This document shows positions 1 through 64,000 of a DNA stretch of 64,000 bases, one piece after another. The position numbers and the translations under genes are program-made. Numbering within the stretch: the stretch's first letter is position 1; each line of letters opens with the position of its first letter. The notes under the pieces are model-generated. The model saw nothing but the letters and a program-made list of their open reading frames with translations, was not told the DNA's origin and ran no database searches. The stretch is from NCBI GenBank assembly GCA_022571985.1, contig JACZWU010000007.1, forward strand, positions 25,986 through 89,985, in the 5' to 3' direction. This stretch comes from Candidatus Zixiibacteriota bacterium (GTDB taxonomy: Bacteria; Zixibacteria; MSB-5A5; GN15; FEB-12).

Positions 1-118
1 GAGCCACACTCGTCACCCTGAGCTTGTCGAAGGGCGGGTGGCCTACTGCTTGCGGTGGGATGTTTATCCCAATATGAAGATGGATTCCAGCCTACGCTGG
101 AAAGGCAAATGGGCGACG
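1..118. repeat. Intergenic cluster of short hairpin-forming repeat modules (mosaic, REP/BIME-like)
   Basis: Three modules are present: gtcaccctgagcttgtcgaaggg (12-35), ctactgcttgcggtgggat (42-62) and agatggattccagcctacgctggaaaggca (78-109). They recur near-identically at 58968-59108 and as variants at 2927-3248. Confidence 0.75.
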
Positions 119-2758
119 TTACAAAATTATTACCAGTTTCCCCATCTCCGTCCGGCTGTCGGACTCGACCACCCAGTAGTACAAGCCCGAAACTACGCGT
201 AATCCATTGCGGCTGATTAGTCCCCACTCGGCATGTCTCGAGGTCGGGTCGCCGGGGTCTTTGTCGTGACGAATCTCTCTGACCAAATCGCCATCAAGTG
301 AAAATATGCTGATGGTGCACTTGGGAGGAATATTTGCAAAATGAATCCGACGTACTCTTTCGCTCCAGCGGTCATCCTGATTTAAACCTTCAAAGCCGCG
401 AGCACGATAATTTGCATCGATACGATACGGATTAGGGTAGACGACTATCCGTAAACTGTCATCACCCACTGCCGGGTCAACTATTTTGGCATAAACTTGC
501 CGGGCGTTCTCTGTTATCGATGTCTCTAATGGTTCAAGATTAGATTTTGGCCAGCCAAAATCCATGGCCGTCACGCTGACATAATAGGCCACAGTCGGAA
601 TTATATCTTCGATGGTGAATTCGTACTCAAAGAATTTAAGATAACCGTCATCGGTGTAGAAGTCTGCGGTAATCGAATCTGCCGGAAGTCCTTTTGGGTC
701 AGGGGCATTGGGGAAACGCTTTGTTATGGGTGTGGTAACGCCAAACTCGGAAGAATTGCCTTCGTGTTTTTCAAAATAAAAAAGTGACTCGGGGTAATTC
801 CGATGAGCATAGGGGGAACTTGGTCTATACTGGAAAACATCAAACAGAGTGTCATCACAGCCAGCCCCATAAGCGCACCTGATTTCCCGCAGGGTCATCG
901 GAAAATCGAGTAAATCCCAGCCTGCAAAAGGCTGTTTCTCGTAGTTGTATACATACTTGTCAAAATTTTCAATATCATAGGACGCAATAAACGAATAACT
1001 CGTCTCGCGGTCATCGCGGGCCAGGTAAATGCGATAGCCTTCAAAGTCTATTAACCTGGTGAAAATATCAGGAGTGTTTTCTGACTCCTGCCCGTTAAAT
1101 CTGATATTGATTCCCTTGAAAGTCGGCGTCAGCCACATTTTTGGAGCCGGCGGCGGCAGAGCCGCTCTCCAATCCGGTACGCCGTCGCCTTTGTACCAGG
1201 TTGTCTCGGCCACAGTAGCCACCCAATTAGAATTTGCATTGAGCACCGAATCAAAAACACAGACCCGGAACTCCCCGGCGTAGCCATCGTTGTCGGTGTC
1301 GATACCGGGGTTGTCGTAAATCCATCTAGCCCATTGGGCGTTTTTTAATAAATCAGAAAAATCAAGATTGGCATAGTAGGCGTCGGGGTCATCAGGCAGG
1401 TTTTTTAGATTATCGGGAGTAGTATGAAAGTTTTCACCCATGGTCATTGCAAAGACAACCCGATAAGTGCCGCCGGGACCAACTGATCCATCAGAAAGAG
1501 AAAGTAAACATTGTAAAACCGAAGCCCCGTCTGCCACATCTGCCGCCCAGGTCTGGTCGGGATATATCCAGTTCAAGTTGTAGGGGGTTATCTTTTTGGC
1601 CTGGGCGGTTTCGTAGTCTACTTCACCGTTTCTCATCAGGAAGAATTTATTTCTGTCGCCCAACGGTTCTCCACTGCCGCCGGTCTTGAAATCGCGCAGG
1701 TTTCCGCGCATGGTTGGTCCCATATCGATAGTCGGAATGGCACTAAAAGGTGTCCACCAGTTAAAGCCGACTTCCTTATCATTGGGCAGAGAGATAAAAG
1801 AAACTCCCAGCACATCCCTGACAGATTTTGTAGGAATTCCCGCCGTATCTGGTAATGGCTCCTCGGTAAAACTACCGTTTATGGGGTCGCCGTCATTATC
1901 AGCCATCCACATCAGATTAAAAGTATCAAGAAACTCACATTCACTTTGCTCTGGAAAAGATCTGATAAAACCGGAAAAATTATCGCTACGCCAACTTTGC
2001 CAGATTTCGGGACCAGGAAGATATCCGGCTTGTACGAAAAATTGTAAACCGATAGAAAGATTCTTAATCGATTGCTCCCCTATATTGGTAATAGACAGAT
2101 CAAATAGAACTATGTCTTCTGCATAGGATAGTGACCAGGCATACGATCGCTGCGTTAACTCAATAAATAGTGGCTGATGATGCCGAAAATCCAGAAAATC
2201 TCTAACGCCCTCATGACCGTCAAATGGGTTAAACTTTATCACGATGGTATCAGTATAGACAGCAATCACATCCTGCTCTGAGACAGCATCCTCATCATAA
2301 TACGGCGAACCCCTGATGCTTGATTTTCTTTGAAGCCCCTCTAATGGAAGATCGTCCGGATTGAATTCTGAATAAGGAGGGTGATTATGAAAATTCGACG
2401 GCTCAAAAAATCCGCCATAGAAGCCTTCTGTTACGAGCGTGTCCTGGCCCAGTATACCTCCTACCCAAATTGAGCCGTATTTAATCAAATTTATTCCCGA
2501 CCCGGTCGGGTATTCACTGCCTATAAAATGCTTGCTTCCCACCAGGCAGTCATAATAGTTAGGATTTACGCCATTCCCAAAATAGCCTTTGTTGGATATA
2601 TCCAATACGAATTTGCCGACGTCATGGGCAGAAACACAGGGAACAGGAAGTTCCCAGACGTTTCTTGGAATGATAAATTGGGCCTTAGCCCTGTCAGCCC
2701 CCGGGAAGACAGTAGACAAGAAGACCATTAATAAGCACTTTGAAACGATATTTGACAT
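119..2758 (-). CDS. Large secreted protein of unknown function with a T9SS-type C-terminal sorting domain
   Basis: Long ORF. The internal ATG at 2758 gives the signal peptide MSNIVSKCLLMVFLSTVFPGADRAKAQ. The C-terminus VVYPNPY...SGLYYWVVE...GKLVIIL resembles Por/FlgD-like beta-sandwich CTDs. No catalytic motif was recognised. Confidence 0.6.
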   Translation of the reverse strand: MSNIVSKCLLMVFLSTVFPGADRAKAQFIIPRNVWELPVPCVSAHDVGKFVLDISNKGYFGNGVNPNYYDCLVGSKHFIGSEYPTGSGINLIKYGSIWVGGILGQDTLVTEGFYGGFFEPSNFHNHPPYSEFNPDDLPLEGLQRKSSIRGSPYYDEDAVSEQDVIAVYTDTIVIKFNPFDGHEGVRDFLDFRHHQPLFIELTQRSYAWSLSYAEDIVLFDLSITNIGEQSIKNLSIGLQFFVQAGYLPGPEIWQSWRSDNFSGFIRSFPEQSECEFLDTFNLMWMADNDGDPINGSFTEEPLPDTAGIPTKSVRDVLGVSFISLPNDKEVGFNWWTPFSAIPTIDMGPTMRGNLRDFKTGGSGEPLGDRNKFFLMRNGEVDYETAQAKKITPYNLNWIYPDQTWAADVADGASVLQCLLSLSDGSVGPGGTYRVVFAMTMGENFHTTPDNLKNLPDDPDAYYANLDFSDLLKNAQWARWIYDNPGIDTDNDGYAGEFRVCVFDSVLNANSNWVATVAETTWYKGDGVPDWRAALPPPAPKMWLTPTFKGINIRFNGQESENTPDIFTRLIDFEGYRIYLARDDRETSYSFIASYDIENFDKYVYNYEKQPFAGWDLLDFPMTLREIRCAYGAGCDDTLFDVFQYRPSSPYAHRNYPESLFYFEKHEGNSSEFGVTTPITKRFPNAPDPKGLPADSITADFYTDDGYLKFFEYEFTIEDIIPTVAYYVSVTAMDFGWPKSNLEPLETSITENARQVYAKIVDPAVGDDSLRIVVYPNPYRIDANYRARGFEGLNQDDRWSERVRRIHFANIPPKCTISIFSLDGDLVREIRHDKDPGDPTSRHAEWGLISRNGLRVVSGLYYWVVESDSRTEMGKLVIIL

Positions 2759-2920
2759 AATCAATCCAAACCCTATTATACAATATAACGTATGATATCC
2801 TGTTTTCCTCCAATTTTTATTATCCCCTAAGATATGGACCCTAGTTAACGTGACAGATTTTGTCAGTATAGTCTCAAAATGGAGGCTGGCTGGCCTACCC
2901 CACGGGACTTTGCTATTCAT

Positions 2921-3281
2921 AGCATAGTCCTGAGCATAGCCGAAGGGTGGGTACCAGTCACCACAAAATCACTGCAAAGCTATTACAAAATACTTTCGCG
3001 GTCCTGAAATAAAGCGGCCATGACCACGCCTGATTGCCAATGCGACCAGAGCAAAAACCCAACAACTTTTGATAACGAGAAAGTAAAATATGACAAAACG
3101 AACCCATTTGGCTCAATGCCCCACTGCTTCGACGGCTTTACGAAGATGGATTCTCGACTACTCCCCGTGAATACACGGGACTAAAGCAGGAATGACAAGA
3201 GGCGGGAATGATAAATTTGGTTCAAGACAGCCTTCGCTCAGGGTGAAGAAGTCTTTTGCAGGTGCGGTCCTATTCCAATTA
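2921..3281. repeat. Non-coding 360 bp stretch with several copies of the mosaic repeat modules
   Basis: Modules seen: gtcctgagcatagccgaagggtgg (2927-2950), ccccactgcttcgacgg (3118-), agatggattctcgac...caggaatgacaagaggcgggaatgataa (3144-3214), and cagccttcgctcagggtgaag (3228-3248, inverted orientation). Confidence 0.7.
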
Positions 3282-3956
3282 CTAACTTTTAGGTTTTTCT
3301 CTGAAGCCGATTCGGGGGAAAGGATTAACTATCGAACTGACTATATTTGTAACATGGGCGTTTATGCGCTTGAGATGTCTTGAATAAAGAGCAACTGCTA
3401 CGGCATCCTGCTGACTGATACTTTCATTAGGTTGCGACAGCAAATCGGCAACTATTTTCTCACACTGTTTGGAGATGCCTTCCTCTGAATTCATAATCTG
3501 CTGGCCATGTTCTTTATCATGATTTTTCAGAACCGTGATAGCCAGGTCAAAGTTTTCTATGACAGCGGTTTCGATATCGTTAAGAGTGCTTTCAAAAGAA
3601 CCGCCCAGCAGTTTGCCAGGGTGACCTTCGGCCAGATCAACTATGTTCTTGGTATAGTCGCCGATTCGTTCAACATCGATTACAATAGTAACCAGTATAA
3701 GTCCCGGCACCAGATTAGCATTGCCTGCCACGGCAAGATGAGTCAGTACATTGCGCCTGACCTGCCGTTCAAACTTGTTTATTTGCTTATCTTTTTTTCT
3801 GACATCAACCGGCAGTTCGGCGGTTTCAGATTCGCGCAGACTGTGTCTGGCGGCTTTGTACATCTCAAAATCGGTCTCCAGCATTTCCACCGTTGTTTCG
3901 TAAGCCTGATCTAACAGGTTTTCGGAGCCGAATAATTCTTTTAATTTTCTAAACAT
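3282..3956 (-). CDS. PhoU-family phosphate-transport regulator
   Basis: 224 aa all-helical protein with duplicated PhoU-like halves (ERIGDYTKNIV..., HLKRINAHVTNIV). It lies immediately downstream of a Na/Pi cotransporter gene. Confidence 0.8.
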   Translation of the reverse strand: MFRKLKELFGSENLLDQAYETTVEMLETDFEMYKAARHSLRESETAELPVDVRKKDKQINKFERQVRRNVLTHLAVAGNANLVPGLILVTIVIDVERIGDYTKNIVDLAEGHPGKLLGGSFESTLNDIETAVIENFDLAITVLKNHDKEHGQQIMNSEEGISKQCEKIVADLLSQPNESISQQDAVAVALYSRHLKRINAHVTNIVSSIVNPFPRIGFREKPKS

Positions 3957-3966
3957 ATTTGCTTAC

Positions 3967-5094
3967 CTACTTCAATATATAAATTAGGACTGCCGGCACT
4001 ACAAAAAAAGTGACCAGTACGTATACAAATGCAATAGAACGTGATTTTTCAGTCAGCTCTGCCATCGTTTCAGCAAGAAAGATGGGGATTTTTTTCAGCG
4101 GCCAGAAAATCGAGGTGCCGTAGATATTAAAAATCAAATGAGCAAAGGCTATAGTGACAGCCTCGTGGGAACCAGTGGCCAGAGCCGCCAAAAATGCAGT
4201 TACAGTTGTGCCGATATTGGCGCCCAGCATATAGGGATAAATTTGCCGCAGCGTTACCACCCCGGCGCCTATCAGTGGTATTACCAAAGATGTTGTAATT
4301 GAAGAAGACTGTACCAGCACTGTCAAGCCTACGCCCAATAAAAGACAGAGGACGGGGGCGCGGAAGATGTAACGCTGGAAGAAAACTTCTACTTTTGACA
4401 GAACCAATGATTTGAGAACTTTGACTATGTAGCGCAGAGCAATAAATATGAGAATAAGAGCTACAATGGCTGCCACTATTCCATTATCACCAACCGCATG
4501 GGCAATCGCTTTGGCGACAGGCTTGGTGAGTGCTGCCACTGGCGAATTAAAGGTGCCGCCGCTGAATCCTGTCAAGAATCCTTCGACGAGTCTGGCGGAT
4601 TTTGAAATTACTCCAAATATCAGCTCCAGAGGCAAAAGTACAGCTACGGTACATAAATTAAAGAAATCATGAACCGTTGCTCCGGCAAAGGCGCGCTTAA
4701 ATTCTTCGCCCCTTGAGATATGCGCCAGCGATACTATCGTGTTTGTTACCGAGGTACCAATGTTAGCGCCCATGATCATAGGCACGGCGCTTTCAAAGGA
4801 AATAGTAGCGGTGCCTACCATGCCGACAATGATAGAAGTTGTCGTCGAAGACGACTGAATAATAGAAGTTGCCAGAACTCCGATCAGCAAACCAACTATA
4901 GGGTTGGCCGTGGCCTGAAAGATAGCCTCGGCCACTTCTCTGCCCATCAGCTTAAACGATACACCCAGCAATTTAATAGAGATGATAAAAATATAAAGCA
5001 GAACGAAAAGCAAAAGTAAGCGTCCGGCGATTTCAAGTTTGCTTTGGGTAGCCGGATTGATACCCAGTCGCCTTATCTGTTTATTATCAGGCAT
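3967..5094 (-). CDS. Na+/phosphate cotransporter (NptA/PF02690 type)
   Basis: Polytopic membrane protein with duplicated QSSS(T/I)TTS and GANIGT(S/T)VT motifs typical of Na/Pi cotransporters. Confidence 0.85.
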   Translation of the reverse strand: MPDNKQIRRLGINPATQSKLEIAGRLLLLFVLLYIFIISIKLLGVSFKLMGREVAEAIFQATANPIVGLLIGVLATSIIQSSSTTTSIIVGMVGTATISFESAVPMIMGANIGTSVTNTIVSLAHISRGEEFKRAFAGATVHDFFNLCTVAVLLPLELIFGVISKSARLVEGFLTGFSGGTFNSPVAALTKPVAKAIAHAVGDNGIVAAIVALILIFIALRYIVKVLKSLVLSKVEVFFQRYIFRAPVLCLLLGVGLTVLVQSSSITTSLVIPLIGAGVVTLRQIYPYMLGANIGTTVTAFLAALATGSHEAVTIAFAHLIFNIYGTSIFWPLKKIPIFLAETMAELTEKSRSIAFVYVLVTFFVVPAVLIYILK

Positions 5095-5490
5095 GAGTTA
5101 CCAAAAATAGAGTTATAATCCCTTGATAGATTTTCCTGGGAATAGAAGCGGGCAAAGAACAATTATTTAAGATTATATTCAAACGCCGCGGTTATGTTTT
5201 AGTGTTTTGTTCTCATAACTTCTACTGGCAATCGCCGCAAATATGACTTAGTCCGAACAGGGGCGCAAGTATATTATTGCCCTGATTTTGAATCAATTGG
5301 CTGCTGCAGCCCAATTTTTGGGGCAAGTCAGAGGTTAAAATCTGCTCGTTCAGAAGTTGTTCTGTGTTGGAGACAGGGGGAGCAGCTATGGGCTGCGCCC
5401 TATATATTTCGGTCATTTCCGCCGATAGGGTAAACGGTTAAGCCGTTGACACGTTTGACGTTGTGGCTGACACCCAGGGGCTTGGGCTGT

Positions 5491-5507
5491 CGGGCAAGGA
5501 TATTGCA
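5491..5507 (+). promoter_or_regulatory. Putative sigma-54 (-24/-12) promoter of the minor-pilin operon
   Basis: Reads cGGGCAAGgataTTGCA, with GG-N10-GC spacing and an exact TTGCA -12 element. It sits about 50 nt upstream of the ATG at 5556. Confidence 0.55.
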
Positions 5508-5555
5508 ACACAAATAAGGCAATCGAAATCCGGCGTGATTTTAAGGAGTGTTTTT

Positions 5556-5936
5556 ATGAAATTAAATCAAAAAGGACTTAGCCTTTTAGAAGTTATGATA
5601 AGCATGATTCTTCTGGCGCTGGGTCTTCTTGCTATGGCTCCAATGATAGTGTTGTCCATTGAAGGAAACAATATTTCGCGCGATGTCATGACAGTATCGG
5701 AGATGGCCAAAGAAAAAATTGAGTACTACAAGGGCGTTGACCCGTTCCCGGCAGTTCCCTATTACGAGACAGAGACAAGCATCTTCGGCGGTTATAATCG
5801 CTATACCTCTATTCAGGACAGTGTCAGCGATGCCTCAATTCCCGGGGGACTTTACCAGGTAGCTATCAACATAACCTGGACGGACAAAACCGGTGTAAAT
5901 CGTTCAACTTCTTATTCGACTTACATTCAAAAATAG
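5556..5936 (+). CDS. Type IV minor pilin / pseudopilin (PilV-like)
   Basis: AAGGAG RBS at 5543. N-terminus is MKLNQKG|LSLLEVMISMILLALGLL, a class III prepilin signal with Glu at +5. The part of the ORF upstream of 5556 lacks pilin features. Confidence 0.7.
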   Translation: MKLNQKGLSLLEVMISMILLALGLLAMAPMIVLSIEGNNISRDVMTVSEMAKEKIEYYKGVDPFPAVPYYETETSIFGGYNRYTSIQDSVSDASIPGGLYQVAINITWTDKTGVNRSTSYSTYIQK

Positions 5937-5948
5937 GAATTAGCTGTT

Positions 5949-6536
5949 ATGAAATTATTTAAAATATTGAAGAAAAGAAATAATCAGGCTGGTTTTTCGA
6001 TTCTCGAAGTGCTCATTGCCGCTGTTATAACCGGTATTATAGCAACCTCGGCTTTCAGTTTTTACGTTAAGATGAGCGAGCAATCTGAGCATCAGTTTAA
6101 TGTTTCAGAGATGCACCAGTTGTGCAGAACCAGTCTTTATGATATCAGAAAGTCGTTATTGCAAGCCGGCTTTAAGTTGACGGCGCACCCGGCCTACGAA
6201 GTCAAAGGCGATACCCTGGCTGTATATTACTCGGACACTCAGCCGGTCGATACGATATTGTATTACTTAGTAGAGTACACCGACAATGAATACGGCGAAG
6301 TAGCCGAGCTGCCACAGACGCATCAATTGTACAAGCTCTTTAAGAAAGTCAACAGTGATGCTCCTGCTCTATATGCGGATTACGTTATAGGTATAAAATA
6401 CAACCAGATCGATGCCGCAAATATGATAGTATCCATAAGTGTGCATTCATTACTAAAAGATGACTCTTACCAGCCCAACGATGGCTTCAGAACATTCACG
6501 TTGAGTGAGAGAATAAATATCAGAAACATCAGTTAA
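5949..6536 (+). CDS. Type IV minor pilin (PilW-like)
   Basis: N-terminus ...NNQAG|FSILEVLIAAVITGIIA, a prepilin cleavage/methylation motif with Glu+5. Confidence 0.65.
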   Translation: MKLFKILKKRNNQAGFSILEVLIAAVITGIIATSAFSFYVKMSEQSEHQFNVSEMHQLCRTSLYDIRKSLLQAGFKLTAHPAYEVKGDTLAVYYSDTQPVDTILYYLVEYTDNEYGEVAELPQTHQLYKLFKKVNSDAPALYADYVIGIKYNQIDAANMIVSISVHSLLKDDSYQPNDGFRTFTLSERINIRNIS

Positions 6537-6551
6537 AACGGAACAAAACTA

Positions 6552-7715
6552 ATGAAAATGATACTGTCAAATCAAAAAGGAACGGCCATACTAATAGCTT
6601 TGTCATTAATTGCCATGCTGGTTGCAGTCGGCATAATGTCAGTTGACCGTTCAACCACAGATATAGAACTGTCGTTCAACCAGCTTCACGAAGAGCAGTC
6701 GTTCTACGGAGCCGAGGCGGGTATCGCCAGAGCGATGGTCGAAATCAACAGAAACTTCAGCTGGAGAGGACCTATCGTCGGCGAGCAGCTGGATGGCAGC
6801 GAATACACAGTTATTGTTTTAGACTCAACCTGGGATTCCACTCTGGCCGACACTGTTATAATTCGCTCAACTGCCAGGCGCGAGGGCGCAGCGGTTAACC
6901 TCGAAGTCTGGATTGCGCCATACTACTTCCAGCCTTTTCGATATGCAGCTTACGGGGCCGACAGTATCATAATGAGAAATACTTCCTGTACAGACTCATA
7001 CAACTCGGACTCCGGCTCCTATGATTCCACAGTATTGTTTGAAGGCGGGGATATCGGAACCAATGGTGTAATAATTATGGCCAACACTGCCAATGTTTAT
7101 GGCGATGCCTCTACATCTGGCGGCACCATTACACTTGACGGTTCTGCAACAATTTCCGGTGATACCAGTACTTCCGAAGCGCCAATGGATATGTCTGCAA
7201 TAGATGCCGGTGACTATTCCTGGGCTCAAGCAAATAGTCTGGCGCCTTCGGGTTTTACCGGTTCATATACTTATATTCCTTTTACAGATGAGCTTAGACT
7301 CAATAATTATGACACCCTAGTACTTTCAGACGGTGTTTACTACTTCTCCAGTTTAACACTTGGCCAGGACGCTAGTCTGCAAATAGCTCCGGGGGCTGAC
7401 GTAACAATCTACATGACAGGTGACCTGACAATAGGTCAGTTTTCGTCAGTGAATCACGGCGGCTCGGCTGCCGACCTCACTGTTTACTCTCAAGGTAACA
7501 TGCTAGAACTTCGTAACCATACTGAGTTCGTCGGCGCTTTCTGGGGAACAAACACAAGCATATTTATAGAGAATAACACGGATATATATGGTTCGATAAT
7601 TGGCGCATCGGTTAACATAGAGAATAGCGCCTGTATTCATTTTGACCGATCTCTCTTGAAACTCATTACAACAGCGATTGAGCGCATGGACATTGTCGCC
7701 TGGCGCCAAATGTAA
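6552..7715 (+). CDS. PilX-N-domain pilus tip/minor pilin-like protein, paralog 1
   Basis: N-terminus NQKGTAILIALSLIAMLVAVGIMSVDRSTTDIELSFN is PilX_N-like (no Glu+5). A Gly/Thr/Ser-rich beta-helix-like middle follows. Conserved C-terminus YGSIIG...ACIHFDRSL...VAWRQ. Confidence 0.65.
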   Translation: MKMILSNQKGTAILIALSLIAMLVAVGIMSVDRSTTDIELSFNQLHEEQSFYGAEAGIARAMVEINRNFSWRGPIVGEQLDGSEYTVIVLDSTWDSTLADTVIIRSTARREGAAVNLEVWIAPYYFQPFRYAAYGADSIIMRNTSCTDSYNSDSGSYDSTVLFEGGDIGTNGVIIMANTANVYGDASTSGGTITLDGSATISGDTSTSEAPMDMSAIDAGDYSWAQANSLAPSGFTGSYTYIPFTDELRLNNYDTLVLSDGVYYFSSLTLGQDASLQIAPGADVTIYMTGDLTIGQFSSVNHGGSAADLTVYSQGNMLELRNHTEFVGAFWGTNTSIFIENNTDIYGSIIGASVNIENSACIHFDRSLLKLITTAIERMDIVAWRQM

Positions 7716-7751
7716 TTTATGTGTATTAACTTCATGAAGGGTTAAATTATT

Positions 7752-8939
7752 ATGGTAGTAACAAAATATATCAATAAAGTCATTGCCTCCCAAAAAGGCA
7801 CCGCAATTTTAATAGTAATGGCATTGATTGCCATGCTGACAAGCGTGGCCATTATGTCTGTTAACCGCTCCACGACTGATATTGATCTGTCATTTAATGC
7901 CTTGAATGAAGACAAAGCGTTTTATGTAGCAGAGGCCGGTGCGCAGAGGGCATTAGTAGAAATGAATAAGGATAATGCCTGGAGAAGAGGTTTTCACAAA
8001 CAGGTTTTGGATGGCGGTTATTATAATATATCGCTGGTCGATACTCTGACAGACACTACTCTGGCTGATACTATCCTATTGAGCGCCAAGGGGTATTTTG
8101 ACCAATCAATTTCTAACCTTGAAGTCTGGATAACGCCCGTCTATTATTATCCGTATCGATACGGATTGTTCGCCGGCCAGGACCTGAACATTGCAAGGAA
8201 CGCCTGCGTAGACGCTTTTAACTCTGATTCGGGCACTTATGCCGAAACCCAGTTCAACGAAGACGGTGACATTGGTGCCAATGGTAACATAATTATTGAT
8301 AAATTTGTAACGATTGGCGGCGATGCCAATACTGCGCTGGGCGGCTCGCTATTTGTTGACAATGGGTCAGTTATATTGGGAGACACATCGACTACGCAGG
8401 ACTCTGTCAGTCTGGACATGATTCCGCAGTCGGAATACGACTGGGCCAAGTCGGTAAGCAATGCGCCAGCCGGACTTTCCGGAGCGGGTTATACTTATGA
8501 CGCTGCAACTCAATCACTAATTACCGATGCGTCAGGAAGTGTGGAGTTTCAAAGCGGAGTATATTACTTTTCTTCAATCGACCTGGGACAGCTATCGACT
8601 CTGACTCTGGCGCCAGGTGCCAAAGTCACCATCTATGTCGATAGCAATCTTACTTTCGAGCAAGGCTCCACTATTAACGATGGCGGCTCACCGAGGGCTT
8701 TGGAAATCTTTTCACAATACGGATCACTACAATTTGACCAGGATAATACGTTTTATGGGACATTTTATGGCCCGAACGCTGATATTTTCTATGACCAGAC
8801 TACCCAGGTATATGGCTCTTTAATTGGCAATTCCCTAACGATTGATAGGAATGCCTGTTTTCATTATGACCAATCCCTCTATGATATAAAGGGTCGTTCA
8901 ACCGGCGAGATGGAGGCTGTAGCCTGGAGACAGAATTAA
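7752..8939 (+). CDS. PilX-N-domain protein, paralog 2
   Basis: Same architecture and shared blocks: SQKGTAILIV, SVNRSTTDIDLSFN, GVYYFSSIDLGQ, APGAKVTIY, FYGTFYGPN, ACFHYD, VAWRQ. Confidence 0.65.
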   Translation: MVVTKYINKVIASQKGTAILIVMALIAMLTSVAIMSVNRSTTDIDLSFNALNEDKAFYVAEAGAQRALVEMNKDNAWRRGFHKQVLDGGYYNISLVDTLTDTTLADTILLSAKGYFDQSISNLEVWITPVYYYPYRYGLFAGQDLNIARNACVDAFNSDSGTYAETQFNEDGDIGANGNIIIDKFVTIGGDANTALGGSLFVDNGSVILGDTSTTQDSVSLDMIPQSEYDWAKSVSNAPAGLSGAGYTYDAATQSLITDASGSVEFQSGVYYFSSIDLGQLSTLTLAPGAKVTIYVDSNLTFEQGSTINDGGSPRALEIFSQYGSLQFDQDNTFYGTFYGPNADIFYDQTTQVYGSLIGNSLTIDRNACFHYDQSLYDIKGRSTGEMEAVAWRQN

Positions 8940-8989
8940 TAGACAGCGAATGCCAATAGAATAGACGCGCTAACAGGGGGTAGGTTACG

Positions 8990-10174
8990 ATGGAGCAAAG
9001 CAGACTTGTGAGAATTACAGCAAATCAAAAGGGCAGCGCTATTTTAATAGTCTTAGCTCTAATAGGTATGCTGACAGGCGTGGGAATTATGTCAGTTGAC
9101 AGAGCCACGACCGATATTGATTTAGCCTTTAACCAGCTACAGGGCGACAGAGCATTTTACGTTGCCGAAGCCGGCTTGCAGCGCGCTATAGCCGAACTTA
9201 GAAAAGACGATAGCTGGCGCGTCGGTTACTACCGGCAGGTCTTGGATGACGGCTACTATACCACATCAATTACTGATTCAACAATCAACCCGGCTCTGGG
9301 TGATACATTGGTTATTCAAAGTCTCGGCTATTTCACCAAAGCAGTTGTCAACTTAGAGATGTGGGTAACGCCCGAGCAGTTGAATCCGTTCGCTTATGCG
9401 CTTTTTAGTGAGTCTGGGATTGTCATGAGACAAGGCGCCTGTACCGATTCATACAATTCGGATTCAGGGTCTTACGCCGTTACTGTGCTTGCCATGCTGG
9501 GTAATATTGGCACCAACGCTACTGTTACTTTAAGCCAGGATGCTACAGTTGGTGGTGACGCAATTGTAGCAGTTCCTGGTGGAATTAGCTTTGGACAAGA
9601 TGCCCGGGTTTTAGGAGATACTATAACTGGCACAGACTCGCTCGACCTTAGCATTATTTCTGATTCGGAATATGTCTGGGCGCAGACTGTCAGCATTGCC
9701 TCTGCCGGACTTTCGGGAACTGATTACACCTATAATTCAATTAACAATACGCTTAATGTAAAAAGCAATGGTAATGTTATCTTAGCAGACGGCATTTATT
9801 ACTTTACGCAGATAGATTTAAAACAAAACGGCCAGCTTAATATCGCTCCGGGTGCGACTGTTACAATTTACTTAACCGGTAACTTAAGCTTGTTTCAGGA
9901 TGCCAGCATGAACTCAGGCGGGGCGCCGTCATCTCTTATCATATTCTCCAGAGGCGCTAAGTTTTCGATGTTTCAGGATTCTCAGTTCTATGGTGCCTTC
10001 TACGGCCCCAACGTAGTTTTTAAGGGCAGGCAGGATATGGGCATGTATGGCTCAATAGTGGCTGGAAATATTACTATGTTTCAAGATGCTTGCTTCCATT
10101 ATGACCGTACCCTGAGCAGCTACACCAAGGGAACCACCGGAGACATTAACGTCATCGCCTGGCGGCTGCAATAA
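8990..10174 (+). CDS. PilX-N-domain protein, paralog 3
   Basis: Same architecture and shared blocks: NQKGSAILIV, SVDRATTDIDLAFN, GIYYFTQIDL, APGATVTIY, FYGAFYGPN, ACFHYD, IAWRL. Confidence 0.65.
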   Translation: MEQSRLVRITANQKGSAILIVLALIGMLTGVGIMSVDRATTDIDLAFNQLQGDRAFYVAEAGLQRAIAELRKDDSWRVGYYRQVLDDGYYTTSITDSTINPALGDTLVIQSLGYFTKAVVNLEMWVTPEQLNPFAYALFSESGIVMRQGACTDSYNSDSGSYAVTVLAMLGNIGTNATVTLSQDATVGGDAIVAVPGGISFGQDARVLGDTITGTDSLDLSIISDSEYVWAQTVSIASAGLSGTDYTYNSINNTLNVKSNGNVILADGIYYFTQIDLKQNGQLNIAPGATVTIYLTGNLSLFQDASMNSGGAPSSLIIFSRGAKFSMFQDSQFYGAFYGPNVVFKGRQDMGMYGSIVAGNITMFQDACFHYDRTLSSYTKGTTGDINVIAWRLQ

Positions 10175-10212
10175 AATAATATTCGAACCACTGATCAGCA
10201 CAAATCCAATAT

Positions 10213-10408
10213 GAGATTGCCGCACGCCGAAAGAATCGGGGCTCGCAATGACTGTTCTCTAAATTATCTTATCAAATAATCCTAATTGCCCGGGGCAGTA
10301 AACTACTGCCATTGCCAAAAACAAACCGCTATCTTTGCCAGAAACAAATTATCTTAATTGCGAAGTTCGTAATACTGTCATTGCGAGGAGCGGAGCGACG
10401 TGGCAATC
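10213..10408. repeat. Inverted pair of gtcattgcgag...ggcaatc hairpin repeat elements
   Basis: 10213-10252 is the reverse complement form (gagattgccg...ctcgcaatgac). 10377-10408 is the forward form (gtcattgcgaggagcggagcgacgtggcaatc). The same family occurs at 38124-38235. Confidence 0.75.
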
Positions 10409-10479
10409 GCATTTCTAAATTTCCCCAGCCAAATCTTTCCATTCAGGATTAAATTCGACGAGGGTACTGCGCTACGCTA

Positions 10480-11841
10480 TCAAACAACACCCTGGTCAAG
10501 CATGGCGTCGGCAACTTTGATAAAGCCGGCAATGTTGGCGCCACGAACATAATTGCCTTTGGTGCCGTACTTGTCGGCAGCATCCACACACGATTTGTGA
10601 ATACTCTTCATAATATTCTTTAAGCGGCTGTCAACTTCTTCTCTCGACCAGCCGACCCTGAGCGAGTTCTGCGACATTTCCAGCCCCGAGACAGCCACGC
10701 CGCCGGCGTTTGAGGCTTTGCCCGGCGAGTACAAAATGCTGCTGCCCAAAAATTTCTGCACTCCTTCGTAATCGGTCGACATGTTGGAGCCTTCGCAGAC
10801 AAGTTCTATGCCGTTTGACATAAGGTGGTCGGCATCTTTGCCTCTGATTTCGTTCTGAGTAGCGGAGGGGAAGGCACAGTTTGCTTTGATTGACCAGAGC
10901 GGGTTGTGGTCGAGGCTTCGGTCTGCCGCTTTGAATTCTGAGCCTTTAAATTTATCGGCGAATTCGTTTATTCTGCCGCGACGGACATTTTTCAGCTCTT
11001 TAATAAACGACAGTTTTTCAGTATCAAAGCCGGCTTCGTCATAGATGAATCCGCCTGAATCTGACATTGTCAGAACTTTAGCCCCCATTTCTATTAGCTT
11101 TTCTACTGTATACTGGGCAACATTTCCCGAGCCGGAGACGAGACAGGTTTTACCTGAGAGAGATCCGCCATTTTTTCCTACCATTTCAGCGGCAAAATAA
11201 ACCGAACCATAGCCGGTTGCTTCGGTACGCATCAGCGAGCCGCCCCAGCCGATGCCTTTGCCGGTCAATACTCCTGTATACTCGTTGCGTAGTTTTTTGT
11301 ATTGCCCGAAAAGAAAACCAATCTCTCTGCCGCCGACCCCAATGTCACCGGCCGGGACATCGGTGTTGGGACCGATATGACGAAAGAGTTCGTTCATAAA
11401 ACTCTGGCAGAAGTGCATGACTTCGTTATCGCTTTTCCCTTTGGGATTAAAATCAGAGCCGCCTTTGCCGCCGCCCATGGGCAGAGTTGTCAGGCTGTTT
11501 TTTAAGACCTGTTCAAAGGCCAGAAATTTTAAGATGCTCAAATTTACGCTGGGGTGAAATCTTAGCCCGCCTTTGTAGGGCCCCAGGGCACTGTTCATCT
11601 CTATTCTATAGCCGCGGTTAACCTGAATTTCGCCTTTGTCATCGACCCAGGGAACGCGGAAAGTAATAGTCCGTTCCGGTTCAATCATACGTTCCAGAAT
11701 TTTTGCCTGGCGGTATTTCGGTTCTTTTTCTAAAACGGGAGCGAGTGACTCGACAATTTCCTGTACAGTCTGAAGAAACTCAGTTTCTCCCGGATTTTTG
11801 GTTTGTGCCAGTTCCAGAATCTCTGCTACGTATTCGGACAT
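10480..11841 (-). CDS. gdhA: NADP-specific glutamate dehydrogenase
   Basis: 453 aa. Motifs GPYKGGLRFHPSV and LPMGGGKGGSDFNPKGKS (catalytic Lys region), plus GSGNVAQY dinucleotide fold. Confidence 0.95.
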   Translation of the reverse strand: MSEYVAEILELAQTKNPGETEFLQTVQEIVESLAPVLEKEPKYRQAKILERMIEPERTITFRVPWVDDKGEIQVNRGYRIEMNSALGPYKGGLRFHPSVNLSILKFLAFEQVLKNSLTTLPMGGGKGGSDFNPKGKSDNEVMHFCQSFMNELFRHIGPNTDVPAGDIGVGGREIGFLFGQYKKLRNEYTGVLTGKGIGWGGSLMRTEATGYGSVYFAAEMVGKNGGSLSGKTCLVSGSGNVAQYTVEKLIEMGAKVLTMSDSGGFIYDEAGFDTEKLSFIKELKNVRRGRINEFADKFKGSEFKAADRSLDHNPLWSIKANCAFPSATQNEIRGKDADHLMSNGIELVCEGSNMSTDYEGVQKFLGSSILYSPGKASNAGGVAVSGLEMSQNSLRVGWSREEVDSRLKNIMKSIHKSCVDAADKYGTKGNYVRGANIAGFIKVADAMLDQGVV

Positions 11842-11886
11842 CTTATCTCCCCATTTGAAACAGACCGGTCAAGTCCTTTCAAATTT

Positions 11887-14514
11887 CTATTTGTTCGCCG
11901 CAAACTTTCTCAAATATTCAGCTACCGATTCACCCTCACGGGAACGCAAGTTGACGCAGTCGTTCACCTGGGCTTCAACTCTGGCCAATTGCTGGTGGGT
12001 TCCTTCCACAATTCTGTCTTCATCAGTGAAAAACTCTTTGCCCATGTTGAATTTATCTAAAGAGCAGCCTCCGGCAATAAAGACCATACGCGTGGCGAAG
12101 GCCTCTGGCAGCTTAGAGATTATTACATCATAGTTTTCAAGGAACCACTCGAAAATGAACTGATCATAATATTCTGACTGACCACTAACTGTAAATGGTA
12201 TCGAAAAAACTTCCTGTGGATATAATTCTCCGTTTAAGGTGTAGTCGAGCGCCTGATTAATGAGCGCCGTATCTCTGAATTGTCCCAGGGTCCTTAAGAA
12301 ACGGGAACGTACGGCCGGAATTTTGGCCGCCAGAAAGCGGCTCTTGAAATCTTCAAACAGAACGGAGTCACCATCTTTAGCGTAATTGCTAAGCGATACG
12401 CCAACCAGCGACGGGTCAATTGATGTCGGTTCTTCCAGGTATTTTTTTGCCAGGATTTTCAGATAGCTGCGGACTTCTTCGTTTTCACCTTCATCAGCCA
12501 GCCAGTTTATCAGACGGGGGCGCAGCAGCGCTTCTTCTTCATTTTCACCAATTTTAGCCTCCATGCCAAGGCGCTCAAGCGAAGGCATCAGCAGATGATT
12601 TACAAATACTGCGAAATCACTTTTTAGCTCATCGGGCGTAAAGGCCCCTTCGACTTTACCGATGCTCGAGATTAAGCTGCCTATAACAGCCGGGTCTTTG
12701 TCACCTGCGAACATGCTCAAAGCATCCAGAAAGTCACTGCCTTTTATTTCACCGGCATCAAGCAGCGCTGAGAGATTACTCAAAAGTCCGATTCGTTCGC
12801 TTCGGTTCAGATGTTCTCTGGCATTATCCATCAAGCTGACCAGCATCTCTTTTGACACTTGCCAGCGGTAGTAGCCGGTAGCGCTGGCATTTGGAAAAAT
12901 CCATTTTGGAGAGCTTTTTGAATCAAGCGTGACTACTTGTTCTTTCTCGGTTAAAAGAAATGACTTTTGCTTAATTGTTTTTCCATCAAGATATTTTAAT
13001 GTTATCGGTATCTGCCAGATTTGCTGGGCAACTTCAACTTCATAATTGGAAAACCGACTCTGGGTGACAGTTATTTGGTTATCATCACCGGTTGTGACAG
13101 TTAGAAGAGGAACTCCCGGCTGAACAATAAAAGTGCTCATAACTCCGGCTACATCCTGTCCTGAAGCCGCACTCAGGGAATTCCATAAATCAAACCCGGT
13201 AGCGTTTCCCCAGGCATTGTCATTTATATAATTTACGACGCCCTGACGAAATTTTTCTTCACCTACCCAGTTCTCAATCATCGATAGCACAGCCTGACCT
13301 TTGGAGTAGATTGTCCCGATATTTCTCAGCAAATCAGCGGTCTCACTTCCGGGAGGACGAATGGCAATTGCAGTGGGCCGGGCATCGCTTCTCATTACAC
13401 TCAGTCCTGAACGGACAGAGCCTATACCCAGCCCATAGTCAGGGTAAATTTTATGCGAAATTTTGCCGCCCAGCCAGGTGGCAAAAGACTCGTTTAGCCA
13501 TAAATCGTCCCACCATTCCATCGTCACCAGATCGCCAAACCACATATGGGCCAGCTCATGCGCGGTAACACTCGCCTGACGTCTTAACTGGCCGATAGTC
13601 GGAGTTTTATCAAACAGTAAGAGACTTTCCCGGTAGGTAATGGCGCCGGCATTTTCCATAGCGCCCGGCCAGAACTCCGGCACGGCTATCAAATCAAGTT
13701 TTTTGTAGGGGTAGGGTCTGCCAAAAAATGCGACAAGCTCTTTTAATATAGGTGGTGTAGATTTTATCGCCTGAGATGCCAGGTGGGTTTTGCCTTTGAC
13801 CGTAACGATGCGAGTTGGAATGGGCATATCAGGAACTTCGACAGTCTCCAACGGACCGGCGGCGATTGCCAGCAAATACGATGGCAGCGGCTTGGTTTTT
13901 TCAAATTCATAAATCTTCCAGCCGTCTGCTTGAGTCTCTCTTGCTACCGGTGTATTAGCGATTACTATGTGTTCCTCCGGAACAGACAAGGTCATTTGAT
14001 ATGGGAACTTAAAGGCAGGTTCGTCAAAACAGGGGAAAGCTTTGCGGGCATCGCTCTCTTCAAACTGTGTAAAAAGATAACTCTCGCCGTCCACTTCGGT
14101 TCTATAGAGGCCTACGGCCTGAGTGTTAAAAGAAGTGGTGAAATCTATCTCAAGTTTGTAGCTGCCTTTCTGCATTATCTGGCTGGTAGTAAGAGTAACA
14201 CGGCCGTTTTCGCCGGTGCTTAGAGTGTAGTCCAGTTCTTTTTCACCACTCGTAAGCAGTACTTTGTTAAGTTCTATATCTTCAGCATGAAAAATAAATT
14301 CGCTGGTTGCATTTAATACTTTGAGATCAATTGAGACCGAGCCCGAATAATCGGCTTCTCTGGCATCAATTTTTAAATCAATAGCCTGAAATGTGGGGAT
14401 GACCTCTTTTTTGAGCCGGATTGTATCGGCGGCAAATATCGGTGATAGATTAATTGCCAAAATCGCGAAAATTGCCCCCAAAAAAAGACCATAACGCTGT
14501 GTTGAAAAAATCAT
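11887..14514 (-). CDS. pepN: M1-family aminopeptidase N, secreted
   Basis: GAMEN exopeptidase motif and HELAHMWFGDLVTMEWWDDLWLNESFA (HEXXH-X18-E). ATG at 14514 is preceded by GGGAGA. Signal peptide MIFSTQRYGLFLGAIFAILAINLSPIFA. Confidence 0.9.
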   Translation of the reverse strand: MIFSTQRYGLFLGAIFAILAINLSPIFAADTIRLKKEVIPTFQAIDLKIDAREADYSGSVSIDLKVLNATSEFIFHAEDIELNKVLLTSGEKELDYTLSTGENGRVTLTTSQIMQKGSYKLEIDFTTSFNTQAVGLYRTEVDGESYLFTQFEESDARKAFPCFDEPAFKFPYQMTLSVPEEHIVIANTPVARETQADGWKIYEFEKTKPLPSYLLAIAAGPLETVEVPDMPIPTRIVTVKGKTHLASQAIKSTPPILKELVAFFGRPYPYKKLDLIAVPEFWPGAMENAGAITYRESLLLFDKTPTIGQLRRQASVTAHELAHMWFGDLVTMEWWDDLWLNESFATWLGGKISHKIYPDYGLGIGSVRSGLSVMRSDARPTAIAIRPPGSETADLLRNIGTIYSKGQAVLSMIENWVGEEKFRQGVVNYINDNAWGNATGFDLWNSLSAASGQDVAGVMSTFIVQPGVPLLTVTTGDDNQITVTQSRFSNYEVEVAQQIWQIPITLKYLDGKTIKQKSFLLTEKEQVVTLDSKSSPKWIFPNASATGYYRWQVSKEMLVSLMDNAREHLNRSERIGLLSNLSALLDAGEIKGSDFLDALSMFAGDKDPAVIGSLISSIGKVEGAFTPDELKSDFAVFVNHLLMPSLERLGMEAKIGENEEEALLRPRLINWLADEGENEEVRSYLKILAKKYLEEPTSIDPSLVGVSLSNYAKDGDSVLFEDFKSRFLAAKIPAVRSRFLRTLGQFRDTALINQALDYTLNGELYPQEVFSIPFTVSGQSEYYDQFIFEWFLENYDVIISKLPEAFATRMVFIAGGCSLDKFNMGKEFFTDEDRIVEGTHQQLARVEAQVNDCVNLRSREGESVAEYLRKFAANK

Positions 14515-14769
14515 GGTTTCTCCCAAATATAAGTTTTTAGAGAATCTTTACGCCGAATATATGATTAAGTTTCACTTCGGGCAAGATGTTACAGAGTAAA
14601 GAAAGGCATCTCTCGAATCATCCCCAAAATAACCGAGCAGAAATATCATTATATCATTATATCATTGTTGAGAATAAGACAGACAGCGCTTAAATTCAGA
14701 TATGGGCATTATCAAGACAGCCGGAGCAACATCGTGCAGTTAAGGGAACTTCTCAAACCGTCCAACCTG

Positions 14770-15381
14770 ATGAGTCTCTTTCGCATTATGGTCATTCCTC
14801 TATTATGGTATTTTCTGTCCAAGCCAGGTCAGCAGCCGGCGTTTATAGCATTTTCCATCGTGCTCCTGGCAGCTCTTTCAGACGGTCTCGACGGCTTCAT
14901 TGCCAGAGTGCGCCACGAAGAAAGCCGGCTGGGGATGCTTCTCGACCCTTTTGCTGACAAAGTTTTTGCGGGAGCGCTGGTTATTCTTCTGGTTATCTAT
15001 CGCGATTTTTCGGTCTGGCTGGCTGTCCTGATTTTGGGACGTGACCTGCTGATAATTGCTTTTGCCGCTATTTTACTAAAAGGACAAGAAATCGTAGTGC
15101 CCTCAAATCTCACCGGCAAATACGCCTTTGCTGCCATATCAATTCTACTGGCCTGCTCTGTAATGCGCTTCGAATTTGGCGTTAACTTAATGACTTATAT
15201 CAGCACAGTCATGATAGTTATTTCTATGTTTGTTTATGGCCGGGTTCTAAGACATCTGGCTAAGGAAAAAACTATCCCGGTTTTTAATGATAAGCCTGTC
15301 TTCAAATATATGCGGTGGACGACAACATCACTGATATCGCTGGTACTTTTGATAAAGCTATATGAGTTTTTGCTTAGCTGA
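14770..15381 (+). CDS. CDP-alcohol phosphatidyltransferase (PgsA-like)
   Basis: DGLDGFIARVRHEESRLGMLLDPFADK matches DG-x2-AR-x8-G-x3-D-x3-D. Multiple TM helices. The start is uncertain (ORF opens at 14665 with TTG; first ATG at 14770). Confidence 0.75.
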   Translation: MSLFRIMVIPLLWYFLSKPGQQPAFIAFSIVLLAALSDGLDGFIARVRHEESRLGMLLDPFADKVFAGALVILLVIYRDFSVWLAVLILGRDLLIIAFAAILLKGQEIVVPSNLTGKYAFAAISILLACSVMRFEFGVNLMTYISTVMIVISMFVYGRVLRHLAKEKTIPVFNDKPVFKYMRWTTTSLISLVLLIKLYEFLLS

Positions 15382-15391
15382 AAGTTGCCGG

Positions 15392-16699
15392 CTAAAGTTT
15401 CGGTCTGTCTTCAGGTGTGGCAGTGACATTGGTAATAATTCTGGCGCTGCGATTCCAGGTGAAATAATTCCAGGCCCATTGAATAAAAACCAGAAGTCTG
15501 TTTTCAAAGCCAACCAGATACATCAGATGTACAAATAACCAGATCAGCCAGGCAAAAAGTCCGCTGACTTTTAGTTTGCCTATCTGACCAACCGCTCGGG
15601 AGCGGCCGATGGTGGCCAGATTTCCTTTATCAACGTATCTGAATGGTCGAACGGTTTTGTTTAATAGCCTTGCTTTTATCAGCTTGGCGACGTATTTCCC
15701 CTGCTGCATCGCCACCGGAGCCAGACCGGGCAGAGGCTGGCCTGTCTGGTGAGAGTAGTTGGCCAGGTCGCCAATTACAAAGACATTAGCATGACCCGGC
15801 AGAGCCAGTTGGCTGTCTACAATCACTCTTTCACTGCTATCGAGACAGCTCAGAATGTTCTTTACAATTTTTTTCCCTAACGATGAAGCCTTGACGCCTG
15901 CTGCCCATAGAACAGTATCTGTTTTGATTCTGTCTTCTTTGTTATTCATAACAATAGTAATTGAAGTTCGGTCGATTGAGGTCACCATAGTACTTGAAAG
16001 TACTTCAACTCCTAGTTCCTCAAGAGAGACGGTCGCTTTTGCAGAAAGCATTTGATCAAAGGCGGGTAGAATTCTGTTTTGTCCCTCTACCAGAATGATT
16101 CTTGCTGTCTTAGGGTCGAAAGAGCTGTACTCGCGTCCGATAGTGTAACGGGTGATTTCGCCAACGGTGCCGGCCAGCTCAACCCCGGTTGGTCCGCCGC
16201 CTACTATGATGAATGTCAAGAGTTGTCTTCGGGTAGAATCATCTTCGGCCAGTTCTGCTTTTTCAAAGGCTGATAAAATACGCCGCCTGATCTCCAGAGC
16301 TTCTTCAATAGTTTTCAAACCGGGAGCATGTCTGCTCCATTCGTCATGGCCAAAATAATAGTGTCTTGAACCGGCAGCGACTATCAGGCTGTCATAGTCA
16401 ATGACCCGGTCATCATCCATGAAGACTCTCTGCGATTCAATATCAATATCATTGACCTCGGCCATAATAGTACGAGTGTTCTTGTTCTTGCGAAGTATCG
16501 CTCTTATTGGTGAGGCAATGTCAGCGGGCGACAAGCCGCCTGTGGCAACTTGATACAAAAGAGGCTGAAACAGATGAAGATTACGTTTATCTATGAGCGT
16601 GACTTTGACCGGTGCATTTTTCAAGGCCTTAGCAGCGTTAAGACCGCCAAAGCCGCCACCTATAATTACTACCCGATGTAAATTTGTCTGGTCCGTCAT
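15392..16699 (-). CDS. ndh: Type II NADH dehydrogenase (NDH-2)
   Basis: VVIIGGGFGGLNAAKAL and IIVGGGPTGVELAG dinucleotide folds. C-terminal amphipathic/TM segment. Confidence 0.85.
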   Translation of the reverse strand: MTDQTNLHRVVIIGGGFGGLNAAKALKNAPVKVTLIDKRNLHLFQPLLYQVATGGLSPADIASPIRAILRKNKNTRTIMAEVNDIDIESQRVFMDDDRVIDYDSLIVAAGSRHYYFGHDEWSRHAPGLKTIEEALEIRRRILSAFEKAELAEDDSTRRQLLTFIIVGGGPTGVELAGTVGEITRYTIGREYSSFDPKTARIILVEGQNRILPAFDQMLSAKATVSLEELGVEVLSSTMVTSIDRTSITIVMNNKEDRIKTDTVLWAAGVKASSLGKKIVKNILSCLDSSERVIVDSQLALPGHANVFVIGDLANYSHQTGQPLPGLAPVAMQQGKYVAKLIKARLLNKTVRPFRYVDKGNLATIGRSRAVGQIGKLKVSGLFAWLIWLFVHLMYLVGFENRLLVFIQWAWNYFTWNRSARIITNVTATPEDRPKL

Positions 16700-16740
16700 T
16701 ATGTATATTTAAACGTACCGATTATCAGCTGAGTTCTTTG

Positions 16741-19119
16741 TTATTGATTAAAGAATTGCTCTATCCTGTTGGTAAAGGCTGTGCCGGTTTCGCTTGCCGA
16801 GAAGCCAAGCAGGCCGCTTAAATCTGATAAAGTCTCATAAAAGTCAACTCTAACCATAATTTCGTTAAGCTCAGCTGCGGTCAGCTCGTTTTGAGCATCA
16901 AGGAGATTAATAATATTCAGTTTGCCTGCATCATAGCGCCCGATAACTGTTTCAAGGTTAAGCCGTGCCAGATCGAGCCGGCGGTAGACCGAGGGCAGCA
17001 TATCAAGGCCGGCAGTCATTTTTTGGAATTTGGAAAATATCTGGCCGCTTACTTTAAGCCGCTTATTGTCAGTTTCAAATTCAAGTCTGCTGTAAATTGA
17101 ATTCAGTTTTCGTCCTTCTTTGATTCTGTCCGTTCCCAGAAAAAGAGGTAATTTCAAAACGCCACCCAGCGTCCAGCTGCTTTTTTCTTCTGTGAACGAT
17201 AGCGGCGTATCTCTCAAGTCATCAGCATATCTGTAACTTGCCCGGAACTCAAGCGACGGCAAGTAACGTGACCTGTTTTGTGACCGAAGTCCGTTCATTA
17301 TGGCCAGCTTCTGCTCAAATTGCCGGATTTCGCTGTTATGGACCAGTGCATAATCTACCATCAGCTGCGCGATGCGCGAAGCCTGCTCAGGCAATGACAG
17401 CTTGCCATAAACGCGGTCATAAAATAACGAAGTTGCTGTTTCGGAAAACGATTCGGAGAAAACAATATATTCTGTTTCGTTCGGGTAGTTGAGCAGTGTA
17501 TTCAAAAGTATCCGGGCAATTTTGAGATTTGCTTTGGATTCAATAATCTTTTGACTGATTTTGTAACGTTCCTGCTGCCAGCGCGACATTTCGTATTCGT
17601 CGGCATTTTCTATGATCTGGCGCGTACCGGTGACTTCGATATTCCGGTCAACTAACTGTCTGATACGTGAAAAGATATCGACTAACTTTTCTGCTCTGAC
17701 ATAATTTAAATACGCCCGCTCTACCGCCCGCTCCAGTTCTATCCTGGCTTTTTCCAGATTAACCTGCTCCAGTTCTTTTTCTTTTGAGGCTACTTTGATA
17801 GAGCGAATTGTTTCCAGCGAAAAAAGTTTCTGATGCAAATCAAGGCTGGTTGCAAAGTATTCCTGCTCAAATTCATTGCGGGAGTTACTTACGGTATTGT
17901 CGTCGCGGTAGCCGAGCCCGGCGCTGAGACTAAGCTGCGGCAGGTAGGCGGCGTAGGCCTGAGCTGCCGCCTGTCCCGCTGCTTCAAGTGCGTCATACAT
18001 AGCCAGAAAGCCGGGGTTAAGCGAAACTGCCCGAAGTATGGCATCATCGATTGTCAGAGGCGGCGTATCTTCGGAAGCTCCGGCAAGTATCACATCGGCT
18101 TCATTATAGATTCTGCGCGACAGGGGAACCCGGCAGATTTTTGCCGTTTTTTCATTGACTGCCACCGAGTTGCCGCCTACGAATTCGAAAGTAAGTTCGG
18201 CTGGTTTGGAGCCGGTGATTATCTTAAAAGTTTTGTAAGCGTTAAAGCGGGCTTCGGAAAAAATATTGTAGGCAGAATTTGTAGCCAGCGCTCCGCGCTC
18301 TACCAGCGCCAGACCCTCGCTGACAATAGCCGGAATGCGGTCGTTTTTAAGCGATAAAAAGAATTGATTGACCATGGTAACATCCAGCCCCCAAAGTGGC
18401 GCCAGATATATGGCGTCAACAGATCTGTCTAACTTCTTATACGCTTTGAAATATGCAAAAGTGCCTTTATTATCGAAACCCTCGGCCGTGACAACTTCGA
18501 ATCCATACTTCTGCCCAATCGCTTCAACACGCGCGAGTACTGCTTTCGATTCATCTCCCGATGGAAAATGCAGGAAACCAAGTTTCTTAATCGGTCGAAA
18601 TAGGTTCAGAACGGACAGGTCATTTTCTATTTTGTCCGGGATAAGATGGATTGTCAGATTTTCTACTACAGGCTTACCTGAAGCATCCAGCAGACCTTCA
18701 ACGTCCGGTGCAAACTGATGCATGGCTACAATCGGTTTTTTGCAGCCGGCCTCAATCAAATCATTGACCACCCAGGGACCCACCGCAATGATAATATCAA
18801 TAGCAGCCAGTTCGCTGAGCTCTCTGGCCATCCGCCTGGAATTTTCCCTGTTCCATTCGGCGCTGCGGTAGCCATCAGGAGAAAAATGAACTATCAAATC
18901 TTCGGGCAGGACTGCCTTTAGTTGCTGCAGGTATTCATCTCTGAGCCGGTTGTGAATTATATACTGCCCGCCCTCGAAATAGCCCAGCCGGATTGGTCTG
19001 GCCGGTTCGGTCGCTTTTGCAGAGCCTGCCAATCCTGTCATTATAAGCAAGGCAGCTATCTGAACGGCTAATCGTCTTAATTGCACAAAGTTACAAAATA
19101 TATTCAGTCTGTTTTTCAT
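16741..19119 (-). CDS. Fusion protein: periplasmic-binding (COG2984/ABC_sub_bind-like) domain + TolC-family outer-membrane channel
   Basis: ATG at 19119 is preceded by GGGAG. Signal peptide ...LLIMTGLAGSAKA. N-terminal ~330 aa (RLGYFEGG...DIIIAVGPWV...KKLGFLHFP...GALATNS...ITGSKPAEL) fit the PBP pattern. C-terminal ~440 aa (LTIDDAILRAVSLNPGF..., two OEP repeats) fit TolC. Confidence 0.7.
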   Translation of the reverse strand: MKNRLNIFCNFVQLRRLAVQIAALLIMTGLAGSAKATEPARPIRLGYFEGGQYIIHNRLRDEYLQQLKAVLPEDLIVHFSPDGYRSAEWNRENSRRMARELSELAAIDIIIAVGPWVVNDLIEAGCKKPIVAMHQFAPDVEGLLDASGKPVVENLTIHLIPDKIENDLSVLNLFRPIKKLGFLHFPSGDESKAVLARVEAIGQKYGFEVVTAEGFDNKGTFAYFKAYKKLDRSVDAIYLAPLWGLDVTMVNQFFLSLKNDRIPAIVSEGLALVERGALATNSAYNIFSEARFNAYKTFKIITGSKPAELTFEFVGGNSVAVNEKTAKICRVPLSRRIYNEADVILAGASEDTPPLTIDDAILRAVSLNPGFLAMYDALEAAGQAAAQAYAAYLPQLSLSAGLGYRDDNTVSNSRNEFEQEYFATSLDLHQKLFSLETIRSIKVASKEKELEQVNLEKARIELERAVERAYLNYVRAEKLVDIFSRIRQLVDRNIEVTGTRQIIENADEYEMSRWQQERYKISQKIIESKANLKIARILLNTLLNYPNETEYIVFSESFSETATSLFYDRVYGKLSLPEQASRIAQLMVDYALVHNSEIRQFEQKLAIMNGLRSQNRSRYLPSLEFRASYRYADDLRDTPLSFTEEKSSWTLGGVLKLPLFLGTDRIKEGRKLNSIYSRLEFETDNKRLKVSGQIFSKFQKMTAGLDMLPSVYRRLDLARLNLETVIGRYDAGKLNIINLLDAQNELTAAELNEIMVRVDFYETLSDLSGLLGFSASETGTAFTNRIEQFFNQ

Positions 19120-19313
19120 AAGGCTCCCATAATAGCAAAATATGCCGGCCTGCCAAAGTCTTTTTTGACGGTCTGGCTTTTGCTTAAATCTTAAACGGTT
19201 AAGCAGAGCCGGCTGCCTAATTTTTATTACTGATAGCGAATCAGATTGACAGGCTTCAGATTTCTGTGTTAAGTACAAAAGATAATATTAAAGTGAGAAT
19301 TTTCAGATTACGT

Positions 19314-19973
19314 ATGCGCGCCAGACTTATTCAAAAAGATATCAATAACCCGGATTTTAAAGGCTTTCTCAATGATGTCAGTTCGGAATCCACCGACATC
19401 GTCTGTTTTGGTGAACTGGCCACCAGCGGTTGTCTGTATACTGAGCGCAAAGTACCGGCCTTGGATGAACTGGTCAAAAATTTTAACGGTCTTGACTACA
19501 GCATCATGATTGGCTGCCCCAAAGCTGCCGCTGAGGGACTGCAAAATTGCTATATGTATTACGACAGCGGCCAATATCAGCTCTACCATAAAATCAATCT
19601 GTTTGAGCCGATGAACGAAAATAAAGTTTACACCCCCGGAACAGAGCCGGGAATCTTTGATACAAAGTTCGGCAAAATTGGCGCGGCTATCTGCTACGAC
19701 CTGCGTTTTCCGGAAATTTTTGAAAATCTCAAAGCCGCCGGCGCTGAAATTATTTTCGTGCCGGCCGCTTTTCCCAGAGCGCGCATTAATGACTGGAAAG
19801 ATTTACTGGTTCAGCGAGCCAAAGACAATAACATTAAAATAGTAGGTATAAATGCTGTCGGTGACGACGGCACTTATGAATTCGGCGGGACCAGTATGGT
19901 CGTCGACAATGACGGCACAATCTTAGAGCAGGCTGACGAAACCACAGAAACAGTAATTGAGGTAGAATTATGA
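19314..19973 (+). CDS. Carbon-nitrogen hydrolase (nitrilase superfamily, omega-amidase-like)
   Basis: Glu-Lys-Cys triad context: FGELATSG, HKINLF, AAICYDLRFPE. The start could also be GTG 19293. Confidence 0.8.
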   Translation: MRARLIQKDINNPDFKGFLNDVSSESTDIVCFGELATSGCLYTERKVPALDELVKNFNGLDYSIMIGCPKAAAEGLQNCYMYYDSGQYQLYHKINLFEPMNENKVYTPGTEPGIFDTKFGKIGAAICYDLRFPEIFENLKAAGAEIIFVPAAFPRARINDWKDLLVQRAKDNNIKIVGINAVGDDGTYEFGGTSMVVDNDGTILEQADETTETVIEVEL

Positions 19974-21148
19974 ATAACGATCTTCGTGATGTTGTCTTTT
20001 CCGGCATTGTAGCAGTCCGTGACCGCCTAATGAGTGCAGAAAACGCTATCAGACTGGAATCCGGCGAGCCGAGTTTTGACACTCCCGCTCATATCAAAGA
20101 AGCTATGACCAAAGCCATGACCGACAACCACACTCACTACGGTCCCTCGACCGGTGTCAAACCACTCAAAAGCGCCATCATGAAGAAAGTCAGCGAGCAA
20201 AACGGAATTGACTATCTTGACGGCCTCGATAAAATCGTGGTAACAAATGGCGGCATGCACGCGCTCTACTGCACCATGCAGACTATTCTAAACCCGGGCG
20301 ACGAAGTAATCGTGCCTCAGCCCAACTGGACAGCCACCACCTGGATGATTCGTCTGGCGGGCGGTAAAGAAATTGGCGTAAAACTAAAACCGGAACTCGA
20401 ATACCGCTGGGATTTCGACGACTTAAAAGCTGCCATCACTTCCCAGACCAAAGCAATTCTCATAAACTCTCCGCACAACCCCACCGGCGGAGTTATGACC
20501 AAAGCCGATATGGCAGCGCTGCTGGATTTAGCTGAAAAGCACGACCTGTACATCGTTTCAGACGAGGCCTACGAGCATATTATCTACGATGAAACCCACT
20601 ACAGCATTGCGGCAATCGCCAAAGACCGTCCGGCCAAAGTGCGCGATAAAATCATCAGCTGCTTTACATTTTCAAAAAGCTACGCCATGACCGGCTGGAG
20701 ACTCGGCTACACCACCTGCAGCTCTCAAGACTATGCCGACAATATGAAGAAAATGATTCTTTATACGATAAATGGCGTCTCGACTCCTTCGCAGTACGCC
20801 GGAGTAGCGGCGCTTGAAGGTCCGCAGGACAATGTCTTGGCTATGCGCGACACTTACCGCCAACGCCGCGACCTGTTATTCGATGGTGTCAATTCAACCG
20901 AGATGCTAAGATGCGACACGCCACCCAAAGGCGCTTTTTATCTCTACGCTCAGATTACCGATAACTGGAGCGGCTCGGCCTGGGATCTGGTCAATTACCT
21001 GATAGACAATTATTCGATGGGCTCGGTGCCGGGCGATGTTTTTTACGACGACCAAAAATCAATTCGCTTTTCGTACGCCTGCCCGACTGAGATGATAGAG
21101 CGCGCTATTGTCAGCCTCAAAACCCCGAAGAAGCCTGTTTCTGCGTAG
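19970..21148 (+). CDS. Class I/II PLP-dependent aminotransferase
   Basis: 392 aa. PNWT, NSPHNPTG and SFSKSYAMTGWRLGY (PLP lysine) motifs. ATGA overlap with the upstream hydrolase. Confidence 0.85.
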   Translation: MNNDLRDVVFSGIVAVRDRLMSAENAIRLESGEPSFDTPAHIKEAMTKAMTDNHTHYGPSTGVKPLKSAIMKKVSEQNGIDYLDGLDKIVVTNGGMHALYCTMQTILNPGDEVIVPQPNWTATTWMIRLAGGKEIGVKLKPELEYRWDFDDLKAAITSQTKAILINSPHNPTGGVMTKADMAALLDLAEKHDLYIVSDEAYEHIIYDETHYSIAAIAKDRPAKVRDKIISCFTFSKSYAMTGWRLGYTTCSSQDYADNMKKMILYTINGVSTPSQYAGVAALEGPQDNVLAMRDTYRQRRDLLFDGVNSTEMLRCDTPPKGAFYLYAQITDNWSGSAWDLVNYLIDNYSMGSVPGDVFYDDQKSIRFSYACPTEMIERAIVSLKTPKKPVSA

Positions 21149-21225
21149 AAAAGCTTAAACGTTTTCTGGGGAACGAACGTCAAATAAGCAGAGTCTCTGT
21201 TGCTTTCGTTGTAGGGTCGAAAATT

Positions 21226-22266
21226 ATGATTAAGTATTCACTATTCGTTTGTATCATGCTTTGGACACAAGCAAGTATTGTTTTTGCTACTCCGGAGACA
21301 CCCTCAATTATAACTAAGGTAGAAAATCCAGAACATTACGATTCGTTAGCCAAAAGTCACAAAATCTTCGAGGAAGTTTTCAACGGTTGGGAGATTACAT
21401 CCGTTTTCAATCTACTGAAGCAAGGCGAGGTTATTTATTTGTACGTTAATTTAGTGGTTCCTAAGAGAATAGCGAAAGAGGCTACGTCATTAGAACTCGG
21501 AATAAGGATGGAATTTACCAACGATTCGCTCCTTAACTATAAAGGAATAAAAGAAATCAGATTAAAGCTACAAGAAGTCTTGAAATCTATCGAAAACAAC
21601 AAATTCGTAAGGTTATTTCGAAGCAATGCAAATGTTTGCTCAGAACACCTCTATTGGCATGCAGGGTATAGTTTTGAAATTCGTTCAGAAAATGGAGATA
21701 CATTGGCGGTTGCCCCCAACTGGCCATTCTCCAAGAGAAGTGCTCGCGTTTCATGGTTTAGTTTCAATTCACGATTTCTGTTGGACTATCTGGAAGTTTT
21801 TATGGGAGCCGCAGCTTTCACTAACATCCCTGAGTTCAAAAAAAAAGTAGGTATCGGGTATGTTAAGTACACTAGAGACCAGTTGTTGGTTTCTTCAGGA
21901 AAAGACTTTAGTGGGATTAATTCATGTTTCACGTCCAGAGGGAGAGTAATTACAACGTATAAATTGTCAATGAAGTATGACTGGTCTAACTTTCCTTACT
22001 TTACAGAAGCGGTGAAACGACACAACTACTATATCATTTCTGAAACAAGGTCTAAATGCTTTCCAGCTGCAATGACCGATAAACTATTTGCAATTTTGAG
22101 TCCGTCTGCTGGAAAAGTTTCAGGGCGAGTTTACTTGCCCCTTGATTGCGAGAAAAGAATAATAAGATTTATTTCTTTTCCTGTTGAAAAGATAGAAGAC
22201 CTTGACCAGAGGCCAGTAATTCAAAGTATTTCAGTAATTGACTCTTTACTCGAAACGCTTAAATAG
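21226..22266 (+). CDS. Hypothetical secreted protein (AT-rich gene)
   Basis: Signal peptide MIKYSLFVCIMLWTQASIVFA. No recognisable motif. Visibly lower GC than its neighbours. Confidence 0.55.
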   Translation: MIKYSLFVCIMLWTQASIVFATPETPSIITKVENPEHYDSLAKSHKIFEEVFNGWEITSVFNLLKQGEVIYLYVNLVVPKRIAKEATSLELGIRMEFTNDSLLNYKGIKEIRLKLQEVLKSIENNKFVRLFRSNANVCSEHLYWHAGYSFEIRSENGDTLAVAPNWPFSKRSARVSWFSFNSRFLLDYLEVFMGAAAFTNIPEFKKKVGIGYVKYTRDQLLVSSGKDFSGINSCFTSRGRVITTYKLSMKYDWSNFPYFTEAVKRHNYYIISETRSKCFPAAMTDKLFAILSPSAGKVSGRVYLPLDCEKRIIRFISFPVEKIEDLDQRPVIQSISVIDSLLETLK

Positions 22267-22370
22267 AACGAATGGCGTAATTTTTGTGGGCGGCCGCCAA
22301 AGGCGTGTCCTCATTTGCTCATTTTCTTAAAGTGTGATAATACGGGAGCCCTCCTAAATAGGATAAGCGC

Positions 22371-23486
22371 CTACTTAGAACATTCGGCTGCGGAGCAGAC
22401 CGGGTCACCGCCTCTGAAAATAAAGTCAACCGCCGTGGTCAGATCAAGAATATTGCCACCGTCACCGTCACAGTTTAAGTCAGATGCTTCCATTGGATCT
22501 GACGGCGGGCCGCCTCTGAATATACGGTCAACCAGGAAGGTCAAATCCAGGATGTTGCCGGCCGTGCCATCAGCGTTGGCATCACCGCAAACATAACTTT
22601 GCAGCACTTCCAGTGAACCGTCAGTGATACAGATTCTTAATGTATCCAGCGACGCGATTGAATCAAGGACAACTTCAATGCTATCCCAGGAAGGGCCGGC
22701 GGTTTGCTGCCACGAGAGGCATTCAATTGTATCCGGCGGATCCTGCGTCGTGTCGATATCCCACTCAGTACAAAGGAAAAAGTTAGTGTCCCAGTAAGTT
22801 TCAAAAGTCCAGGGTGACCAATCGGGATCAGTAGTCACAATGCCAAAATTGTCAGTAAATGCTGTATTGATTCTTATAGGTATGATTTGATCTCCGAGAG
22901 TATCAGGAAATTCAAAAACATCGACAAGTACGTTAAAGAATGTTCCACCAGATTGCGGCGCAAATCCCGGCGTTATCGGTCCTCCGAAAATATCTGCAAT
23001 TCCAGCAATTATCATTATTGTTGAGAATTCAGAATATGTGGTCGCAGAAACAATTTCCCAACCGGCAATCAGGGTACCGGCCGTATCAAAATTGGCTCTG
23101 AAGACTTCAAAAGAATCGACGTGAAAAAAATCCCAGGGACTATCAGAGAATACACTTGTCGAATCAATGCAGTTGGGTCCGCTATAAGCATTACATTTCC
23201 AAAAAAGAGTATCATATACGGTGACACTATCAGACGGGAAATAGATAAGTCCAGTACGGCCAAGATGTATTGCCAATTTAAACCCGATTATCGTATCCGG
23301 GAGATGGTCGATGTATATCGGAATCGCAATGTTAGTGGTGTTGGGAAAAGCGGTGGTATCTCCAATAGAAATAGTAACTTCACAATCTTCAATCTGATTT
23401 GGAGAATTCTTAGCCGTAGGCGCCAGAAAAAGCATAGTGACTAAAGCCAGAAAGGTAACTTTTCGGAATGAGATTTGTGAGGACAT
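22371..23486 (-). CDS. Secreted protein with C-terminal dockerin-like double Ca-binding repeat
   Basis: N-terminal signal/anchor. C-terminus GDANADGTAGNILDLTFLVDRIFRGG and DLNCDGDGGNILDLTTAVDFIFRGG match D-x-N-x-DG-x4-D dockerin loops. Confidence 0.6.
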   Translation of the reverse strand: MSSQISFRKVTFLALVTMLFLAPTAKNSPNQIEDCEVTISIGDTTAFPNTTNIAIPIYIDHLPDTIIGFKLAIHLGRTGLIYFPSDSVTVYDTLFWKCNAYSGPNCIDSTSVFSDSPWDFFHVDSFEVFRANFDTAGTLIAGWEIVSATTYSEFSTIMIIAGIADIFGGPITPGFAPQSGGTFFNVLVDVFEFPDTLGDQIIPIRINTAFTDNFGIVTTDPDWSPWTFETYWDTNFFLCTEWDIDTTQDPPDTIECLSWQQTAGPSWDSIEVVLDSIASLDTLRICITDGSLEVLQSYVCGDANADGTAGNILDLTFLVDRIFRGGPPSDPMEASDLNCDGDGGNILDLTTAVDFIFRGGDPVCSAAECSK

Positions 23487-23876
23487 TTTACCTCCAAAAA
23501 ATTGTATGCCTGAAATTCAACCTCCCACTTTTCGGGCTTTAAATTCAGAGCAAATATTATTGTTTGAACAGTCGAAAAGTTAGCGATTACTTTAGTAAGT
23601 ACCTGATCCCTTTTGTTAAAAAAGTAAGAGATAGTAAATAGTCTTCTAAAAGAGAATATAGGAACCAGGTCATTTATTGTCAAGCGGAAGTTTCGTGGTG
23701 GGCCACCCGGCCGATAGCTTACCCAAAAACCCGTAACTGCTTGATAATCTGGCTTTAATATGCTATTATATTATAGTTGCTCCATCTGTTCATTAAACGG
23801 TTGAGGGTTGTGGTGCGTCCATAATTACAGCCATAACTGAAATGGTGAGTAGAAGGGTATTATTTTAAGTGGAGTC

Positions 23877-24674
23877 ATGAATCTAAAAGTATCTAATACG
23901 GGCTTAATAATTCTAGTGCTTGTTACTGTATTACTGTCATGTACCGAAAAAACAACAATCATTCGGCCAATTGACGGTGATGCCGTCCACTTGTTTGGGG
24001 TAGTATATGCGTGGCGATGTTACGGTCCAAACGACCCCTTTAACAATCCTACTGAGGAGCATCTAAATCGATTTTCCATGAAAACCGGTGAACCGGCTAA
24101 GATTACATTTATCAGAGATAATGGTTTTGAATCGCAATGGGAGACTGATGATTCTTCTTCGTTTGAGCGTTACATGAGTGCCGGGACGTACATCGCTGTT
24201 GTTGAAACCGGCTACACTTGGCCACCGGATACATTCTACAACATTCATCTCACACCGGGCGACACCGCGCTTAGACTCGATATCGGATATGATGTAATTG
24301 ACCCCCTACATCTTACTTTTGCTTTTCAATATCCAACAATCAACGACCTTCAGCCAGTTGCTGAGGAATTTGATGCTATTCTCAAAACAGGAAATCTGGC
24401 TAGAAGAATTCATGTTCCCGGTCCGCTCAATATCCTGTACACTATGTCCCCTGACACTTATGTTACAGATACCTTTTGTTTTGAAAATCCACATGGTCCC
24501 TGCTGGGTCTATCATGAAGTTCCTGTTATTCGCGAATTAGGCGGGTATGGCGAATTATGGAATGTTCTGGACGCGTACCATAGCATCATGGCAGCAAAAG
24601 AGTCAGATACGACTGGAGTCGTGCCGGCCAATCTGTCACTCCACCCTACCGGGGTATATTTCTGTCTTCACTAA
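23877..24674 (+). CDS. Hypothetical lipoprotein
   Basis: Lipobox-like LVTVLLSC at the N-terminus. No other motif. Confidence 0.5.
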   Translation: MNLKVSNTGLIILVLVTVLLSCTEKTTIIRPIDGDAVHLFGVVYAWRCYGPNDPFNNPTEEHLNRFSMKTGEPAKITFIRDNGFESQWETDDSSSFERYMSAGTYIAVVETGYTWPPDTFYNIHLTPGDTALRLDIGYDVIDPLHLTFAFQYPTINDLQPVAEEFDAILKTGNLARRIHVPGPLNILYTMSPDTYVTDTFCFENPHGPCWVYHEVPVIRELGGYGELWNVLDAYHSIMAAKESDTTGVVPANLSLHPTGVYFCLH

Positions 24675-24733
24675 GATTGAGTTTCTCGTAGGCGACCAGC
24701 CGCGGCCGGGTCCTTATCCATTTCTCAAGCTTG

Positions 24734-25510
24734 TTAGTGATTACTAATGTGGTACATGATGTTTTCGTCTTCCCAGCAGACATTTGTCATGTCGGAAAAT
24801 TCGTTAGAGATATTTTTTTCAAACTGACTAAGTGCATCTGCAAGTTCTTTATCATTGTACAAACTAAATGTGGAATAATGACGCTGTTTCACTAAACGCA
24901 CCAGTTGATCAAGAGACTCTGAGCGCTGGTAGTGAAACTTAGTCACAGAATTTAATTTGAGGCTGCTTACTTTAGATAATTCCTTTTCAATTTCGCCTTG
25001 TTGATAGAGACGTGTTTCTCTTTTGTGAAAACCGGGGAAGTATTTCCCCCAAATATTTCTGGAGTTCTGTTCCCTCAAACGCGTATACACAAATAATTGT
25101 CCATCGCCTGCCAGGAGACGAGAACACTCTTGAAAAAACCCAATAGGTGAAAAATGGTGTATGGCGTTAAAGGTGAATAAGGCACCGAGAGTGTCGTTTT
25201 CTAATGGAATCTTTTCTGATGAAGAATTGACTACCGTAAATCTCTGCATGCCATTTGATTGCATGTGTTTTTCAAGCTCCCGAAGCATTTCGGGACTCCT
25301 GTCGCAACAGTACAACGAAAATCTTTCACCTAACGCCCGGCACAGCATCAATGAATACCGGCCAGCTCCACAGCCTATATCCGCCCCGACTAGTTTTTTC
25401 ACGCCGTTTAATTTAGAGACGATATATTCAATTGGCTCTGAATCCGTAGTGCGTATTCTGCGATATTCTCGGGCAACTTGCGAAAAATGAAGATCCATAT
25501 TTGTATGCAT
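24734..25510 (-). CDS. Class I SAM-dependent methyltransferase
   Basis: Motif I VGADIGCGAGRYS and post-I acidic CCDRS. First ATG at 25510 (ORF opens with TTG at 25552). Confidence 0.75.
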   Translation of the reverse strand: MHTNMDLHFSQVAREYRRIRTTDSEPIEYIVSKLNGVKKLVGADIGCGAGRYSLMLCRALGERFSLYCCDRSPEMLRELEKHMQSNGMQRFTVVNSSSEKIPLENDTLGALFTFNAIHHFSPIGFFQECSRLLAGDGQLFVYTRLREQNSRNIWGKYFPGFHKRETRLYQQGEIEKELSKVSSLKLNSVTKFHYQRSESLDQLVRLVKQRHYSTFSLYNDKELADALSQFEKNISNEFSDMTNVCWEDENIMYHISNH

Positions 25511-25764
25511 CAATGCTCCTGTTCTAAATTCGATTCTATCTATACACGCCAACTCAAACTAAGAGCAGGACTTCGGCTCTTTCCAGCTGAACTAAAATCG
25601 TTCAAATTGTTATATTGTCAGCTACTCTGACAGATCGAGCATTGCACCCAAGCAGGCCTGATATAACAAGGTACGAATTTCCGGGTTGTTGTCAAGAGGG
25701 GCATTTATTTGGTGGTCGACCCGTCGTGCCGGACCAGGAAAAGCCTTTCTGCTGCTTTACAGCA

Positions 25765-27408
25765 CTATTCTTTCACCAATTCCTTTTTTTCCCGATAGAA
25801 ATCTCTATCAAACATCTGGCCCTCTTTCCAGATGGCGACAATGTTCCGGGTTTTATCGATATCAGTAGTCGGGTCGCCATCGACCAGAAGAAGGTCAGCA
25901 CGAAGTCCAACATCAATGCGTCCTCTGTCAGTCAGTCCAAAAACCGATGCCGGTAGCGAAGTGGCGGATTTCAAAGCTTCCAGAGGAGATAATCCCGCCT
26001 CAACTAGTATGTCCATTTCCCTGTGAATGCTGATACCAAAAGCAGTGCCCCTATTAGGCGGGTCGGAACCGGCCAGAAGCCGGATGCCTTTGTCATGCAA
26101 AAGTTTGAGCGATATTTTGACTGTATCCGGGTCAAACCAGCCTCCCGGTTTGGCATTGGGATTGGTGATGGCCAGCCACTCGGCAGCCGAAGCATCAAGA
26201 TAGGGGGCGACCCGGTCATCGGTCGCCAGCGCCTCGCTCCCTGCCCGGCCGCCAATACAATAGGTGACACCTAGCGTCACGATTACGAAAGTGTTTCGCT
26301 GGCTCATTTGTTCTATAAAGGCGCTATCCGGAACATGGTCGGCAATCATATGAGCCAGTCCGTCGGCGCCAGCCCTGACAGCATCCTCTGCATATTCAAG
26401 GGGATGAATATGGACAATGGCCAGTTTGTCCCGTTTATGAGCTGCCTCGATGAGCGCCTCCAATGTTTCATAGTCAATTGAGGGCATACAACCTTTGCAA
26501 GGCTGATAAACTATCTTGATATAATCCGAGCCTTCGGCGATGCGTTCATCGACAACCTTTTGAGCATCTTCGGCTCTCTCAATTGTAGGAATATCTCTGC
26601 CATATTCGGTCCCGTGACCTTTCGGCGCCGTCACAAGATTTCCAGACGAAAAAATATCAGCGCGCCCAAAGGCTTTGCCTTCTCTTTGTTCACTTTTCAA
26701 CTTACTGACAGCAACCGGGTCTTCGTGCATGCCCATTGCGGTAGTAACTCCAAATGCCAGAGCCTGCTCAAGAGCACGTGAGGTAGCAATGTGTGAATGG
26801 CTTTCAATCAGCCCCGGCAAGAGTGTGCGTCCTTCGCCGGAGATGAGTTCGGCTTTTTCAGGAATATCAATATCGCTGCCAATTGCTGTAATTTTGCCGT
26901 TTTCAAAAAGTACCGTGGTGTTCTCGTGGACGCTTTCGCCATCAAAAACCCGCACATTTTCAATAGCAAAGCCCGACTCACGCCTGGCAATTTTAGCCCG
27001 AATATATTCATTTTGTTCTTTTGGCGTGCGGGATTTGAGTATCTTAATTTCGTATTCCCCTTTGGCAGAATCTTTTTGGAGCGAACTCAACTGCAATTCA
27101 TAAATTCCGGTTAACTTCGGAACAAGCTCAACGAGTTCGGCGCCTTTGTCGCCAGTGGGACTGTCTATTTCCGAAACGAGTTCTCCATTGGGGTCATTGA
27201 CTTTTACCACCAGATCAATTCCAATTTGCCTGACTGCGATAAGGATATACTGTCCGGATTTAAGCTCGACCTGAAATTTATGAATCTCGCCGGCGTTTAG
27301 TTCGGCTCTGATAATACTTTCGGGCTCGATTTTTTGAAGCTGGTCAGATTGAGCAAAAACAGTTGAAGCCATAAGAAATACGGCGGATACGATATAGGTT
27401 TTTTTCAT
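25765..27408 (-). CDS. Secreted amidohydrolase-family metallohydrolase with N-terminal PPC-like beta domain
   Basis: Signal peptide MKKTYIVSAVFLMASTVFA. LLPGLIESHSHI (HxH metal site), later VHIH, and terminal DLLLVDGDP typical of the amidohydrolase fold. Confidence 0.8.
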   Translation of the reverse strand: MKKTYIVSAVFLMASTVFAQSDQLQKIEPESIIRAELNAGEIHKFQVELKSGQYILIAVRQIGIDLVVKVNDPNGELVSEIDSPTGDKGAELVELVPKLTGIYELQLSSLQKDSAKGEYEIKILKSRTPKEQNEYIRAKIARRESGFAIENVRVFDGESVHENTTVLFENGKITAIGSDIDIPEKAELISGEGRTLLPGLIESHSHIATSRALEQALAFGVTTAMGMHEDPVAVSKLKSEQREGKAFGRADIFSSGNLVTAPKGHGTEYGRDIPTIERAEDAQKVVDERIAEGSDYIKIVYQPCKGCMPSIDYETLEALIEAAHKRDKLAIVHIHPLEYAEDAVRAGADGLAHMIADHVPDSAFIEQMSQRNTFVIVTLGVTYCIGGRAGSEALATDDRVAPYLDASAAEWLAITNPNAKPGGWFDPDTVKISLKLLHDKGIRLLAGSDPPNRGTAFGISIHREMDILVEAGLSPLEALKSATSLPASVFGLTDRGRIDVGLRADLLLVDGDPTTDIDKTRNIVAIWKEGQMFDRDFYREKKELVKE

Positions 27409-27596
27409 GGCAATTCCTCGAATTTGATATTGCGATTTTCAAATTGAGACCTAGAAATATAGGGTCAAATGTCTTGTGGCACAAGGAACGAGTCAATTCC
27501 CCCTCGACTTTTGGGTCTTTTTGCCGATATATTTGATAATGACACTTGTCTGCGGCCCACAAACCTCGTTTTTTTCACTAATAATACCAAAATCTC

Positions 27597-27625
27597 TTGA
27601 CCTATGGAGAATTATGGCTTATTAT
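27597..27625 (+). promoter_or_regulatory. Putative sigma-70 promoter for the tRNA pair
   Basis: TTGACC-N17-TATTAT, ending 18 nt before the tRNA 5' end. Confidence 0.45.
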
Positions 27626-27642
27626 GAAAGACTTGGCTTGTT

Positions 27643-27716
27643 GGGCCCTTAGCTCAGTTGGTTAGAGCAGCTGACTCATAATCAGCGGGTCGCAGGTTCG
27701 AGTCCTGCAGGGCCCA
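27643..27716 (+). tRNA. tRNA-Met (anticodon CAT; elongator type, Ile-lysidine type not excluded)
   Basis: Cloverleaf read by hand: acceptor GGGCCCT/AGGGCCC, D arm GCTC/GAGC, anticodon arm GCTGA-CTCATAA-TCAGC, T arm GCAGG-TTCGAGT-CCTGC. Confidence 0.9.
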
Positions 27717-27741
27717 CTTAAGATTTGGGCTAAACAGGCAA

Positions 27742-27818
27742 GGGCAATTAGCTCAGTTGGTTAGAGCGTTCGGTTCACATCCGAGAGGTCACTGGTTCGA
27801 ATCCAGTATTGCCCACCA
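27742..27818 (+). tRNA. tRNA-Val (anticodon CAC), CCA encoded
   Basis: Acceptor GGGCAAT/ATTGCCC, anticodon loop TTCACAT, T arm ACTGG-TTCGAAT-CCAGT, 3' ACCA. Confidence 0.9.
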
Positions 27819-27922
27819 TGAAGAACGAAAGATGATTGTATTGAAAAATAAATTGATTCTCATACGAGCCCTTTTCCACTGCGGAAAAATTGGAAAAGAG
27901 GCCGTAAAAGAAAAAATCAAAG

Positions 27923-27957
27923 CGCATTCTGTTTTACCTTAAGCAGAGTGCGTTTTT
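27923..27957 (+). terminator. Rho-independent terminator after the tRNA pair
   Basis: 9-bp stem cgcattctg/cagagtgcg (one G-U pair) followed by TTTTT. Confidence 0.5.
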
Positions 27958-27996
27958 CGTTTATGGCAGATTTAAGGCGAAAAAGAGGTGTAGGTT

Positions 27997-28743
27997 ATGG
28001 CAAGTGTTGTTCCAAAGGAGAGAGAAGTGTTAGGTGAATTACAGCAGTTGATGCAGCTCCAGACGATTGACTACGATCTTGGTGAACTGGAAAGATCAAA
28101 AGAATACCTTCCTGATATGATGGAGAATCTGAACCGGGAGATTGAGGAGATCCAAACCAGGCTGGATTCCGCTGTTAAGACTCAGGAAGAGTCAAATCTA
28201 AAGCAGAGTAGTCTGGAACTGGATGTTGCCAGCAGGCAAAAAGAGCTGGAAAAATATCAGAAGCAGATGATGTCAATCAAGACCAACAAAGAATATGACG
28301 CTCTGGTCTCCCAGATTGATACTCTCAAACAGGAAATTGACGCTGCCGAGACAGAAATTCTCAATACAATCGAACAACTCTCAGGGCTGGAAAAAGAAAT
28401 AGAAGAAAGCAAGGAACAGCTTTCTGGAATCGAGGAAAACAACCACAAACAGCTGGATATCCTGAAAGTGAAAATAAACTCAATTGGGGATAAAGTTGCT
28501 GACAAGGACAAAGAGAGGGCTGCCGTTATTACATCAATCCCCAGGCCAGTTTTATCAATTTACGAACGGGTTCGCCGGGGCAGAGGCGGCGATGTGGTCA
28601 TAGCGGTCAAGCGACGTGCCTGCGGAGCCTGTTTTAAGTCTTTGACACCAAAAAAAGTTCAGGAAATCAAAGGTGGCGGTAAGATTTTCACTTGCGACTA
28701 TTGCGGAAGAATTCTCTACTGGCATGAGAGTGAATCTCCCTAA
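27997..28743 (+). CDS. Coiled-coil / C4 zinc-ribbon protein (COG1579 family)
   Basis: Long heptad-rich region, then CGACFKSL...CDYCGRILY zinc ribbon. Confidence 0.75.
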   Translation: MASVVPKEREVLGELQQLMQLQTIDYDLGELERSKEYLPDMMENLNREIEEIQTRLDSAVKTQEESNLKQSSLELDVASRQKELEKYQKQMMSIKTNKEYDALVSQIDTLKQEIDAAETEILNTIEQLSGLEKEIEESKEQLSGIEENNHKQLDILKVKINSIGDKVADKDKERAAVITSIPRPVLSIYERVRRGRGGDVVIAVKRRACGACFKSLTPKKVQEIKGGGKIFTCDYCGRILYWHESESP

Positions 28744-28786
28744 AGAAAAAAAAGAATAGCTTGATTTTGGCAGGTGTGTAATATAA

Positions 28787-30259
<1,473 letters not shown>

Positions 30260-30324
30260 TAGGTATTAATGGGACTCACTAAATGTGTAAGAATGTTGTT
30301 TAATATATATGATTGAAGTCTTAA

Positions 30325-30697
30325 GAAAGCAGGAGGAGCAGTCGCGCTTTAAGAAATCCTTTTAGAGTGAGGAAAGTCCGAGCTCCAGAGAATCAGGACG
30401 CCCGGTAACTCCGGGGCGGAGTGATCCGACGGATAGTGCCACAGAAAAAAAACCGCCTCGACTTTTTAAGTCGGGGTAAGGGTGAAAACGTGGTGTAAGA
30501 GACCACGAGTGCCACCAGAGATGGCGGTGCTGGTAAACCCCGTCCGGAGCAAGGTCAAATAGGGAAAGAGGCGTTGATTCGCGCCGTTCGATTTCCGGGT
30601 AGACCGCAAGGAGCAGTCGGGTAACCGCCTGCCAAGATAAATGGCTGCTGTTCCGATTTTAATCGGGATACAGAACTCGGCTTATACTCCAGCTTTC
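30325..30697 (+). ncRNA. rnpB: RNase P RNA, bacterial type A
   Basis: P1 pairing gaaagcaggag/ctccagctttc. Universal GAGGAAAGTCCGAGC (P4), ACAGAAA, GGGTGAAA, GGTAAACCCC and ACAGAACTCGGCTTAT elements appear in canonical order. Confidence 0.9.
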
Positions 30698-30729
30698 AAA
30701 AGACCTTCAACAAAAATTGGAGGCCATAA

Positions 30730-32475
30730 ATGATCCAGTCTTTGAGAACCAAAAACCCGATCTGGGATGTGGTTCCTGTACCGGATTCTTCCACTGTCAG
30801 AGATCTGTCCGAAGCTCTGGAACTTCCGCCAGCCATTGTCAAAATTCTCTTGAACAGAGGCTTTGATTCCCCTGAAGCTGTAGAAAAATTCCTTAATCCC
30901 CAGCTTTCAGATTTGCATGACCCGTTTTTGCTGCATGGCATGGACAAAGCCATGGAGCGGGTTACCAAAGCGCTGCTGGCCAACGAGAGAATAATAATTT
31001 ACGGTGACTACGATGTCGACGGCATAACGGCCACCTCGCTTTTGTACATCATCTTTAACAAACTGGGAGCACAGGTAGATTACTTTTTGCCGAACAGGCT
31101 GGTTGAAGGTTACGGGCTTTCTGTTGATGGTATCGACGAAGCCAGGAAAAAGGGTGTTGATCTGATTATCACTGTTGATACCGGCATCAATGCGGTTGAT
31201 GAAGTAGCCTATGCTAATTCACAGGGTATCGATGTAATAATAACAGATCATCACGAACCGCGCGAAATTCTTCCCGAGGCGGTAGCCATAATAAACCCTA
31301 AGCAGGAACAATGTCAGTTTAACGAAGAATTGTCAGGTGTGGGAGTCGCCTTTAAGTTTGCGCAGGCGGTGTACAAATCCCTGGGGCAAAACGAAGCAGA
31401 TCTGTATGAGCATCTTGACCTGGTAGCTCTGGGAACCGCCGCCGATATCGTTCCTCTGGTAGGTGAAAACAGAGTTTTGACCAGATTTGGAATTCCGCAG
31501 ATATCCCGGACTACCAAACCGGGTTTAAAATCGCTGACATTTGTTTCAGGCCTGATGGGCAAGGATATTTCTACAGGGCAGGTTGTTTTTGTGCTCGCTC
31601 CCAGAATAAACGCCATTGGCAGACTTGGCGATGCCAAAGAAGCTATCCGGCTTTTATCGACGCGGGATGAAAAGGTGGCGCAGGAAGTTGCCCGCAAACT
31701 CGACGACGACAACCGCAAACGCAAACGTATTGACGAAGAAACCTTAAATGAAGCCCTGGCACAGCTGGAAGAGATTGCAGATCTGGAAAATGACAAGGCT
31801 ATTGTGCTGGCCGGTGAGGGCTGGCATCTGGGTGTAATCGGCATCGTGGCCAGCAGGATTGTAGAGAGATATCATCTGCCGACTGTAATGATTTCATTAA
31901 AAGACGGCATAGGCAAAGGCTCGGCGCGCTCTATCCCCGGTTTTCATCTGTGTGAAGCACTAAACAAGTGCGAGGATTTACTGCTTCAGTATGGCGGTCA
32001 CAAATATGCCGCCGGACTGTCTATAGAATCCAAGAACGTAGAAGAGTTCCGCAAGAAATTTATTGAAGTCTCAAACAGCGAACTTACTGCTGACGATATC
32101 CAGCCCAAACTGAAAATTGATATGGAATTAGAACTATCGGAAGTAACTGACAATTTCATGGAGCTGCTGGAGAAGTTTGCACCGTTTGGGCCTCAGAATA
32201 TGCGGCCGGTTTTTCTGACTCGTAATTGCGAGATAGTCGGACGCCCAAGTGTGGTCGGCAATAATCATCTTCGCATGAGAGTTCGCAAAGGCAGCACTGT
32301 AATTGATGTTATTGGTTTTGGTTTCGGCGATATGCTGAGCCAGATATCGACCGGTTCACTTGTAGATTCTGTTTATACGCTGGAATATAATACTTATAAC
32401 AATGTTACCCGGGTGCAGATGCGTATTAAAGATATCAAACTGACAGTCAGTACTATGGCGCCCGATTATAAGTAG
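30730..32475 (+). CDS. recJ: Single-stranded-DNA-specific exonuclease RecJ
   Basis: DHH family motifs: GDYDVDGITA, TVDTG, ITDHHEP, GGHKYAAG (DHHA1). Confidence 0.9.
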   Translation: MIQSLRTKNPIWDVVPVPDSSTVRDLSEALELPPAIVKILLNRGFDSPEAVEKFLNPQLSDLHDPFLLHGMDKAMERVTKALLANERIIIYGDYDVDGITATSLLYIIFNKLGAQVDYFLPNRLVEGYGLSVDGIDEARKKGVDLIITVDTGINAVDEVAYANSQGIDVIITDHHEPREILPEAVAIINPKQEQCQFNEELSGVGVAFKFAQAVYKSLGQNEADLYEHLDLVALGTAADIVPLVGENRVLTRFGIPQISRTTKPGLKSLTFVSGLMGKDISTGQVVFVLAPRINAIGRLGDAKEAIRLLSTRDEKVAQEVARKLDDDNRKRKRIDEETLNEALAQLEEIADLENDKAIVLAGEGWHLGVIGIVASRIVERYHLPTVMISLKDGIGKGSARSIPGFHLCEALNKCEDLLLQYGGHKYAAGLSIESKNVEEFRKKFIEVSNSELTADDIQPKLKIDMELELSEVTDNFMELLEKFAPFGPQNMRPVFLTRNCEIVGRPSVVGNNHLRMRVRKGSTVIDVIGFGFGDMLSQISTGSLVDSVYTLEYNTYNNVTRVQMRIKDIKLTVSTMAPDYK

Positions 32476-32479
32476 ACAG

Positions 32480-33421
32480 ATGGTTTCGCTCGATAAATTT
32501 TATAACGGCAATGTGCGCGCTCTTTCACAACTGATCAGCGCCATTGAGTATCAGCAAAATGGTGTCCATAAAACTCTTGGTGAAATTTTCCCTAAAGCGG
32601 CCGGTTCAATAAAAATCGGCATTACCGGTCCTCCCGGAGCAGGTAAATCGACTCTGGTCAACAGTCTGGTTCATAAATTTATTGATAGCGGCAGCAAAGT
32701 CGGCATTCTGGCGGTCGACCCTACTTCGCCTTTTACCGGCGGAGCGCTACTCGGTGACAGGGTGCGCATGAATGAATTTCCAATTGACGGCCGAGTTTAC
32801 TTTCGTTCGATGGCCACCCGCGGCAGCAGCGGCGGCCTTTCGGCTGCTACTGATAATGCTACTTTAGCACTGGGGGCTTTTGGATATGACATTATTCTGA
32901 TAGAAACCGTCGGTGTCGGGCAGGTTGAACTGGATATAATAGATTCCTGCGATACGGTCATAGTTGTGCTGGTTCCGGAATCGGGCGATTCGGTACAGAC
33001 GATGAAAGCCGGACTGATGGAGATCGGCGATATTTTTGTAGTCAACAAATGCGACCGTCCCGGTTCCGACAGGATGGCCGCAGACCTGCGCTACGCCATT
33101 GACAGCTGGAAACGACTTGATGCAGGCTGGAACGCTCCGGTGGTCTGCACCGAGGCCATCAACGGAAAAAACCTGGAGGAGCTCTTTGAGTCGGTTCAGA
33201 CTTTTATAAAGTACAGCAAAGATTCCGGCAGGTTTGTGAAGCAGAGACGCTCACAGATAAGCAAAAAAATTATGTCTCTCTTGCAGAGCAGATTCAGGCA
33301 GGAATTTCTGGAGCAGATAGACAGCGGCGAAAAAATTGAGTCGTACATTGATGATATAGTGAGTGGAAAGTCAGACCCTTTTGCCGCCGGAGAAAAGCTG
33401 TATCAGAAATTTCGTAAGTAA
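32480..33421 (+). CDS. meaB: MeaB/ArgK-type G-protein chaperone of B12-dependent mutases
   Basis: GITGPPGAGKSTLV P-loop, ETVGVGQ, VNKCD. Genomic context with the mutase genes. Confidence 0.85.
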   Translation: MVSLDKFYNGNVRALSQLISAIEYQQNGVHKTLGEIFPKAAGSIKIGITGPPGAGKSTLVNSLVHKFIDSGSKVGILAVDPTSPFTGGALLGDRVRMNEFPIDGRVYFRSMATRGSSGGLSAATDNATLALGAFGYDIILIETVGVGQVELDIIDSCDTVIVVLVPESGDSVQTMKAGLMEIGDIFVVNKCDRPGSDRMAADLRYAIDSWKRLDAGWNAPVVCTEAINGKNLEELFESVQTFIKYSKDSGRFVKQRRSQISKKIMSLLQSRFRQEFLEQIDSGEKIESYIDDIVSGKSDPFAAGEKLYQKFRK

Positions 33422-33466
33422 ATAGGGCATTCAAAACCAGATATCATTAAAGGAGAGGCGAAAATT

Positions 33467-33865
33467 ATGAATGATTTAGAATTAGCCAAAATCTATTGGG
33501 GTCAATTCAATAAGAGACGTGACCTCCAATGGAAAGTTAACCTTAGCTTTTGGGGGGTAATTGCACTCGTCATAGGTTTCTGTGTCACTGAGGGAGTTAA
33601 CAAATCTGTCGCTGAGAGCGAAAGTCTGCGCTATCTCTCACACGGATTAATTTTCCTTACCTATACATATTGGAGAATCGGGTTAGAAAGAGCAAACAGT
33701 ATTGACAAGAAGCGTGCTCTTCAACATATGGATAAATTATTGAGTGATAACTTTGTATATAAAAAAATTCGAAAGCCTATTCCACTTTGGGCTCCTACAG
33801 GACAAATAGCAATGACAATAATATTGCTATCAATTAGTTTAGTGGTGACAGGAATCTCAAAATAG
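33467..33865 (+). CDS. Small 3-TM membrane protein, unknown function (AT-rich insert)
   Basis: Strong AAGGAGAGG RBS. 132 aa with predicted TM segments LSFWGVIALVIGFCV, GLIFLTYTYW and IAMTIILLSISLVVTGI. No known motif. Confidence 0.5.
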   Translation: MNDLELAKIYWGQFNKRRDLQWKVNLSFWGVIALVIGFCVTEGVNKSVAESESLRYLSHGLIFLTYTYWRIGLERANSIDKKRALQHMDKLLSDNFVYKKIRKPIPLWAPTGQIAMTIILLSISLVVTGISK

Positions 33866-33965
33866 CCCACTACCGCTTTTCCTTGCGGCTTGATTTTAGG
33901 GCCTCGGTTAGCTATCATAGCCTGATGTTTTATGAGCCCTCATCGGGCAGGAGAATTGAATTAAA

Positions 33966-35663
33966 ATGTTTGCTGGTAAGTTCTTAGAGAATTTAAAAGA
34001 GAAGCTTTCAAGCTGGGATAAAAACGCCGAAAAATATCGCTCAAAAAAATCTCTGCCCAGATTTTTTACTATCTCAGGTCAAGATATCAACGAACTCTAC
34101 ACTCCGCTTGACATCAAAGGCTCAAGTGAAGACGACTATTTCGAAAAGCAGATAAATTTCCCCGGTGAGTACCCTTACACCAGAGGCATTCACCCGACCA
34201 TGTATCGCACTAAGATGTGGACTTTCCGTCAGTTTGCCGGCATGGCCTCTCCCGAAGAAACCAATCAGCGCTTCAAATATATTCTGGCTCAGGGCGGCAC
34301 CGGCCTTTCGGCGGCTTTTGATCTGCCGACTCTGATGGGCTACGATTCCGACCATGCTCATTCTTTGGGCGAAGTCGGCAAGTGCGGGGTGGCAGTTGAC
34401 ACTCTGGCAGATATGGAATTAATTTTTGAGGGCATAGATCTGGGCAAAGTCTCAGTTTCGATGACTATCAATTCGCCGGCTTCAATTATATTAGCTATGT
34501 ACTTAGCAGTTGCTGAGAAAAAAGGCGTGGCGCTTGATAAACTGCGCGGCACTTTGCAAAACGATATCTTAAAAGAGTACATTGCTCAAAAAGAATTTAT
34601 CTATCCGCCCAAGCCGTCAATCAAACTGATTACGGATATGATGGAGTACTGCTTAAAAAACGTACCACAGTGGAACACAATTTCTATTTCAGGTTATCAT
34701 ATTCGCGAAGCCGGTTCGACCGCGGCGCAGGAGCTGGCCTTCACACTGGCCGATGGTTTCTGCTACATAGAAGCTGCTATCGAAGCCGGACTTGATATAG
34801 ATGAATTTGCACCGCGTCTGTCGTTCTTTTTTAACGCTCACTCGGATTTCTTTGAAGAGATTGCTAAATACCGGGCGGCCAGAAGAATTTATGCGCGCCA
34901 TATGAAAGAGAAATATAAAGCTAAAAACGAAAAAAGCTGGTTGCTTCGTTTTCACACCCAGACAGCAGGCTGTTCGCTTACCGCACAGCAGCCGGAAAAT
35001 AACATAGTGCGCACGGCCATTCAGGCGTTAAGCGCGGTTATGGGCGGTACCCAGTCGCTGCATACCAATTCGATGGATGAAACGCTGGCGCTGCCATCGG
35101 AAAGAGCGGCCCTGATTGCTCTTCGTACCCAGCAGGTGATTGCTCACGAAACCGGCGTAGCCAACACAGTCGACCCGCTGGGAGGCTCGTACTTTGTGGA
35201 AGCTCTGACCGACAAGATGGAAAAAGAAGCCGAAGAATATTTTGCCGAAATTGAAAAGCGCGGCGGAGTATTAACCTGTATCGAAGAAGGTTTTTTTCAG
35301 ACAGAAATTGCCCGCGCCGCTTATCAATTTCAAAAAGAGATTGAAAGTAAAGAGCGGGTCATTGTCGGCGTCAATGGTTACACTATGGAAGGTGAAAAGA
35401 TAGATATTCCGGTTCTGAAAATCGACAAGGAATGTGAAAGAAAGCAGATTGCTGCACTTAAGAAAATAAAAGCAGAGCGAAATAACGGTCAGGTTCAGGT
35501 GTTGCTCGATAAACTAAAACAGGTTGCCACAGACGGCGGTAATACTTTTGAAGCGATTCTCGAGTGCAGCCGCGAATACGCGACGTTAGGCGAGATGTGC
35601 GATGTCTTGCGCGATGTCTGGGGTGAACATGTGGAAAACCCTGCTGCCATGCAGGTGTCATAA
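33966..35663 (+). CDS. Acyl-CoA mutase catalytic subunit with isobutyryl-CoA-mutase-type signature (IcmA-like)
   Basis: [10 protein letters not shown] and [15 protein letters not shown] mutase core. RQF(90)AG and EYIAQ(208)KEFIYPP carry Phe/Gln where methylmalonyl-CoA mutase has Tyr89/Arg207. No B12 domain. Confidence 0.8.
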
Positions 35664-35669
35664 AAATTC

Positions 35670-36761
35670 ATGATTGAAACTAAAGAAAAGATTTGTTTTG
35701 TAATTATGCCGATAGGTAAGCATGATGATAAATCTACCGAATATTGGAAAAGTATCTACGAAGATATAATCAAGCCGGCTGTTGAATATACGGATTCAAG
35801 TATAAAATGCTTTAGAGCTGACGATGAGGCTAAATCAGGGCAGATAACCCCTGATATAATTCGTCATCTATATCAAAGTTTCCTTTGCGTAGCTGACGTT
35901 ACAAGAAAAAATCCCAATGTTTACTATGAACTTGGGTTAAGGGATTCCTGGCACAATAGAACAATTACTATTACACAAGAATTTGGTGACATTGTTTTTG
36001 ACAGATCGGATATACGAGCCATTAGATATAAGGTAGATGACTCCAAAGCACAATCTGAATTCAATAGGAAAATGAAAGAAGCGATACTGGACATATTGAA
36101 GAATCCGAATGAGGTTAGAAATAAAGTTCAAGAAATGTTGGATAAGAAAAGAGGAGATTCTACGGAAAATCGTTTGCGACAAATGCTGAAAAAACAAGAA
36201 GCTCCGAGAAAGTTAGCGCATGATTATATGCAGAGGAGAATCAGCAACTTGCTCCCCATTATGGATTATAGGAACGATAACCACGAAATCAAGACGCCCG
36301 AGTTTTTTTCACCGTACGTAAGAGTAAAAGGGAATGAGAAAACTCTTCTTCTGTTGATGAATAGCTATGATCCCAGGAAAAACAAGACGGAGTATATGGT
36401 ACGGGTTGCTTCAAATCTTGATGCGCTTATTAAGAGTAGCTTCATCTACGGTATTTTTGATGGTGAGATTGAAAAAAACTTTTCCATTGATTCTGATCCA
36501 ATAATAAAGATTAACGATATTTCCAATTTGCTATTCATATTGCCCTTTGAGGGTAGATTGAACGATAATTCAAGCCTGCTTGCTAGCCTTAAACATCATT
36601 TTGAAAGTGTTAGGAAAAAGTACATCTCTAAGGGAATACCACTAACCCATAATAAAGCCACGGATTTATCTACTAGCAATGGAAAAGTAAAATTTGAAGT
36701 GTGGGATATTGTAAAACTGAATGTGCTTGAAAAGGAAAATCGTTTGACATTTAGTACATAA
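35670..36761 (+). CDS. Hypothetical protein with N-terminal NDT/TIR-like Rossmannoid domain (AT-rich insert)
   Basis: [10 protein letters not shown]...IIKPAV...[23 protein letters not shown]...TITIT resembles nucleoside 2-deoxyribosyltransferase / TIR-like folds. The C-terminal 230 aa have no recognised motif. Confidence 0.45.
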
Positions 36762-36762
36762 T

Positions 36763-37188
36763 GTGAAAAGTATAGTTATGGAAAAGAAAGTAAGAGTATT
36801 GTTAGCCAAGCCCGGTCTTGACGGGCACGACCGCGGAGTAAAAGTAATAGCGGCGGCGCTGCGTGATGCCGGTATGGAAGTAATTTACACCGGCCTGCGT
36901 CAGACGCCGCAGATGATTGTAGATGCCGCCATTCAGGAAGATGTCGACGCTATCGGGGTGTCGATACTTTCAGGTGCGCATATGACCTTGTTTCCGGCAA
37001 TTTTAGAGGAACTAAAAGCCAAAGATGCCACCGATATAATTTTGTTCGGCGGCGGCATTATTCCCGACGACGACAAAGCCGAACTGGAAAAGATGGGCGT
37101 GGCCAAGATATTCACTCCGGGTGCGCCAACCGAAGAAGCGATAAAATTTCTCAGAGAGGCTGCCGGTTCGCGCAGTCCCAAAGAGTAA
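36763..37188 (+). CDS. B12-binding small subunit of a split acyl-CoA mutase (IcmB/McmA2-like)
   Basis: [20 protein letters not shown] carries the DxHxxG cobalamin motif. SILSGAH and GGGIIP are present. The start is GTG 36763 or ATG 36778. Confidence 0.9.
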
Positions 37189-37229
37189 GAGAACCCAATC
37201 AAAGGAATCCGCTAAAAGATTTGCGGCCG

Positions 37230-38069
37230 ATGAAATTCGGGCAGTTTGAAATAGATGTATTTGTAGAGCAGCGCTTTAAGCTCGATGGCGGCATGATGTT
37301 CGGTATTGTGCCAAAAGTTATCTGGAACAAATTAATCCCGGCCGATGATAAAAATTTTATCCCGATGACTACCAATTTGTATGTTCTCAAAGCGCATGGT
37401 AAAACAATGATTTTTGATATCGGACTGGGAGATAACTTAAGCGATTTCGAAAAAAAGATTTACAACGTAACCGAAGAAAGCGCCATGACTTCCGGCCTGA
37501 CGTCGGTTGGTCTTAATTCTGACGATATCGATTATGTCATACTGACGCATCTTCACACCGACCACGCCGGCGGCGCCGTTACAATCGACAATGGCGAGTT
37601 TGTGCCGCGATTTAAGAACGCCAAATATATTGTCAGCAAAGAAGAGTGGCAGGTGGCCACCAACCCGACCGAGCGCACTTCGGCGGTTTATAACCCCGAC
37701 AGATATCAGGCCTTAAAAAACGCCGGACAGCTGGAACTTGTTGACGCCAACAGCGAACTTTTTCCGGGCATAAAAGCGGTTTATACCGGCGGACATACCG
37801 AAGGTCATTTTGGTCTGGAAATTGAATCTGAAGATAAGCGAGTTTTCTATTATTCTGATATTTTTCCCACTTCCTGGCATATGCCGGTGCCGTATATAGC
37901 CGCCACCGACGTTTTTCCGCTCGAGTCAATGGAGGCCAAGCGCAAAGTGCTGCCGCGGTTATTAGACGAAAACACTATTGTTGCTTTTAACCATGATACC
38001 AAGGTAACTTTCGGTAAAGTAAAAGAGGACGGGAAGAAGTATAAAGTAACGGCTGTGAAAGAAATATGA
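37230..38069 (+). CDS. MBL-fold metallo-hydrolase
   Basis: LTHLHTDHAGG (HxHxDH) and later GGHTEGH. Confidence 0.8.
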   Translation: MKFGQFEIDVFVEQRFKLDGGMMFGIVPKVIWNKLIPADDKNFIPMTTNLYVLKAHGKTMIFDIGLGDNLSDFEKKIYNVTEESAMTSGLTSVGLNSDDIDYVILTHLHTDHAGGAVTIDNGEFVPRFKNAKYIVSKEEWQVATNPTERTSAVYNPDRYQALKNAGQLELVDANSELFPGIKAVYTGGHTEGHFGLEIESEDKRVFYYSDIFPTSWHMPVPYIAATDVFPLESMEAKRKVLPRLLDENTIVAFNHDTKVTFGKVKEDGKKYKVTAVKEI

Positions 38070-38123
38070 TAATTATATTGTTAAGTGAAACACAAACTAA
38101 GATTAGACAAAACGCGCCTGGCT

Positions 38124-38235
38124 GTCATTGCGAGTCCCACTACTGTGGGCGAAGCAAGCTCAATGGCATAATGGCATAGTGTAAGAGATATTGCCGCGTC
38201 GTTCCCCGCTGCGGGCGGGGAACTTCTCGCAATGA
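38124..38235. repeat. Convergent inverted pair of gtcattgcgag...gcaa(t/g)ctc hairpin repeat elements
   Basis: 38124-38161 is the forward copy with internal hairpin cccactactgtggg. 38185-38235 is the reverse copy with internal hairpin ttccccgctgcgggcggggaa. Confidence 0.75.
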
Positions 38236-38245
38236 CGGGATAAAA

Positions 38246-39796
38246 ATGTCGCTTGAAGAGAGATTAAAACAGCTGGAACAAATGCGCCGCGAAGCGGAAC
38301 TTGGCGGCGGCAAAGAGCGCATCGCATCACAGCATAAAAAAGGAAAGCTGACAGCGCGTGAGCGGATTGAATTGTTAGTCGACGAGAACTCGTTTGAGGA
38401 GTTTGATGTTTTTGTGACTCATCGTTCGTCTGATTTTGGATTAGAAAAGAAAAAATATCTGGGGGACGGCGTGGTCACCGGCTGCGGTAAAATAAACGGC
38501 CGCTTAGTTTATATTTTTTCGCAGGACTTTACCGTTTTTGGCGGCTCTCTTTCTGAAGCACACGCTGAGAAGATAGTAAAAATTATGAAGGCTGCCTTAA
38601 AAACCGGCGCACCGATAATCGGCTTAAATGATTCCGGCGGTGCGCGGATTCAGGAAGGTGTTGTTTCTCTGGGCGGCTACGCCGATATTTTTCTTTTAAA
38701 CACGCATGCTTCGGGCGTCATCCCGCAGATTTCTTTAGTATTGGGTCCCTGCGCCGGCGGTGCCGTCTACAGCCCTGCTATTACAGATTTTGTTATTATG
38801 TCCAGCGGTACTTCTTATATGTTTGTAACCGGCCCCAACGTAGTCAAGACAGTCACCCACGAAGAAGTCAGCTCCGAGGAACTTGGCGGGGCTGAAGTGC
38901 ACGCTTCGAAATCCGGCGTGGCGCATTTCGCCTGCGAAAGCGAAGCCGATGCCATTGCCAAAGCCAAGCGGCTGCTTTTGTATATTCCGCAGAACAATAT
39001 CGAAGACCCGCCGACAGCTGATAACGGCGACAGTCCTGAAAGGGAAGAAGCAGCGCTGAATAAAATCGTTCCGGATAATGTTAATCAGCCTTACGATATC
39101 AAAGATGTAATCGAACTGGTGGTTGACAAAGGCTCGTTTTTTGAAGTTCACGAAATGTTTGCGCAAAATATGGTCGTCGGTTTTGCTCATCTTGGCGGCC
39201 GGTCAATCGGCATTATCGCCAATCAGCCGGCAGTTTTGGCAGGTTGTCTGGATATAAACTCATCGCGCAAAGGAGCACGATTTGTGCGTTTCTGCGATTG
39301 CTTCAATATTCCGCTGCTGGTGTTCGAAGATGTGCCCGGCTTCATGCCCGGCACTGACCAGGAGCATGGCGGTATTATCAAAGAAGGTGCCAAACTTTTG
39401 TACGCCTTCTGCGAAGCGACAGTCCCTAAAGTTACCGTCATCACCCGCAAAGCCTACGGCGGAGCTTATGACGTTATGAATTCAAAACATGTCCGCGGTG
39501 ACATGAACTACGCCTGGCCAACAGCGGAAATCGCTGTCATGGGTGCCAAAGGTGCCGCCGAAATAATTTTCAAAAAAGAAATTGCGAGCGCCAAAGACCC
39601 CGAAGCAGAGCTTAAAAAGAAAACCGAAGAATACCGCACACAATTCGCCAATCCCTTTAAGGCTGCCGAGCGGGGATATATCGATGATATTATCGAACCA
39701 AAAACTACCCGTGCCCGTTTGATTCGTGCCTTTGAAATGCTCGAAAATAAAAAAGATTCCAACCCGCCCAAAAAACATGGCAATATCCCGCTGTAA
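38246..39796 (+). CDS. pccB: Propionyl/methylmalonyl-CoA carboxyltransferase (beta subunit)
   Basis: 516 aa. [11 protein letters not shown], duplicated crotonase-like CT domains, [21 protein letters not shown]. Confidence 0.9.
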
Positions 39797-41328
39797 TGTC
39801 TAAGCCAATCAAAAAAATCCTGATTGCCAATCGCGGTGAAATCGCTGTGCGCATCATTCGTGCCTGCAAAGAACTGAGCATAACATCCGTGGCAGTTTTC
39901 TCAAGTGCCGATCGCAGCGCCTGCCATGTGGCCATGGCAGACGAAGCTTATTTTATCGGTGGGGCGCCATCACCAGAAAGCTACTTAGATCAAAACAAAA
40001 TTATCGAAACGGCTAAAAAGTGCCAGTCTGATGCTATTCACCCGGGTTATGGATTTTTAGCAGAGAACGCCGGGTTCGCCAGACGGTGCGCTGATGAAAA
40101 GATTATTTTTATCGGCCCCAGGGCAGAAACGATAGAATTACTTGGTGATAAAATCCAGGCGCGCCAAAAAGCAATCGAAGCCGGCCTGCCGGTTATACCC
40201 GGTGAAGAAATTGATGTCGCTGATTCAGATGACGCACTGACTAAAGCAAAATCTATCGGTTTTCCGGTCTTGATAAAAGCTATTGCCGGCGGCGGCGGCA
40301 AAGGGATGCGGGTAGTAAATTCAGCTGAAGATTTTAATGAATCATTGATACGGGCATCGTCTGAAGCAAAATCTGCTTTCGGCGATGGCCGGGTTTTCTT
40401 AGAGAAATTCTTAGAAAATCCGCGTCATATTGAGCTTCAAATTCTTTGCGATGCTCACGGCAACGCCGTGCACTTAGGAGAGCGGGAATGCTCTATACAA
40501 AGACGGCATCAGAAACTTATCGAAGAGTCACCTTCACCTGTCATGACGCCAAAGCTCAGACTAAAGATGGGTGAGGCGGCGCTTAAGATTGCCAGAGCCA
40601 GCGACTATATCGGCGCCGGTACAGTTGAGTTCATGGTTGATCAGGATATGTCTTTTTATTTTTTAGAAGTCAACACCCGTCTTCAGGTTGAACATCCGGT
40701 GACTGAGCTGGTAACAGCCATTGATCTGGTCAAAGAGCAGATTGCAATCGCAGAAAATAAAAAACTAAGTTTTTCTCAAGACGACATTACGTTCTCAGGC
40801 CATGCTATCGAATGCCGCCTTTCGGCTGAGGACCCGCAGCAGGGCTTTGTGCCATCGACCGGGACAATACAGGATTATCGTATCCCCTCAGGGCCGGGAG
40901 TGCGCATTGATTCCGGAGTAGAAAGCGGCTCAGAAATTTCTGTATACTATGACCCGCTGTTCGCCAAACTTATTGTCTGGGGAAAAGACCGCAGTGAAGC
41001 AATCAGCCGCATGAGACGCGCGCTTGAAGAATTCCGAATCTCCGGACTGAAAACGACTATCGGCTTTCATCGTCTGGTCATGGAGAATGACAATTTTATA
41101 TCGGGGGATTTCTCTACTAATTTTATAGAAACTGAATATCCGAATTTTGAGTTTGAAACAGCAGCTGACAAGACAATCGAAACAGCTGCCATCGCTGCGG
41201 CAATCGACAAATTTAAAAACGAAAGCAGCATAAATCTGCAAAACGGAAAATCTTCGAGAGCGTCTGTTTCTAACTGGTCGCTTTATCATCGCCAGAGAAA
41301 TATGAGAAAGTTTACCGGGAGCAGATAA
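39796..41328 (+). CDS. Biotin carboxylase subunit of acyl-CoA carboxylase
   Basis: KILIANRGEIAVRIIRA, ATP-grasp GGGGKGMR, EVNTRLQVEHPVTE. Its start overlaps the pccB stop (TAATG). Confidence 0.9.
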   Translation: MSKPIKKILIANRGEIAVRIIRACKELSITSVAVFSSADRSACHVAMADEAYFIGGAPSPESYLDQNKIIETAKKCQSDAIHPGYGFLAENAGFARRCADEKIIFIGPRAETIELLGDKIQARQKAIEAGLPVIPGEEIDVADSDDALTKAKSIGFPVLIKAIAGGGGKGMRVVNSAEDFNESLIRASSEAKSAFGDGRVFLEKFLENPRHIELQILCDAHGNAVHLGERECSIQRRHQKLIEESPSPVMTPKLRLKMGEAALKIARASDYIGAGTVEFMVDQDMSFYFLEVNTRLQVEHPVTELVTAIDLVKEQIAIAENKKLSFSQDDITFSGHAIECRLSAEDPQQGFVPSTGTIQDYRIPSGPGVRIDSGVESGSEISVYYDPLFAKLIVWGKDRSEAISRMRRALEEFRISGLKTTIGFHRLVMENDNFISGDFSTNFIETEYPNFEFETAADKTIETAAIAAAIDKFKNESSINLQNGKSSRASVSNWSLYHRQRNMRKFTGSR

Positions 41329-41331
41329 CAA

Positions 41332-41844
41332 ATGGCGCATTACTTAGTAAGATCAAACGGCAAAGAGTTTGATATAGTTATCGAAAAATCCGGAGACTCA
41401 TTTCACGCCGTTGTCAATGGTCGGAAGTACTTTGTGCAATCTGCAAGCTGTGGCAGGTCTAAATCCGTCATGCTTATCGACGGCAGTTCTCACGAAATAA
41501 GTATTAAAACAAATGGTTATGATAACAGCCGTCTGGTAACTGTCGGACCGGTTGAAGTAGAACTGGAGATTGATAATTTCCGTCTGGCGCAGCTAAAAAA
41601 AGCTGCCGGCAACGGCAGCGGCAAAGCAGCCTCAAAAGAAATAAAAGCGCCCATGCCCGGACTGATTTTGGAAGTCAAAGTAAGTTCGGGAGAAAAAGTT
41701 GAGCCCGGTCAGCTAATTTTGGTAATTGAGGCCATGAAGATGGAAAACGCTGTCAAATCGTCGGCTGCGGCTGTTGTCAAAAATATAGCAGTTTCTAAAG
41801 GGCAGTCGGTCGAAAAGGGCGATTTACTAATAGAGTTTGAATAG
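41332..41844 (+). CDS. Biotin carboxyl carrier protein
   Basis: C-terminal biotinyl domain with the EAMKMEN attachment motif. Confidence 0.85.
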
Positions 41845-43413
41845 ATGGCTGATAAGAAAAAGACATCATCAGATATAGAATTGCCTGTCGTAGCCAAGGC
41901 GTCAGAGAATGCGAAAAACACTTTGCCGCTTCCGGGAGAATATCCCTATACCCGCGGCATATATGCCGATATGTACCAGGGTCGTCTCTGGACAATGCGT
42001 CAGTACGCCGGTTATGGAACCGCCGAAGAAACCAACCGCCGTTTCAAATATCTGATGGAAAAAGGACAGAAGGCGCTGTCGGTAGCATTTGATCTGGCAA
42101 CTCAAATCGGCTACGACTCGGACCATCCCATGGCGGCTGGAGAGGTTGGCCGCACCGGGGTGGCTATCGATTCAATCGAAGATATGGAAACTTTATTTGA
42201 TGGCATTCCGCTGTCGGAAGTTTCAACTTCGATGACCATTAATTCTACAGCTGTAATTCTGCTGGCGCTTTATATTGCAGTCGGCAAAAAACAGGGTGTG
42301 GCGCCGGAGCAGCTGACCGGCACGGTTCAAAATGATATTCTCAAAGAATTTATTGCCCGCGGCACTTATATTTTTCCGCCGGGTCCGTCTATGAAAATCG
42401 TCACTGATATTTTTGAGTATGCGGGCAAGCATCTGCCGAAATACAACTGCATTTCAATCTCCGGCTACCATATCAGAGAAGCCGGTTCAACCGCGGCGCA
42501 GGAAATTGCCTTTACACTTGCTAATGCTATCGCCTATGTCAAAGCCGCTCTTGAGGCCGGTATGAAGATAGACGAATTCGCCCCGCGCCTTTCTTTTTTC
42601 TTTGCTTCGCACAATGATCTGTTTGAAGAAGTTGCCAAATTCCGGGCGGCGCGCCGGATGTGGGCTAAAATTATGAAAGAAGATTTTGGCGCCCAAAACG
42701 AACGTTCCTGGATGCTTCGTTTTCACACCCAGACCGGCGGCTCAACCTTGACAGCTCAACAGCCCGAAAATAATATTGTGAGAACAACTATTCAGGCGCT
42801 GGCGGCAACCTTGGGAGGGACGCAGTCGCTGCATACCAATTCTTTTGATGAGGCCTTGGGTCTGCCGACTGAAAAATCAGCCGAGATTGCTCTGCGCACT
42901 CAGCAGATACTGGCCTACGAATCAGGAATCGTTAGCTCAGCCGATCCTCTGGCCGGATCATACTATGTCGAATATTTAACCGATGAACTGGAAAATAAAG
43001 CAAAAGAGATTATGGCGGAAATAGACAAGCTTGGCGGCTCGGTTGCCTGTGTAGATAACGGTTTTTTCAGGGACAAAATCAGCGATGCCGCTTACAGGTT
43101 TCAAAAGAAAGTAGAAACTGGCGAAACGGTCGTGGTAGGGGTCAATAAATTTAAGTCCGGCTCCGGGCAGACCCAGAACGTGTTGAAAGTTGACGCGGGC
43201 CTAGAAAAGCAGCAAATTTCCAAGCTAAATAAATTAAAGAAAAGTCGTGACAAAAAAGCACATGAGACGGCTATGGCTGATTTACAAAAAGCAGCCGAGC
43301 AGGGCGACAACATTGTTGAACCGGTCTTAAATGCTGTTGAAAACTACGCCACCATCGGAGAAATTTCGGATGTTTTCAGAAAAGAATGGAAAGAATATCG
43401 GGAGCAAATTTAA
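41845..43413 (+). CDS. Methylmalonyl-CoA-mutase-type catalytic subunit (Tyr/Arg signature), no B12 domain
   Basis: [11 protein letters not shown](54)AG and EFIAR(172)GTYIFPP have the same 118-residue spacing as Tyr89/Arg207 of characterised MCM. Confidence 0.85.
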
Positions 43414-43414
43414 A

Positions 43415-43948
43415 ATGCCTAAAATCAGTTTATTAATAGCTCTTTTAGCCCTGCTGCTTCTTGGTTGCGGTGAAAACAAAGAGACAACCCAAAAAGTTGA
43501 AACTGTCGACCAAAACCCGGCTACTCCCGAAGGAAAAGAAAAACTGTTCGAAGATATTCTCAACGAAACAATGGACCGTCTTAGATACAGAGATAAGTCC
43601 TATATTTATGAACTGGAGTTTCCGTATTACCGTGAAGAAAACACATTTGATAAATTTTTAGAAAACCGCAAAATCCGCGGAGCCAAAGCCGATACGCTGG
43701 AATTTGTGGATATTGTAGAACTCATAATGTATGAGCCAGACTCAGCAGTTGCCTATGTTGAAGTACATTTCAAAGGACCAACCGGTAAAGAAACAATTCT
43801 CAAAGGAGACAAACTGACATTTTATTGGTATGGCGGCAGGTGGATCAGGCCGACTGTTTCTACTTATGACGCTCAGCGTCAGCTTGATAATATTCGGCAC
43901 AGGGCCGACTCGGCCGCACAAGCCGAAGAAGAGGAGCTGGGGCGATGA
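43415..43948 (+). CDS. Hypothetical lipoprotein
   Basis: ATG lies 1 nt after the mutase stop. MPKISLLIALLALLLLGC lipobox. ATGA overlap with the epimerase gene. Confidence 0.6.
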   Translation: MPKISLLIALLALLLLGCGENKETTQKVETVDQNPATPEGKEKLFEDILNETMDRLRYRDKSYIYELEFPYYREENTFDKFLENRKIRGAKADTLEFVDIVELIMYEPDSAVAYVEVHFKGPTGKETILKGDKLTFYWYGGRWIRPTVSTYDAQRQLDNIRHRADSAAQAEEEELGR

Positions 43949-44346
43949 CTAAGCCGTTGGTCTCTCATGTCGGTATAGCAGTTAAGGATTTAAATTCAGC
44001 TATCAGATCATATGAAATTTTGACCGGTGCAAAAAATCCTGTTATAGAAAATATTGAATCAGAAAAAGTCAAGGTTGCCCTTTTTTCAAACGGCAGCGGC
44101 AGAATTGAATTATTGGCAGCGACTTCTGATGACAGCCCGATTGCAAAATTTATAAACAAACGCGGCGAGGGACTACACCATATCTGCATTTACGTAGACG
44201 ATATTGAAGCGAAACTTGGTGAACTTAAAAAAGCCGGAATCAAAGTTATTGATGAAACATACCGGACAGGCGCCGAGGGGAAAAAGATAGCTTTTATACA
44301 TCCCCAAAATTTAAATGGTGTTTTAATTGAGCTGGAAGAGAAATAG
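43945..44346 (+). CDS. mce: Methylmalonyl-CoA epimerase (VOC family)
   Basis: 133 aa. HVGIAVKDL, EGLHHICIYVDDI, NGVLIELEE. Pathway context. Confidence 0.85.
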   Translation: MTKPLVSHVGIAVKDLNSAIRSYEILTGAKNPVIENIESEKVKVALFSNGSGRIELLAATSDDSPIAKFINKRGEGLHHICIYVDDIEAKLGELKKAGIKVIDETYRTGAEGKKIAFIHPQNLNGVLIELEEK

Positions 44347-44372
44347 ATTCGGCCGGTAACTTACACTCACTT

Positions 44373-44699
44373 TTATTTAATACTCTTGAAATTATTTTTT
44401 AAGCAGGAGTCGATAATTTTCAAACGGTTTTTAATAAACTTGTCTCTGTCAACAGTCGGAGTGTAAAAATACAGTCGGCCGCTTTTGGTTTTTTTGAGAA
44501 GACCTTTATCCGAGAGTCTGCCCAATACCGTCATAATAGTAGTGTAGGCCGGTTTTTCATCTTTGAGATAAAGCAGCGCTTTCTTGACAGTGACGTTGCC
44601 AATCGTCCAGGCGATATCCATCAGACGTGCCTCGGTTCGCCCCAGAAAAACTGCGTTTCCTTTGGCGAAGGGGTCAAAGTAAAACGATTGTTCAGCCAT
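44373..44699 (-). CDS. BlaI/MecI/CopY-family winged-helix repressor
   Basis: LGRTEARLMDIAW...YTTIMTVLGRLSDKGLL...FYTP. Confidence 0.8.
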   Translation of the reverse strand: MAEQSFYFDPFAKGNAVFLGRTEARLMDIAWTIGNVTVKKALLYLKDEKPAYTTIMTVLGRLSDKGLLKKTKSGRLYFYTPTVDRDKFIKNRLKIIDSCLKNNFKSIK

Positions 44700-44702
44700 T
44701 AT

Positions 44703-44858
44703 TTATTTTTTGGGAATGCGGTTTCTAACTATCATTGAAATACCGATTGCAATAACTGCCGCCGGCCAGAAATATTCCCAGACTCCGCCGTGAATAATAT
44801 CCAGTTTCTGTAAAAGTAATAGTACACCCAGCAGTAATATCAACACTCCAAGAAACAT
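44703..44858 (-). CDS. Small 2-TM protein (51 aa), LiaI/LiaF-TM (DUF5668)-like; below the ORF-track cutoff
   Basis: Hand translation: MFLGVLILLLGVLLLLQKLDIIHGGVWEYFWPAAVIAIGISMIVRNRIPKK. GGAGGG RBS 7 nt upstream. The stop lies 3 nt before the BlaI-like start. Confidence 0.5.
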   Translation of the reverse strand: MFLGVLILLLGVLLLLQKLDIIHGGVWEYFWPAAVIAIGISMIVRNRIPKK

Positions 44859-44881
44859 CTTGATCCCTCCTGATAAATTAT

Positions 44882-45349
44882 TTAGCTCCGTGCCTGCTTG
44901 ATCTGGGTTACTAACATAACTGCAATCTCTTCAAGCATCAGTCTGTCATCGTTTGAGAAAAAAGAATTCTGATTGGAATCAATATCAATCTCTCCCAGAC
45001 AGTTATCTCCGTCCATAAGGGGTACCACAATTTCTGAACGGGTAGCGGGTGTACACGCCAAAAAACGAGAATCCACCGTTACATCATCCACGATGATGCT
45101 CTTTTTTTCAGTTGCAGCAGCCCCGCAGATGCCGCTGTTTAATTCTATTTTTGTATGAGGCGTTTTTGGACCAACATACGGGCCGATTTCCAGAAAACCA
45201 TCGCGCATTATATAAACCCCGGTCCAGTTAAATCCGGACGAGTAAGCATCTATCAATTCCACAGCCGCTTTTAAGATTTCGTTCTCGGTCTTTTTGTCAG
45301 ACATGGCAATTCTGATATTGTCAATCAGCTGCTTCCGTTCATCGTCCAT
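44882..45349 (-). CDS. GAF-domain free methionine-(R)-sulfoxide reductase-like protein
   Basis: WTGVY, GICGAAA and FLACTPATRSEIVVPL match the fRMsr/YebR-type GAF with conserved cysteines. Confidence 0.75.
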   Translation of the reverse strand: MDDERKQLIDNIRIAMSDKKTENEILKAAVELIDAYSSGFNWTGVYIMRDGFLEIGPYVGPKTPHTKIELNSGICGAAATEKKSIIVDDVTVDSRFLACTPATRSEIVVPLMDGDNCLGEIDIDSNQNSFFSNDDRLMLEEIAVMLVTQIKQARS

Positions 45350-45350
45350 C

Positions 45351-46349
45351 TTAGAGATTATCCTTTATGGCCTGAAGGTTTTCTTTAGGTGTGGCCGGGT
45401 CAATGGAGCAGCCCGGTCCTATTATTATACGAGAAGAGTCATATTTCTGTTTCAGTTTTTGCATCTGCATTTCAATTTCATGAGCTGAGCTATGCAAGAG
45501 CCAGCCTTTTTGGTCTATGCCGCCGACAATTGTTTTGCCTTGCAGAATATCAAACGATTTGTCAATTGGTGAGTTGGTCGGGTCTTCGCTGTCCCAGTTA
45601 TAAAGCTGACTTTTGTAATCCAGCTCTGAAAGTTGTTTAAGAAAATTGTTGCTGGAACAGACATGAAAGAGATTTAAAGCATCGTCGCCGGAGGCTTCTA
45701 TTACTTCTAAGTCATAGGGAACTCCAAACTGCTGATATTCTTCCCAGCTAATCAGGTTGGATGAAGCCCACAGGGTGGTGGCATAAAAGAGTCCGTCCGC
45801 TCCGGCGTTCCGCAATTCTTCAACATACTTTTTAAAAGTTGCAGTTATGGCTTTGAGGGCATTATGAACTTTTTCCGGGTGAGTTCGGATACTTTCGACC
45901 AGCAGCTGGTCATCTTCGACCATCCTGCCGGCAATGGCCAGAGGCGTAAACAGGGTCATCAATATCGGCAGCTCTTTACCAGCCCCTTTACGGATAAGAT
46001 TTACAACCTGCAGATGCTCAGCTAATACCGGAGCGGTGGGCTCCAGAGGTTCTATGTTGTCCCAGTCGTCCGCTTTAGTTACCGGAAATTTGACTTTGGT
46101 ATGTTTAGTCAGCTCTGCTGTGGAGTAGTCCAGTTTTAAACCCCAATCTTCGGCATGGTAATCAGCTCTGGGGTTGATTTTCATAAAATCCCAGCCGAAG
46201 TGATTTTGAAAATCAAGCATAGCTTCGGCGGTACCATCGGCACGGCTTTCTTTGTGGTAAAAATGTCTCCAGAAAGAGGCTGCAAACCTGTCTGGTTTCT
46301 CACCGTTTAAAATGAGTTCTATCCGTTCTCTTGGTGAATATTTGGCCAT
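45351..46349 (-). CDS. Uroporphyrinogen decarboxylase (URO-D) family protein / MtaA-like methyltransferase
   Basis: 332 aa. The N-terminal SPRERIELILNGEKPDR and the overall TIM-barrel pattern fit the URO-D family. Substrate is unknown. Confidence 0.6.
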   Translation of the reverse strand: MAKYSPRERIELILNGEKPDRFAASFWRHFYHKESRADGTAEAMLDFQNHFGWDFMKINPRADYHAEDWGLKLDYSTAELTKHTKVKFPVTKADDWDNIEPLEPTAPVLAEHLQVVNLIRKGAGKELPILMTLFTPLAIAGRMVEDDQLLVESIRTHPEKVHNALKAITATFKKYVEELRNAGADGLFYATTLWASSNLISWEEYQQFGVPYDLEVIEASGDDALNLFHVCSSNNFLKQLSELDYKSQLYNWDSEDPTNSPIDKSFDILQGKTIVGGIDQKGWLLHSSAHEIEMQMQKLKQKYDSSRIIIGPGCSIDPATPKENLQAIKDNL

Positions 46350-46524
46350 TATTTTATCGTTATCCTCTCTGATTTGAAAGCCAATATAAGCTGCCCGAAA
46401 GAGCCGTCAAAGTACTGTTTAATCTGTGAGCAACCTTGCTTTTAATTGTTCATAAAGTCTGTAACCTGCCGAAACTTAGAATGATACGACTTAAACCGGG
46501 AAGTCTTGCAAAAAGCGAAAACAA

Positions 46525-47907
46525 ATGGCAGCCAAAATTTTAGTAATTGACGACGAAGATTCTATGTGCGATTTCATGGAGATTATGCTCTCAAAAGAGG
46601 GCTATATCGTGGAAACTGTGAACTCTCCGCTGAGTGCTATCAGCCAGATTAAACAAAACGATTACGACCTGATTATCGCAGATCTCAATATGCCTGAGAT
46701 GGACGGACTGGAAGTACTTGAAGAAGTTAAGAAGTTCAAGAAAGACCAGGACCTGATTGTTATGACCGCCTATGCTTCGGTGGACACGGCTATAGAAGCC
46801 ATGAAAAGAGGCGCCGTCGATTATATTACAAAACCTTTCAAAGTTGATGAAATAAAACTGGCTATCGAAAAGTCTCTCAGCCGCAGGAAACTCCAGCAGG
46901 AAAACATCACCCTGAAACAGCAGCTGCACGAGGGAAATTCATTTGACAAATTTTTGGGGACATCGGCCGTAATAGTAAATTTAAAGCAACTGGCCAGCAG
47001 AATAGCCAACTCAGACTCGACTGTTCTTCTCAGAGGAGAGTCCGGCACCGGTAAAGAAGTCATAGCCCGGGCTATTCACCATCATTCCCCCCGCAGAAAC
47101 GGTCCCTTTGTTTCCATAAATTGTGCCGCTATTCCTGAAAACCTGTTAGAGTCGGAACTTTTCGGTTACAAAAAAGGAGCTTTTACCGGCGCTATTAAAG
47201 ACAAAGAAGGACTTTTTAGTACAGCCGAAGGAGGCACTTTTCTGCTTGACGAGGTTGGTAATACTTCGATGGCTTTTCAAGTAAAACTTCTGCGGGTTAT
47301 TGAAGAGAAAAAAATGACGCCTGTCGGCAGTACCAGGGAATTGGAACTTGATGTGCGCTTGATTGCTGCCACCAACGCCGACCTTGAAGAAGATGTCAGG
47401 CAGGGGCGGTTCCGGGCAGATCTGTTTTACCGCTTAAATGTAATACCCCTGCATATTCCACCCTTGAGAGAGCGCAAAGAAGATATCAAACTTCTGGTGG
47501 CACATTTCATTAACAAATTTTGCGCTAAGATTAATCTTGAGCCAAAAGAGATCTCTGAAAAGGCAATAGAGGCCCTTACCAGTTACAGCTGGCCCGGAAA
47601 TGTCAGAGAGCTGGAAAATACAATTGAGAGGGCGGTTCTACTTAGCAAAGGCAGTGAACTGCTGCCGGAAGATTTCCCGGAGAAACTTACAACAGTCGAA
47701 CCTCAGCCTATGGTCACCGCAGCGGATCCGGTCAATCCGACTTTGGAATCTATAGAGAAAGCCTATATCCATTATGTCATGAGCCAGTCCGGCGGCAAAA
47801 AGTCAAAGGCAGCCCGGATTCTGGGGATAGATACTTCGACTCTTTACCGCAAATTAGAGAGATATGATTTAAGTGATAGCGGGAAAACGAAGGCAGTAAA
47901 AAAATGA
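46525..47907 (+). CDS. Sigma-54-dependent response regulator (NtrC family, PilR-like)
   Basis: REC domain (DLIIADLNMPEMDG), AAA+ (GESGTGKE, GAFTGA loop, RADLFYRL), C-terminal Fis-type HTH (AARILGIDTSTLYRKL). Confidence 0.9.
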   Translation: MAAKILVIDDEDSMCDFMEIMLSKEGYIVETVNSPLSAISQIKQNDYDLIIADLNMPEMDGLEVLEEVKKFKKDQDLIVMTAYASVDTAIEAMKRGAVDYITKPFKVDEIKLAIEKSLSRRKLQQENITLKQQLHEGNSFDKFLGTSAVIVNLKQLASRIANSDSTVLLRGESGTGKEVIARAIHHHSPRRNGPFVSINCAAIPENLLESELFGYKKGAFTGAIKDKEGLFSTAEGGTFLLDEVGNTSMAFQVKLLRVIEEKKMTPVGSTRELELDVRLIAATNADLEEDVRQGRFRADLFYRLNVIPLHIPPLRERKEDIKLLVAHFINKFCAKINLEPKEISEKAIEALTSYSWPGNVRELENTIERAVLLSKGSELLPEDFPEKLTTVEPQPMVTAADPVNPTLESIEKAYIHYVMSQSGGKKSKAARILGIDTSTLYRKLERYDLSDSGKTKAVKK

Positions 47908-47947
47908 GCAAAAACTGAACAGTAGGCCGACTTTTTTAGACAGCGGT

Positions 47948-47964
47948 TGGGAACGATAATTGCA
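47948..47964 (+). promoter_or_regulatory. Putative sigma-54 promoter of pilin gene 1
   Basis: tgGGAACGataaTTGCA, GG-N10-GC. About 54 nt upstream of ATG 48017. Confidence 0.55.
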
Positions 47965-48016
47965 GCTAGAATAGAGTGCAGGAGTATGATAATTGCATTT
48001 GAAGGAGAAAGATAAG

Positions 48017-48442
48017 ATGAGACGTTCTGACCAGCGGGGTTTTACTTTAATTGAATTGATGATAGTCGTGGTGATTATCGGGATACTGGCTGCTCTGGCC
48101 ATACCAAGGTTTATGCAAAGTACGACTAAGACAAAGCAGGGTGAGGCGAAGCTCATTTTGAAACAAATCTACGTGAATCAACGCACCTTCAGGCAGGCGA
48201 CTCAGCTTAATACCTACTACATCCCGGGAGGACCGGCCTCTGCAGCTTCTCCTATGGCATTTAGTGAAATATGGATTGAGATTATGCCCAATGCCCGTTA
48301 CGTCTACACAATTGCAGCAACGACCAATACTTTTATTTGTACCGCTACTGCCAATATCGACGATGATGCCGCCATAGACACCTGGACGATAGACCAGACC
48401 GGCATTCTCCTTAATCCTATAAACGACGTAACCGCGTTATAA
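48017..48442 (+). CDS. pilA: Type IVa major pilin
   Basis: GAAGGAG RBS. MRRSDQRG|FTLIELMIVVVIIGILAALAIPRF prepilin leader with Phe+1/Glu+5. Confidence 0.85.
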   Translation: MRRSDQRGFTLIELMIVVVIIGILAALAIPRFMQSTTKTKQGEAKLILKQIYVNQRTFRQATQLNTYYIPGGPASAASPMAFSEIWIEIMPNARYVYTIAATTNTFICTATANIDDDAAIDTWTIDQTGILLNPINDVTAL

Positions 48443-48462
48443 AACTTAAGGTAATAGACGAA

Positions 48463-48492
48463 AGCCCGCAGGTTATCTGCGGGCTTTTTTTG
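48463..48492 (+). terminator. Rho-independent terminator
   Basis: agcccgcag-gttat-ctgcgggct followed by a T-run. Confidence 0.75.
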
Positions 48493-48692
48493 TTATGTCA
48501 TTGAAAGATAAGTGCCTGAGTTTGGCCATTGCAAAATGCAAAGTTTCTGGCAAATTGCCGTAGGGGATTCTCCCCCAACAGGCCGAAAAAGAATAGGACA
48601 ACTCCTACACTTAACAAAAAAAATAAATAAAATTCCGCTCTCTGTATGCAGTTATCCCTGTTTTCACCGAAATTATCTATTAGAGCAGGTTT

Positions 48693-48708
48693 TGGCACAG
48701 CGTTTGCC
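48693..48708 (+). promoter_or_regulatory. Putative sigma-54 promoter of pilin gene 2
   Basis: TGGCACagcgtTTGCC is a near-perfect TGGCAC-N5-TTGC. About 70 nt upstream of ATG 48777. Confidence 0.65.
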
Positions 48709-48776
48709 AATACAGTTAGAGTAAGGAAACTGATTGAAACAGACACCCTTAATTTTAGAGACTGTAGGAGGTCCAC

Positions 48777-49214
48777 ATGTTCACAAAGAATCACAATCGT
48801 CAGAAGGGTTTCACCCTTATTGAGTTGATGATCGTAGTCGTGATTATCGGTATTTTGGCTGCTCTGGCCATTCCGAGATTCATGCAGGCTACTACTCGTT
48901 CCAAGCAGTCAGAAGCCAAACAGCTTCTGAAACAGGTTTATACAATGCAACGCACCTTTCGTCAGAGCGTCGCAGTCTTACCAGCCAGATATGGTGATGC
49001 CGGTGTCAGCGTGGCTCCTGGTGGAGGTCTTTTCCCGGAGATTGGTGTAGAAGTCATGGTCACTGCCCTTTATCAATACGACATGACTATTGCTACAGAT
49101 ATCGCCTTTCTCTGTACAGCAACTGCTAACCTGGATGACGATGTTGCTGTCGACACCTGGACGATTGACCACAACGGTAACTTGCTGAATACGATCAACG
49201 ACGTCAATCTTTAA
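48777..49214 (+). CDS. pilA: Type IVa major pilin, second paralog
   Basis: MFTKNHNRQKG|FTLIELMIVVVIIGILAALAIPRF. The C-terminal CTATAN(I/L)DDD...DTWTID block is shared with paralog 1. Confidence 0.85.
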   Translation: MFTKNHNRQKGFTLIELMIVVVIIGILAALAIPRFMQATTRSKQSEAKQLLKQVYTMQRTFRQSVAVLPARYGDAGVSVAPGGGLFPEIGVEVMVTALYQYDMTIATDIAFLCTATANLDDDVAVDTWTIDHNGNLLNTINDVNL

Positions 49215-49276
49215 TTAGTCGCTTAAGATTTTGCCGCAGCCTGCGACTGGCGGGCCCCGGCAATTATCTCCTTAGT

Positions 49277-49321
49277 GAAAGCGTCCCTGCTTATGCAGGG
49301 ACGCTTTCTTATTACTTTTTT
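49277..49321 (+). terminator. Rho-independent terminator
   Basis: 14-bp stem gaaagcgtccctgc / gcagggacgctttc with loop ttat and a T-rich tail. Confidence 0.7.
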
Positions 49322-49388
49322 CGGGTTGCTTCCGGCAAAAGGCTTTTAGTTGCTTTTGATTCAGATCTAATCTTTTCTTGATATCAAT

Positions 49389-51329
49389 ATGTCGATGAAA
49401 TCTGTTTATTACATGTGTCTCATACTTTTGTTAGCCTTGGGTGCTTCAGCTCAGAATAAAAAGAAGATGTCACCGGAACAGCAGGGGCTGCTTCTATTGA
49501 CAAACTATTTAGGCCTCGAACTAGAGGATATCTCTTTTCGCCAGGACTACCACGACCCGGACGGTTTCCGCCTGAGCAAAGTTGCGGCGCTTATGAGTCG
49601 GCCTTTGGATATGATTGGCTATGTCGACGAGCTAAGAGGTGTTCATATCAAAGGCCAGCCGGAAATTCTGGCCTCCATACTCTTTGACGATCTGGCCGTA
49701 ACCGGCCAGAGCTCCCGTAGCAGGGCCTACCGGCCGCAGGGGACAGAGGCAGGAGATGCCTATACTCTGTATTTCTTAAATCAGGCCCTCAATCAGTTTC
49801 TGGCCCGGATGGCTGTCTATATCGACCAGGTATTTCCCCGTTCGACAGAAATGATGCTGGCACCTCTGTCTAAGAAGGAAAAAAGATTTCTGACAACCAA
49901 ATTCAAAGATATTATAACAAGCGACTTAGAAGAAGAATTTTACACAGTAGAACAACATGATTCACTGGAGAAAGCCGAAGAAAAATATGCCGACCAGTTT
50001 GTAGAATTTGCCGGTAAAATAGACAAAGACCCCATTATCAGAGCCGGCATAGACTGCCTGAAGATGATACTGCTTGAGACCAAGAGATTAAGAAAGCAGC
50101 TGCGAGAAGGAGAAGACGCCGCCGAAGATTTCATGAGGGTAACCGGGTTCCTTCCGGATAATACTGATCTCAGCGCCTTTCTGGGCAGGCAGCCGGGCTG
50201 GGCCATAGGCGGTCCGGATAACGACTATTACAACGGCGATTACTATTTCATATTGGATATCGGCGGGGACGACATCTATGACCTGGAATATGACCCGAAC
50301 AACCCCCACGGAGTAATCATAATTGATTTCAGCGGTAACGACAGCTATCGCTCCCGTAGCGATTTTACATTAGGTTCTGGCTGTCTGTCTGTCGGTATCT
50401 TAGTCGATTTTGAGGGAGACGACAGGTATGACGCTAAATCGTTTTCTCTGGGCTCAGGTTATTTTGGTTTTGGGATTTTATATGACGCCGGTGGTGACGA
50501 CCGTTATGACGGCGACACCCATGTCCAGGGGGCAGGCTCATTCGGACTGGGGCTTTTAATAGATGAAGGGGGACGGGACATTTACAATGGCGCTCTCTTT
50601 GCCCAGGGGTTCGGGTTTATCGAAGGCTGCGGTATTATTGTTGATACCAAAGGCTCAGACTCATATTACGCCGGAGGAAAATACAAAGATATCCTGCGCT
50701 ATGATGACCATTATTTGTCGCTGTCTCAAGGTTTCGGCTACGGACTTAGACCGATTATGTCCGGGGGAATCGGCGGCATAATCGACCTTGAAGGCAACGA
50801 CAGTTATTATTCTGATATATTTGGTCAGGGCTCCAGCTACTGGTGGTCGCTGGGATTTATTTCTGACAAGTCCGGTAATGACAACTATCACTCTTTTCAA
50901 TATGCTCAGGGAGCCGCCGCTCATATGTCGCTGGGGATTCTCGCAGACGACAGCGGCAACGATGTTTACTTTGCCAAAGGAGTCTCGCAGGGTTGCGGCC
51001 ACGATTATTCTGCAGGTATTTTGCTGGACAGAGCCGGAAATGATACTTATACCGCCTATGATTTATCCCAGGCGGCCGGTTCAGCCAACGGCGTCGGGAT
51101 TTTGATAGATAACTCAGGCGATGACCGTTATTTTATCCATAATCAAAAAAACAGTCAGGGTTACGGTAACCCCCGCAGAGATTTTGGCTCTATCGGTCTC
51201 TTCATTGACAACGGAGGCGCTGACCAATATCTGGGCAACGGCAGAGATGATTTTTTCTGGCAGACGAAATCAAAATGGGGCGGCGGTATGGATATTGAGC
51301 TTTTTCCTGCAGATGAGAATAAAAAATGA
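49389..51329 (+). CDS. Secreted protein with 12 D-x-x-G-x-D-x-Y repeats (predicted beta-solenoid), unknown function
   Basis: Signal peptide ...LLLALGASAQ. Helical N-terminal half. From 50256 to 51230 there are 12 repeats of about 27 aa (DIGGDDIY, DFSGNDSY, DFEGDDRY, DAGGDDRY, DEGGRDIY, DTKGSDSY, DLEGNDSY, DKSGNDNY, DDSGNDVY, DRAGNDTY, DNSGDDRY, DNGGADQY). Confidence 0.6.
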   Translation: MSMKSVYYMCLILLLALGASAQNKKKMSPEQQGLLLLTNYLGLELEDISFRQDYHDPDGFRLSKVAALMSRPLDMIGYVDELRGVHIKGQPEILASILFDDLAVTGQSSRSRAYRPQGTEAGDAYTLYFLNQALNQFLARMAVYIDQVFPRSTEMMLAPLSKKEKRFLTTKFKDIITSDLEEEFYTVEQHDSLEKAEEKYADQFVEFAGKIDKDPIIRAGIDCLKMILLETKRLRKQLREGEDAAEDFMRVTGFLPDNTDLSAFLGRQPGWAIGGPDNDYYNGDYYFILDIGGDDIYDLEYDPNNPHGVIIIDFSGNDSYRSRSDFTLGSGCLSVGILVDFEGDDRYDAKSFSLGSGYFGFGILYDAGGDDRYDGDTHVQGAGSFGLGLLIDEGGRDIYNGALFAQGFGFIEGCGIIVDTKGSDSYYAGGKYKDILRYDDHYLSLSQGFGYGLRPIMSGGIGGIIDLEGNDSYYSDIFGQGSSYWWSLGFISDKSGNDNYHSFQYAQGAAAHMSLGILADDSGNDVYFAKGVSQGCGHDYSAGILLDRAGNDTYTAYDLSQAAGSANGVGILIDNSGDDRYFIHNQKNSQGYGNPRRDFGSIGLFIDNGGADQYLGNGRDDFFWQTKSKWGGGMDIELFPADENKK

Positions 51330-52285
51330 AAATTAGAATTTTCATAGCTGCCATATCTCTTATCGCAGTACCAGTTTTTACTTTAGCGGCTGCAGAATCA
51401 AACAGAACCCCGGTGCAGCTTCAAAAAAGGATAGATTCAATATTTGTGATAGCGTCATCGGGTGAGCTTAAATATCGTGACAAGGTTGACCCGGCTATAG
51501 AGTCCCTGGCAAAACTTGGGGCCAAGGCAGCCCCGCCTTTGATTGATAAGTTCACGACTAAGTCTGCCAGAGAGCGCCTGACGATAATAAAGATTCTCAA
51601 GAAAATCGGCTCGCCGGCTCTGCCAGATTTGATTGATGCTCTGAGCCGGCCTGAGTGGCTGGTGGTAAAACGGGTCTGCTGGACACTGGGGGATATCAGC
51701 GATGTGGCTGCTGTCTCTTCACTAATTGGTGTAGTCGGTCATGACAACTGGCAGGTTAGAGAATACAGCATCAGGGCGCTGGGGAAAATAGGAGATTTGC
51801 AGGCTGTGGCAGCTGTTATAAATTCGTTTAAGGACCCGGTGGGACAGGTGAGGAAAGCGGCGGTAGTTTCTGCCGGCCAATTAAACTCGGCTGAAACAAT
51901 CTCATATCTGATTCAGATACTGGGAGATGCTTACTACGGCGCCAGATTGTCAGCGGTTGAAGCCTTGCTTACCAAGGACACGACCTTGTTGTTAGCACAG
52001 TTAAAAGAAACGCTTAAATCGGCCAGCGGCTTAAAAGCAAAACTGGCCATGAAAGTACTTGGACAAATCGGCAATGATGAAGCTATGGATATTCTTTCAG
52101 AGCAGCTAAATTCCGGCAACCGGCAAAAAGTAGTAGACGCTGCCATTGCGATTGTGTCAGCCGACCCCAAAAATATCTGCGGTTACCATGAAAGCATATT
52201 CGAAAAAGTCAAAGGCAGATTGGACCTTCTTAAAATCAAATCGGTCAGGGCATCAGCGGGCGATGGCACGCACTCGGCTAACTGA
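51326..52285 (+). CDS. Periplasmic HEAT-repeat (PBS-lyase type) protein
   Basis: ATGA overlap with the upstream gene. Signal peptide MKIRIFIAAISLIAVPVFTLAAA. Repeated ...VR..A..ALG.IGD..AV..L motifs. Confidence 0.7.
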   Translation: MKIRIFIAAISLIAVPVFTLAAAESNRTPVQLQKRIDSIFVIASSGELKYRDKVDPAIESLAKLGAKAAPPLIDKFTTKSARERLTIIKILKKIGSPALPDLIDALSRPEWLVVKRVCWTLGDISDVAAVSSLIGVVGHDNWQVREYSIRALGKIGDLQAVAAVINSFKDPVGQVRKAAVVSAGQLNSAETISYLIQILGDAYYGARLSAVEALLTKDTTLLLAQLKETLKSASGLKAKLAMKVLGQIGNDEAMDILSEQLNSGNRQKVVDAAIAIVSADPKNICGYHESIFEKVKGRLDLLKIKSVRASAGDGTHSAN

Positions 52286-53513
52286 TCAGCTCAAGCGACT
52301 AGAAGGGCATATGGGTGTCGGTTCACCGGCAATGCCTATGTCTATATCTATGTTAAAGTCTAAGCCAAAAATTCCGAGTCGTTATTTAGATTTCGCAGGA
52401 GCTCTCGGCGGCAAACTGATAACAAACAGCGCCGGAAATTACTGTCTTATTCGCACAGTTTTTCCGCTAGGCTATAGGCACGGCAGCTATGAGCTTACTG
52501 CCGCCGAAATAAATAGTTCGCTGCCACTGGCTGCTTTTGATGTCAGCTGCAACAGCGAGACAATCGACTTAAGCTCAGTTCTGTTTATTGACACCGAAAC
52601 AACCGGACTGGGCGGCGCCGGAGCAGTAGCTTTCTTAATAGGAGTAGGCAGGATAATTGACGAAGGTTTTGAACTGTTACAGTACATTATTCCCGACTAC
52701 TCAGACGAAACCGCCATGCTGGAAGATTTAAATAGTATTTTCAGTGACGAGCTGGCGGTCGTAACTTTTAATGGCAAATCGTTTGATTTACCGCTTCTGA
52801 CTGACAGATTGATAATCAATCGTGTCGGACGAAAACTCAGCTTCAAGCATCATCTGGACTTGCTTCATTCCTCGCGAAGGCTTTTTAAGCGACGGCTGCA
52901 AAGTTGTACTCTGATAAATCTCGAAAGAGAACTGTTTGATTTTAATCGCATAGACGACATTCCCGGTTACCTGGTGCCGTCGGTATTTTTCGACTGGCTC
53001 AATAGTGAAGATCTTTCCATGATGAATGCTGTAATCGAGCACAACCGGCTGGATATTGTTTCTCTTTTCTTTTTAGCCAGGCTAATATCCGAGGCGTATT
53101 CCACCACCGGCGGTAGTCTGGACTATTCAGAGGACCTGCACTCGCTCTCAAAATGGTATGACCGGCGCCGAGAGCGCGAAAAAATAGAAGTTGTTTATAG
53201 CCAGGCTGAAAGGTTATCAGAAAACATGAGCGCCGAAGCAGTCTTGTTTTATGCCCGAAGTTTTAAGCGACAAAAAAAATTTGATGAAAGCATAGAACTG
53301 CTTTCTAAAATAACGTCCGATGATTCCAAATATGGTTTTTCAGCAAATATAGAACTGGCTGTTCACTATGAACACCGTACCAAAGAATTGCTCAAAGCGC
53401 TGGAGCACGCTACGCAGGCCGGAAAAAACCGGGAGATTCCTGCCAGTCAGAAAGTGAACTTGAGCAAACGAGTTGAGCGTTTAAAACTAAAACTAAAACT
53501 TAAAAACAAGTAA
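52263..53513 (+). CDS. YprB-type RNase H-like (predicted 3'-5' exonuclease fold) protein with helical/TPR-like C-terminus
   Basis: ATG 52263 overlaps the HEAT gene by 23 nt. VLFIDTETTGLG, VVTFNGKSFDLPLL, HLDLL and EHNRLDIVSL match the COG3359 pattern. Confidence 0.7.
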   Translation: MARTRLTDQLKRLEGHMGVGSPAMPMSISMLKSKPKIPSRYLDFAGALGGKLITNSAGNYCLIRTVFPLGYRHGSYELTAAEINSSLPLAAFDVSCNSETIDLSSVLFIDTETTGLGGAGAVAFLIGVGRIIDEGFELLQYIIPDYSDETAMLEDLNSIFSDELAVVTFNGKSFDLPLLTDRLIINRVGRKLSFKHHLDLLHSSRRLFKRRLQSCTLINLERELFDFNRIDDIPGYLVPSVFFDWLNSEDLSMMNAVIEHNRLDIVSLFFLARLISEAYSTTGGSLDYSEDLHSLSKWYDRRREREKIEVVYSQAERLSENMSAEAVLFYARSFKRQKKFDESIELLSKITSDDSKYGFSANIELAVHYEHRTKELLKALEHATQAGKNREIPASQKVNLSKRVERLKLKLKLKNK

Positions 53514-53531
53514 GCTAACGGCGGATAAATT

Positions 53532-55610
53532 TTAGTTCGACTCTTTTACGATAATAACGGATCGGTTGCCTTTTACAGCCAGTAGATTCGAAGCCTTCCC
53601 TAACTCAACTTGTGCGGTTTGCAGGCCGTGTTTATCAGAAATTGCGATGGCCTGAAAATCTGAAACATTTATGGTGCCGTTTTGTGTTTCCATCGTCAAC
53701 AGAAGATTGATGCGCGGTGACAGGCCGAGGATAATTCTGCCGCCGCTGGCAACTACGGACGATTTCCCCTTGAGCTGCTCCAGCAGTTCCATAAAGACGT
53801 CACCGTTGTTGCTTTTGATATTTATCGGCCCGACAATGTACGAAGTAAATATCTTGCCGTAGCTATTGCTGATATCCAGACTGCCGCCAATTTTTTCCAC
53901 TTCTATGACAGCATTGGCGTTTTCGAGTCTGGCTGAGCCGGTGACGTTATAAACCTTTAGAGGTTCGAACGAATTAAATATAACCAGATCGCCATCAATA
54001 TGGCTGGCGCTGACGTAACCGTTTCTATTATTGACATGAACTTTTCCGGAGTGGTGATCGATATCTACCCGGCCGCTGCTGCGGACAGTCAAATCACCCT
54101 CAGAGTAAGTTATTTCAACTGCGCCATGTGAGTTGTCTACTTCGATTTTGCCGCTGCAGTTCTGAATGCTGACCGGGCCGCCCATACGATTTTGAACTAA
54201 GATATCGCCCGATACTTTTTCAAGTTCTATTTTTCCGCCGCTGTTGACTATTTCTATATCACCTTCGATTTTATACAAATTTATAAAGCTGTTACTTGAT
54301 TTAATCTTTATATCATTCTCAAGCTCACTCAAGCTTACCCGGCCGGCTGAATTGTTAATATTCAAATCATTTTTAAAAGGAACCATCAGATTAAGATGGC
54401 TTTCAATAATCCTGGTCCGCAGGTCAGTAAGCTTCGGCACGACGGCCTCGATATACACGTTATGTTTTTCTTCAAACATTCTTATCTGAATCTGCCGGCC
54501 AAACTTTTCAGCCAGACCCGGTTTGACCGAAACAATTGAAATATCATAGCTGGCCGAGACCTGGTCTTTATCCCAGCCGGTTATGCTCAATTTGCCGAAC
54601 GGGTTAATTACCATTATTACAGATTTCCCGGAAGATATGCCTATGCTGTCGCGGAAAGTTTTTACAAAAGTATTTGAATTACCACTATGAAAAAAGTGTA
54701 TGTTCTGAACACGCTCACCAGCCGGCCATTTTGGTGGTCTGGGAGGTTCGGGTAATTCAGAGATTTCAGGTACAGAGACGACAACCGGAGCGAATCCATC
54801 AGAGGAAAGAATTACCCGGGTAATATCGCCATTGCTATTTGCCGTTACTTGTATTTCAGGAATATTTATTAGCGCTACTACTTCTGCCAGCCTGGCCAGG
54901 GAATCCTGCATAACTGTTACAACGTATTGCTGAATAACCCGGCGGCGAATTTTATCCCCTGCGGTTTTGGAGATTACTTCTATTACAAGCTGTTCTTTTA
55001 AAAGGTCGAGCTCTGTTATAAGTGATTTTGTCAGGCGGAGCGCTTTCAATCTCTCCTTGGTGCGTTTAATTTCACCGCTGTGTAATGCCTCTCTATTTCT
55101 GGCACGAGACAAACTTTTCTTTCTCAGGGACAGCTCCCCTTTCAATTCTTCAATCTCTACGATCAGCTCATCCAGATTATCATAGTAGCCTGACTTTGAG
55201 AGATTGCTGCAAAGATTTTGAAGAGACTTGAAGTTTTGAGCGGCATCCTTGTTGTCAAGTCTTTCAAAATATCGGCAGTAGTCAGTACTCAAATATATTA
55301 ACTGCTCCAGAAGATAAGCGTACTCTTCGGCCAGCTTGCGCGTCTCTTTGTCCATTTTCATCAGATTTCCGCGCCGGTCACTGTCGGCTTTGGGAGCATT
55401 CTGGCCATGCCCGGTGCCGGCAAGCAAGAGAAGGCTCAGAGTCAGAGCAATGGCCGTAATGAAAAGAGAAAGGCTACGATCCCGCCAGCTGATAACACCC
55501 GCCTTGGGTTTGCGGGTACCGTTGCCAGAACCATCCCAGGGGTTCTCACCAGCAGTAGAACTCTGCCAGAATTCAGATTGGTTCAAATTATGTCTGTTGT
55601 GATATCTCAT
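53532..55610 (-). CDS. Membrane-anchored coiled-coil protein with C-terminal DUF4097-like beta-helix repeats
   Basis: One TM (LSLFITAIALTLSLLLLAG), a heptad-rich segment, then many (G)xIxVxxxxGdl-type repeats (GKIELEKVSGDILVQN, GKIEVDNSHGAVEITYSEGDLTV, ...). Confidence 0.6.
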   Translation of the reverse strand: MRYHNRHNLNQSEFWQSSTAGENPWDGSGNGTRKPKAGVISWRDRSLSLFITAIALTLSLLLLAGTGHGQNAPKADSDRRGNLMKMDKETRKLAEEYAYLLEQLIYLSTDYCRYFERLDNKDAAQNFKSLQNLCSNLSKSGYYDNLDELIVEIEELKGELSLRKKSLSRARNREALHSGEIKRTKERLKALRLTKSLITELDLLKEQLVIEVISKTAGDKIRRRVIQQYVVTVMQDSLARLAEVVALINIPEIQVTANSNGDITRVILSSDGFAPVVVSVPEISELPEPPRPPKWPAGERVQNIHFFHSGNSNTFVKTFRDSIGISSGKSVIMVINPFGKLSITGWDKDQVSASYDISIVSVKPGLAEKFGRQIQIRMFEEKHNVYIEAVVPKLTDLRTRIIESHLNLMVPFKNDLNINNSAGRVSLSELENDIKIKSSNSFINLYKIEGDIEIVNSGGKIELEKVSGDILVQNRMGGPVSIQNCSGKIEVDNSHGAVEITYSEGDLTVRSSGRVDIDHHSGKVHVNNRNGYVSASHIDGDLVIFNSFEPLKVYNVTGSARLENANAVIEVEKIGGSLDISNSYGKIFTSYIVGPINIKSNNGDVFMELLEQLKGKSSVVASGGRIILGLSPRINLLLTMETQNGTINVSDFQAIAISDKHGLQTAQVELGKASNLLAVKGNRSVIIVKESN

Positions 55611-55809
55611 AGAAAATAGCGCTAACTTTATATGTCTCAGTCCTTTGAGTTTACTTTTTACCGGCAGCAGCTGTCCGCTGCTCTTTATACTCTTAATACT
55701 TACGGATTATTATAGCTTTAGTTTCGGGTCTGCGCAAAGAAAAACTGTGAGTATCTCATTGAAATACAGAAACTTACCAGAAGGCTCAGAACTTTGTTCG
55801 GCAATAAAT

Positions 55810-56823
55810 CTAAAAAATCAGCCCTAAGTTAATTCCGAATCGAAACTGGCTGGATTTCAGGTCATGAGGCAGGCCGCCAAACGAAGTACCTACTGGCCTT
55901 TCGTTCGGGCCGGCATCGGCATACTGCTCAAAAGTCTGGGTGGCATCAACTGAGAAGTAATCATAACTGGCCTGGAATTCTACAAAAGGCTGGCCGCCTG
56001 AAATTTGATTATTTAAGTCCCAGCGAATATTGCCACCGCTGAGAATTCCGGTGCCGGTGCCGTCGGCAAAAGTGTGAAATCCTCTGAGCAGGTGGTCATC
56101 AAAATCTTCGGCCCAGACCATAGTAAAAGCCGATTTTAAGCTGAGCTGAACTTTTGATGAGAATTCTTTTTGAAAAGAAAGACCGAACTTTGGTCCTTTA
56201 TAAGTTATCCAGTAATCAATAGCCGGCTCTGTTCCGGATTGTGGCTGCTGGGTTAGATTCGAATCTATATACCAGCCGCTGAAACCGATTATTTCCTGCT
56301 CTATTTTTTGATAGCGGTAGCCGCCCAAAATTGAAATGGAAGCTCCGCCAAAATCAAAAATAAGCGCCGTGCCTTCGATATCAAACATCAGCATTTTCAT
56401 CTTGGCGTCGGACTCGGTGTAGCTGATTTTTCCGTCAAAATATGTCGGTAAAGAAAGCCAGTCATGGTCTTTCATCAGACTGCCCGGGTCGCCAATATTG
56501 GTGTAGAGTCCAAGCTCCACTGTCCAGATTGTTTTCTCTTCGTTACTTTTTATTATGCCGATTCTGCCGCCGGCCATCGCGACATCCAGCGGGAATTCCA
56601 GAAGACTTCTGATGGCGTAATCAACGGTGTCGCCTGAAGGCAAAATTACCGGATAAGAAATATTATAATCATATTCTGTCTCGCCGGACATTTTCCAGAA
56701 AGAGGGTTTGACTGTGAAATTTATCTGAGTCGGTAAAGAAATTTCTTCGAATTCAACCTGATCCTGGGCCGACAGAGTTGCTGCAAGAAAAATAAGAATA
56801 GCGAAAACATAAACGAGTTTCAT
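55810..56823 (-). CDS. Omptin-like outer-membrane beta-barrel protease
   Basis: Signal peptide, alternating beta pattern, terminal F. MKDHDWL aligns with OmpT MVDQDWM (Asp83/Asp85). EDFDDHLL aligns with SDNDEHY (Asp210/His212). Confidence 0.5.
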   Translation of the reverse strand: MKLVYVFAILIFLAATLSAQDQVEFEEISLPTQINFTVKPSFWKMSGETEYDYNISYPVILPSGDTVDYAIRSLLEFPLDVAMAGGRIGIIKSNEEKTIWTVELGLYTNIGDPGSLMKDHDWLSLPTYFDGKISYTESDAKMKMLMFDIEGTALIFDFGGASISILGGYRYQKIEQEIIGFSGWYIDSNLTQQPQSGTEPAIDYWITYKGPKFGLSFQKEFSSKVQLSLKSAFTMVWAEDFDDHLLRGFHTFADGTGTGILSGGNIRWDLNNQISGGQPFVEFQASYDYFSVDATQTFEQYADAGPNERPVGTSFGGLPHDLKSSQFRFGINLGLIF

Positions 56824-56928
56824 AGCCTATCTCCACACTTAAGAGTGATGTAGAAAATCTACGTTATACATTAGGAGATAAGCCGAATGATGTCAAGCCT
56901 GGTGCTGAATTTCGAAAAACGTGAGAGT

Positions 56929-57699
56929 TTACTGCGGGAAAAAGAGTGCACCGAAATCCTGAAAGAAGTGCGCGATAACCGGTGGCCAGATAGAGCCGGT
57001 GCGGATGTACAGCCAGGAGAACATAGCGCCGTAAATCGAAATCAATATAAATCCGGGTAGTCCCTGATAGGCATGGCAGGCACCGAAGACCACCGCCGAA
57101 ACAATGGTAGGAATAACCCAGTTTTGAAAATTGCCAATCAATCTCAAACGTGTCATCAGGTAGCCGCGAAAGGCAGCTTCTTCGCAGAATCCCGCGGTAA
57201 AAGATAAAAAGACCCAGACAATTCTGCCGGTGGTGTCTTGCGGAAACAGAAGTGAAATTTCTCCGGGCATAGGTAGTCCCACTTCAGCCAGCAGCATGGC
57301 CACGCCGGTTAAGATTAGATTTGAAGCCGCCAGGAAGGCGAGAGCCCAGGCAAAATGAAGCGGTTGAATTTTATTGAAGCCAATACCGGCCAGGTCGGTT
57401 TTCTCTCTGGTTACGGCTCCGAATATCAGAAGAAACAGGCACCATTGAATAATCATAGTGCTGATGAACAGAACCAGCCGGGTGGTGTCGTTGAGTCCGT
57501 CCAGCATTTTGGTCGGGTCCTCACCCGGCGCTATCGAGGCAATCGGATAAAGAATCATTAAAAATGCCAGCGCTATCCAGGTCACAGCAGATTTCCGGAA
57601 AGACTCGTTCCGGGTTTCAAATTTGAAACGTTTGGTCTCTTCTGTTTCCTCCGGCTGCGGACTGTAGACTTCTACTCTTTCAAACTGTTCGGTGCTCAA
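56929..57699 (-). CDS. CPBP-family (CAAX/Abi) intramembrane glutamic protease
   Basis: FCEEAAFRGYL (EExxxR), FGACHAY, VIAHFFQD. TTG start preceded by GAGGA. Confidence 0.8.
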   Translation of the reverse strand: MSTEQFERVEVYSPQPEETEETKRFKFETRNESFRKSAVTWIALAFLMILYPIASIAPGEDPTKMLDGLNDTTRLVLFISTMIIQWCLFLLIFGAVTREKTDLAGIGFNKIQPLHFAWALAFLAASNLILTGVAMLLAEVGLPMPGEISLLFPQDTTGRIVWVFLSFTAGFCEEAAFRGYLMTRLRLIGNFQNWVIPTIVSAVVFGACHAYQGLPGFILISIYGAMFSWLYIRTGSIWPPVIAHFFQDFGALFFPQ

Positions 57700-57908
57700 A
57701 AATTTTCCTCAAATTTGTCCATCTAATGGTTATCGACCATTTGCGAGATTCAATTTAATCTCTTAAGAGCCGCCAGTCCAGCAGAGACTCGGTTTGTGAT
57801 TCATGTGATATTCACTCCTCGAAATGTGAAATTGAAGTGTTGATAGCCTCGTTGTAGCCAGGCGGTCATCGGGTGGGCTATGCTAAGCTAAAAAAAAGGA
57901 GCCGCAAA

Positions 57909-58412
57909 ATGCCCGGTAGCCGCATTATCTATCAAAACTGGATAGTAGAGCTGGGACTGGACCCGCTTAAAATCAAAAACTTCTTTGACATAATTGAAAC
58001 CGGCAGCGAAAAGTCCGCAGAGATCGACCGCCAGGTCAAACAGGCCATGGAAAGCCTCTCAGAAGATGAGATGGAGTTTGTCATTCGCTTTTATTTTATG
58101 GGGCAGGGTTACAACGAAATCTCGGAAAAGTCAGGACGGGTTAATCACAAACTCGAAGCTCTGCATAAACGGGCGATCCGCAAGCTGAAAACCCGTCTGC
58201 AGCCGTTTGTCAAAAAAAGCTTCGGCATAAAAATTAAAAAAGGAAAGTCCTGTCTGATTTGTGATTCGCCAAAGCGAGCCAAAATTGACAGAATAATTTT
58301 GAAGAAGAAAGCGGAAGAGACCTGGAGTCCGGTGATGAAACGTATTTTTGAAAAGTTTGGATTAAAAATAAAGTCACCGCAGACGTTGATTGGACATCAG
58401 AAATATCATTAA
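57909..58412 (+). CDS. Sigma-70 region-4-like HTH protein with C-terminal CxxC...HxxxH element
   Basis: AGGAG RBS. LSEDEMEFVIRFYFMGQGYNEISEKSGRVNHKLEALHKRAIRKLK resembles sigma region 4 / LuxR-type HTH. No region 2. C-terminus CLICD...HQKYH. Confidence 0.5.
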   Translation: MPGSRIIYQNWIVELGLDPLKIKNFFDIIETGSEKSAEIDRQVKQAMESLSEDEMEFVIRFYFMGQGYNEISEKSGRVNHKLEALHKRAIRKLKTRLQPFVKKSFGIKIKKGKSCLICDSPKRAKIDRIILKKKAEETWSPVMKRIFEKFGLKIKSPQTLIGHQKYH

Positions 58413-58645
58413 CGAAGTCATACTTCGACAGGCTCAGCATGACTTCCGGAAGAGTCTGCGTCATGGTGAGCTTGTCGAACCGGATGCAGATTATGGAAGA
58501 GACAGCTTGCCGACAGGCCCTTCGACCCTTCGGCTACGCTCAGGACAAGCGCAGGCTCAGGGTGGCTGTCGCAAATTTGGTCACCCATACTTCGACTCCG
58601 CTCAGTATGACGTACTTAGAAGCAGAGACACCCACATAACAAACA
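58413..58645. repeat. Dense cluster of mosaic hairpin repeat modules
   Basis: At least five gtca(t/c)nctgagc...gtcgaag-type modules in both orientations: 58423-58443, 58460-58483, 58526-58546, 58548-58565, 58587-58611. Confidence 0.75.
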
Positions 58646-58657
58646 AGGAGAAAATTT

Positions 58658-58912
58658 ATGACAACAGAAACCAAAAAAGAGCGACTGCGCGGCGGGCACT
58701 GTCTCAACATTTTTGTCTCGTACGAGCTCAAAGAACGGCTCAAAAAATTGGCGCAAAAATATGACCGGACTACTTCAGATATGGTCAGAGCCGTATTGAA
58801 AATCGGCATCCCGATGATGGAAGGCTTGTCCGAAGCCGAGGAGATTATGGTCAGAGAGTACGTGCAGCTTTTCAGAAAGTTGAGACAGGTGAAATCGCTG
58901 AAGGAGATATAG
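58658..58912 (+). CDS. Ribbon-helix-helix (CopG/antitoxin-like) DNA-binding protein
   Basis: AAGGAG RBS. LNIFVSYELKERLKKLAQKYDRTTSDMVRAVLKIG fits the beta-strand-helix-helix pattern. Confidence 0.55.
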   Translation: MTTETKKERLRGGHCLNIFVSYELKERLKKLAQKYDRTTSDMVRAVLKIGIPMMEGLSEAEEIMVREYVQLFRKLRQVKSLKEI

Positions 58913-58935
58913 GGGGGAGATTGTGTACTCCTCAC

Positions 58936-59108
58936 AAGCGTCAGGGTGACCCGGACACACTTGGCAGGTCATGCTGAGCGAACAAGGTCCCTAGTACTCG
59001 AGGGAGTCGAAGCATGAATCAAGCAGAAGATGGATTCCAGCCTCCGCTGGAAAGACAGAAGGCGCTGGAATGAAAAATCTTGGGTCGCCCACTGCTTGCG
59101 GTGGGATC
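58936..59108. repeat. Cluster of mosaic hairpin repeat modules (same three module types as 1-118)
   Basis: Modules: gtcatgctgagcgaac...gtcgaagcatga (58968-59017), agatggattccagcctccgctggaaagaca...ggaatga (59028-59073), cgcccactgcttgcggtgggatc (59087-59108). Confidence 0.75.
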
Positions 59109-59150
59109 CTAACGGAAATAATCCCGTGATAAATGGTGGAGCACCTAGAT

Positions 59151-60152
59151 CTATAGCAATAGAATATGTAGTTTTGGATTAATTACTTTGGCTATCTTAT
59201 CAATATCTTTGACTGCTTGTTCGTATTTATCTCTTAAATCTTCAAACATTCTAAAATTAGGTGGCTTTTGCCAATTTAACAAAACAAATTTATTGCAGGC
59301 ATCACTTTGGTCATGAGTGATCAACTGCTCGATTGAACGCTCAACAGCAACCCAAGTCTTCTTAATTAGTGGAAAAAGTAGTTTCGTATAAGTTGGGTAT
59401 CCCAATTGCGAAAAGAAATTGTCTTGATGCCCTATAGAATGATATCTGTCATCTGGCTTCCAAGTGCACTTGAAGACTCTCTCTATGTCCCTACCACGAA
59501 TTCTCCTTTTATAAGAATGTATAGCTTTCCATTCTCGAATGGATAACGCTTGATTAATCTTGTCAATAAATTGGACTATCTGGTGTTGGTCATAAACTCC
59601 TAAAGCTTCGTATTGCTTTTCGTTTAGCTTAAGGTCAAAATTGAATTGTTTCTTGTACATTTCTGGTTCTGCTTGCGCCCTTGCTTCCATTTGGACAAAA
59701 ACTGTATGGAGAACTTGGTCAGGGACTCGTAGATTCTTAACCTCGAAGAGAAATAATTCATTCTCTTTATTGGCTCTATAGTCAGGCGTCTTATCATCAG
59801 TTTCTGCTATTTTCTCAATTTCAGAATAATTATGATCAATAATCCAGGCAATTCCATTTAATTCCGCCAACAAATCAGTCATTTTGTCGTCAAAGCCGCC
59901 ATCGTTACCAGACAATGCGTTTGACATCTGACAAAATAGAGAGAGACCATGATCTTTGACCTTCTTCAAGATCGATTCAATCATATCGATATTGGTTGCC
60001 GAATTTGTGAGAATTATCTGCACTAACTCATTTTCCAACCAATCCTTGTTACTAACTCTTTCTTCAAGCATGTCTTTGAAGAATTCCCTTAACAGTGGAT
60101 TCTTGTCCAGCTTTACGAATAGTTCATCTTTCAAATTTTCGAGCGTTGGCAT
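59151..60152 (-). CDS. Hypothetical protein with possible PD-(D/E)xK nuclease motif (AT-rich gene)
   Basis: 333 aa. DDKTPDYRANKENELFLFEVKN gives D-x12-E-x-K in a beta-strand context. Strongly AT-rich relative to its neighbours. Confidence 0.4.
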   Translation of the reverse strand: MPTLENLKDELFVKLDKNPLLREFFKDMLEERVSNKDWLENELVQIILTNSATNIDMIESILKKVKDHGLSLFCQMSNALSGNDGGFDDKMTDLLAELNGIAWIIDHNYSEIEKIAETDDKTPDYRANKENELFLFEVKNLRVPDQVLHTVFVQMEARAQAEPEMYKKQFNFDLKLNEKQYEALGVYDQHQIVQFIDKINQALSIREWKAIHSYKRRIRGRDIERVFKCTWKPDDRYHSIGHQDNFFSQLGYPTYTKLLFPLIKKTWVAVERSIEQLITHDQSDACNKFVLLNWQKPPNFRMFEDLRDKYEQAVKDIDKIAKVINPKLHILLL

Positions 60153-60211
60153 AGATTCAATTTATTCAAAATTTGCTGGATTCCATATCACTTTTACCTA
60201 AAAAAATCCCC

Positions 60212-60240
60212 TTGAGTGGCTTGTCTCAAGGTGGTATAAT
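60212..60240 (+). promoter_or_regulatory. Putative sigma-70 promoter of the lipid A operon
   Basis: TTGAGT-N17-TATAAT, 30 nt upstream of the lpxC-fabZ ATG, which has an AAGGAGAG RBS. Confidence 0.45.
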
Positions 60241-60270
60241 CCGGTTTGAGTTAAGGAGAGATTCCAAATA

Positions 60271-61662
60271 ATGTACGAAAAGCAAAGAACCATAAAATCG
60301 CCCATCTCTATATCCGGCATAGGCCTACATACCGGAAACAACTGCACAATGACCTTCAGGCCGGGTGAAGTTAACAGCGGTATTATCTTTGAAAGAGCCG
60401 ACCTGCCCGAAAAGCCGAGAGTACTGGCCGATATTGACCATGTGGTTGATATCTCACGAGGTACCACTTTGCAGGATGGCGAGGCCAAAGTCCACACAGT
60501 CGAGCATGTTCTGGCCGCTTTTGCCGGCCTTCAGATAGACAATATGATTGTTGAACTGGATAACAATGAACCGCCGGTGATGGATGGTTCTGCTTTGCCG
60601 TACGTCGAGAAACTTCTCAAAGCCGGCATCGTGGAGCAGGCAGAAGATAAGTTCTATCTGGAAATTGATACGCCGATGTCATATAGCGAGCCGGAACGGG
60701 GAGTAGACTTAGTTGCCATACCAGCTGATGAGCTTCGCATTACTTTTTTAATCGATTACAAAAACCCGGCGCTGGGTACGCAGTACACGACCTTGGTAGA
60801 TCTGGAAAAAGAGTTTGTCAAAGAATATGCACCGGCACGGACATTTTGTTTTTTGTCAGAGCTTGAGATGCTTCGCAAGGAAGGCTTAATAAAAGGCGGT
60901 GGAATTGACAATGCGGTGGTGATTTATGATTCGACCGAGGGACAGGTCGAGGTTGACCGGATTAAGAAAGTGCTGAACATAAAAGGGGAAGCGTTTGTAG
61001 GCAAAACCGGCATAATAAACGATGTTCCTCTGCGGTTTTACAACGAACCGGTGCGTCATAAGACTCTGGATTTACTCGGTGATTTATTACTGATAGGAGC
61101 GCCTCTCAAAGGACATATTCTGGCGGCGCGCTCGGGACACAAAGCCAATGTTGCCCTGGCCAAAAAGCTCCGGGAACTTTACAAGAAAAAGAAAATAGCC
61201 AGCAAGTATTCCGGAAAAAATGCCGGAGCGTTTCTGGATATTAACGCTATCAAGAAAATCATGCCGCACCGCTATCCGTTTCTGCTTATAGACAGGATAA
61301 TTGATCTGGTGCCGGACAAAAAAGTTGTGGCCATGAAAAATGTGACAATCAATGAACCGTTTTTCCAGGGACATTTTCCCGGTCATCCGATTATGCCGGG
61401 GGTTTTGATACTTGAGGCGATGGCGCAGTCCGGCGGGATACTGATATTAAATGCCGTTGAAAACCCCGAGGGAAAACTTGTTTATTTTCTGGGAATAGAT
61501 AATGCCAGGTTTCGCAAACCGGTTCTGCCGGGCGACCAGTTAGTATTTGAACTGACTATGAAAACTTTCAGGCGCAACATTTGTAAAATGTCGGGCAAGG
61601 CTTTTGTTGACGGCGTCGAAGTTTGCGGCGCTGATTTTATGGCAATGGTAGTGGACAAATGA
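60271..61662 (+). CDS. lpxC/fabZ: Bifunctional UDP-3-O-acyl-GlcNAc deacetylase / 3-hydroxyacyl-ACP dehydratase
   Basis: N-terminal LpxC (SGIGLHTG, HTVEHVLAA, HKTLDLLGDL). C-terminal FabZ hot-dog (LPHRYPFLLIDRI, FFQGHFPGHPIMPGVL). Confidence 0.9.
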   Translation: MYEKQRTIKSPISISGIGLHTGNNCTMTFRPGEVNSGIIFERADLPEKPRVLADIDHVVDISRGTTLQDGEAKVHTVEHVLAAFAGLQIDNMIVELDNNEPPVMDGSALPYVEKLLKAGIVEQAEDKFYLEIDTPMSYSEPERGVDLVAIPADELRITFLIDYKNPALGTQYTTLVDLEKEFVKEYAPARTFCFLSELEMLRKEGLIKGGGIDNAVVIYDSTEGQVEVDRIKKVLNIKGEAFVGKTGIINDVPLRFYNEPVRHKTLDLLGDLLLIGAPLKGHILAARSGHKANVALAKKLRELYKKKKIASKYSGKNAGAFLDINAIKKIMPHRYPFLLIDRIIDLVPDKKVVAMKNVTINEPFFQGHFPGHPIMPGVLILEAMAQSGGILILNAVENPEGKLVYFLGIDNARFRKPVLPGDQLVFELTMKTFRRNICKMSGKAFVDGVEVCGADFMAMVVDK

Positions 61663-62432
61663 CAGATATTCACTCATCTGCGGTGGTTTCTCCCAAAGCT
61701 GAATTGGGCAAAGATGTTACAGTCGGGCCGTACTCTATCATAGAAGCAGACGTTCAGATCGGTGACGGCTGCAAGTTGGAAAGTTCTGTGGTCATTGCCT
61801 CCGGCGCTCGTTTGGGCAAGAATGTAAGAGTCTCACACGGGGTAGTAATTTCCACCGAGCCGCAGGATTTAAAATTCGGCGGTGAAAAAAGCTGGGTCAA
61901 AATTGGCGACAACTCAACTATCCGCGAGTTTGTTACTATCAATCGCGGCACCTCGGCGCACGGCACAACTACTCTGGGCAAAAATTGCCTGGTAATGTCT
62001 TATGCCCATGTGGCGCATGATTGTATTTTAGGTGATGATGTAATTCTGGCTAACTCAGTTAACTTAGCCGGCCATGTCGAAATTGGAGACTTTGCCATTC
62101 TGGGAGGAGTGTTGCCGGTTCATCAGTTTGTAAAAATCGGGGCGCATTCGATGATTGGCGGCGGTTTCAGAGTGCAGCAGGATGTCTGTCCCTTTGCGCT
62201 GGTGGGCGGATATCCGCTCAAAGTTGTCGGGACAAATTCGATCGGACTGAAGAGGCGGGGTTTTGACAGAGAAGTTGTGAAAATTATTGAGAAAACATTT
62301 AAGATTCTTTTCTTCAGTCATCTGAACACGACTCAGGCTGCTGAAAAAATCAAAAGCGATTTAGAGAGCACGCCTGAAATTGAAGAGATACTCGGTTTTA
62401 TCAATCTTTCGAACCGCGGAATAGTAAAATAG
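61659..62432 (+). CDS. lpxA: Acyl-ACP:UDP-GlcNAc O-acyltransferase
   Basis: Left-handed beta-helix hexapeptide repeats, MSYAHVAHDC, GLKRRGF. ATGA overlap with lpxC/fabZ. Confidence 0.9.
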   Translation: MTDIHSSAVVSPKAELGKDVTVGPYSIIEADVQIGDGCKLESSVVIASGARLGKNVRVSHGVVISTEPQDLKFGGEKSWVKIGDNSTIREFVTINRGTSAHGTTTLGKNCLVMSYAHVAHDCILGDDVILANSVNLAGHVEIGDFAILGGVLPVHQFVKIGAHSMIGGGFRVQQDVCPFALVGGYPLKVVGTNSIGLKRRGFDREVVKIIEKTFKILFFSHLNTTQAAEKIKSDLESTPEIEEILGFINLSNRGIVK

Positions 62433-62453
62433 CGCGGAACTCTTGATAATATA

Positions 62454-63440
62454 ATGAAAAAGATTAAGACAGCAGTTGTCGGCGTCGGAAGTTTAGGGCG
62501 GCATCATCTGCGCTGGTACGCTAAGATAACAGAGAGCGAACTGGTCGGTTTGTACGATATTGATGCCGAACGGGCTAAACAATATTCTGAAGAATATAAG
62601 ATTACGGCGTTTGAATCTCTTGACGATCTGTGCAAGTCCGCTGAAGCGGTTTCGATTGTAACACCTACTACTACTCATCGCGAAGTTGCCTCGACCTTAA
62701 TAAAAAAAGGTATTCACTGCCTGATAGAAAAACCGATAGCAGCAAGTAACGAAGAAGCGAGAGAGATCGAGAAATTAACCGACTCTCACCAGGTGAAAGT
62801 AACTGTTGGGCATATTGAACGTTTCAATCCGGCAGTGGTGGCCCTGCAAGATTTTGATATTCAACCATCGTTTATTGAGGCGCACCGCTTAGCTGCCTTT
62901 GACCTGCGCGGAACCGATGTGGCGGTAGTGCTTGATTTGATGATTCACGATGTTGATCTGGTACTAAAATTTATCAAGTCTGAACTGATTGACATACAGG
63001 CTTCGGCTGTGGCAGTAATTAGTGAACAGGCAGATATCGCCAACGCCAGATTGACTTTTAAAAACGGTGCGGTGGCAAACTTGACAGCTTCACGGATTTC
63101 GCTGAGCACCATGCGGAAACTTCGCATTTTCCAGAAATCCGGTTACTGCTCGCTTGATTTAGCCAAAAAGCAGGCGGATTTTTACAGCTTAGCCGATAGC
63201 AACAGCGACAGCAGCGGCGCCAGGATTCCGCTGGGGAAATCCGGTAAGGAAATTATCTATCTTAAGAAGCCCGATACGGGCAAAGATATGCTCGAAAGCG
63301 AACTCAGCTCGTTTTTGAAGGCCATCATAGATGACCGGCCGGTGGCGGTGACGGTTAGCGAAGGCGTCCGATCGCTTGAAGTTGCGCTTGAGATTAAGCG
63401 AATAGGCTATGAGTCTATTCAAAGAATGCTCGAAAACTAA
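62454..63440 (+). CDS. Gfo/Idh/MocA-family NAD-dependent oxidoreductase (GnnA-like by position)
   Basis: N-terminal Rossmann KTAVVGVGSLGRHH and EKP motif (CLIEKPIA). Located between lpxA and lpxB. Confidence 0.7.
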   Translation: MKKIKTAVVGVGSLGRHHLRWYAKITESELVGLYDIDAERAKQYSEEYKITAFESLDDLCKSAEAVSIVTPTTTHREVASTLIKKGIHCLIEKPIAASNEEAREIEKLTDSHQVKVTVGHIERFNPAVVALQDFDIQPSFIEAHRLAAFDLRGTDVAVVLDLMIHDVDLVLKFIKSELIDIQASAVAVISEQADIANARLTFKNGAVANLTASRISLSTMRKLRIFQKSGYCSLDLAKKQADFYSLADSNSDSSGARIPLGKSGKEIIYLKKPDTGKDMLESELSSFLKAIIDDRPVAVTVSEGVRSLEVALEIKRIGYESIQRMLEN

Positions 63441-63451
63441 AAGCATCAACA

Positions 63452-64000
63452 ATGAAGAACCAGTCTATTTTTATTTCTGCCGGCGACCTGTCAGGGGACA
63501 ACAGCGGGGCGTTGCTAATATCCGAACTCAAAAATATAAATCCCGAACTAAACTTTTTCGGTCTTGGCGGCAGCAGGATGAATCGGCTGGGACAAAAGCA
63601 GCTGGAGGAAATAGAAAATCTGGCGGTCATGGGTTTTCTGGAAGTTGCCAAAAGATATATGTTCTTTCACAGGCTTTTTAATGACTGTATTGAGAAGATA
63701 AAACAGGAACGTCCGGCGGTAGTTGTACTGATAGATTATCCCGGGTTTAATTTGCGCCTGGCCAAAAAAATAAAACCGATCGGTATTCCGGTAATCTATT
63801 ATATTTCACCGCAGCTTTGGGCCTGGGGAGAAAAGAGAGTAGAAATTATCAGAGACAATATCGAACGCATGCTGGTTATTCTCCCTTTCGAAAAAGAATT
63901 TTATAAAAAACATAACATAGAGTCAGATTTTGTCGGGCATTACCTGTTAGAAGATATAGATGAAAAGATGATAAGCTCCGAAGTTCCCTCTGGTGGTCAT
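63452..64000 (+). CDS. lpxB: Lipid-A-disaccharide synthase, 5' partial (runs off the window)
   Basis: Open frame to the window end: MKNQSIFISAGDLSGDNSGALLISELK...VVLIDYPGFNLRLAKK...YYISPQLWAWG, typical of the LpxB N-terminus. Confidence 0.85.
   Translation, partial: MKNQSIFISAGDLSGDNSGALLISELKNINPELNFFGLGGSRMNRLGQKQLEEIENLAVMGFLEVAKRYMFFHRLFNDCIEKIKQERPAVVVLIDYPGFNLRLAKKIKPIGIPVIYYISPQLWAWGEKRVEIIRDNIERMLVILPFEKEFYKKHNIESDFVGHYLLEDIDEKMISSEVPSGGH

Follow-up and report, generated by a model that had tools for sequence, protein, structure and literature searches.

The window analysed here (the whole 64-kb stretch of DNA, from a Zixibacteria genome) carries a methylmalonyl-CoA mutase operon in the order meaB, a 132-aa membrane ORF (ORF132), the mutase large subunit, a 363-aa ORF (ORF363) and the B12 subunit. 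The locus raises the question of what the two ORFs are, whether they belong together, and what has held ORF363 between two subunits of a single enzyme.

Two insertions in a mutase operon

The gene order and coordinates of the initial annotation were reproduced, with support from Pfam and NCBIfam for MeaB, MM_CoA_mutase and the B12-binding domain. The features of the locus, in window coordinates, were as follows:

32480..33421, + strand: meaB (G-protein chaperone of the mutase), host gene on the upstream side of insert 1; Pfam MeaB E 5.8e-82
33425..33870, + strand: insert 1, the ORF132 cassette, ~445 bp, directly past the meaB stop codon; from alignment to empty sites in L006 and L008
33452..33458, + strand: Shine-Dalgarno-like GGAGAGG, 8 nt 5' of the ORF132 ATG; read from the sequence
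33467..33865, + strand: ORF132, small membrane protein (2-3 TM helices; weak Pfam 8xMP match); GC 0.373
33966..35663, + strand: methylmalonyl-CoA-mutase-type large (catalytic) subunit; Pfam MM_CoA_mutase E 1e-226, TIGR00641 763 bits
35669..36777, + strand: insert 2, ORF363 plus minimal flanks, inside the 5-nt spacer that separates the mutase stop from the B12-subunit ATG; from empty sites in L006 and L062
35670..36119, + strand: ORF363 N-domain, aa 1-150, a predicted NDT/DNPH1/TIR-like Rossmannoid N-glycosidase domain; from AF2, Foldseek and profiles
35910..35936, + strand: putative active-site motif N81-P-N-V-Y-Y-E87-L-G89; from invariance in homologues and the DNPH1 alignment
36120..36260, + strand: helical linker or stalk, aa 151-197, with a long helix at 165-197; from AF2 secondary structure
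36261..36758, + strand: ORF363 C-domain (aa 198-363), alpha/beta, private and fast-evolving, with a WD...LE end; from the exhaustive profile search
36778..37188, + strand: B12-binding small subunit with a conserved ATG start; Pfam B12-binding E 2.6e-27, TIGR00640 171 bits

The mutase had been labelled IcmA-like. It scored 634 bits against the NCBIfam MCM model and 380 bits against IcmF, and looks like a split methylmalonyl-CoA mutase rather than IcmA. In line with this, genes for propionyl-CoA carboxylase subunits, an epimerase and a second mutase paralogue lie in the same operon. The GTG at 36763, proposed as the start of the B12 subunit, is probably wrong; the true start is almost certainly the ATG at 36778, 16 nt past the ORF363 stop, because the same start occurs in empty sites and was picked by gene callers. 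ORF363 starts 6 nt past the mutase stop, as first described.

ORF132 and ORF363 are true insertions, with empty sites in the closest relatives at both junctions. In L006, L008, L062 and L079, whose flanking proteins were 92-99% identical to those of the window, the mutase stop and the B12-subunit ATG were separated by 5 nt (TAA-AAATT-ATG). The empty mutase/B12 sites of L006 and L062 read TCATAA-AAATT-ATGGAAAAG. At the empty sites of the closest relatives the meaB-to-mutase gap was ~100 bp, and the junctions of insert 1 in L078 and L079 were identical to those of the window. The two subunits were directly adjacent in at least 18 Zixibacteria operons. Insertion of ORF363 into a once-fused mutase gene was considered and rejected, as the empty sites hold separate, adjacent subunit genes.

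Both inserts deviated in base composition (GC, GC3 and sliding-window GC), as had been claimed, and both were missing from the nearest relatives. GC and GC3 were 0.373 and 0.346 in ORF132 and 0.355 and 0.352 in ORF363; neighbouring genes had GC of 0.45-0.51 and GC3 of 0.45-0.53. In 400-bp windows, the lowest-GC segment of the entire 64 kb was the ORF363 stretch (0.328 against a mean of 0.454, sd 0.037). The earlier count of 17 G+C in the first 60 nt of ORF363 was exact, and the last 60 nt of the mutase were indeed far richer, although with 32 G+C rather than ~35. The other low-GC patches of the window were secreted-protein or lipoprotein genes or intergenic DNA, and none was a junction insert.

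The AT offset of ORF363 was present in all seven carrier lineages and followed host GC, with GC3 of the subfamily lying 14-26 points under that of the mutase. Such a persistent, host-tracking offset is therefore no evidence of recent foreign origin, and the reading of AT-richness as recent HGT was rejected for ORF363. A promoter and terminator scan of the ORF363 insert gave no excess over shuffled sequence. The best reading of the sequence is that both inserts are independent, promoterless and ORF-only.

Predicted fold and mosaic evolution of ORF363

The AF2 model of ORF363 had a pLDDT of 83, with most of the N-domain above 90. The N-domain was modelled in the order b1 (7-12), helix (23-41), b2 (45-49), helix (59-69), b3 (72-76), helix (82-94) and b4 (98-102). 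Every Foldseek match of the N-domain in PDB, including 8qc0, was of NDT, DNPH1, BcmB or TIR fold. Target TM-scores were 0.54-0.70 against NDT, DNPH1 and BcmB, and the TIR matches (MyD88, STING, SPARTA) had E values of 5e-3 to 6e-2. In BFVD the top match (E 2.4e-9) was a viral protein with the annotation CMP/hydroxymethyl-CMP hydrolase, and annotated NDTs were also among the matches.

Profile searches against PDB were made with the N-domain alone; the full-length profile was swamped by linker-helix matches to designed helical bundles, which were set aside as spurious. The N-domain profile matched DNPH1/Rcl at E 7.9e-5, with YELG aligned to GYELG; the region also matched phrog_3634 at E 7e-29. 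ORF363 itself had no Pfam match and reached no curated threshold. Pfam Nuc_deoxyrib_tr (PF05014) was matched at E<=1 by 13 of 25 ORF363 relatives (best 5.2e-8), PF10137 by 12 of 25 family members (best only 0.0017) and TIR_2 by 1 of 25. The PADLOC TIR effector model PDLC00733 matched ORF363 weakly (3e-7), and no SLOG/LOG family appeared among its Pfam, PADLOC or Foldseek matches.

The initial annotation had suggested a Rossmannoid domain of NDT, TIR or SLOG type with a helix-borne Glu, and had pointed to structure prediction as a check. AF2 and Foldseek returned an NDT/DNPH1/TIR-like fold, and together with the DNPH1 profile they bear out the Rossmannoid NDT/TIR-like part and the Glu; the SLOG part found no match. 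The models thus place the N-domain, as a fold class, among NDT/DNPH1/TIR-like Rossmannoid domains, with Glu87 as the predicted catalytic residue.

Residues R49, N81, V84, E87, L88, G89 and D111 were invariant across 80 homologues, and the N81...G89 motif was intact in 14 of 14 full-length members of the subfamily. E87 aligned with the Glu of the DNPH1 GYELG motif, which is the catalytic nucleophile of that enzyme. The chemistry of the NDT family is base-ribose cleavage or exchange.

The C-domain was found by exhaustive profile search in only 9 of 1.84e9 protein cluster representatives. It was always C-terminal, and each full-length carrier also had the N-domain. The C-domain profile gave only noise against Pfam and PDB sequences, and the C-termini of L016, L066 and P0007 had no detectable homology to the C-domain of the window.

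The window and P0003 shared ~92% identity in the N-domain but only ~40% in the C-half, and the comparison with P0002 gave the opposite picture. Between the window and L001, dS was 0.29 in the N-domain, 2.09 in the C-half and 0.18-0.62 in the flanks. Identity and dS profiles shifted near aa 165, the position of a recombination breakpoint. ORF363 alleles are mosaics in which deeply diverged C-domain classes have been swapped by recombination at the domain boundary. The dN/dS ratio was 0.25 in the N-domain and 0.23 in the C-half, corresponding to purifying selection on both. Together with the invariant active site, this indicates selection on the function of ORF363 rather than mere retention, and the possibility that ORF363 is decaying foreign DNA was rejected (dN/dS ~0.24). 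Balancing or diversifying selection accounts for the ancient C-domain allele classes better than neutrality does.

ORF132, slot occupancy and other junction cargo

ORF132 contained strongly hydrophobic segments at 22-49 and 105-132 and a weaker one at 54-73, so that it is assigned 2-3 TM helices; of the three originally proposed, the one at 54-73 is the weaker. L078 and L079 retained the GGAGAGG, as did L005 in part. ORF132 matched Pfam 8xMP (PF24838) at E 7.8e-4 (19.7 bits, under the 30-bit gathering threshold), colinearly over residues 4-101 against profile positions 1-100 of 136, and 8xMP was matched by all 7 ORF132 homologues (best E 1.4e-4). The match is sub-threshold but shared; hence ORF132 is only a possible distant relative, and at most it may be a distant 8xMP-like membrane oligomer. 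A search of the literature on the 8xMP family found nothing relevant.

Homologues of ORF132 numbered only 6, at 74-91% identity; tblastn against phages and plasmids gave no match, and the AF2 model (pLDDT 50) was too poor for a fold search. One homologue, in L005, lay outside the operon and adjoined an ArdC gene and a serine recombinase. With that exception, ORF132 was limited to one shallow clade. It is a small membrane-protein cassette unrelated to ORF363, and arrived separately and more recently.

The ORF363 subfamily occupied the mutase/B12 slot in 7 of 7 lineages with known context (WIN, the lineage of the window, and L001, L002, L016, L066, L080 and L081). The gap from the mutase stop to ORF363 was 3-9 nt in five of the seven. 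Carriers were scattered over the mutase tree with empty sister lineages, and occupied slots made up about a quarter of the operons examined. Roughly three quarters of orthologous operons lacked ORF363, even in genomes whose mutase was 96-98% identical to that of the window. Residence in the slot spans a clade whose flanking mutases have diverged to ~70% identity. A comparison of N-domain with mutase identities gave no clear sign for or against co-divergence (Spearman rho 0.33, p = 0.15), because the phylogeny is star-like. Defence genes normally turn over; strict residence in one slot, beside one enzyme, across deep divergence is unusual for them, and might just as well reflect a functional link with the mutase.

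All four states of presence and absence of the two genes were found among near-identical genomes: the window has both, L079 only ORF132, L001 only ORF363, and L006 and L008/L062 have neither. These states bear on the proposal in the initial annotation that ORF363, as a nucleotide-processing sensor or enzyme, and ORF132, as a multi-TM effector, form a two-gene conflict system. Enzymes of TIR/SLOG type are commonly paired with small TM effectors, both genes are AT-rich and lie in the window operon, and the weak match of ORF132 to the oligomeric 8xMP family would suit such a pairing. The neighbourhood comparison across related operons nonetheless showed that the genes occur independently. They are not adjacent, having the 1.7-kb mutase gene between them; L079 has ORF132 with an empty mutase/B12 junction; six other lineages (L001, L002, L016, L066, L080 and L081) have ORF363 without ORF132; and the ORF132 of L005 sits in an unrelated mobile context. 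The ORF363 subfamily moreover spans deep lineages, whereas ORF132 is confined to its shallow clade and L005. The two-gene module is already contradicted by this distribution and is scarcely credible.

Variably filled junctions were mutase/B12, carboxyltransferase/biotin-carboxylase and meaB/mutase. Their occupants were the NDT-like family, an Mrr enzyme (PADLOC mREase_IV at 8e-87), an HNH protein (Pfam 25.8 bits against a cutoff of 21.4), a pair of MNT (PDC-S09, 5.6e-22) and HEPN (1.7e-12) proteins, and ORF132. The operon therefore has the character of a hotspot, that is, a fixed site between conserved genes with varying defence-type cargo. That Mrr, HNH and MNT-HEPN genes turn up repeatedly at its junctions suggests an "operon-junction refuge" in which selfish and defence genes shelter.

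Outside the subfamily, the closest relatives either stood alone or belonged to prophage lysogeny modules, and none had a mutase nearby. The relative in Streptococcus prophage 315.2 lay within the lysogeny module and matched PADLOC PDLC00733 at up to 4e-15. Others were a lone antisense gene in Staphylococcus phage P630, a gene between the CI repressor and the integrase of a P2/186-like prophage, and P0011, which adjoined a DUF433/DUF5615 pair. The neighbourhood of ORF363 itself consisted of mutase, MeaB, MBL and carboxylase genes, without a partner cyclase (CD-NTase or Pycsar). An Rfam scan returned only RNase P RNA and two tRNAs, with no riboswitch or retron RNA, and the ORF list of the operon held no reverse transcriptase.

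Candidate roles of ORF363

ORF363 is most likely an immune or selfish gene, predicted to be nucleotide-cleaving, that has been held between mutase subunits across a bacterial clade. The balance tips slightly in favour of a single-protein defence-type gene in the mutase operon junction, with ORF132 separate. ORF363 would then be a functional single polypeptide of the "effector plus sensor" type, in which the helical stalk links the N-domain to the private C-domain. The predicted activity of the N-domain, with Glu87 as catalytic residue, is cleavage of the base-ribose bond in NAD+ or in a canonical or modified (d)NMP. The C-domain may recognise a trigger that varies, a phage component being the most plausible, and then activate the N-domain, which would drain a nucleotide pool and give abortive-infection or nucleotide-depletion immunity. 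Since no fold or sequence relatives of the C-domain were detected, its putative sensor role is drawn only from analogy and from the evolutionary pattern. ORF363 would be co-transcribed with the mutase genes and coupled to them in translation. It is probably kept in its slot because imprecise deletion would damage the mutase subunits, which is the logic proposed for the refuge.

The same observations could describe a purely selfish addiction or hitchhiker gene, a toxic N-glycosidase restrained by its own C-domain and of no benefit to the host, retained only because selection acts against junction deletions or because losing it is toxic. The ORF-only insertion without a promoter or terminator of its own, its patchy yet long-lived residence, the HNH protein and MNT-HEPN toxin-antitoxin-like pair housed at the same operon junctions, and ORF132, which also moves as a bare ORF, are all consistent with this. 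It is nevertheless unlikely: purifying selection acts on both domains, and the active site has stayed invariant among deeply diverged members; the clean 5-nt empty sites of close relatives show that precise loss or recombinational replacement of ORF363 does happen; and the age of the C-domain allele classes favours balancing or diversifying selection over neutrality.

A lineage-specific accessory enzyme of the B12-dependent mutase, translated in step with both subunits, is less probable again. Such an enzyme would act by N-glycosidase or base-exchange chemistry on an adenosylcobalamin-related nucleoside, for example by clearing 5'-deoxyadenosine after cofactor inactivation or by remodelling the cobamide lower-ligand nucleotide. 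Its appeal lies in the exact position between the large and B12 subunits in all seven lineages, the short upstream gaps, the presence of the two-domain protein nowhere else among 1.84e9 representatives, purifying selection, and the base-ribose cleavage or exchange of NDTs. The idea that the inserted genes are novel accessory subunits of the mutase is hard to reconcile with the roughly three quarters of orthologous operons that lack ORF363, some with nearly identical mutases. The C-half alleles are also deeply diverged and recombining (dS 2.1) though the mutase is highly conserved, codon composition has remained persistently unadapted, and the nearest outside relatives have no mutase beside them. 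That ORF363 is no immune gene but an N-glycosidase or base-exchange enzyme peculiar to Zixibacteria, serving the mutase through, for example, 5'-deoxyadenosine removal or a cobamide base swap, is a long shot; if true, this would explain why the two-domain protein exists only between mutase subunits.

Read as a defence-type gene, ORF363 resembles several known systems in part. DNPH1/Rcl, NDTs (PF05014, clan Nribosyltransf) and the MilB/BcmB CMP N-glycosidases have the Rossmannoid fold predicted for ORF363, and the GYELG Glu of DNPH1 aligns with the invariant Glu of its ...V-x-Y-E-L-G. Unlike DNPH1 and NDTs, ORF363 adds a stalk and a private C-domain and falls under Pfam thresholds, and in contrast to these salvage enzymes its setting and mosaic evolution are of conflict-gene type. 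Swarozyc combines a DUF4062 TIR-like NADase with a catalytic Glu, helical stalks and a C-terminal AUX domain that senses a phage protein (10.64898/2026.05.01.722283). The predicted layout of ORF363, with N-glycosidase, stalk and C-terminal domain in one polypeptide, is similar as an analogy of architecture only. Pfam DUF4062 (PF13271) was matched at E<=1 by 0 of 25 family members, and the ORF363 family thus differs from Swarozyc; its C-domain is unrelated and private, its locus is not a defence island, and it is known from sequence and model.

The NDT-like effector of retron Ec86 (Retron-Eco1) is anti-phage and depletes adenine derivatives (10.1101/2023.08.16.553469). As in ORF363, an NDT-like N-lobe is coupled to a C-terminal lobe, but the latter is a winged HTH in the retron and an unrelated alpha/beta domain in ORF363, near which there is no reverse transcriptase or retron ncRNA. 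Matches to effectors of Cap12/PycTIR type (PF10137; PDLC00733) were weak but repeated and below the level of family assignment, and in contrast to these effectors ORF363 has neither a CD-NTase or cyclase partner nor a SAVED or nucleotide-sensing domain. Defence hotspots flanked by core genes, prophage "moron" insertions and free-standing homing endonucleases lodged between conserved phage genes likewise combine a fixed site, conserved flanks, ORF-only insertion and varying occupancy; among the cargo here are a restriction enzyme, an HNH protein and a toxin-antitoxin-like pair. Unlike known hotspots, the sites are metabolic-operon junctions of a few nucleotides, one of them between two subunits of a single enzyme, and one family kept the same junction while the mutase diverged.

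If ORF363 is a defence-type gene, an immune-type gene can persist for very long outside defence islands, translationally coupled between two metabolic enzyme subunits, with its sensor half maintained as ancient, recombining allele classes. Some discovery pipelines explicitly discard housekeeping operons (e.g., PMC13069673), and pipelines that do so, or that rely on defence islands, would miss such genes by design. The phrog_3634 family, a wider uncharacterised NDT/DNPH1-like family in prophage lysogeny modules of Streptococcus, Staphylococcus and enterobacteria, is a candidate nucleotide-targeting defence effector. The "operon-junction refuge" for selfish and defence genes is an idea that comparative genomics may address.

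Operon organization and insertion sites

ORF132 and ORF363, the two AT-rich ORFs, lay within an operon whose host genes (MeaB, mutase, etc.) were confirmed by Pfam and NCBIfam. The gene order in this region was:

28793-30259 (+): guaB
30326-30700 (+): RNase P RNA, bacterial class A (293 bits), in the guaB-recJ interval immediately ahead of the operon
30730-32475 (+): recJ
32480-33421 (+): meaB
33467-33865 (+): ORF132, 132 aa
33966-35663 (+): acyl-CoA mutase large subunit, 565 aa
35670-36761 (+): ORF363, 363 aa
from the conserved ATG at 36778 (+): B12-binding small subunit
then (+): metallo-beta-lactamase-fold protein
then (+): carboxyltransferase, biotin carboxylase and BCCP of a propionyl-CoA-type carboxylase
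then (+): second mutase paralogue, lipoprotein and glyoxalase-type epimerase

In NCBIfam the mutase reached 634 bits with the methylmalonyl-CoA mutase model and 380 bits with IcmF. These scores and the presence of carboxylase and epimerase genes point to a methylmalonyl-CoA pathway operon and make the 'icmA' label of the initial annotation doubtful. The second large-subunit paralogue (41845-43413, +, 522 aa) followed the BCCP gene and had no adjoining B12 subunit; its orthologue in the related locus L001 was ~59% identical to the first mutase. Two tRNA genes were located further upstream of the operon: 27643-27716 (+) and 27742-27815 (+).

Insertion sites were compared with four related loci (L006, L008, L062, and L079) with flanking proteins 92-99% identical to those of the window. 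At the empty mutase-B12 junction, 5 nt separated the mutase stop from the B12 ATG (TCATAA-AAATT-ATGGAAAAG), and meaB to mutase was ~100 bp in these relatives. Given the 5-nt spacer, the second insert consisted of ORF363 with 6 nt upstream and 16 nt downstream. The first insert (~33425-33870) directly followed the meaB stop and contained the proposed ribosome-binding site, GGAGAGG. Both ORFs are thus precise insertions. ORF363 began 6 nt past the mutase stop, as initially annotated (35663 vs 35670); the small subunit almost certainly starts at the conserved ATG (36778) and not at the GTG (36763) previously proposed. No promoter-like or terminator-like sites beyond chance were found in either insert, and an Rfam search of the window found no structured RNA at either insert junction. 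The lack of a detectable promoter of its own and the 6-nt spacing suggest that ORF363 may be co-transcribed and translationally coupled with the mutase genes.

ORF132 and its independence from ORF363

The window contained both genes. L079 contained ORF132 alone (90% identical, with an empty mutase-B12 junction), L001 contained ORF363 alone, and L006 and L008/L062 contained neither. ORF132 was also absent from all six other lineages with an ORF363 homologue. Because all four presence/absence states occurred among close relatives, the two genes are independent. This distribution contradicts the initially proposed two-gene conflict module of ORF363 and ORF132, which is highly improbable.

Only six ORF132 homologues were found (74-91% identity), none in phages or plasmids. 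Those of L078 and L079 occupied the same slot with junctions identical to the window, and that of L005, outside the operon, had an ArdC gene and a serine recombinase as neighbors. At the DNA level, the window and L005 were similar only from the ORF132 RBS and ATG to the stop codon; therefore the transferred unit was the bare reading frame. The L005 contig also encoded a 130-aa protein beside the homologue (813-1205, -), HicB-antitoxin-like by eye, and its ArdC-N gene and large serine recombinase suggest an integrative mobile element. Of the three transmembrane segments first ascribed to ORF132, two were strongly hydrophobic and the third was weaker. A colinear, sub-threshold match to Pfam 8xMP (19.7 bits; cutoff 30) was common to all seven ORF132 members. 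The AF2 model was unusable (pLDDT 50).

Domains, alleles and distribution of ORF363

The AF2 model of ORF363 (pLDDT 83) had three parts:

aa 1-150: Rossmannoid N-domain
aa 165-197: long helix
aa ~198-363: alpha/beta C-domain

Among 80 homologues, R49, N81, V84, E87, L88, G89, and D111 were invariant, and the N-domain carried the motif N-P-N-V-x-Y-E-L-G. Foldseek PDB matches spanned the N-domain and were each marginal (best E 3.6e-3), and were uniformly NDT, DNPH1, BcmB CMP N-glycosidase, or the TIRs of MyD88, STING, and SPARTA. The top BFVD match was a siphovirus protein annotated as a CMP/hydroxymethyl-CMP hydrolase (E 2.4e-9), followed by a Cap12/PycTIR protein and several NDTs. An N-domain profile matched DNPH1/Rcl (E 7.9e-5), aligning the family YELG with the DNPH1 GYELG, the Glu of which is the catalytic nucleophile. 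Pfam Nuc_deoxyrib_tr was matched by 13 of 25 members and CAP12-PCTIR_TIR by 12; no member matched DUF4062 or SLOG families (0/25 each). The window ORF363 itself had no match in Pfam or NCBIfam, a weak match to the PADLOC TIR effector model (3e-7), and a strong match to phrog_3634 (7e-29). The NDT/TIR part of the initial fold assignment therefore held, as did its helix-borne Glu (E87), and the SLOG part did not. ORF363 has a predicted, conserved NDT/DNPH1/TIR-type active site.

The C-domain had no sequence relatives in Pfam or PDB. When 1.84 billion cluster representatives were searched exhaustively with a profile, it was found in only nine proteins, always C-terminal, and every full-length carrier had an N-domain with intact motif; the profile did not detect the C-termini of L016, L066, and homologue P0007. 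The spread of the NDT-like N-domain appears modular, as is typical of conflict-system effectors. Fusions of this domain were seen in P0081, P0087, P0050, P0073, P0078, P0100, and P0113, with partners including FtsZ/tubulin, tyrosine integrase, PF20308 (joined by PF13281 in two of three cases), and pentapeptide repeats.

Every member of the two-domain subfamily with readable context was in the mutase-B12 slot. These formed seven lineages: the window, L001, L002-4, L016, L066, L080, and L081/82. In five of them, 3-9 nt lay between the mutase stop and the gene. Occupied lineages were scattered on the tree of flanking mutase and B12 sequences, and some immediate sisters had empty sites (L016 vs L018; L001 vs L006; window vs L062 and L079).

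GC/GC3 was 0.373/0.346 for ORF132 and 0.355/0.352 for ORF363, against 0.45-0.51 and 0.45-0.53 for neighboring genes; the ORF363 stretch was the lowest-GC part of the entire window. The earlier hand count for the opening 60 nt of ORF363 (17 G+C) was exact, while the final 60 nt of the mutase gene contained 32 rather than about 35. In all seven lineages the ORF363-family gene was below the adjacent mutase by 9-19 points in GC and 14-26 points in GC3, and its GC tracked the host (0.31 to 0.48). The AT-richness of this gene is therefore long-standing and no sign of recent arrival. Occupancy was roughly 7 of 29 operons, with GC below the mutase in all seven, rather than the universal presence and native composition that the initial annotation had set against its own reading. 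Elsewhere in the window, a 333-aa AT-rich orphan (59151-60152, -; region GC about 0.355) without Pfam or PADLOC matches adjoined an apparent LpxC-FabZ fusion gene (60271-61662). The other GC dips corresponded to a low-GC cluster of secreted or lipoprotein-like proteins (21226-24674), one with a dockerin-like C-terminus (22371-23486, -), unrelated to the operon inserts.

The window ORF363 was 83-97% identical to P0003 (from L001) in the N-domain and 23-50% in the C-half; with homologue P0002 these values were 67-87% and 90-100%. Between the window and L001, flanking genes had dS 0.18-0.62 and dN/dS 0.03-0.10, the N-domain 0.29 and 0.25, and the C-half 2.09 and 0.23. The identity pattern and the dS jump between halves indicate that the C-half is a deeply diverged allele that recombination has exchanged at about residue 165. 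Purifying selection acts on each half, and the gene is thus functional; decaying foreign DNA is excluded by the dN/dS values.

Genomic context and predicted function

Outside the subfamily, N-domain relatives were stand-alone genes with no mutase nearby. These included: Streptococcus prophage 315.2 (lysogeny module, between repressor and cro, integrase strand), Staphylococcus phage P630 (lone gene, antisense to the replication module), an Enterobacter P2/186-like prophage (between CI repressor and integrase), P0011 (adjoining a DUF433/DUF5615 toxin-antitoxin-like pair), and the isolated chromosomal genes P0033 and P0010. At the carboxyltransferase-biotin-carboxylase junction, three Zixibacteria lineages had co-oriented inserts:

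L002 11270-12175: type IV Mrr restriction enzyme (PADLOC 8e-87)
L001 12140-13278: Zn-ribbon ORF and HNH protein (HNH: Pfam 25.8 bits, cutoff 21.4)
L028 12329-13074: MNT and HEPN pair (MNT PDC-S09 5.6e-22; HEPN 1.7e-12)

In the window this junction was empty, the carboxyltransferase ORF end (39796) being the biotin-carboxylase ORF start base. The junctions of this operon act as a small hotspot where defence-type and selfish genes settle.

The meaB-mutase gap held large genes in several lineages: a polytopic, glycosyltransferase-like membrane protein (L011 4486-5919, L013 4523-5752, L024 4483-5883; all -) and several sugar-modification-type genes (L016 2655-5751); this junction therefore also takes ordinary cargo. 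In a more distant Zixibacteria clade, 1-3 kb separated the mutase and B12 subunit. A conserved ~140-aa lipoprotein was directly upstream of the B12 gene (L023 7269-7700; L026 9920-10342; L029 10216-10653; L057 4618-5037), and this space held a conserved ~278-aa minus-strand ORF, PhzF-like by eye, in L026 and L057, and a ~94-aa fragment of it in L029.

ORF363 is intact, under selection and embedded in the operon, and it has a private, allele-swapping C-domain. Its N-domain would cleave the base-ribose bond of NAD+ or a (d)NMP. A modified nucleotide of the phage type is a possible substrate, given that, among characterised enzymes, DNPH1 (hm-dUMP hydrolase) and CMP/hm-CMP hydrolases come closest. 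The C-domain would recognise a variable trigger and switch on the enzyme via the stalk and oligomerisation. This effector-plus-sensor logic is supported by the NDT-like effector of retron Ec86, which depletes adenine derivatives (10.1101/2023.08.16.553469), and by Swarozyc, whose C-terminal auxiliary domain, on binding the phage portal, turns on a TIR-like NADase via helical stalks (10.64898/2026.05.01.722283). By analogy, we infer a defence function.

Strict slot fidelity would also fit a mutase-accessory enzyme, the alternative raised in the initial annotation, but the gene is missing from most orthologous operons, its C-half is hypervariable, and it has relatives in prophages, which makes that unlikely. 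A purely selfish resident is hard to tell from a defence gene and retains a small but appreciable probability. The junction between co-translated subunits may serve as a refuge where imprecise deletions are counter-selected, and highly conserved flanks may allow homologous recombination to pass alleles between close relatives.

ORF363 is a new family within the single-polypeptide TIR/NDT-type effector-plus-sensor proteins, falling outside DUF4062/Swarozyc (no DUF4062), retron effectors, and Cap12 systems on the membership features tested. It is unusual in residing in a 5-nt junction between the two subunits of one metabolic enzyme, a slot held across a clade, and in that its predicted sensor half comprises ancient, recombining allele classes.

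Follow-up and report, generated by a model that had tools for sequence, protein, structure and literature searches.

Organization of the locus

Three overlapping genes of the + strand (designated g1, g2 and g3) occupy positions 49389-53513 in the ORF listing of the window, i.e. the whole 64-kb stretch of DNA analysed. The genes, and a terminator located upstream of them, are as follows:

49277..49308, + strand: intrinsic terminator 3' of pilin gene 2 (14-bp stem with 9 GC pairs, then a T-rich tail)
49389..51329, + strand: g1, exported protein of 646 aa with signal peptide, N-terminal helical domain and acidic β-solenoid
51326..52285, + strand: g2, exported HEAT-repeat protein of 319 aa (HEAT_2) with its own signal peptide (aa 1-23)
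52263..53513, + strand: g3, cytoplasmic DEDDh 3'-5' exonuclease of the MrfB/YprB family, 416 aa (RNase_H_2)

The overlapping order given in an earlier note on this DNA was reproduced: the stop codon of g1 and the start codon of g2 share the sequence ATGA, and g2 overlaps g3 by 23 nt. The first start codon in the g3 ORF is a TTG at 52146, and the ATG at 52263, which gives the 23-nt overlap, is backed by g3 homologues aligning from residue 1 (L052, L058 and L001) and by called g3 relatives whose overlap with the HEAT gene is 14 nt. Sec-type hydrophobic N-termini are present on g1 and g2, and no signal peptide was found in g3. A search for terminator-like sites between the three genes gave none.

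In this clade of Zixibacteria, the genes directly upstream of g1 encode two pilins and a PilR-like σ54 regulator, and the only perfect σ54 -24/-12 match in the window is located upstream of pilin gene 2. Each pilin gene is followed by a strong terminator, and the one at 49277..49308 bounds the g1-g2-g3 transcription unit on its upstream side. The earlier placement of the operon directly downstream of the pilin genes is correct, and the link is one of position: the arrangement is clade-specific, and a terminator with a 14-bp stem separates pilin and g1. The regulator, the pilin genes and the σ54 site would fit a role of g1/g2 as an accessory or substrate of the adjoining type IV pilus or type II secretion-like pilin system, e.g. 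as an adhesin that is secreted, or as a module for DNA uptake also using g3. We regard such a role as extremely unlikely: in addition to the terminators, the g1 family never adjoins pilins outside this clade in the loci sampled, a Pfam search found no secretion-specific C-terminal domain, and g3 is cytoplasmic.

The g1 family and its β-solenoid

Searches of Pfam and NCBIfam with g1 returned nothing at E<=0.1, including families of proteases and chaperones, and scanning 36 homologues at E<=10 gave no recurrent match. No relative was found in the PDB by sequence or by Foldseek. The earlier statement that the repeat is neither RTX nor FG-GAP and could not be assigned to a named family is thus borne out, as is that of a new repeat family with a β-solenoid fold, the profile searches being empty and the AF2 model (pLDDT 84, pTM 0.87) showing a solenoid. 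More than 2,300 homologues were found, and the family comprises 3,902 cluster representatives at 50% identity; for this family, which has no annotation, g1 supplies the founding core. Its parts are as follows:

49389..49451, + strand: Sec-type signal peptide, aa 1-21 (...LALGASA|Q), read from the sequence
49452..50186, + strand: N-terminal helical domain, aa 22-266, with the conserved motif D-I-S-F-R-x-D-Y-x-x-P-D-x-F-R-L
50187..51296, + strand: β-solenoid, aa 267-636, with 12 canonical coils and degenerate capping coils, delimited by repeat register and the strand pattern of the model
50679..50747, + strand: insert between coils 6 and 7, aa 431-453, KYKDILRYDDHYLSLSQGFGYGL, highly conserved in sequence
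50826..51179, + strand: conserved polar stripe on coils 7-11, aa 480-597, a candidate functional site

The N-termini of the homologues are hydrophobic in all cases and contain a twin-arginine motif in none. The earlier term exoprotein is not borne out, a Sec signal peptide being all that is evident in g1. The helical domain, previously put at about 290 aa, is shorter in the model, where the helices comprise about residues 29-248; its invariant residues are D47, R51, D53, D58 and R61, and it is kept in the family variants containing PPIase and PDZ domains.

The canonical coil of 26-27 residues reads h-D-x-x-G-x-D-x-Y...(S/A)-Q-G-x-G...G-h-h. As had been claimed, there are 12 repeats at 50256-51230: the pattern D..G.D.[YF] has 12 exact matches (aa 290-607), far above the number in shuffled g1 residues (mean 0.15, maximum 3). 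The spacings are 23, 26 or 27 residues, apart from one of 47, which holds the conserved insert, and one of 33. The solenoid has a net charge of -32 and a pI of 4.2. Stacking of the D-x-x-G-x-D of every coil forms two Asp ladders. Bound divalent cations, for instance Ca2+, may neutralise them and so make the solenoid rigid; with the net charge and the Asp/Gly motif as guides, such cation stabilisation has about an even chance.

Ca2+-bound β-solenoids are known from the RTX β-roll, with the repeat GGxGxDxUx, and from the Marinomonas ice-binding adhesin, with repeats of 19 residues. Like these proteins, g1 is exported, very acidic and rich in Gly and Asp, and has, as they do, a G-(N/D)-D-x-(aromatic/hydrophobic) turn in every coil. 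However, g1 has only one such turn per coil and a period of 26-27 instead of 9, 18 or 19 residues, does not match the RTX model of Pfam (HemolysinCabind) even at E<=10, has no Foldseek match to solved structures, and carries a Sec signal peptide rather than a C-terminal T1SS signal.

The polar stripe consists of Q480, Y484 and W485; Y505, Q507 and H512; C536, H538 and D539; Q561; and R597. These residues share nearly one repeat register, following Q-G on successive coils; coil 11 contains an insertion, past which R596/R597 come one or two positions further on. Y484, Y505, H512 and D539, together with R454, are invariant in the variants sampled, whether HEAT-fused, unfused or bearing PPIase, PDZ or β-helix domains. 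The insert between coils 6 and 7 is modelled with a pLDDT below 50 (residues 431-453), and its residues Y432, D434, R437, H441, S444 and Q447 are invariant across Zixibacteria; among these, Q447 is retained, like its neighbour R454, in every type of architecture sampled. The most likely working site is accordingly placed, from conservation, at the stripe of coils 7-11 (Y484, Y505, H512, H538/D539 and R597) with the conserved loop (Q447 and R454).

The elongated shape of the solenoid, its Asp ladders, its very strongly conserved repeat scaffold and the lack of a detectable enzyme family would also suit a non-catalytic element, namely a strut or spacer in the periplasm made rigid by Ca2+ and fitted with HEAT as adaptor. 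Such a purely structural role is improbable, since the His, Asp, Tyr and Arg residues that are invariant family-wide lie outside scaffold positions, a pattern to be expected more of a site for catalysis or for a specific ligand than of a passive strut.

Four variants of the architecture are worth noting: 1) in some homologues, a parvulin PPIase domain replaces the HEAT module at the C-terminus; 2) some homologues gain an N-terminal PDZ domain; 3) one contains a C45/AAT peptidase-like domain plus PDZ; and 4) two have an extra right-handed β-helix domain (PF13229) at the N-terminus. The last variant, the acidic and Asp-rich solenoid, which fits Ca2+-dependent chemistry, and the invariant Tyr/His/Asp/Arg stripe along several coils, a set that on a β-helix is typical of glycan lyases and epimerases, raise the possibility that g1 is a β-helix enzyme (lyase, epimerase or hydrolase) acting on periplasmic or cell-surface polysaccharide, with the HEAT subunit as an α-solenoid scaffold. 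In mannuronan C5-epimerases, H-D/Y motifs are catalytic, and the alginate export pair of AlgG, a β-helix epimerase, and AlgK, a TPR-like scaffold, resembles g1/g2 in that a periplasmic β-helix bearing a polar stripe is accompanied by an all-α repeat protein. However, g1/g2 have neither sequence nor Foldseek similarity to this pair and lack its exopolysaccharide gene context. A glycan enzyme is unlikely, as g1 has no sequence match to the CAZyme-type β-helix families of Pfam and no Foldseek match to solved β-helices, no polysaccharide-synthesis genes recur as neighbours in any lineage sampled, and the parvulin and PDZ partners point to protein rather than glycan clients.

Linkage of g1 and g2

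The g2 protein matches HEAT_2 (2.7e-26) and HEAT_PBS, and all its scores against NCBIfam lyases were far below the cut-off. It resembles bacterial HEAT-like proteins such as the PBS-lyase type CpcE/F and NblB and the consensus αRep designs, but differs from them in being exported and an obligate partner, or fused domain, of a β-solenoid.

Among 80 loci, which represent more than 10 phyla, about 72 have a HEAT gene fused or adjacent to g1, and a minority have none beside it (e.g. L040, L041, L050, L072 and L078). In 19-20 loci, g1 and HEAT form one protein of about 930-1000 aa in which the g2 signal peptide is absent. In a survey of 150 g1-family representatives, about half were fused to HEAT; 70 are 850-1050 aa long, and those sampled end in a C-terminal HEAT_2 domain. 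The fused forms are collinear with g2 from residue ~24-37, skipping its first ~23-36 residues, whereas split g2 homologues have their own signal peptides. Both states are found within Gemmatimonadota as well as within the Zixibacteria clade. These comparisons suggest that g2 is the detached C-terminal module of a g1-family protein. A fused homologue of 925 aa (P0175; pLDDT 90.3, pTM 0.90) is modelled as one rigid body, and its HEAT part gives Foldseek matches to αRep, the PP2A A subunit and CpcE/F. Charges are also complementary, with a net charge of -32 on the g1 solenoid and a pI of 9.3 for mature g2. The earlier view of g1 and g2 as tightly coupled exported proteins is well founded on the Sec N-termini, the ATGA junction and the adjacency or fusion, and it is very probable that the two constitute one unit.

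Identity of g3 and functional interpretation of the locus

The g3 protein matches RNase_H_2 (PF13482; 1.1e-33), and a phmmer search of the PDB identified 'Exonuclease MrfB' (8un9_A; 1.2e-37). Its two parts are as follows:

52434..53081, + strand: exonuclease core, aa 58-273, which aligns with the catalytic core of MrfB and contains the motifs DTETTG, NGKSFD and H-x3-D
53115..53510, + strand: basic C-terminal tail, aa 285-416, pI 9.5, at the place of the MrfB TPR domain

In Bacillus subtilis, MrfB (YprB; PDB 8UN9) is the DEDDh exonuclease of the MrfAB mitomycin-C repair pathway, which degrades DNA in the 3'-5' direction, depends on Mg/Mn and bears a TPR at its C-terminus (PMC11194089). The YprB family, to which the earlier note had assigned g3 as uncharacterised, hence includes a characterised enzyme. 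The alignment with MrfB covers the whole catalytic core, and the DEDD-like acidic residues singled out for checking are in place: D110, E112, D175, H260 and D264 (DEDDh) are all kept and are invariant in 18 g3 homologues. The two proteins are also similar in length (413 aa in MrfB, 416 aa in g3). In contrast to MrfB, g3 has no TPR detectable by Pfam in its tail, its gene overlaps that of a periplasmic HEAT protein, and no gene for the helicase MrfA (YprA/DUF1998) is present in the window or in related loci.

It had been proposed that g1, g2 and g3 form one undescribed envelope-associated system, in which a nuclease-fold protein works with both exported proteins. The g1-g2-g3 order with overlapping junctions is indeed conserved within one Zixibacteria clade, in at least 12 loci with g1 identity down to about 42% and with g2-g3 overlaps of 8-29 nt in 12 of them, and no terminator-like site separates the genes. 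However, g3 adjoins g1/g2 in only 14-15 of the 80 loci, all of one synteny group, and never among the loci sampled outside that clade (Eisenbacteria, WOR-3, TA06, Latescibacterota, Gemmatimonadota, Cloacimonadota, Ignavibacteria-labelled MAGs and Planctomycetota). L025 and L067 retain the pilin/g1/g2/HDOD synteny but lack g3, and the neighbours co-varying with g3 (σ54 regulator, pilins and HDOD) indicate general synteny of the clade. Moreover, none of the 150 representatives has g3 fused to g1 or g2, and g3, with no signal peptide, is an orthologue-grade match to a cytoplasmic repair exonuclease. Co-occurrence of the three genes is therefore a property of this clade, and the proposal stands for the exported, coupled pair but not for g3, whose membership is very improbable. 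The g2-g3 overlap probably reflects clade-specific operon packing rather than a shared pathway, although its retention in 12 loci may in part be due to selection for co-expression. In all likelihood, g3 is an enzyme of the MrfB type whose association with g1/g2 is not obligate, and would act in the cytoplasm as a DEDDh 3'-5' DNA exonuclease in DNA repair.

We therefore favour, with a probability of roughly 0.5, the explanation that the locus holds two unrelated functional units in one Zixibacteria operon, namely the exported g1+g2 and the cytoplasmic MrfB-type g3. The pair g1+g2 would represent, in two pieces, one ancient exported protein consisting of signal peptide, helical domain, acidic 27-residue β-solenoid and HEAT repeats. 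Each part would be exported via its own Sec signal peptide and reassembled in the periplasm into one rigid complex, the basic HEAT subunit lying on the very acidic solenoid. The HEAT, PPIase or PDZ domain may then recruit a client on which the solenoid site acts; both complex formation and catalysis are steps that we infer. Because HEAT is replaced by a parvulin PPIase, and an N-terminal PDZ is added, in other lineages, the substrate may tentatively be taken as a polypeptide, and the module would be a periplasmic factor in protein maturation, processing or quality control. Factors of this kind (SurA, PpiD, PrsA, DegP and Prc) are built from parvulin, PDZ and helical-repeat modules. The g1 family is similar to them in joining its core to HEAT, to a parvulin PPIase at the C-terminus or to a PDZ at the N-terminus, with signal peptides in all, but its constant core of helical domain and solenoid has no counterpart there. 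The g1-family protein is a widespread but unstudied exported protein with a new 27-residue acidic β-solenoid, and our best guess is that g1/g2 may serve as a cation-stabilised periplasmic factor acting on polypeptides.

Genes and transcription unit

Three overlapping ORFs, designated g1, g2 and g3, were called on the forward strand at 49389–53513, in agreement with the earlier note. They lie downstream of two tandem type IV pilin genes, and the features of the region are as follows.

46525–47907, PilR-like σ54 response regulator, upstream of the two pilin genes
47949–47963, σ54 GG/GC match, the weaker of two, upstream of pilin gene 1
47993–48442, type IV pilin gene 1
48460–48488, terminator after pilin gene 1, 13-bp stem
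48693–48707, σ54 -24/-12 element (TGGCAC-N5-TTGC), the only perfect match in the window, about 70 nt upstream of pilin gene 2
48777–49214, type IV pilin gene 2
49277–49308, terminator after pilin gene 2, 14-bp stem
49389–51329, + strand, g1, 646 aa, with a Sec-type signal peptide at the N-terminus
51326–52285, + strand, g2, 319 aa, with its ATG overlapping the g1 TGA as ATGA, and a Sec-type signal peptide
52263–53513, + strand, g3, ORF open from 52146, with a 23-nt overlap with g2 and no signal peptide

The ATG at 52263 is supported as the start of g3 by homologue alignments beginning at that residue (loci L052, L058 and L001, each with a g1 homologue in another genome), and in related contigs the called g3 genes share 14 nt with the HEAT gene. 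Since both pilin genes end in strong intrinsic terminators and the second is preceded by the perfect σ54 match, the pilin genes are separate σ54-driven units and g1-g2-g3 forms a transcription unit of its own. A link of these three genes to a pilin operon was rejected in view of the terminators together with the restriction of this arrangement to one clade. The closest homologues of all three proteins are from Zixibacteria MAGs, with g1 identity reaching 96% (locus L073), and the source records of the g3 homologues name Zixibacteria. The g3 homologue search returned only Zixibacteria-type orthologues, so that it shows the surroundings of g3 in that group alone.

Several neighbouring ORFs are worth recording. 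The gene at 53532–55610 (- strand), encoding a 692-aa protein with a long N-terminal region and a C-terminal DUF4097 'toastrack'/LiaG-like domain, converges on g3 with 18 nt between the stop codons, and its position is kept in the Zixibacteria synteny group (ORF cluster c7). Other ORFs encode a 933-aa protein for which Pfam gives no family at E≤1e-5 (119–2920, - strand), an unusual 845-aa fusion of an ABC-transporter substrate-binding domain (PF04392) and a TolC-like OEP domain (PF02321) (16741–19278, - strand), a 463-aa LpxC-FabZ fusion, with LpxC and a FabA/FabZ-like dehydratase domain (60271–61662, + strand), and a 337-aa signal-peptide protein which may be an outer-membrane β-barrel, its weak match to the omptin family (E 4e-6) lying just above the Pfam cut-off (55810–56823, - strand).

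A solenoid family joined to a HEAT-repeat protein

The repeats of g1 are real: 12 exact matches to D..G.D.[YF] occur in residues 290–607, at spacings of 23, 26 or 27 residues plus one of 47 and one of 33, whereas shuffles of the same residues average 0.15 matches and never exceed 3. A word-indexed search returned more than 2,300 homologues, the top ones 60–70% identical across Zixibacteria and every one labelled 'hypothetical'. Searching 1.84 billion representatives with a profile gave 3,902 clusters at 50% identity, 1,949 of them below 1e-30. The only annotations in the family are 'hypothetical' and 'HEAT repeat protein'. The hosts include Zixibacteria, Eisenbacteria, WOR-3, TA06, Latescibacterota, Gemmatimonadota, Cloacimonadota and Ignavibacteria, as well as Bacteroidota MAGs, Planctomycetota and Kiritimatiellia.

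No known relative was found by sequence or by structure. The g1 protein had no match in Pfam at E≤0.1, nor in NCBIfam or PADLOC; 36 aligned homologues showed no recurrent Pfam family at E≤10, and their profile, run against every PDB sequence with the same threshold, gave 0 matches. A Foldseek search of the PDB with the g1 model returned noise only, and a literature search found no description of the family. The earlier note, which could assign the g1 solenoid repeat to no named family, was right on this point. Named repeat classes were considered individually. RTX (haemolysin-type calcium-binding) repeats, PF00353, were matched neither by g1 at E≤0.1 nor by the 36 homologues at E≤10; they consist of tandem GGxGxDxUx nonapeptides forming an 18-residue β-roll, whereas g1 has a period of 26–27 residues and a single G-x-D-x-Y per coil. 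Neither profile nor structural similarity to the right-handed parallel β-helix enzymes (pectate-lyase-like, PF13229/PbH1) was seen, and the FG-GAP models gave no match. The g1/g2 pair is a new repeat and domain family; the class to which it belongs, exported proteins with a β-solenoid plus an α-solenoid, is a known one. Each taken alone, g2 and g3 are ordinary.

The g2 protein matches HEAT_2 (PF13646) in 3 stretches (2.7e-26, 92.1 bits, cut-off 27.7). Its relation to g1 was examined in a locus survey in which one genome per species was scanned and the best 80 loci were kept, their MAGs being labelled with the first eight of the taxa listed or as Stahlbacteria, Fermentibacteria or Armatimonadota; cluster members extend this range to Bacteroidota, Planctomycetota and Kiritimatiellia. 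HEAT was fused to g1 in 19–20 of the 80 best loci, the HEAT gene overlapped g1 as ATGA in 12, and in most of the remainder it was the next gene, giving a total of about 72 of 80 fused or adjacent; the earlier note was right to see g1 as coupled to the HEAT gene. Among the 150 best family representatives, 70 are 850–1050 aa long, and those sampled carry a C-terminal HEAT_2 domain. In the fused proteins, g1 and then g2 align collinearly (BLAST), the g2 alignment beginning at about residue 24–37, past its signal peptide, while split g2 homologues nearly always have a signal peptide of their own. Gemmatimonadota and the Zixibacteria clade each contain both fused and split forms (L056 is a fused member of the latter), so that fission or fusion of g1 and g2 must have happened repeatedly.

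A fused homologue of 925 aa (P0175) was modelled with a pLDDT of 90.3 and a pTM of 0.90, which indicates that helical domain, solenoid and HEAT are fixed relative to one another. The HEAT part of this model consists of paired helices and matches αRep and PP2A-A by Foldseek, which found matches for no other part. The g1 solenoid has a net charge of -32 and a pI of 4.2, and mature g2 has a pI of 9.3; we infer that the two reassemble in the periplasm. The real unit is g1 plus g2: a periplasmic protein that is widespread as a single chain and is here split in two. When the ORFs of 83 loci were clustered for a conserved third partner, only HEAT was common across lineages; other neighbours of g1 were lineage-specific housekeeping or metabolic genes, and three further variants had unrelated genomic surroundings.

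In a minority of loci (L039, L050, L040, L041, L072 and L078) no HEAT gene lies next to the g1 homologue; in L039 and L050 an ORF of about 113–146 aa (cluster c66) occupies the HEAT position. One lineage, with Ignavibacteria or Zixibacteria as its labels (L005, L007, L008, L013, L017, L032, L039, L047, L049, L050 and L061, the contig of the last ending just past the g1 homologue), has the g1 homologue directly downstream of TatC, with NrdR-like and dCMP-deaminase-like genes before TatC and an MPG-type DNA glycosylase-like gene downstream of the g1 homologue. Export of g1 as a Tat-dependent cofactor protein was considered on this account and rejected: all N-termini inspected, including those of this lineage, are Sec-type, with no S/T-R-R-x-F-L-K motif. 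One 1265-aa homologue (P0224) has a RibD deaminase/reductase N-terminus followed by solenoid and HEAT, and may be an artefact of gene calling or assembly.

A predicted MrfB-type exonuclease

The g3 protein matches RNase_H_2 (PF13482; COG3359) at 1.1e-33 (116.9 bits, cut-off 22) and, across residues 58–271, Bacillus subtilis MrfB (8un9_A) at 1.2e-37 by phmmer. The earlier note had called this family uncharacterised, which does not hold: MrfB (YprB) is a characterised 3'-5' DNA exonuclease that depends on Mg/Mn and has a C-terminal TPR; it partners the helicase MrfA in the repair of mitomycin C damage, and its named catalytic residues include Asp172 and His258 (PMC11194089). The earlier note had proposed a check of the DEDD-like acidic residues of g3. 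D110, E112, D175, H260 and D264 make up a DEDDh set (D-x-E, the Exo II Asp and H-x3/4-D) that is invariant in 18 homologues and aligns to the MrfB motifs. The C-terminus of g3 is a 132-aa basic tail of a length fitting the MrfB TPR, with no Pfam TPR match at E≤0.1; the solved MrfB construct does not include this region. No MrfA (YprA, DUF1998) helicase was found among ORFs of more than 700 aa in the window or among the annotated neighbours in L001–L003. Judged by its sequence, g3 is a predicted MrfB-family repair exonuclease. With the PADLOC defence models, g1 gave no match, g2 a generic HEAT match only, and g3 a DEDDh match below significance (E 0.0055).

The earlier note had suggested that the three genes may mark an envelope-associated system that includes the nuclease-fold protein; this is not supported. 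In favour of a genuine functional link, g2 and g3 overlap by 8–29 nt in 12 loci, which shows stable co-expression in the Zixibacteria clade. However, g3 follows g2 in only 14–15 of the 80 best loci, all of them in the synteny group with the σ54 regulator, pilins and HDOD gene; in L025 and L067 the synteny is kept but g3 is absent, with no detectable remnant; and no fusion of g3 to g1 or g2 occurs among the family representatives. We therefore consider such a link very improbable and read the overlap as operon packing, with g3 a local passenger and clade-specific neighbour. Of the three, g1 evolves the most slowly, with an identity to the L001 protein of 62%, compared with 41% for g2 and 44% for g3.

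Candidate site and possible function of g1/g2

Each coil follows the scaffold h-D-x-x-G-x-D-x-Y ... (S/A)-Q-G-x-G ... G-h-h, so that two stacked Asp ladders run through the 12 coils. In view of the net charge of the solenoid, bound divalent cations would be the most economical way of neutralising these ladders, with the RTX model remaining without a match. Beyond the scaffold, further polar residues occupy the same or nearly the same register on coils 7–11, beside a conserved insert between coils 6 and 7. Y484, Y505, H512 and D539 never vary among the five architecture types sampled. Q447, R454 and Q480 never vary in four of these types and are retained by most of the mixed 'other' group; most variants also retain H538 and R597. 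Such conservation points to a candidate binding or catalytic site of a specific kind rather than to a passive surface.

The modules joined to the solenoid vary. Planctomycetota-type homologues have a parvulin PPIase instead of the C-terminal HEAT, others have an added N-terminal PDZ, one has an added C45/AAT peptidase-like domain plus PDZ, and two have an added PF13229 β-helix. In one Planctomycetota-type contig (L084), a type II CRISPR-Cas system (Cas9, Cas1 and Cas2; 7681–12327) lies immediately downstream of the PPIase-fused homologue, probably by coincidence. Polypeptide binding is common to HEAT, parvulin and PDZ, modules that are typical of protein quality control in the periplasm, and a polypeptide client is therefore favoured, although only tentatively. 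Action on a glycan substrate ranks below this and is unlikely, and a purely structural role is less likely still; no conserved neighbour other than HEAT helps to choose among the three. We put at about 0.4 the probability that the g1 core, i.e. the helical domain and the 27-residue Asp-ladder solenoid with its invariant R/Y/Y/H/D site, represents a new functional class. It would be a periplasmic enzyme or chaperone unrelated to any described family, widespread in FCB-group and PVC-group bacteria and working only in complex with a HEAT, PPIase or PDZ module that recruits the client.

The g1 family is large, conserved and structurally distinctive, and has neither a Pfam or NCBIfam model nor a solved relative. 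The attractive reading of a nuclease-coupled envelope system was misleading and is now corrected. The fusions define the true unit of the family as solenoid plus HEAT. The evidence points to a periplasmic location, with polypeptides as the probable clients. Together with a confident structural model and a short list of invariant residues, this makes an envelope factor accessible to experiment in phyla that are mostly uncultured.
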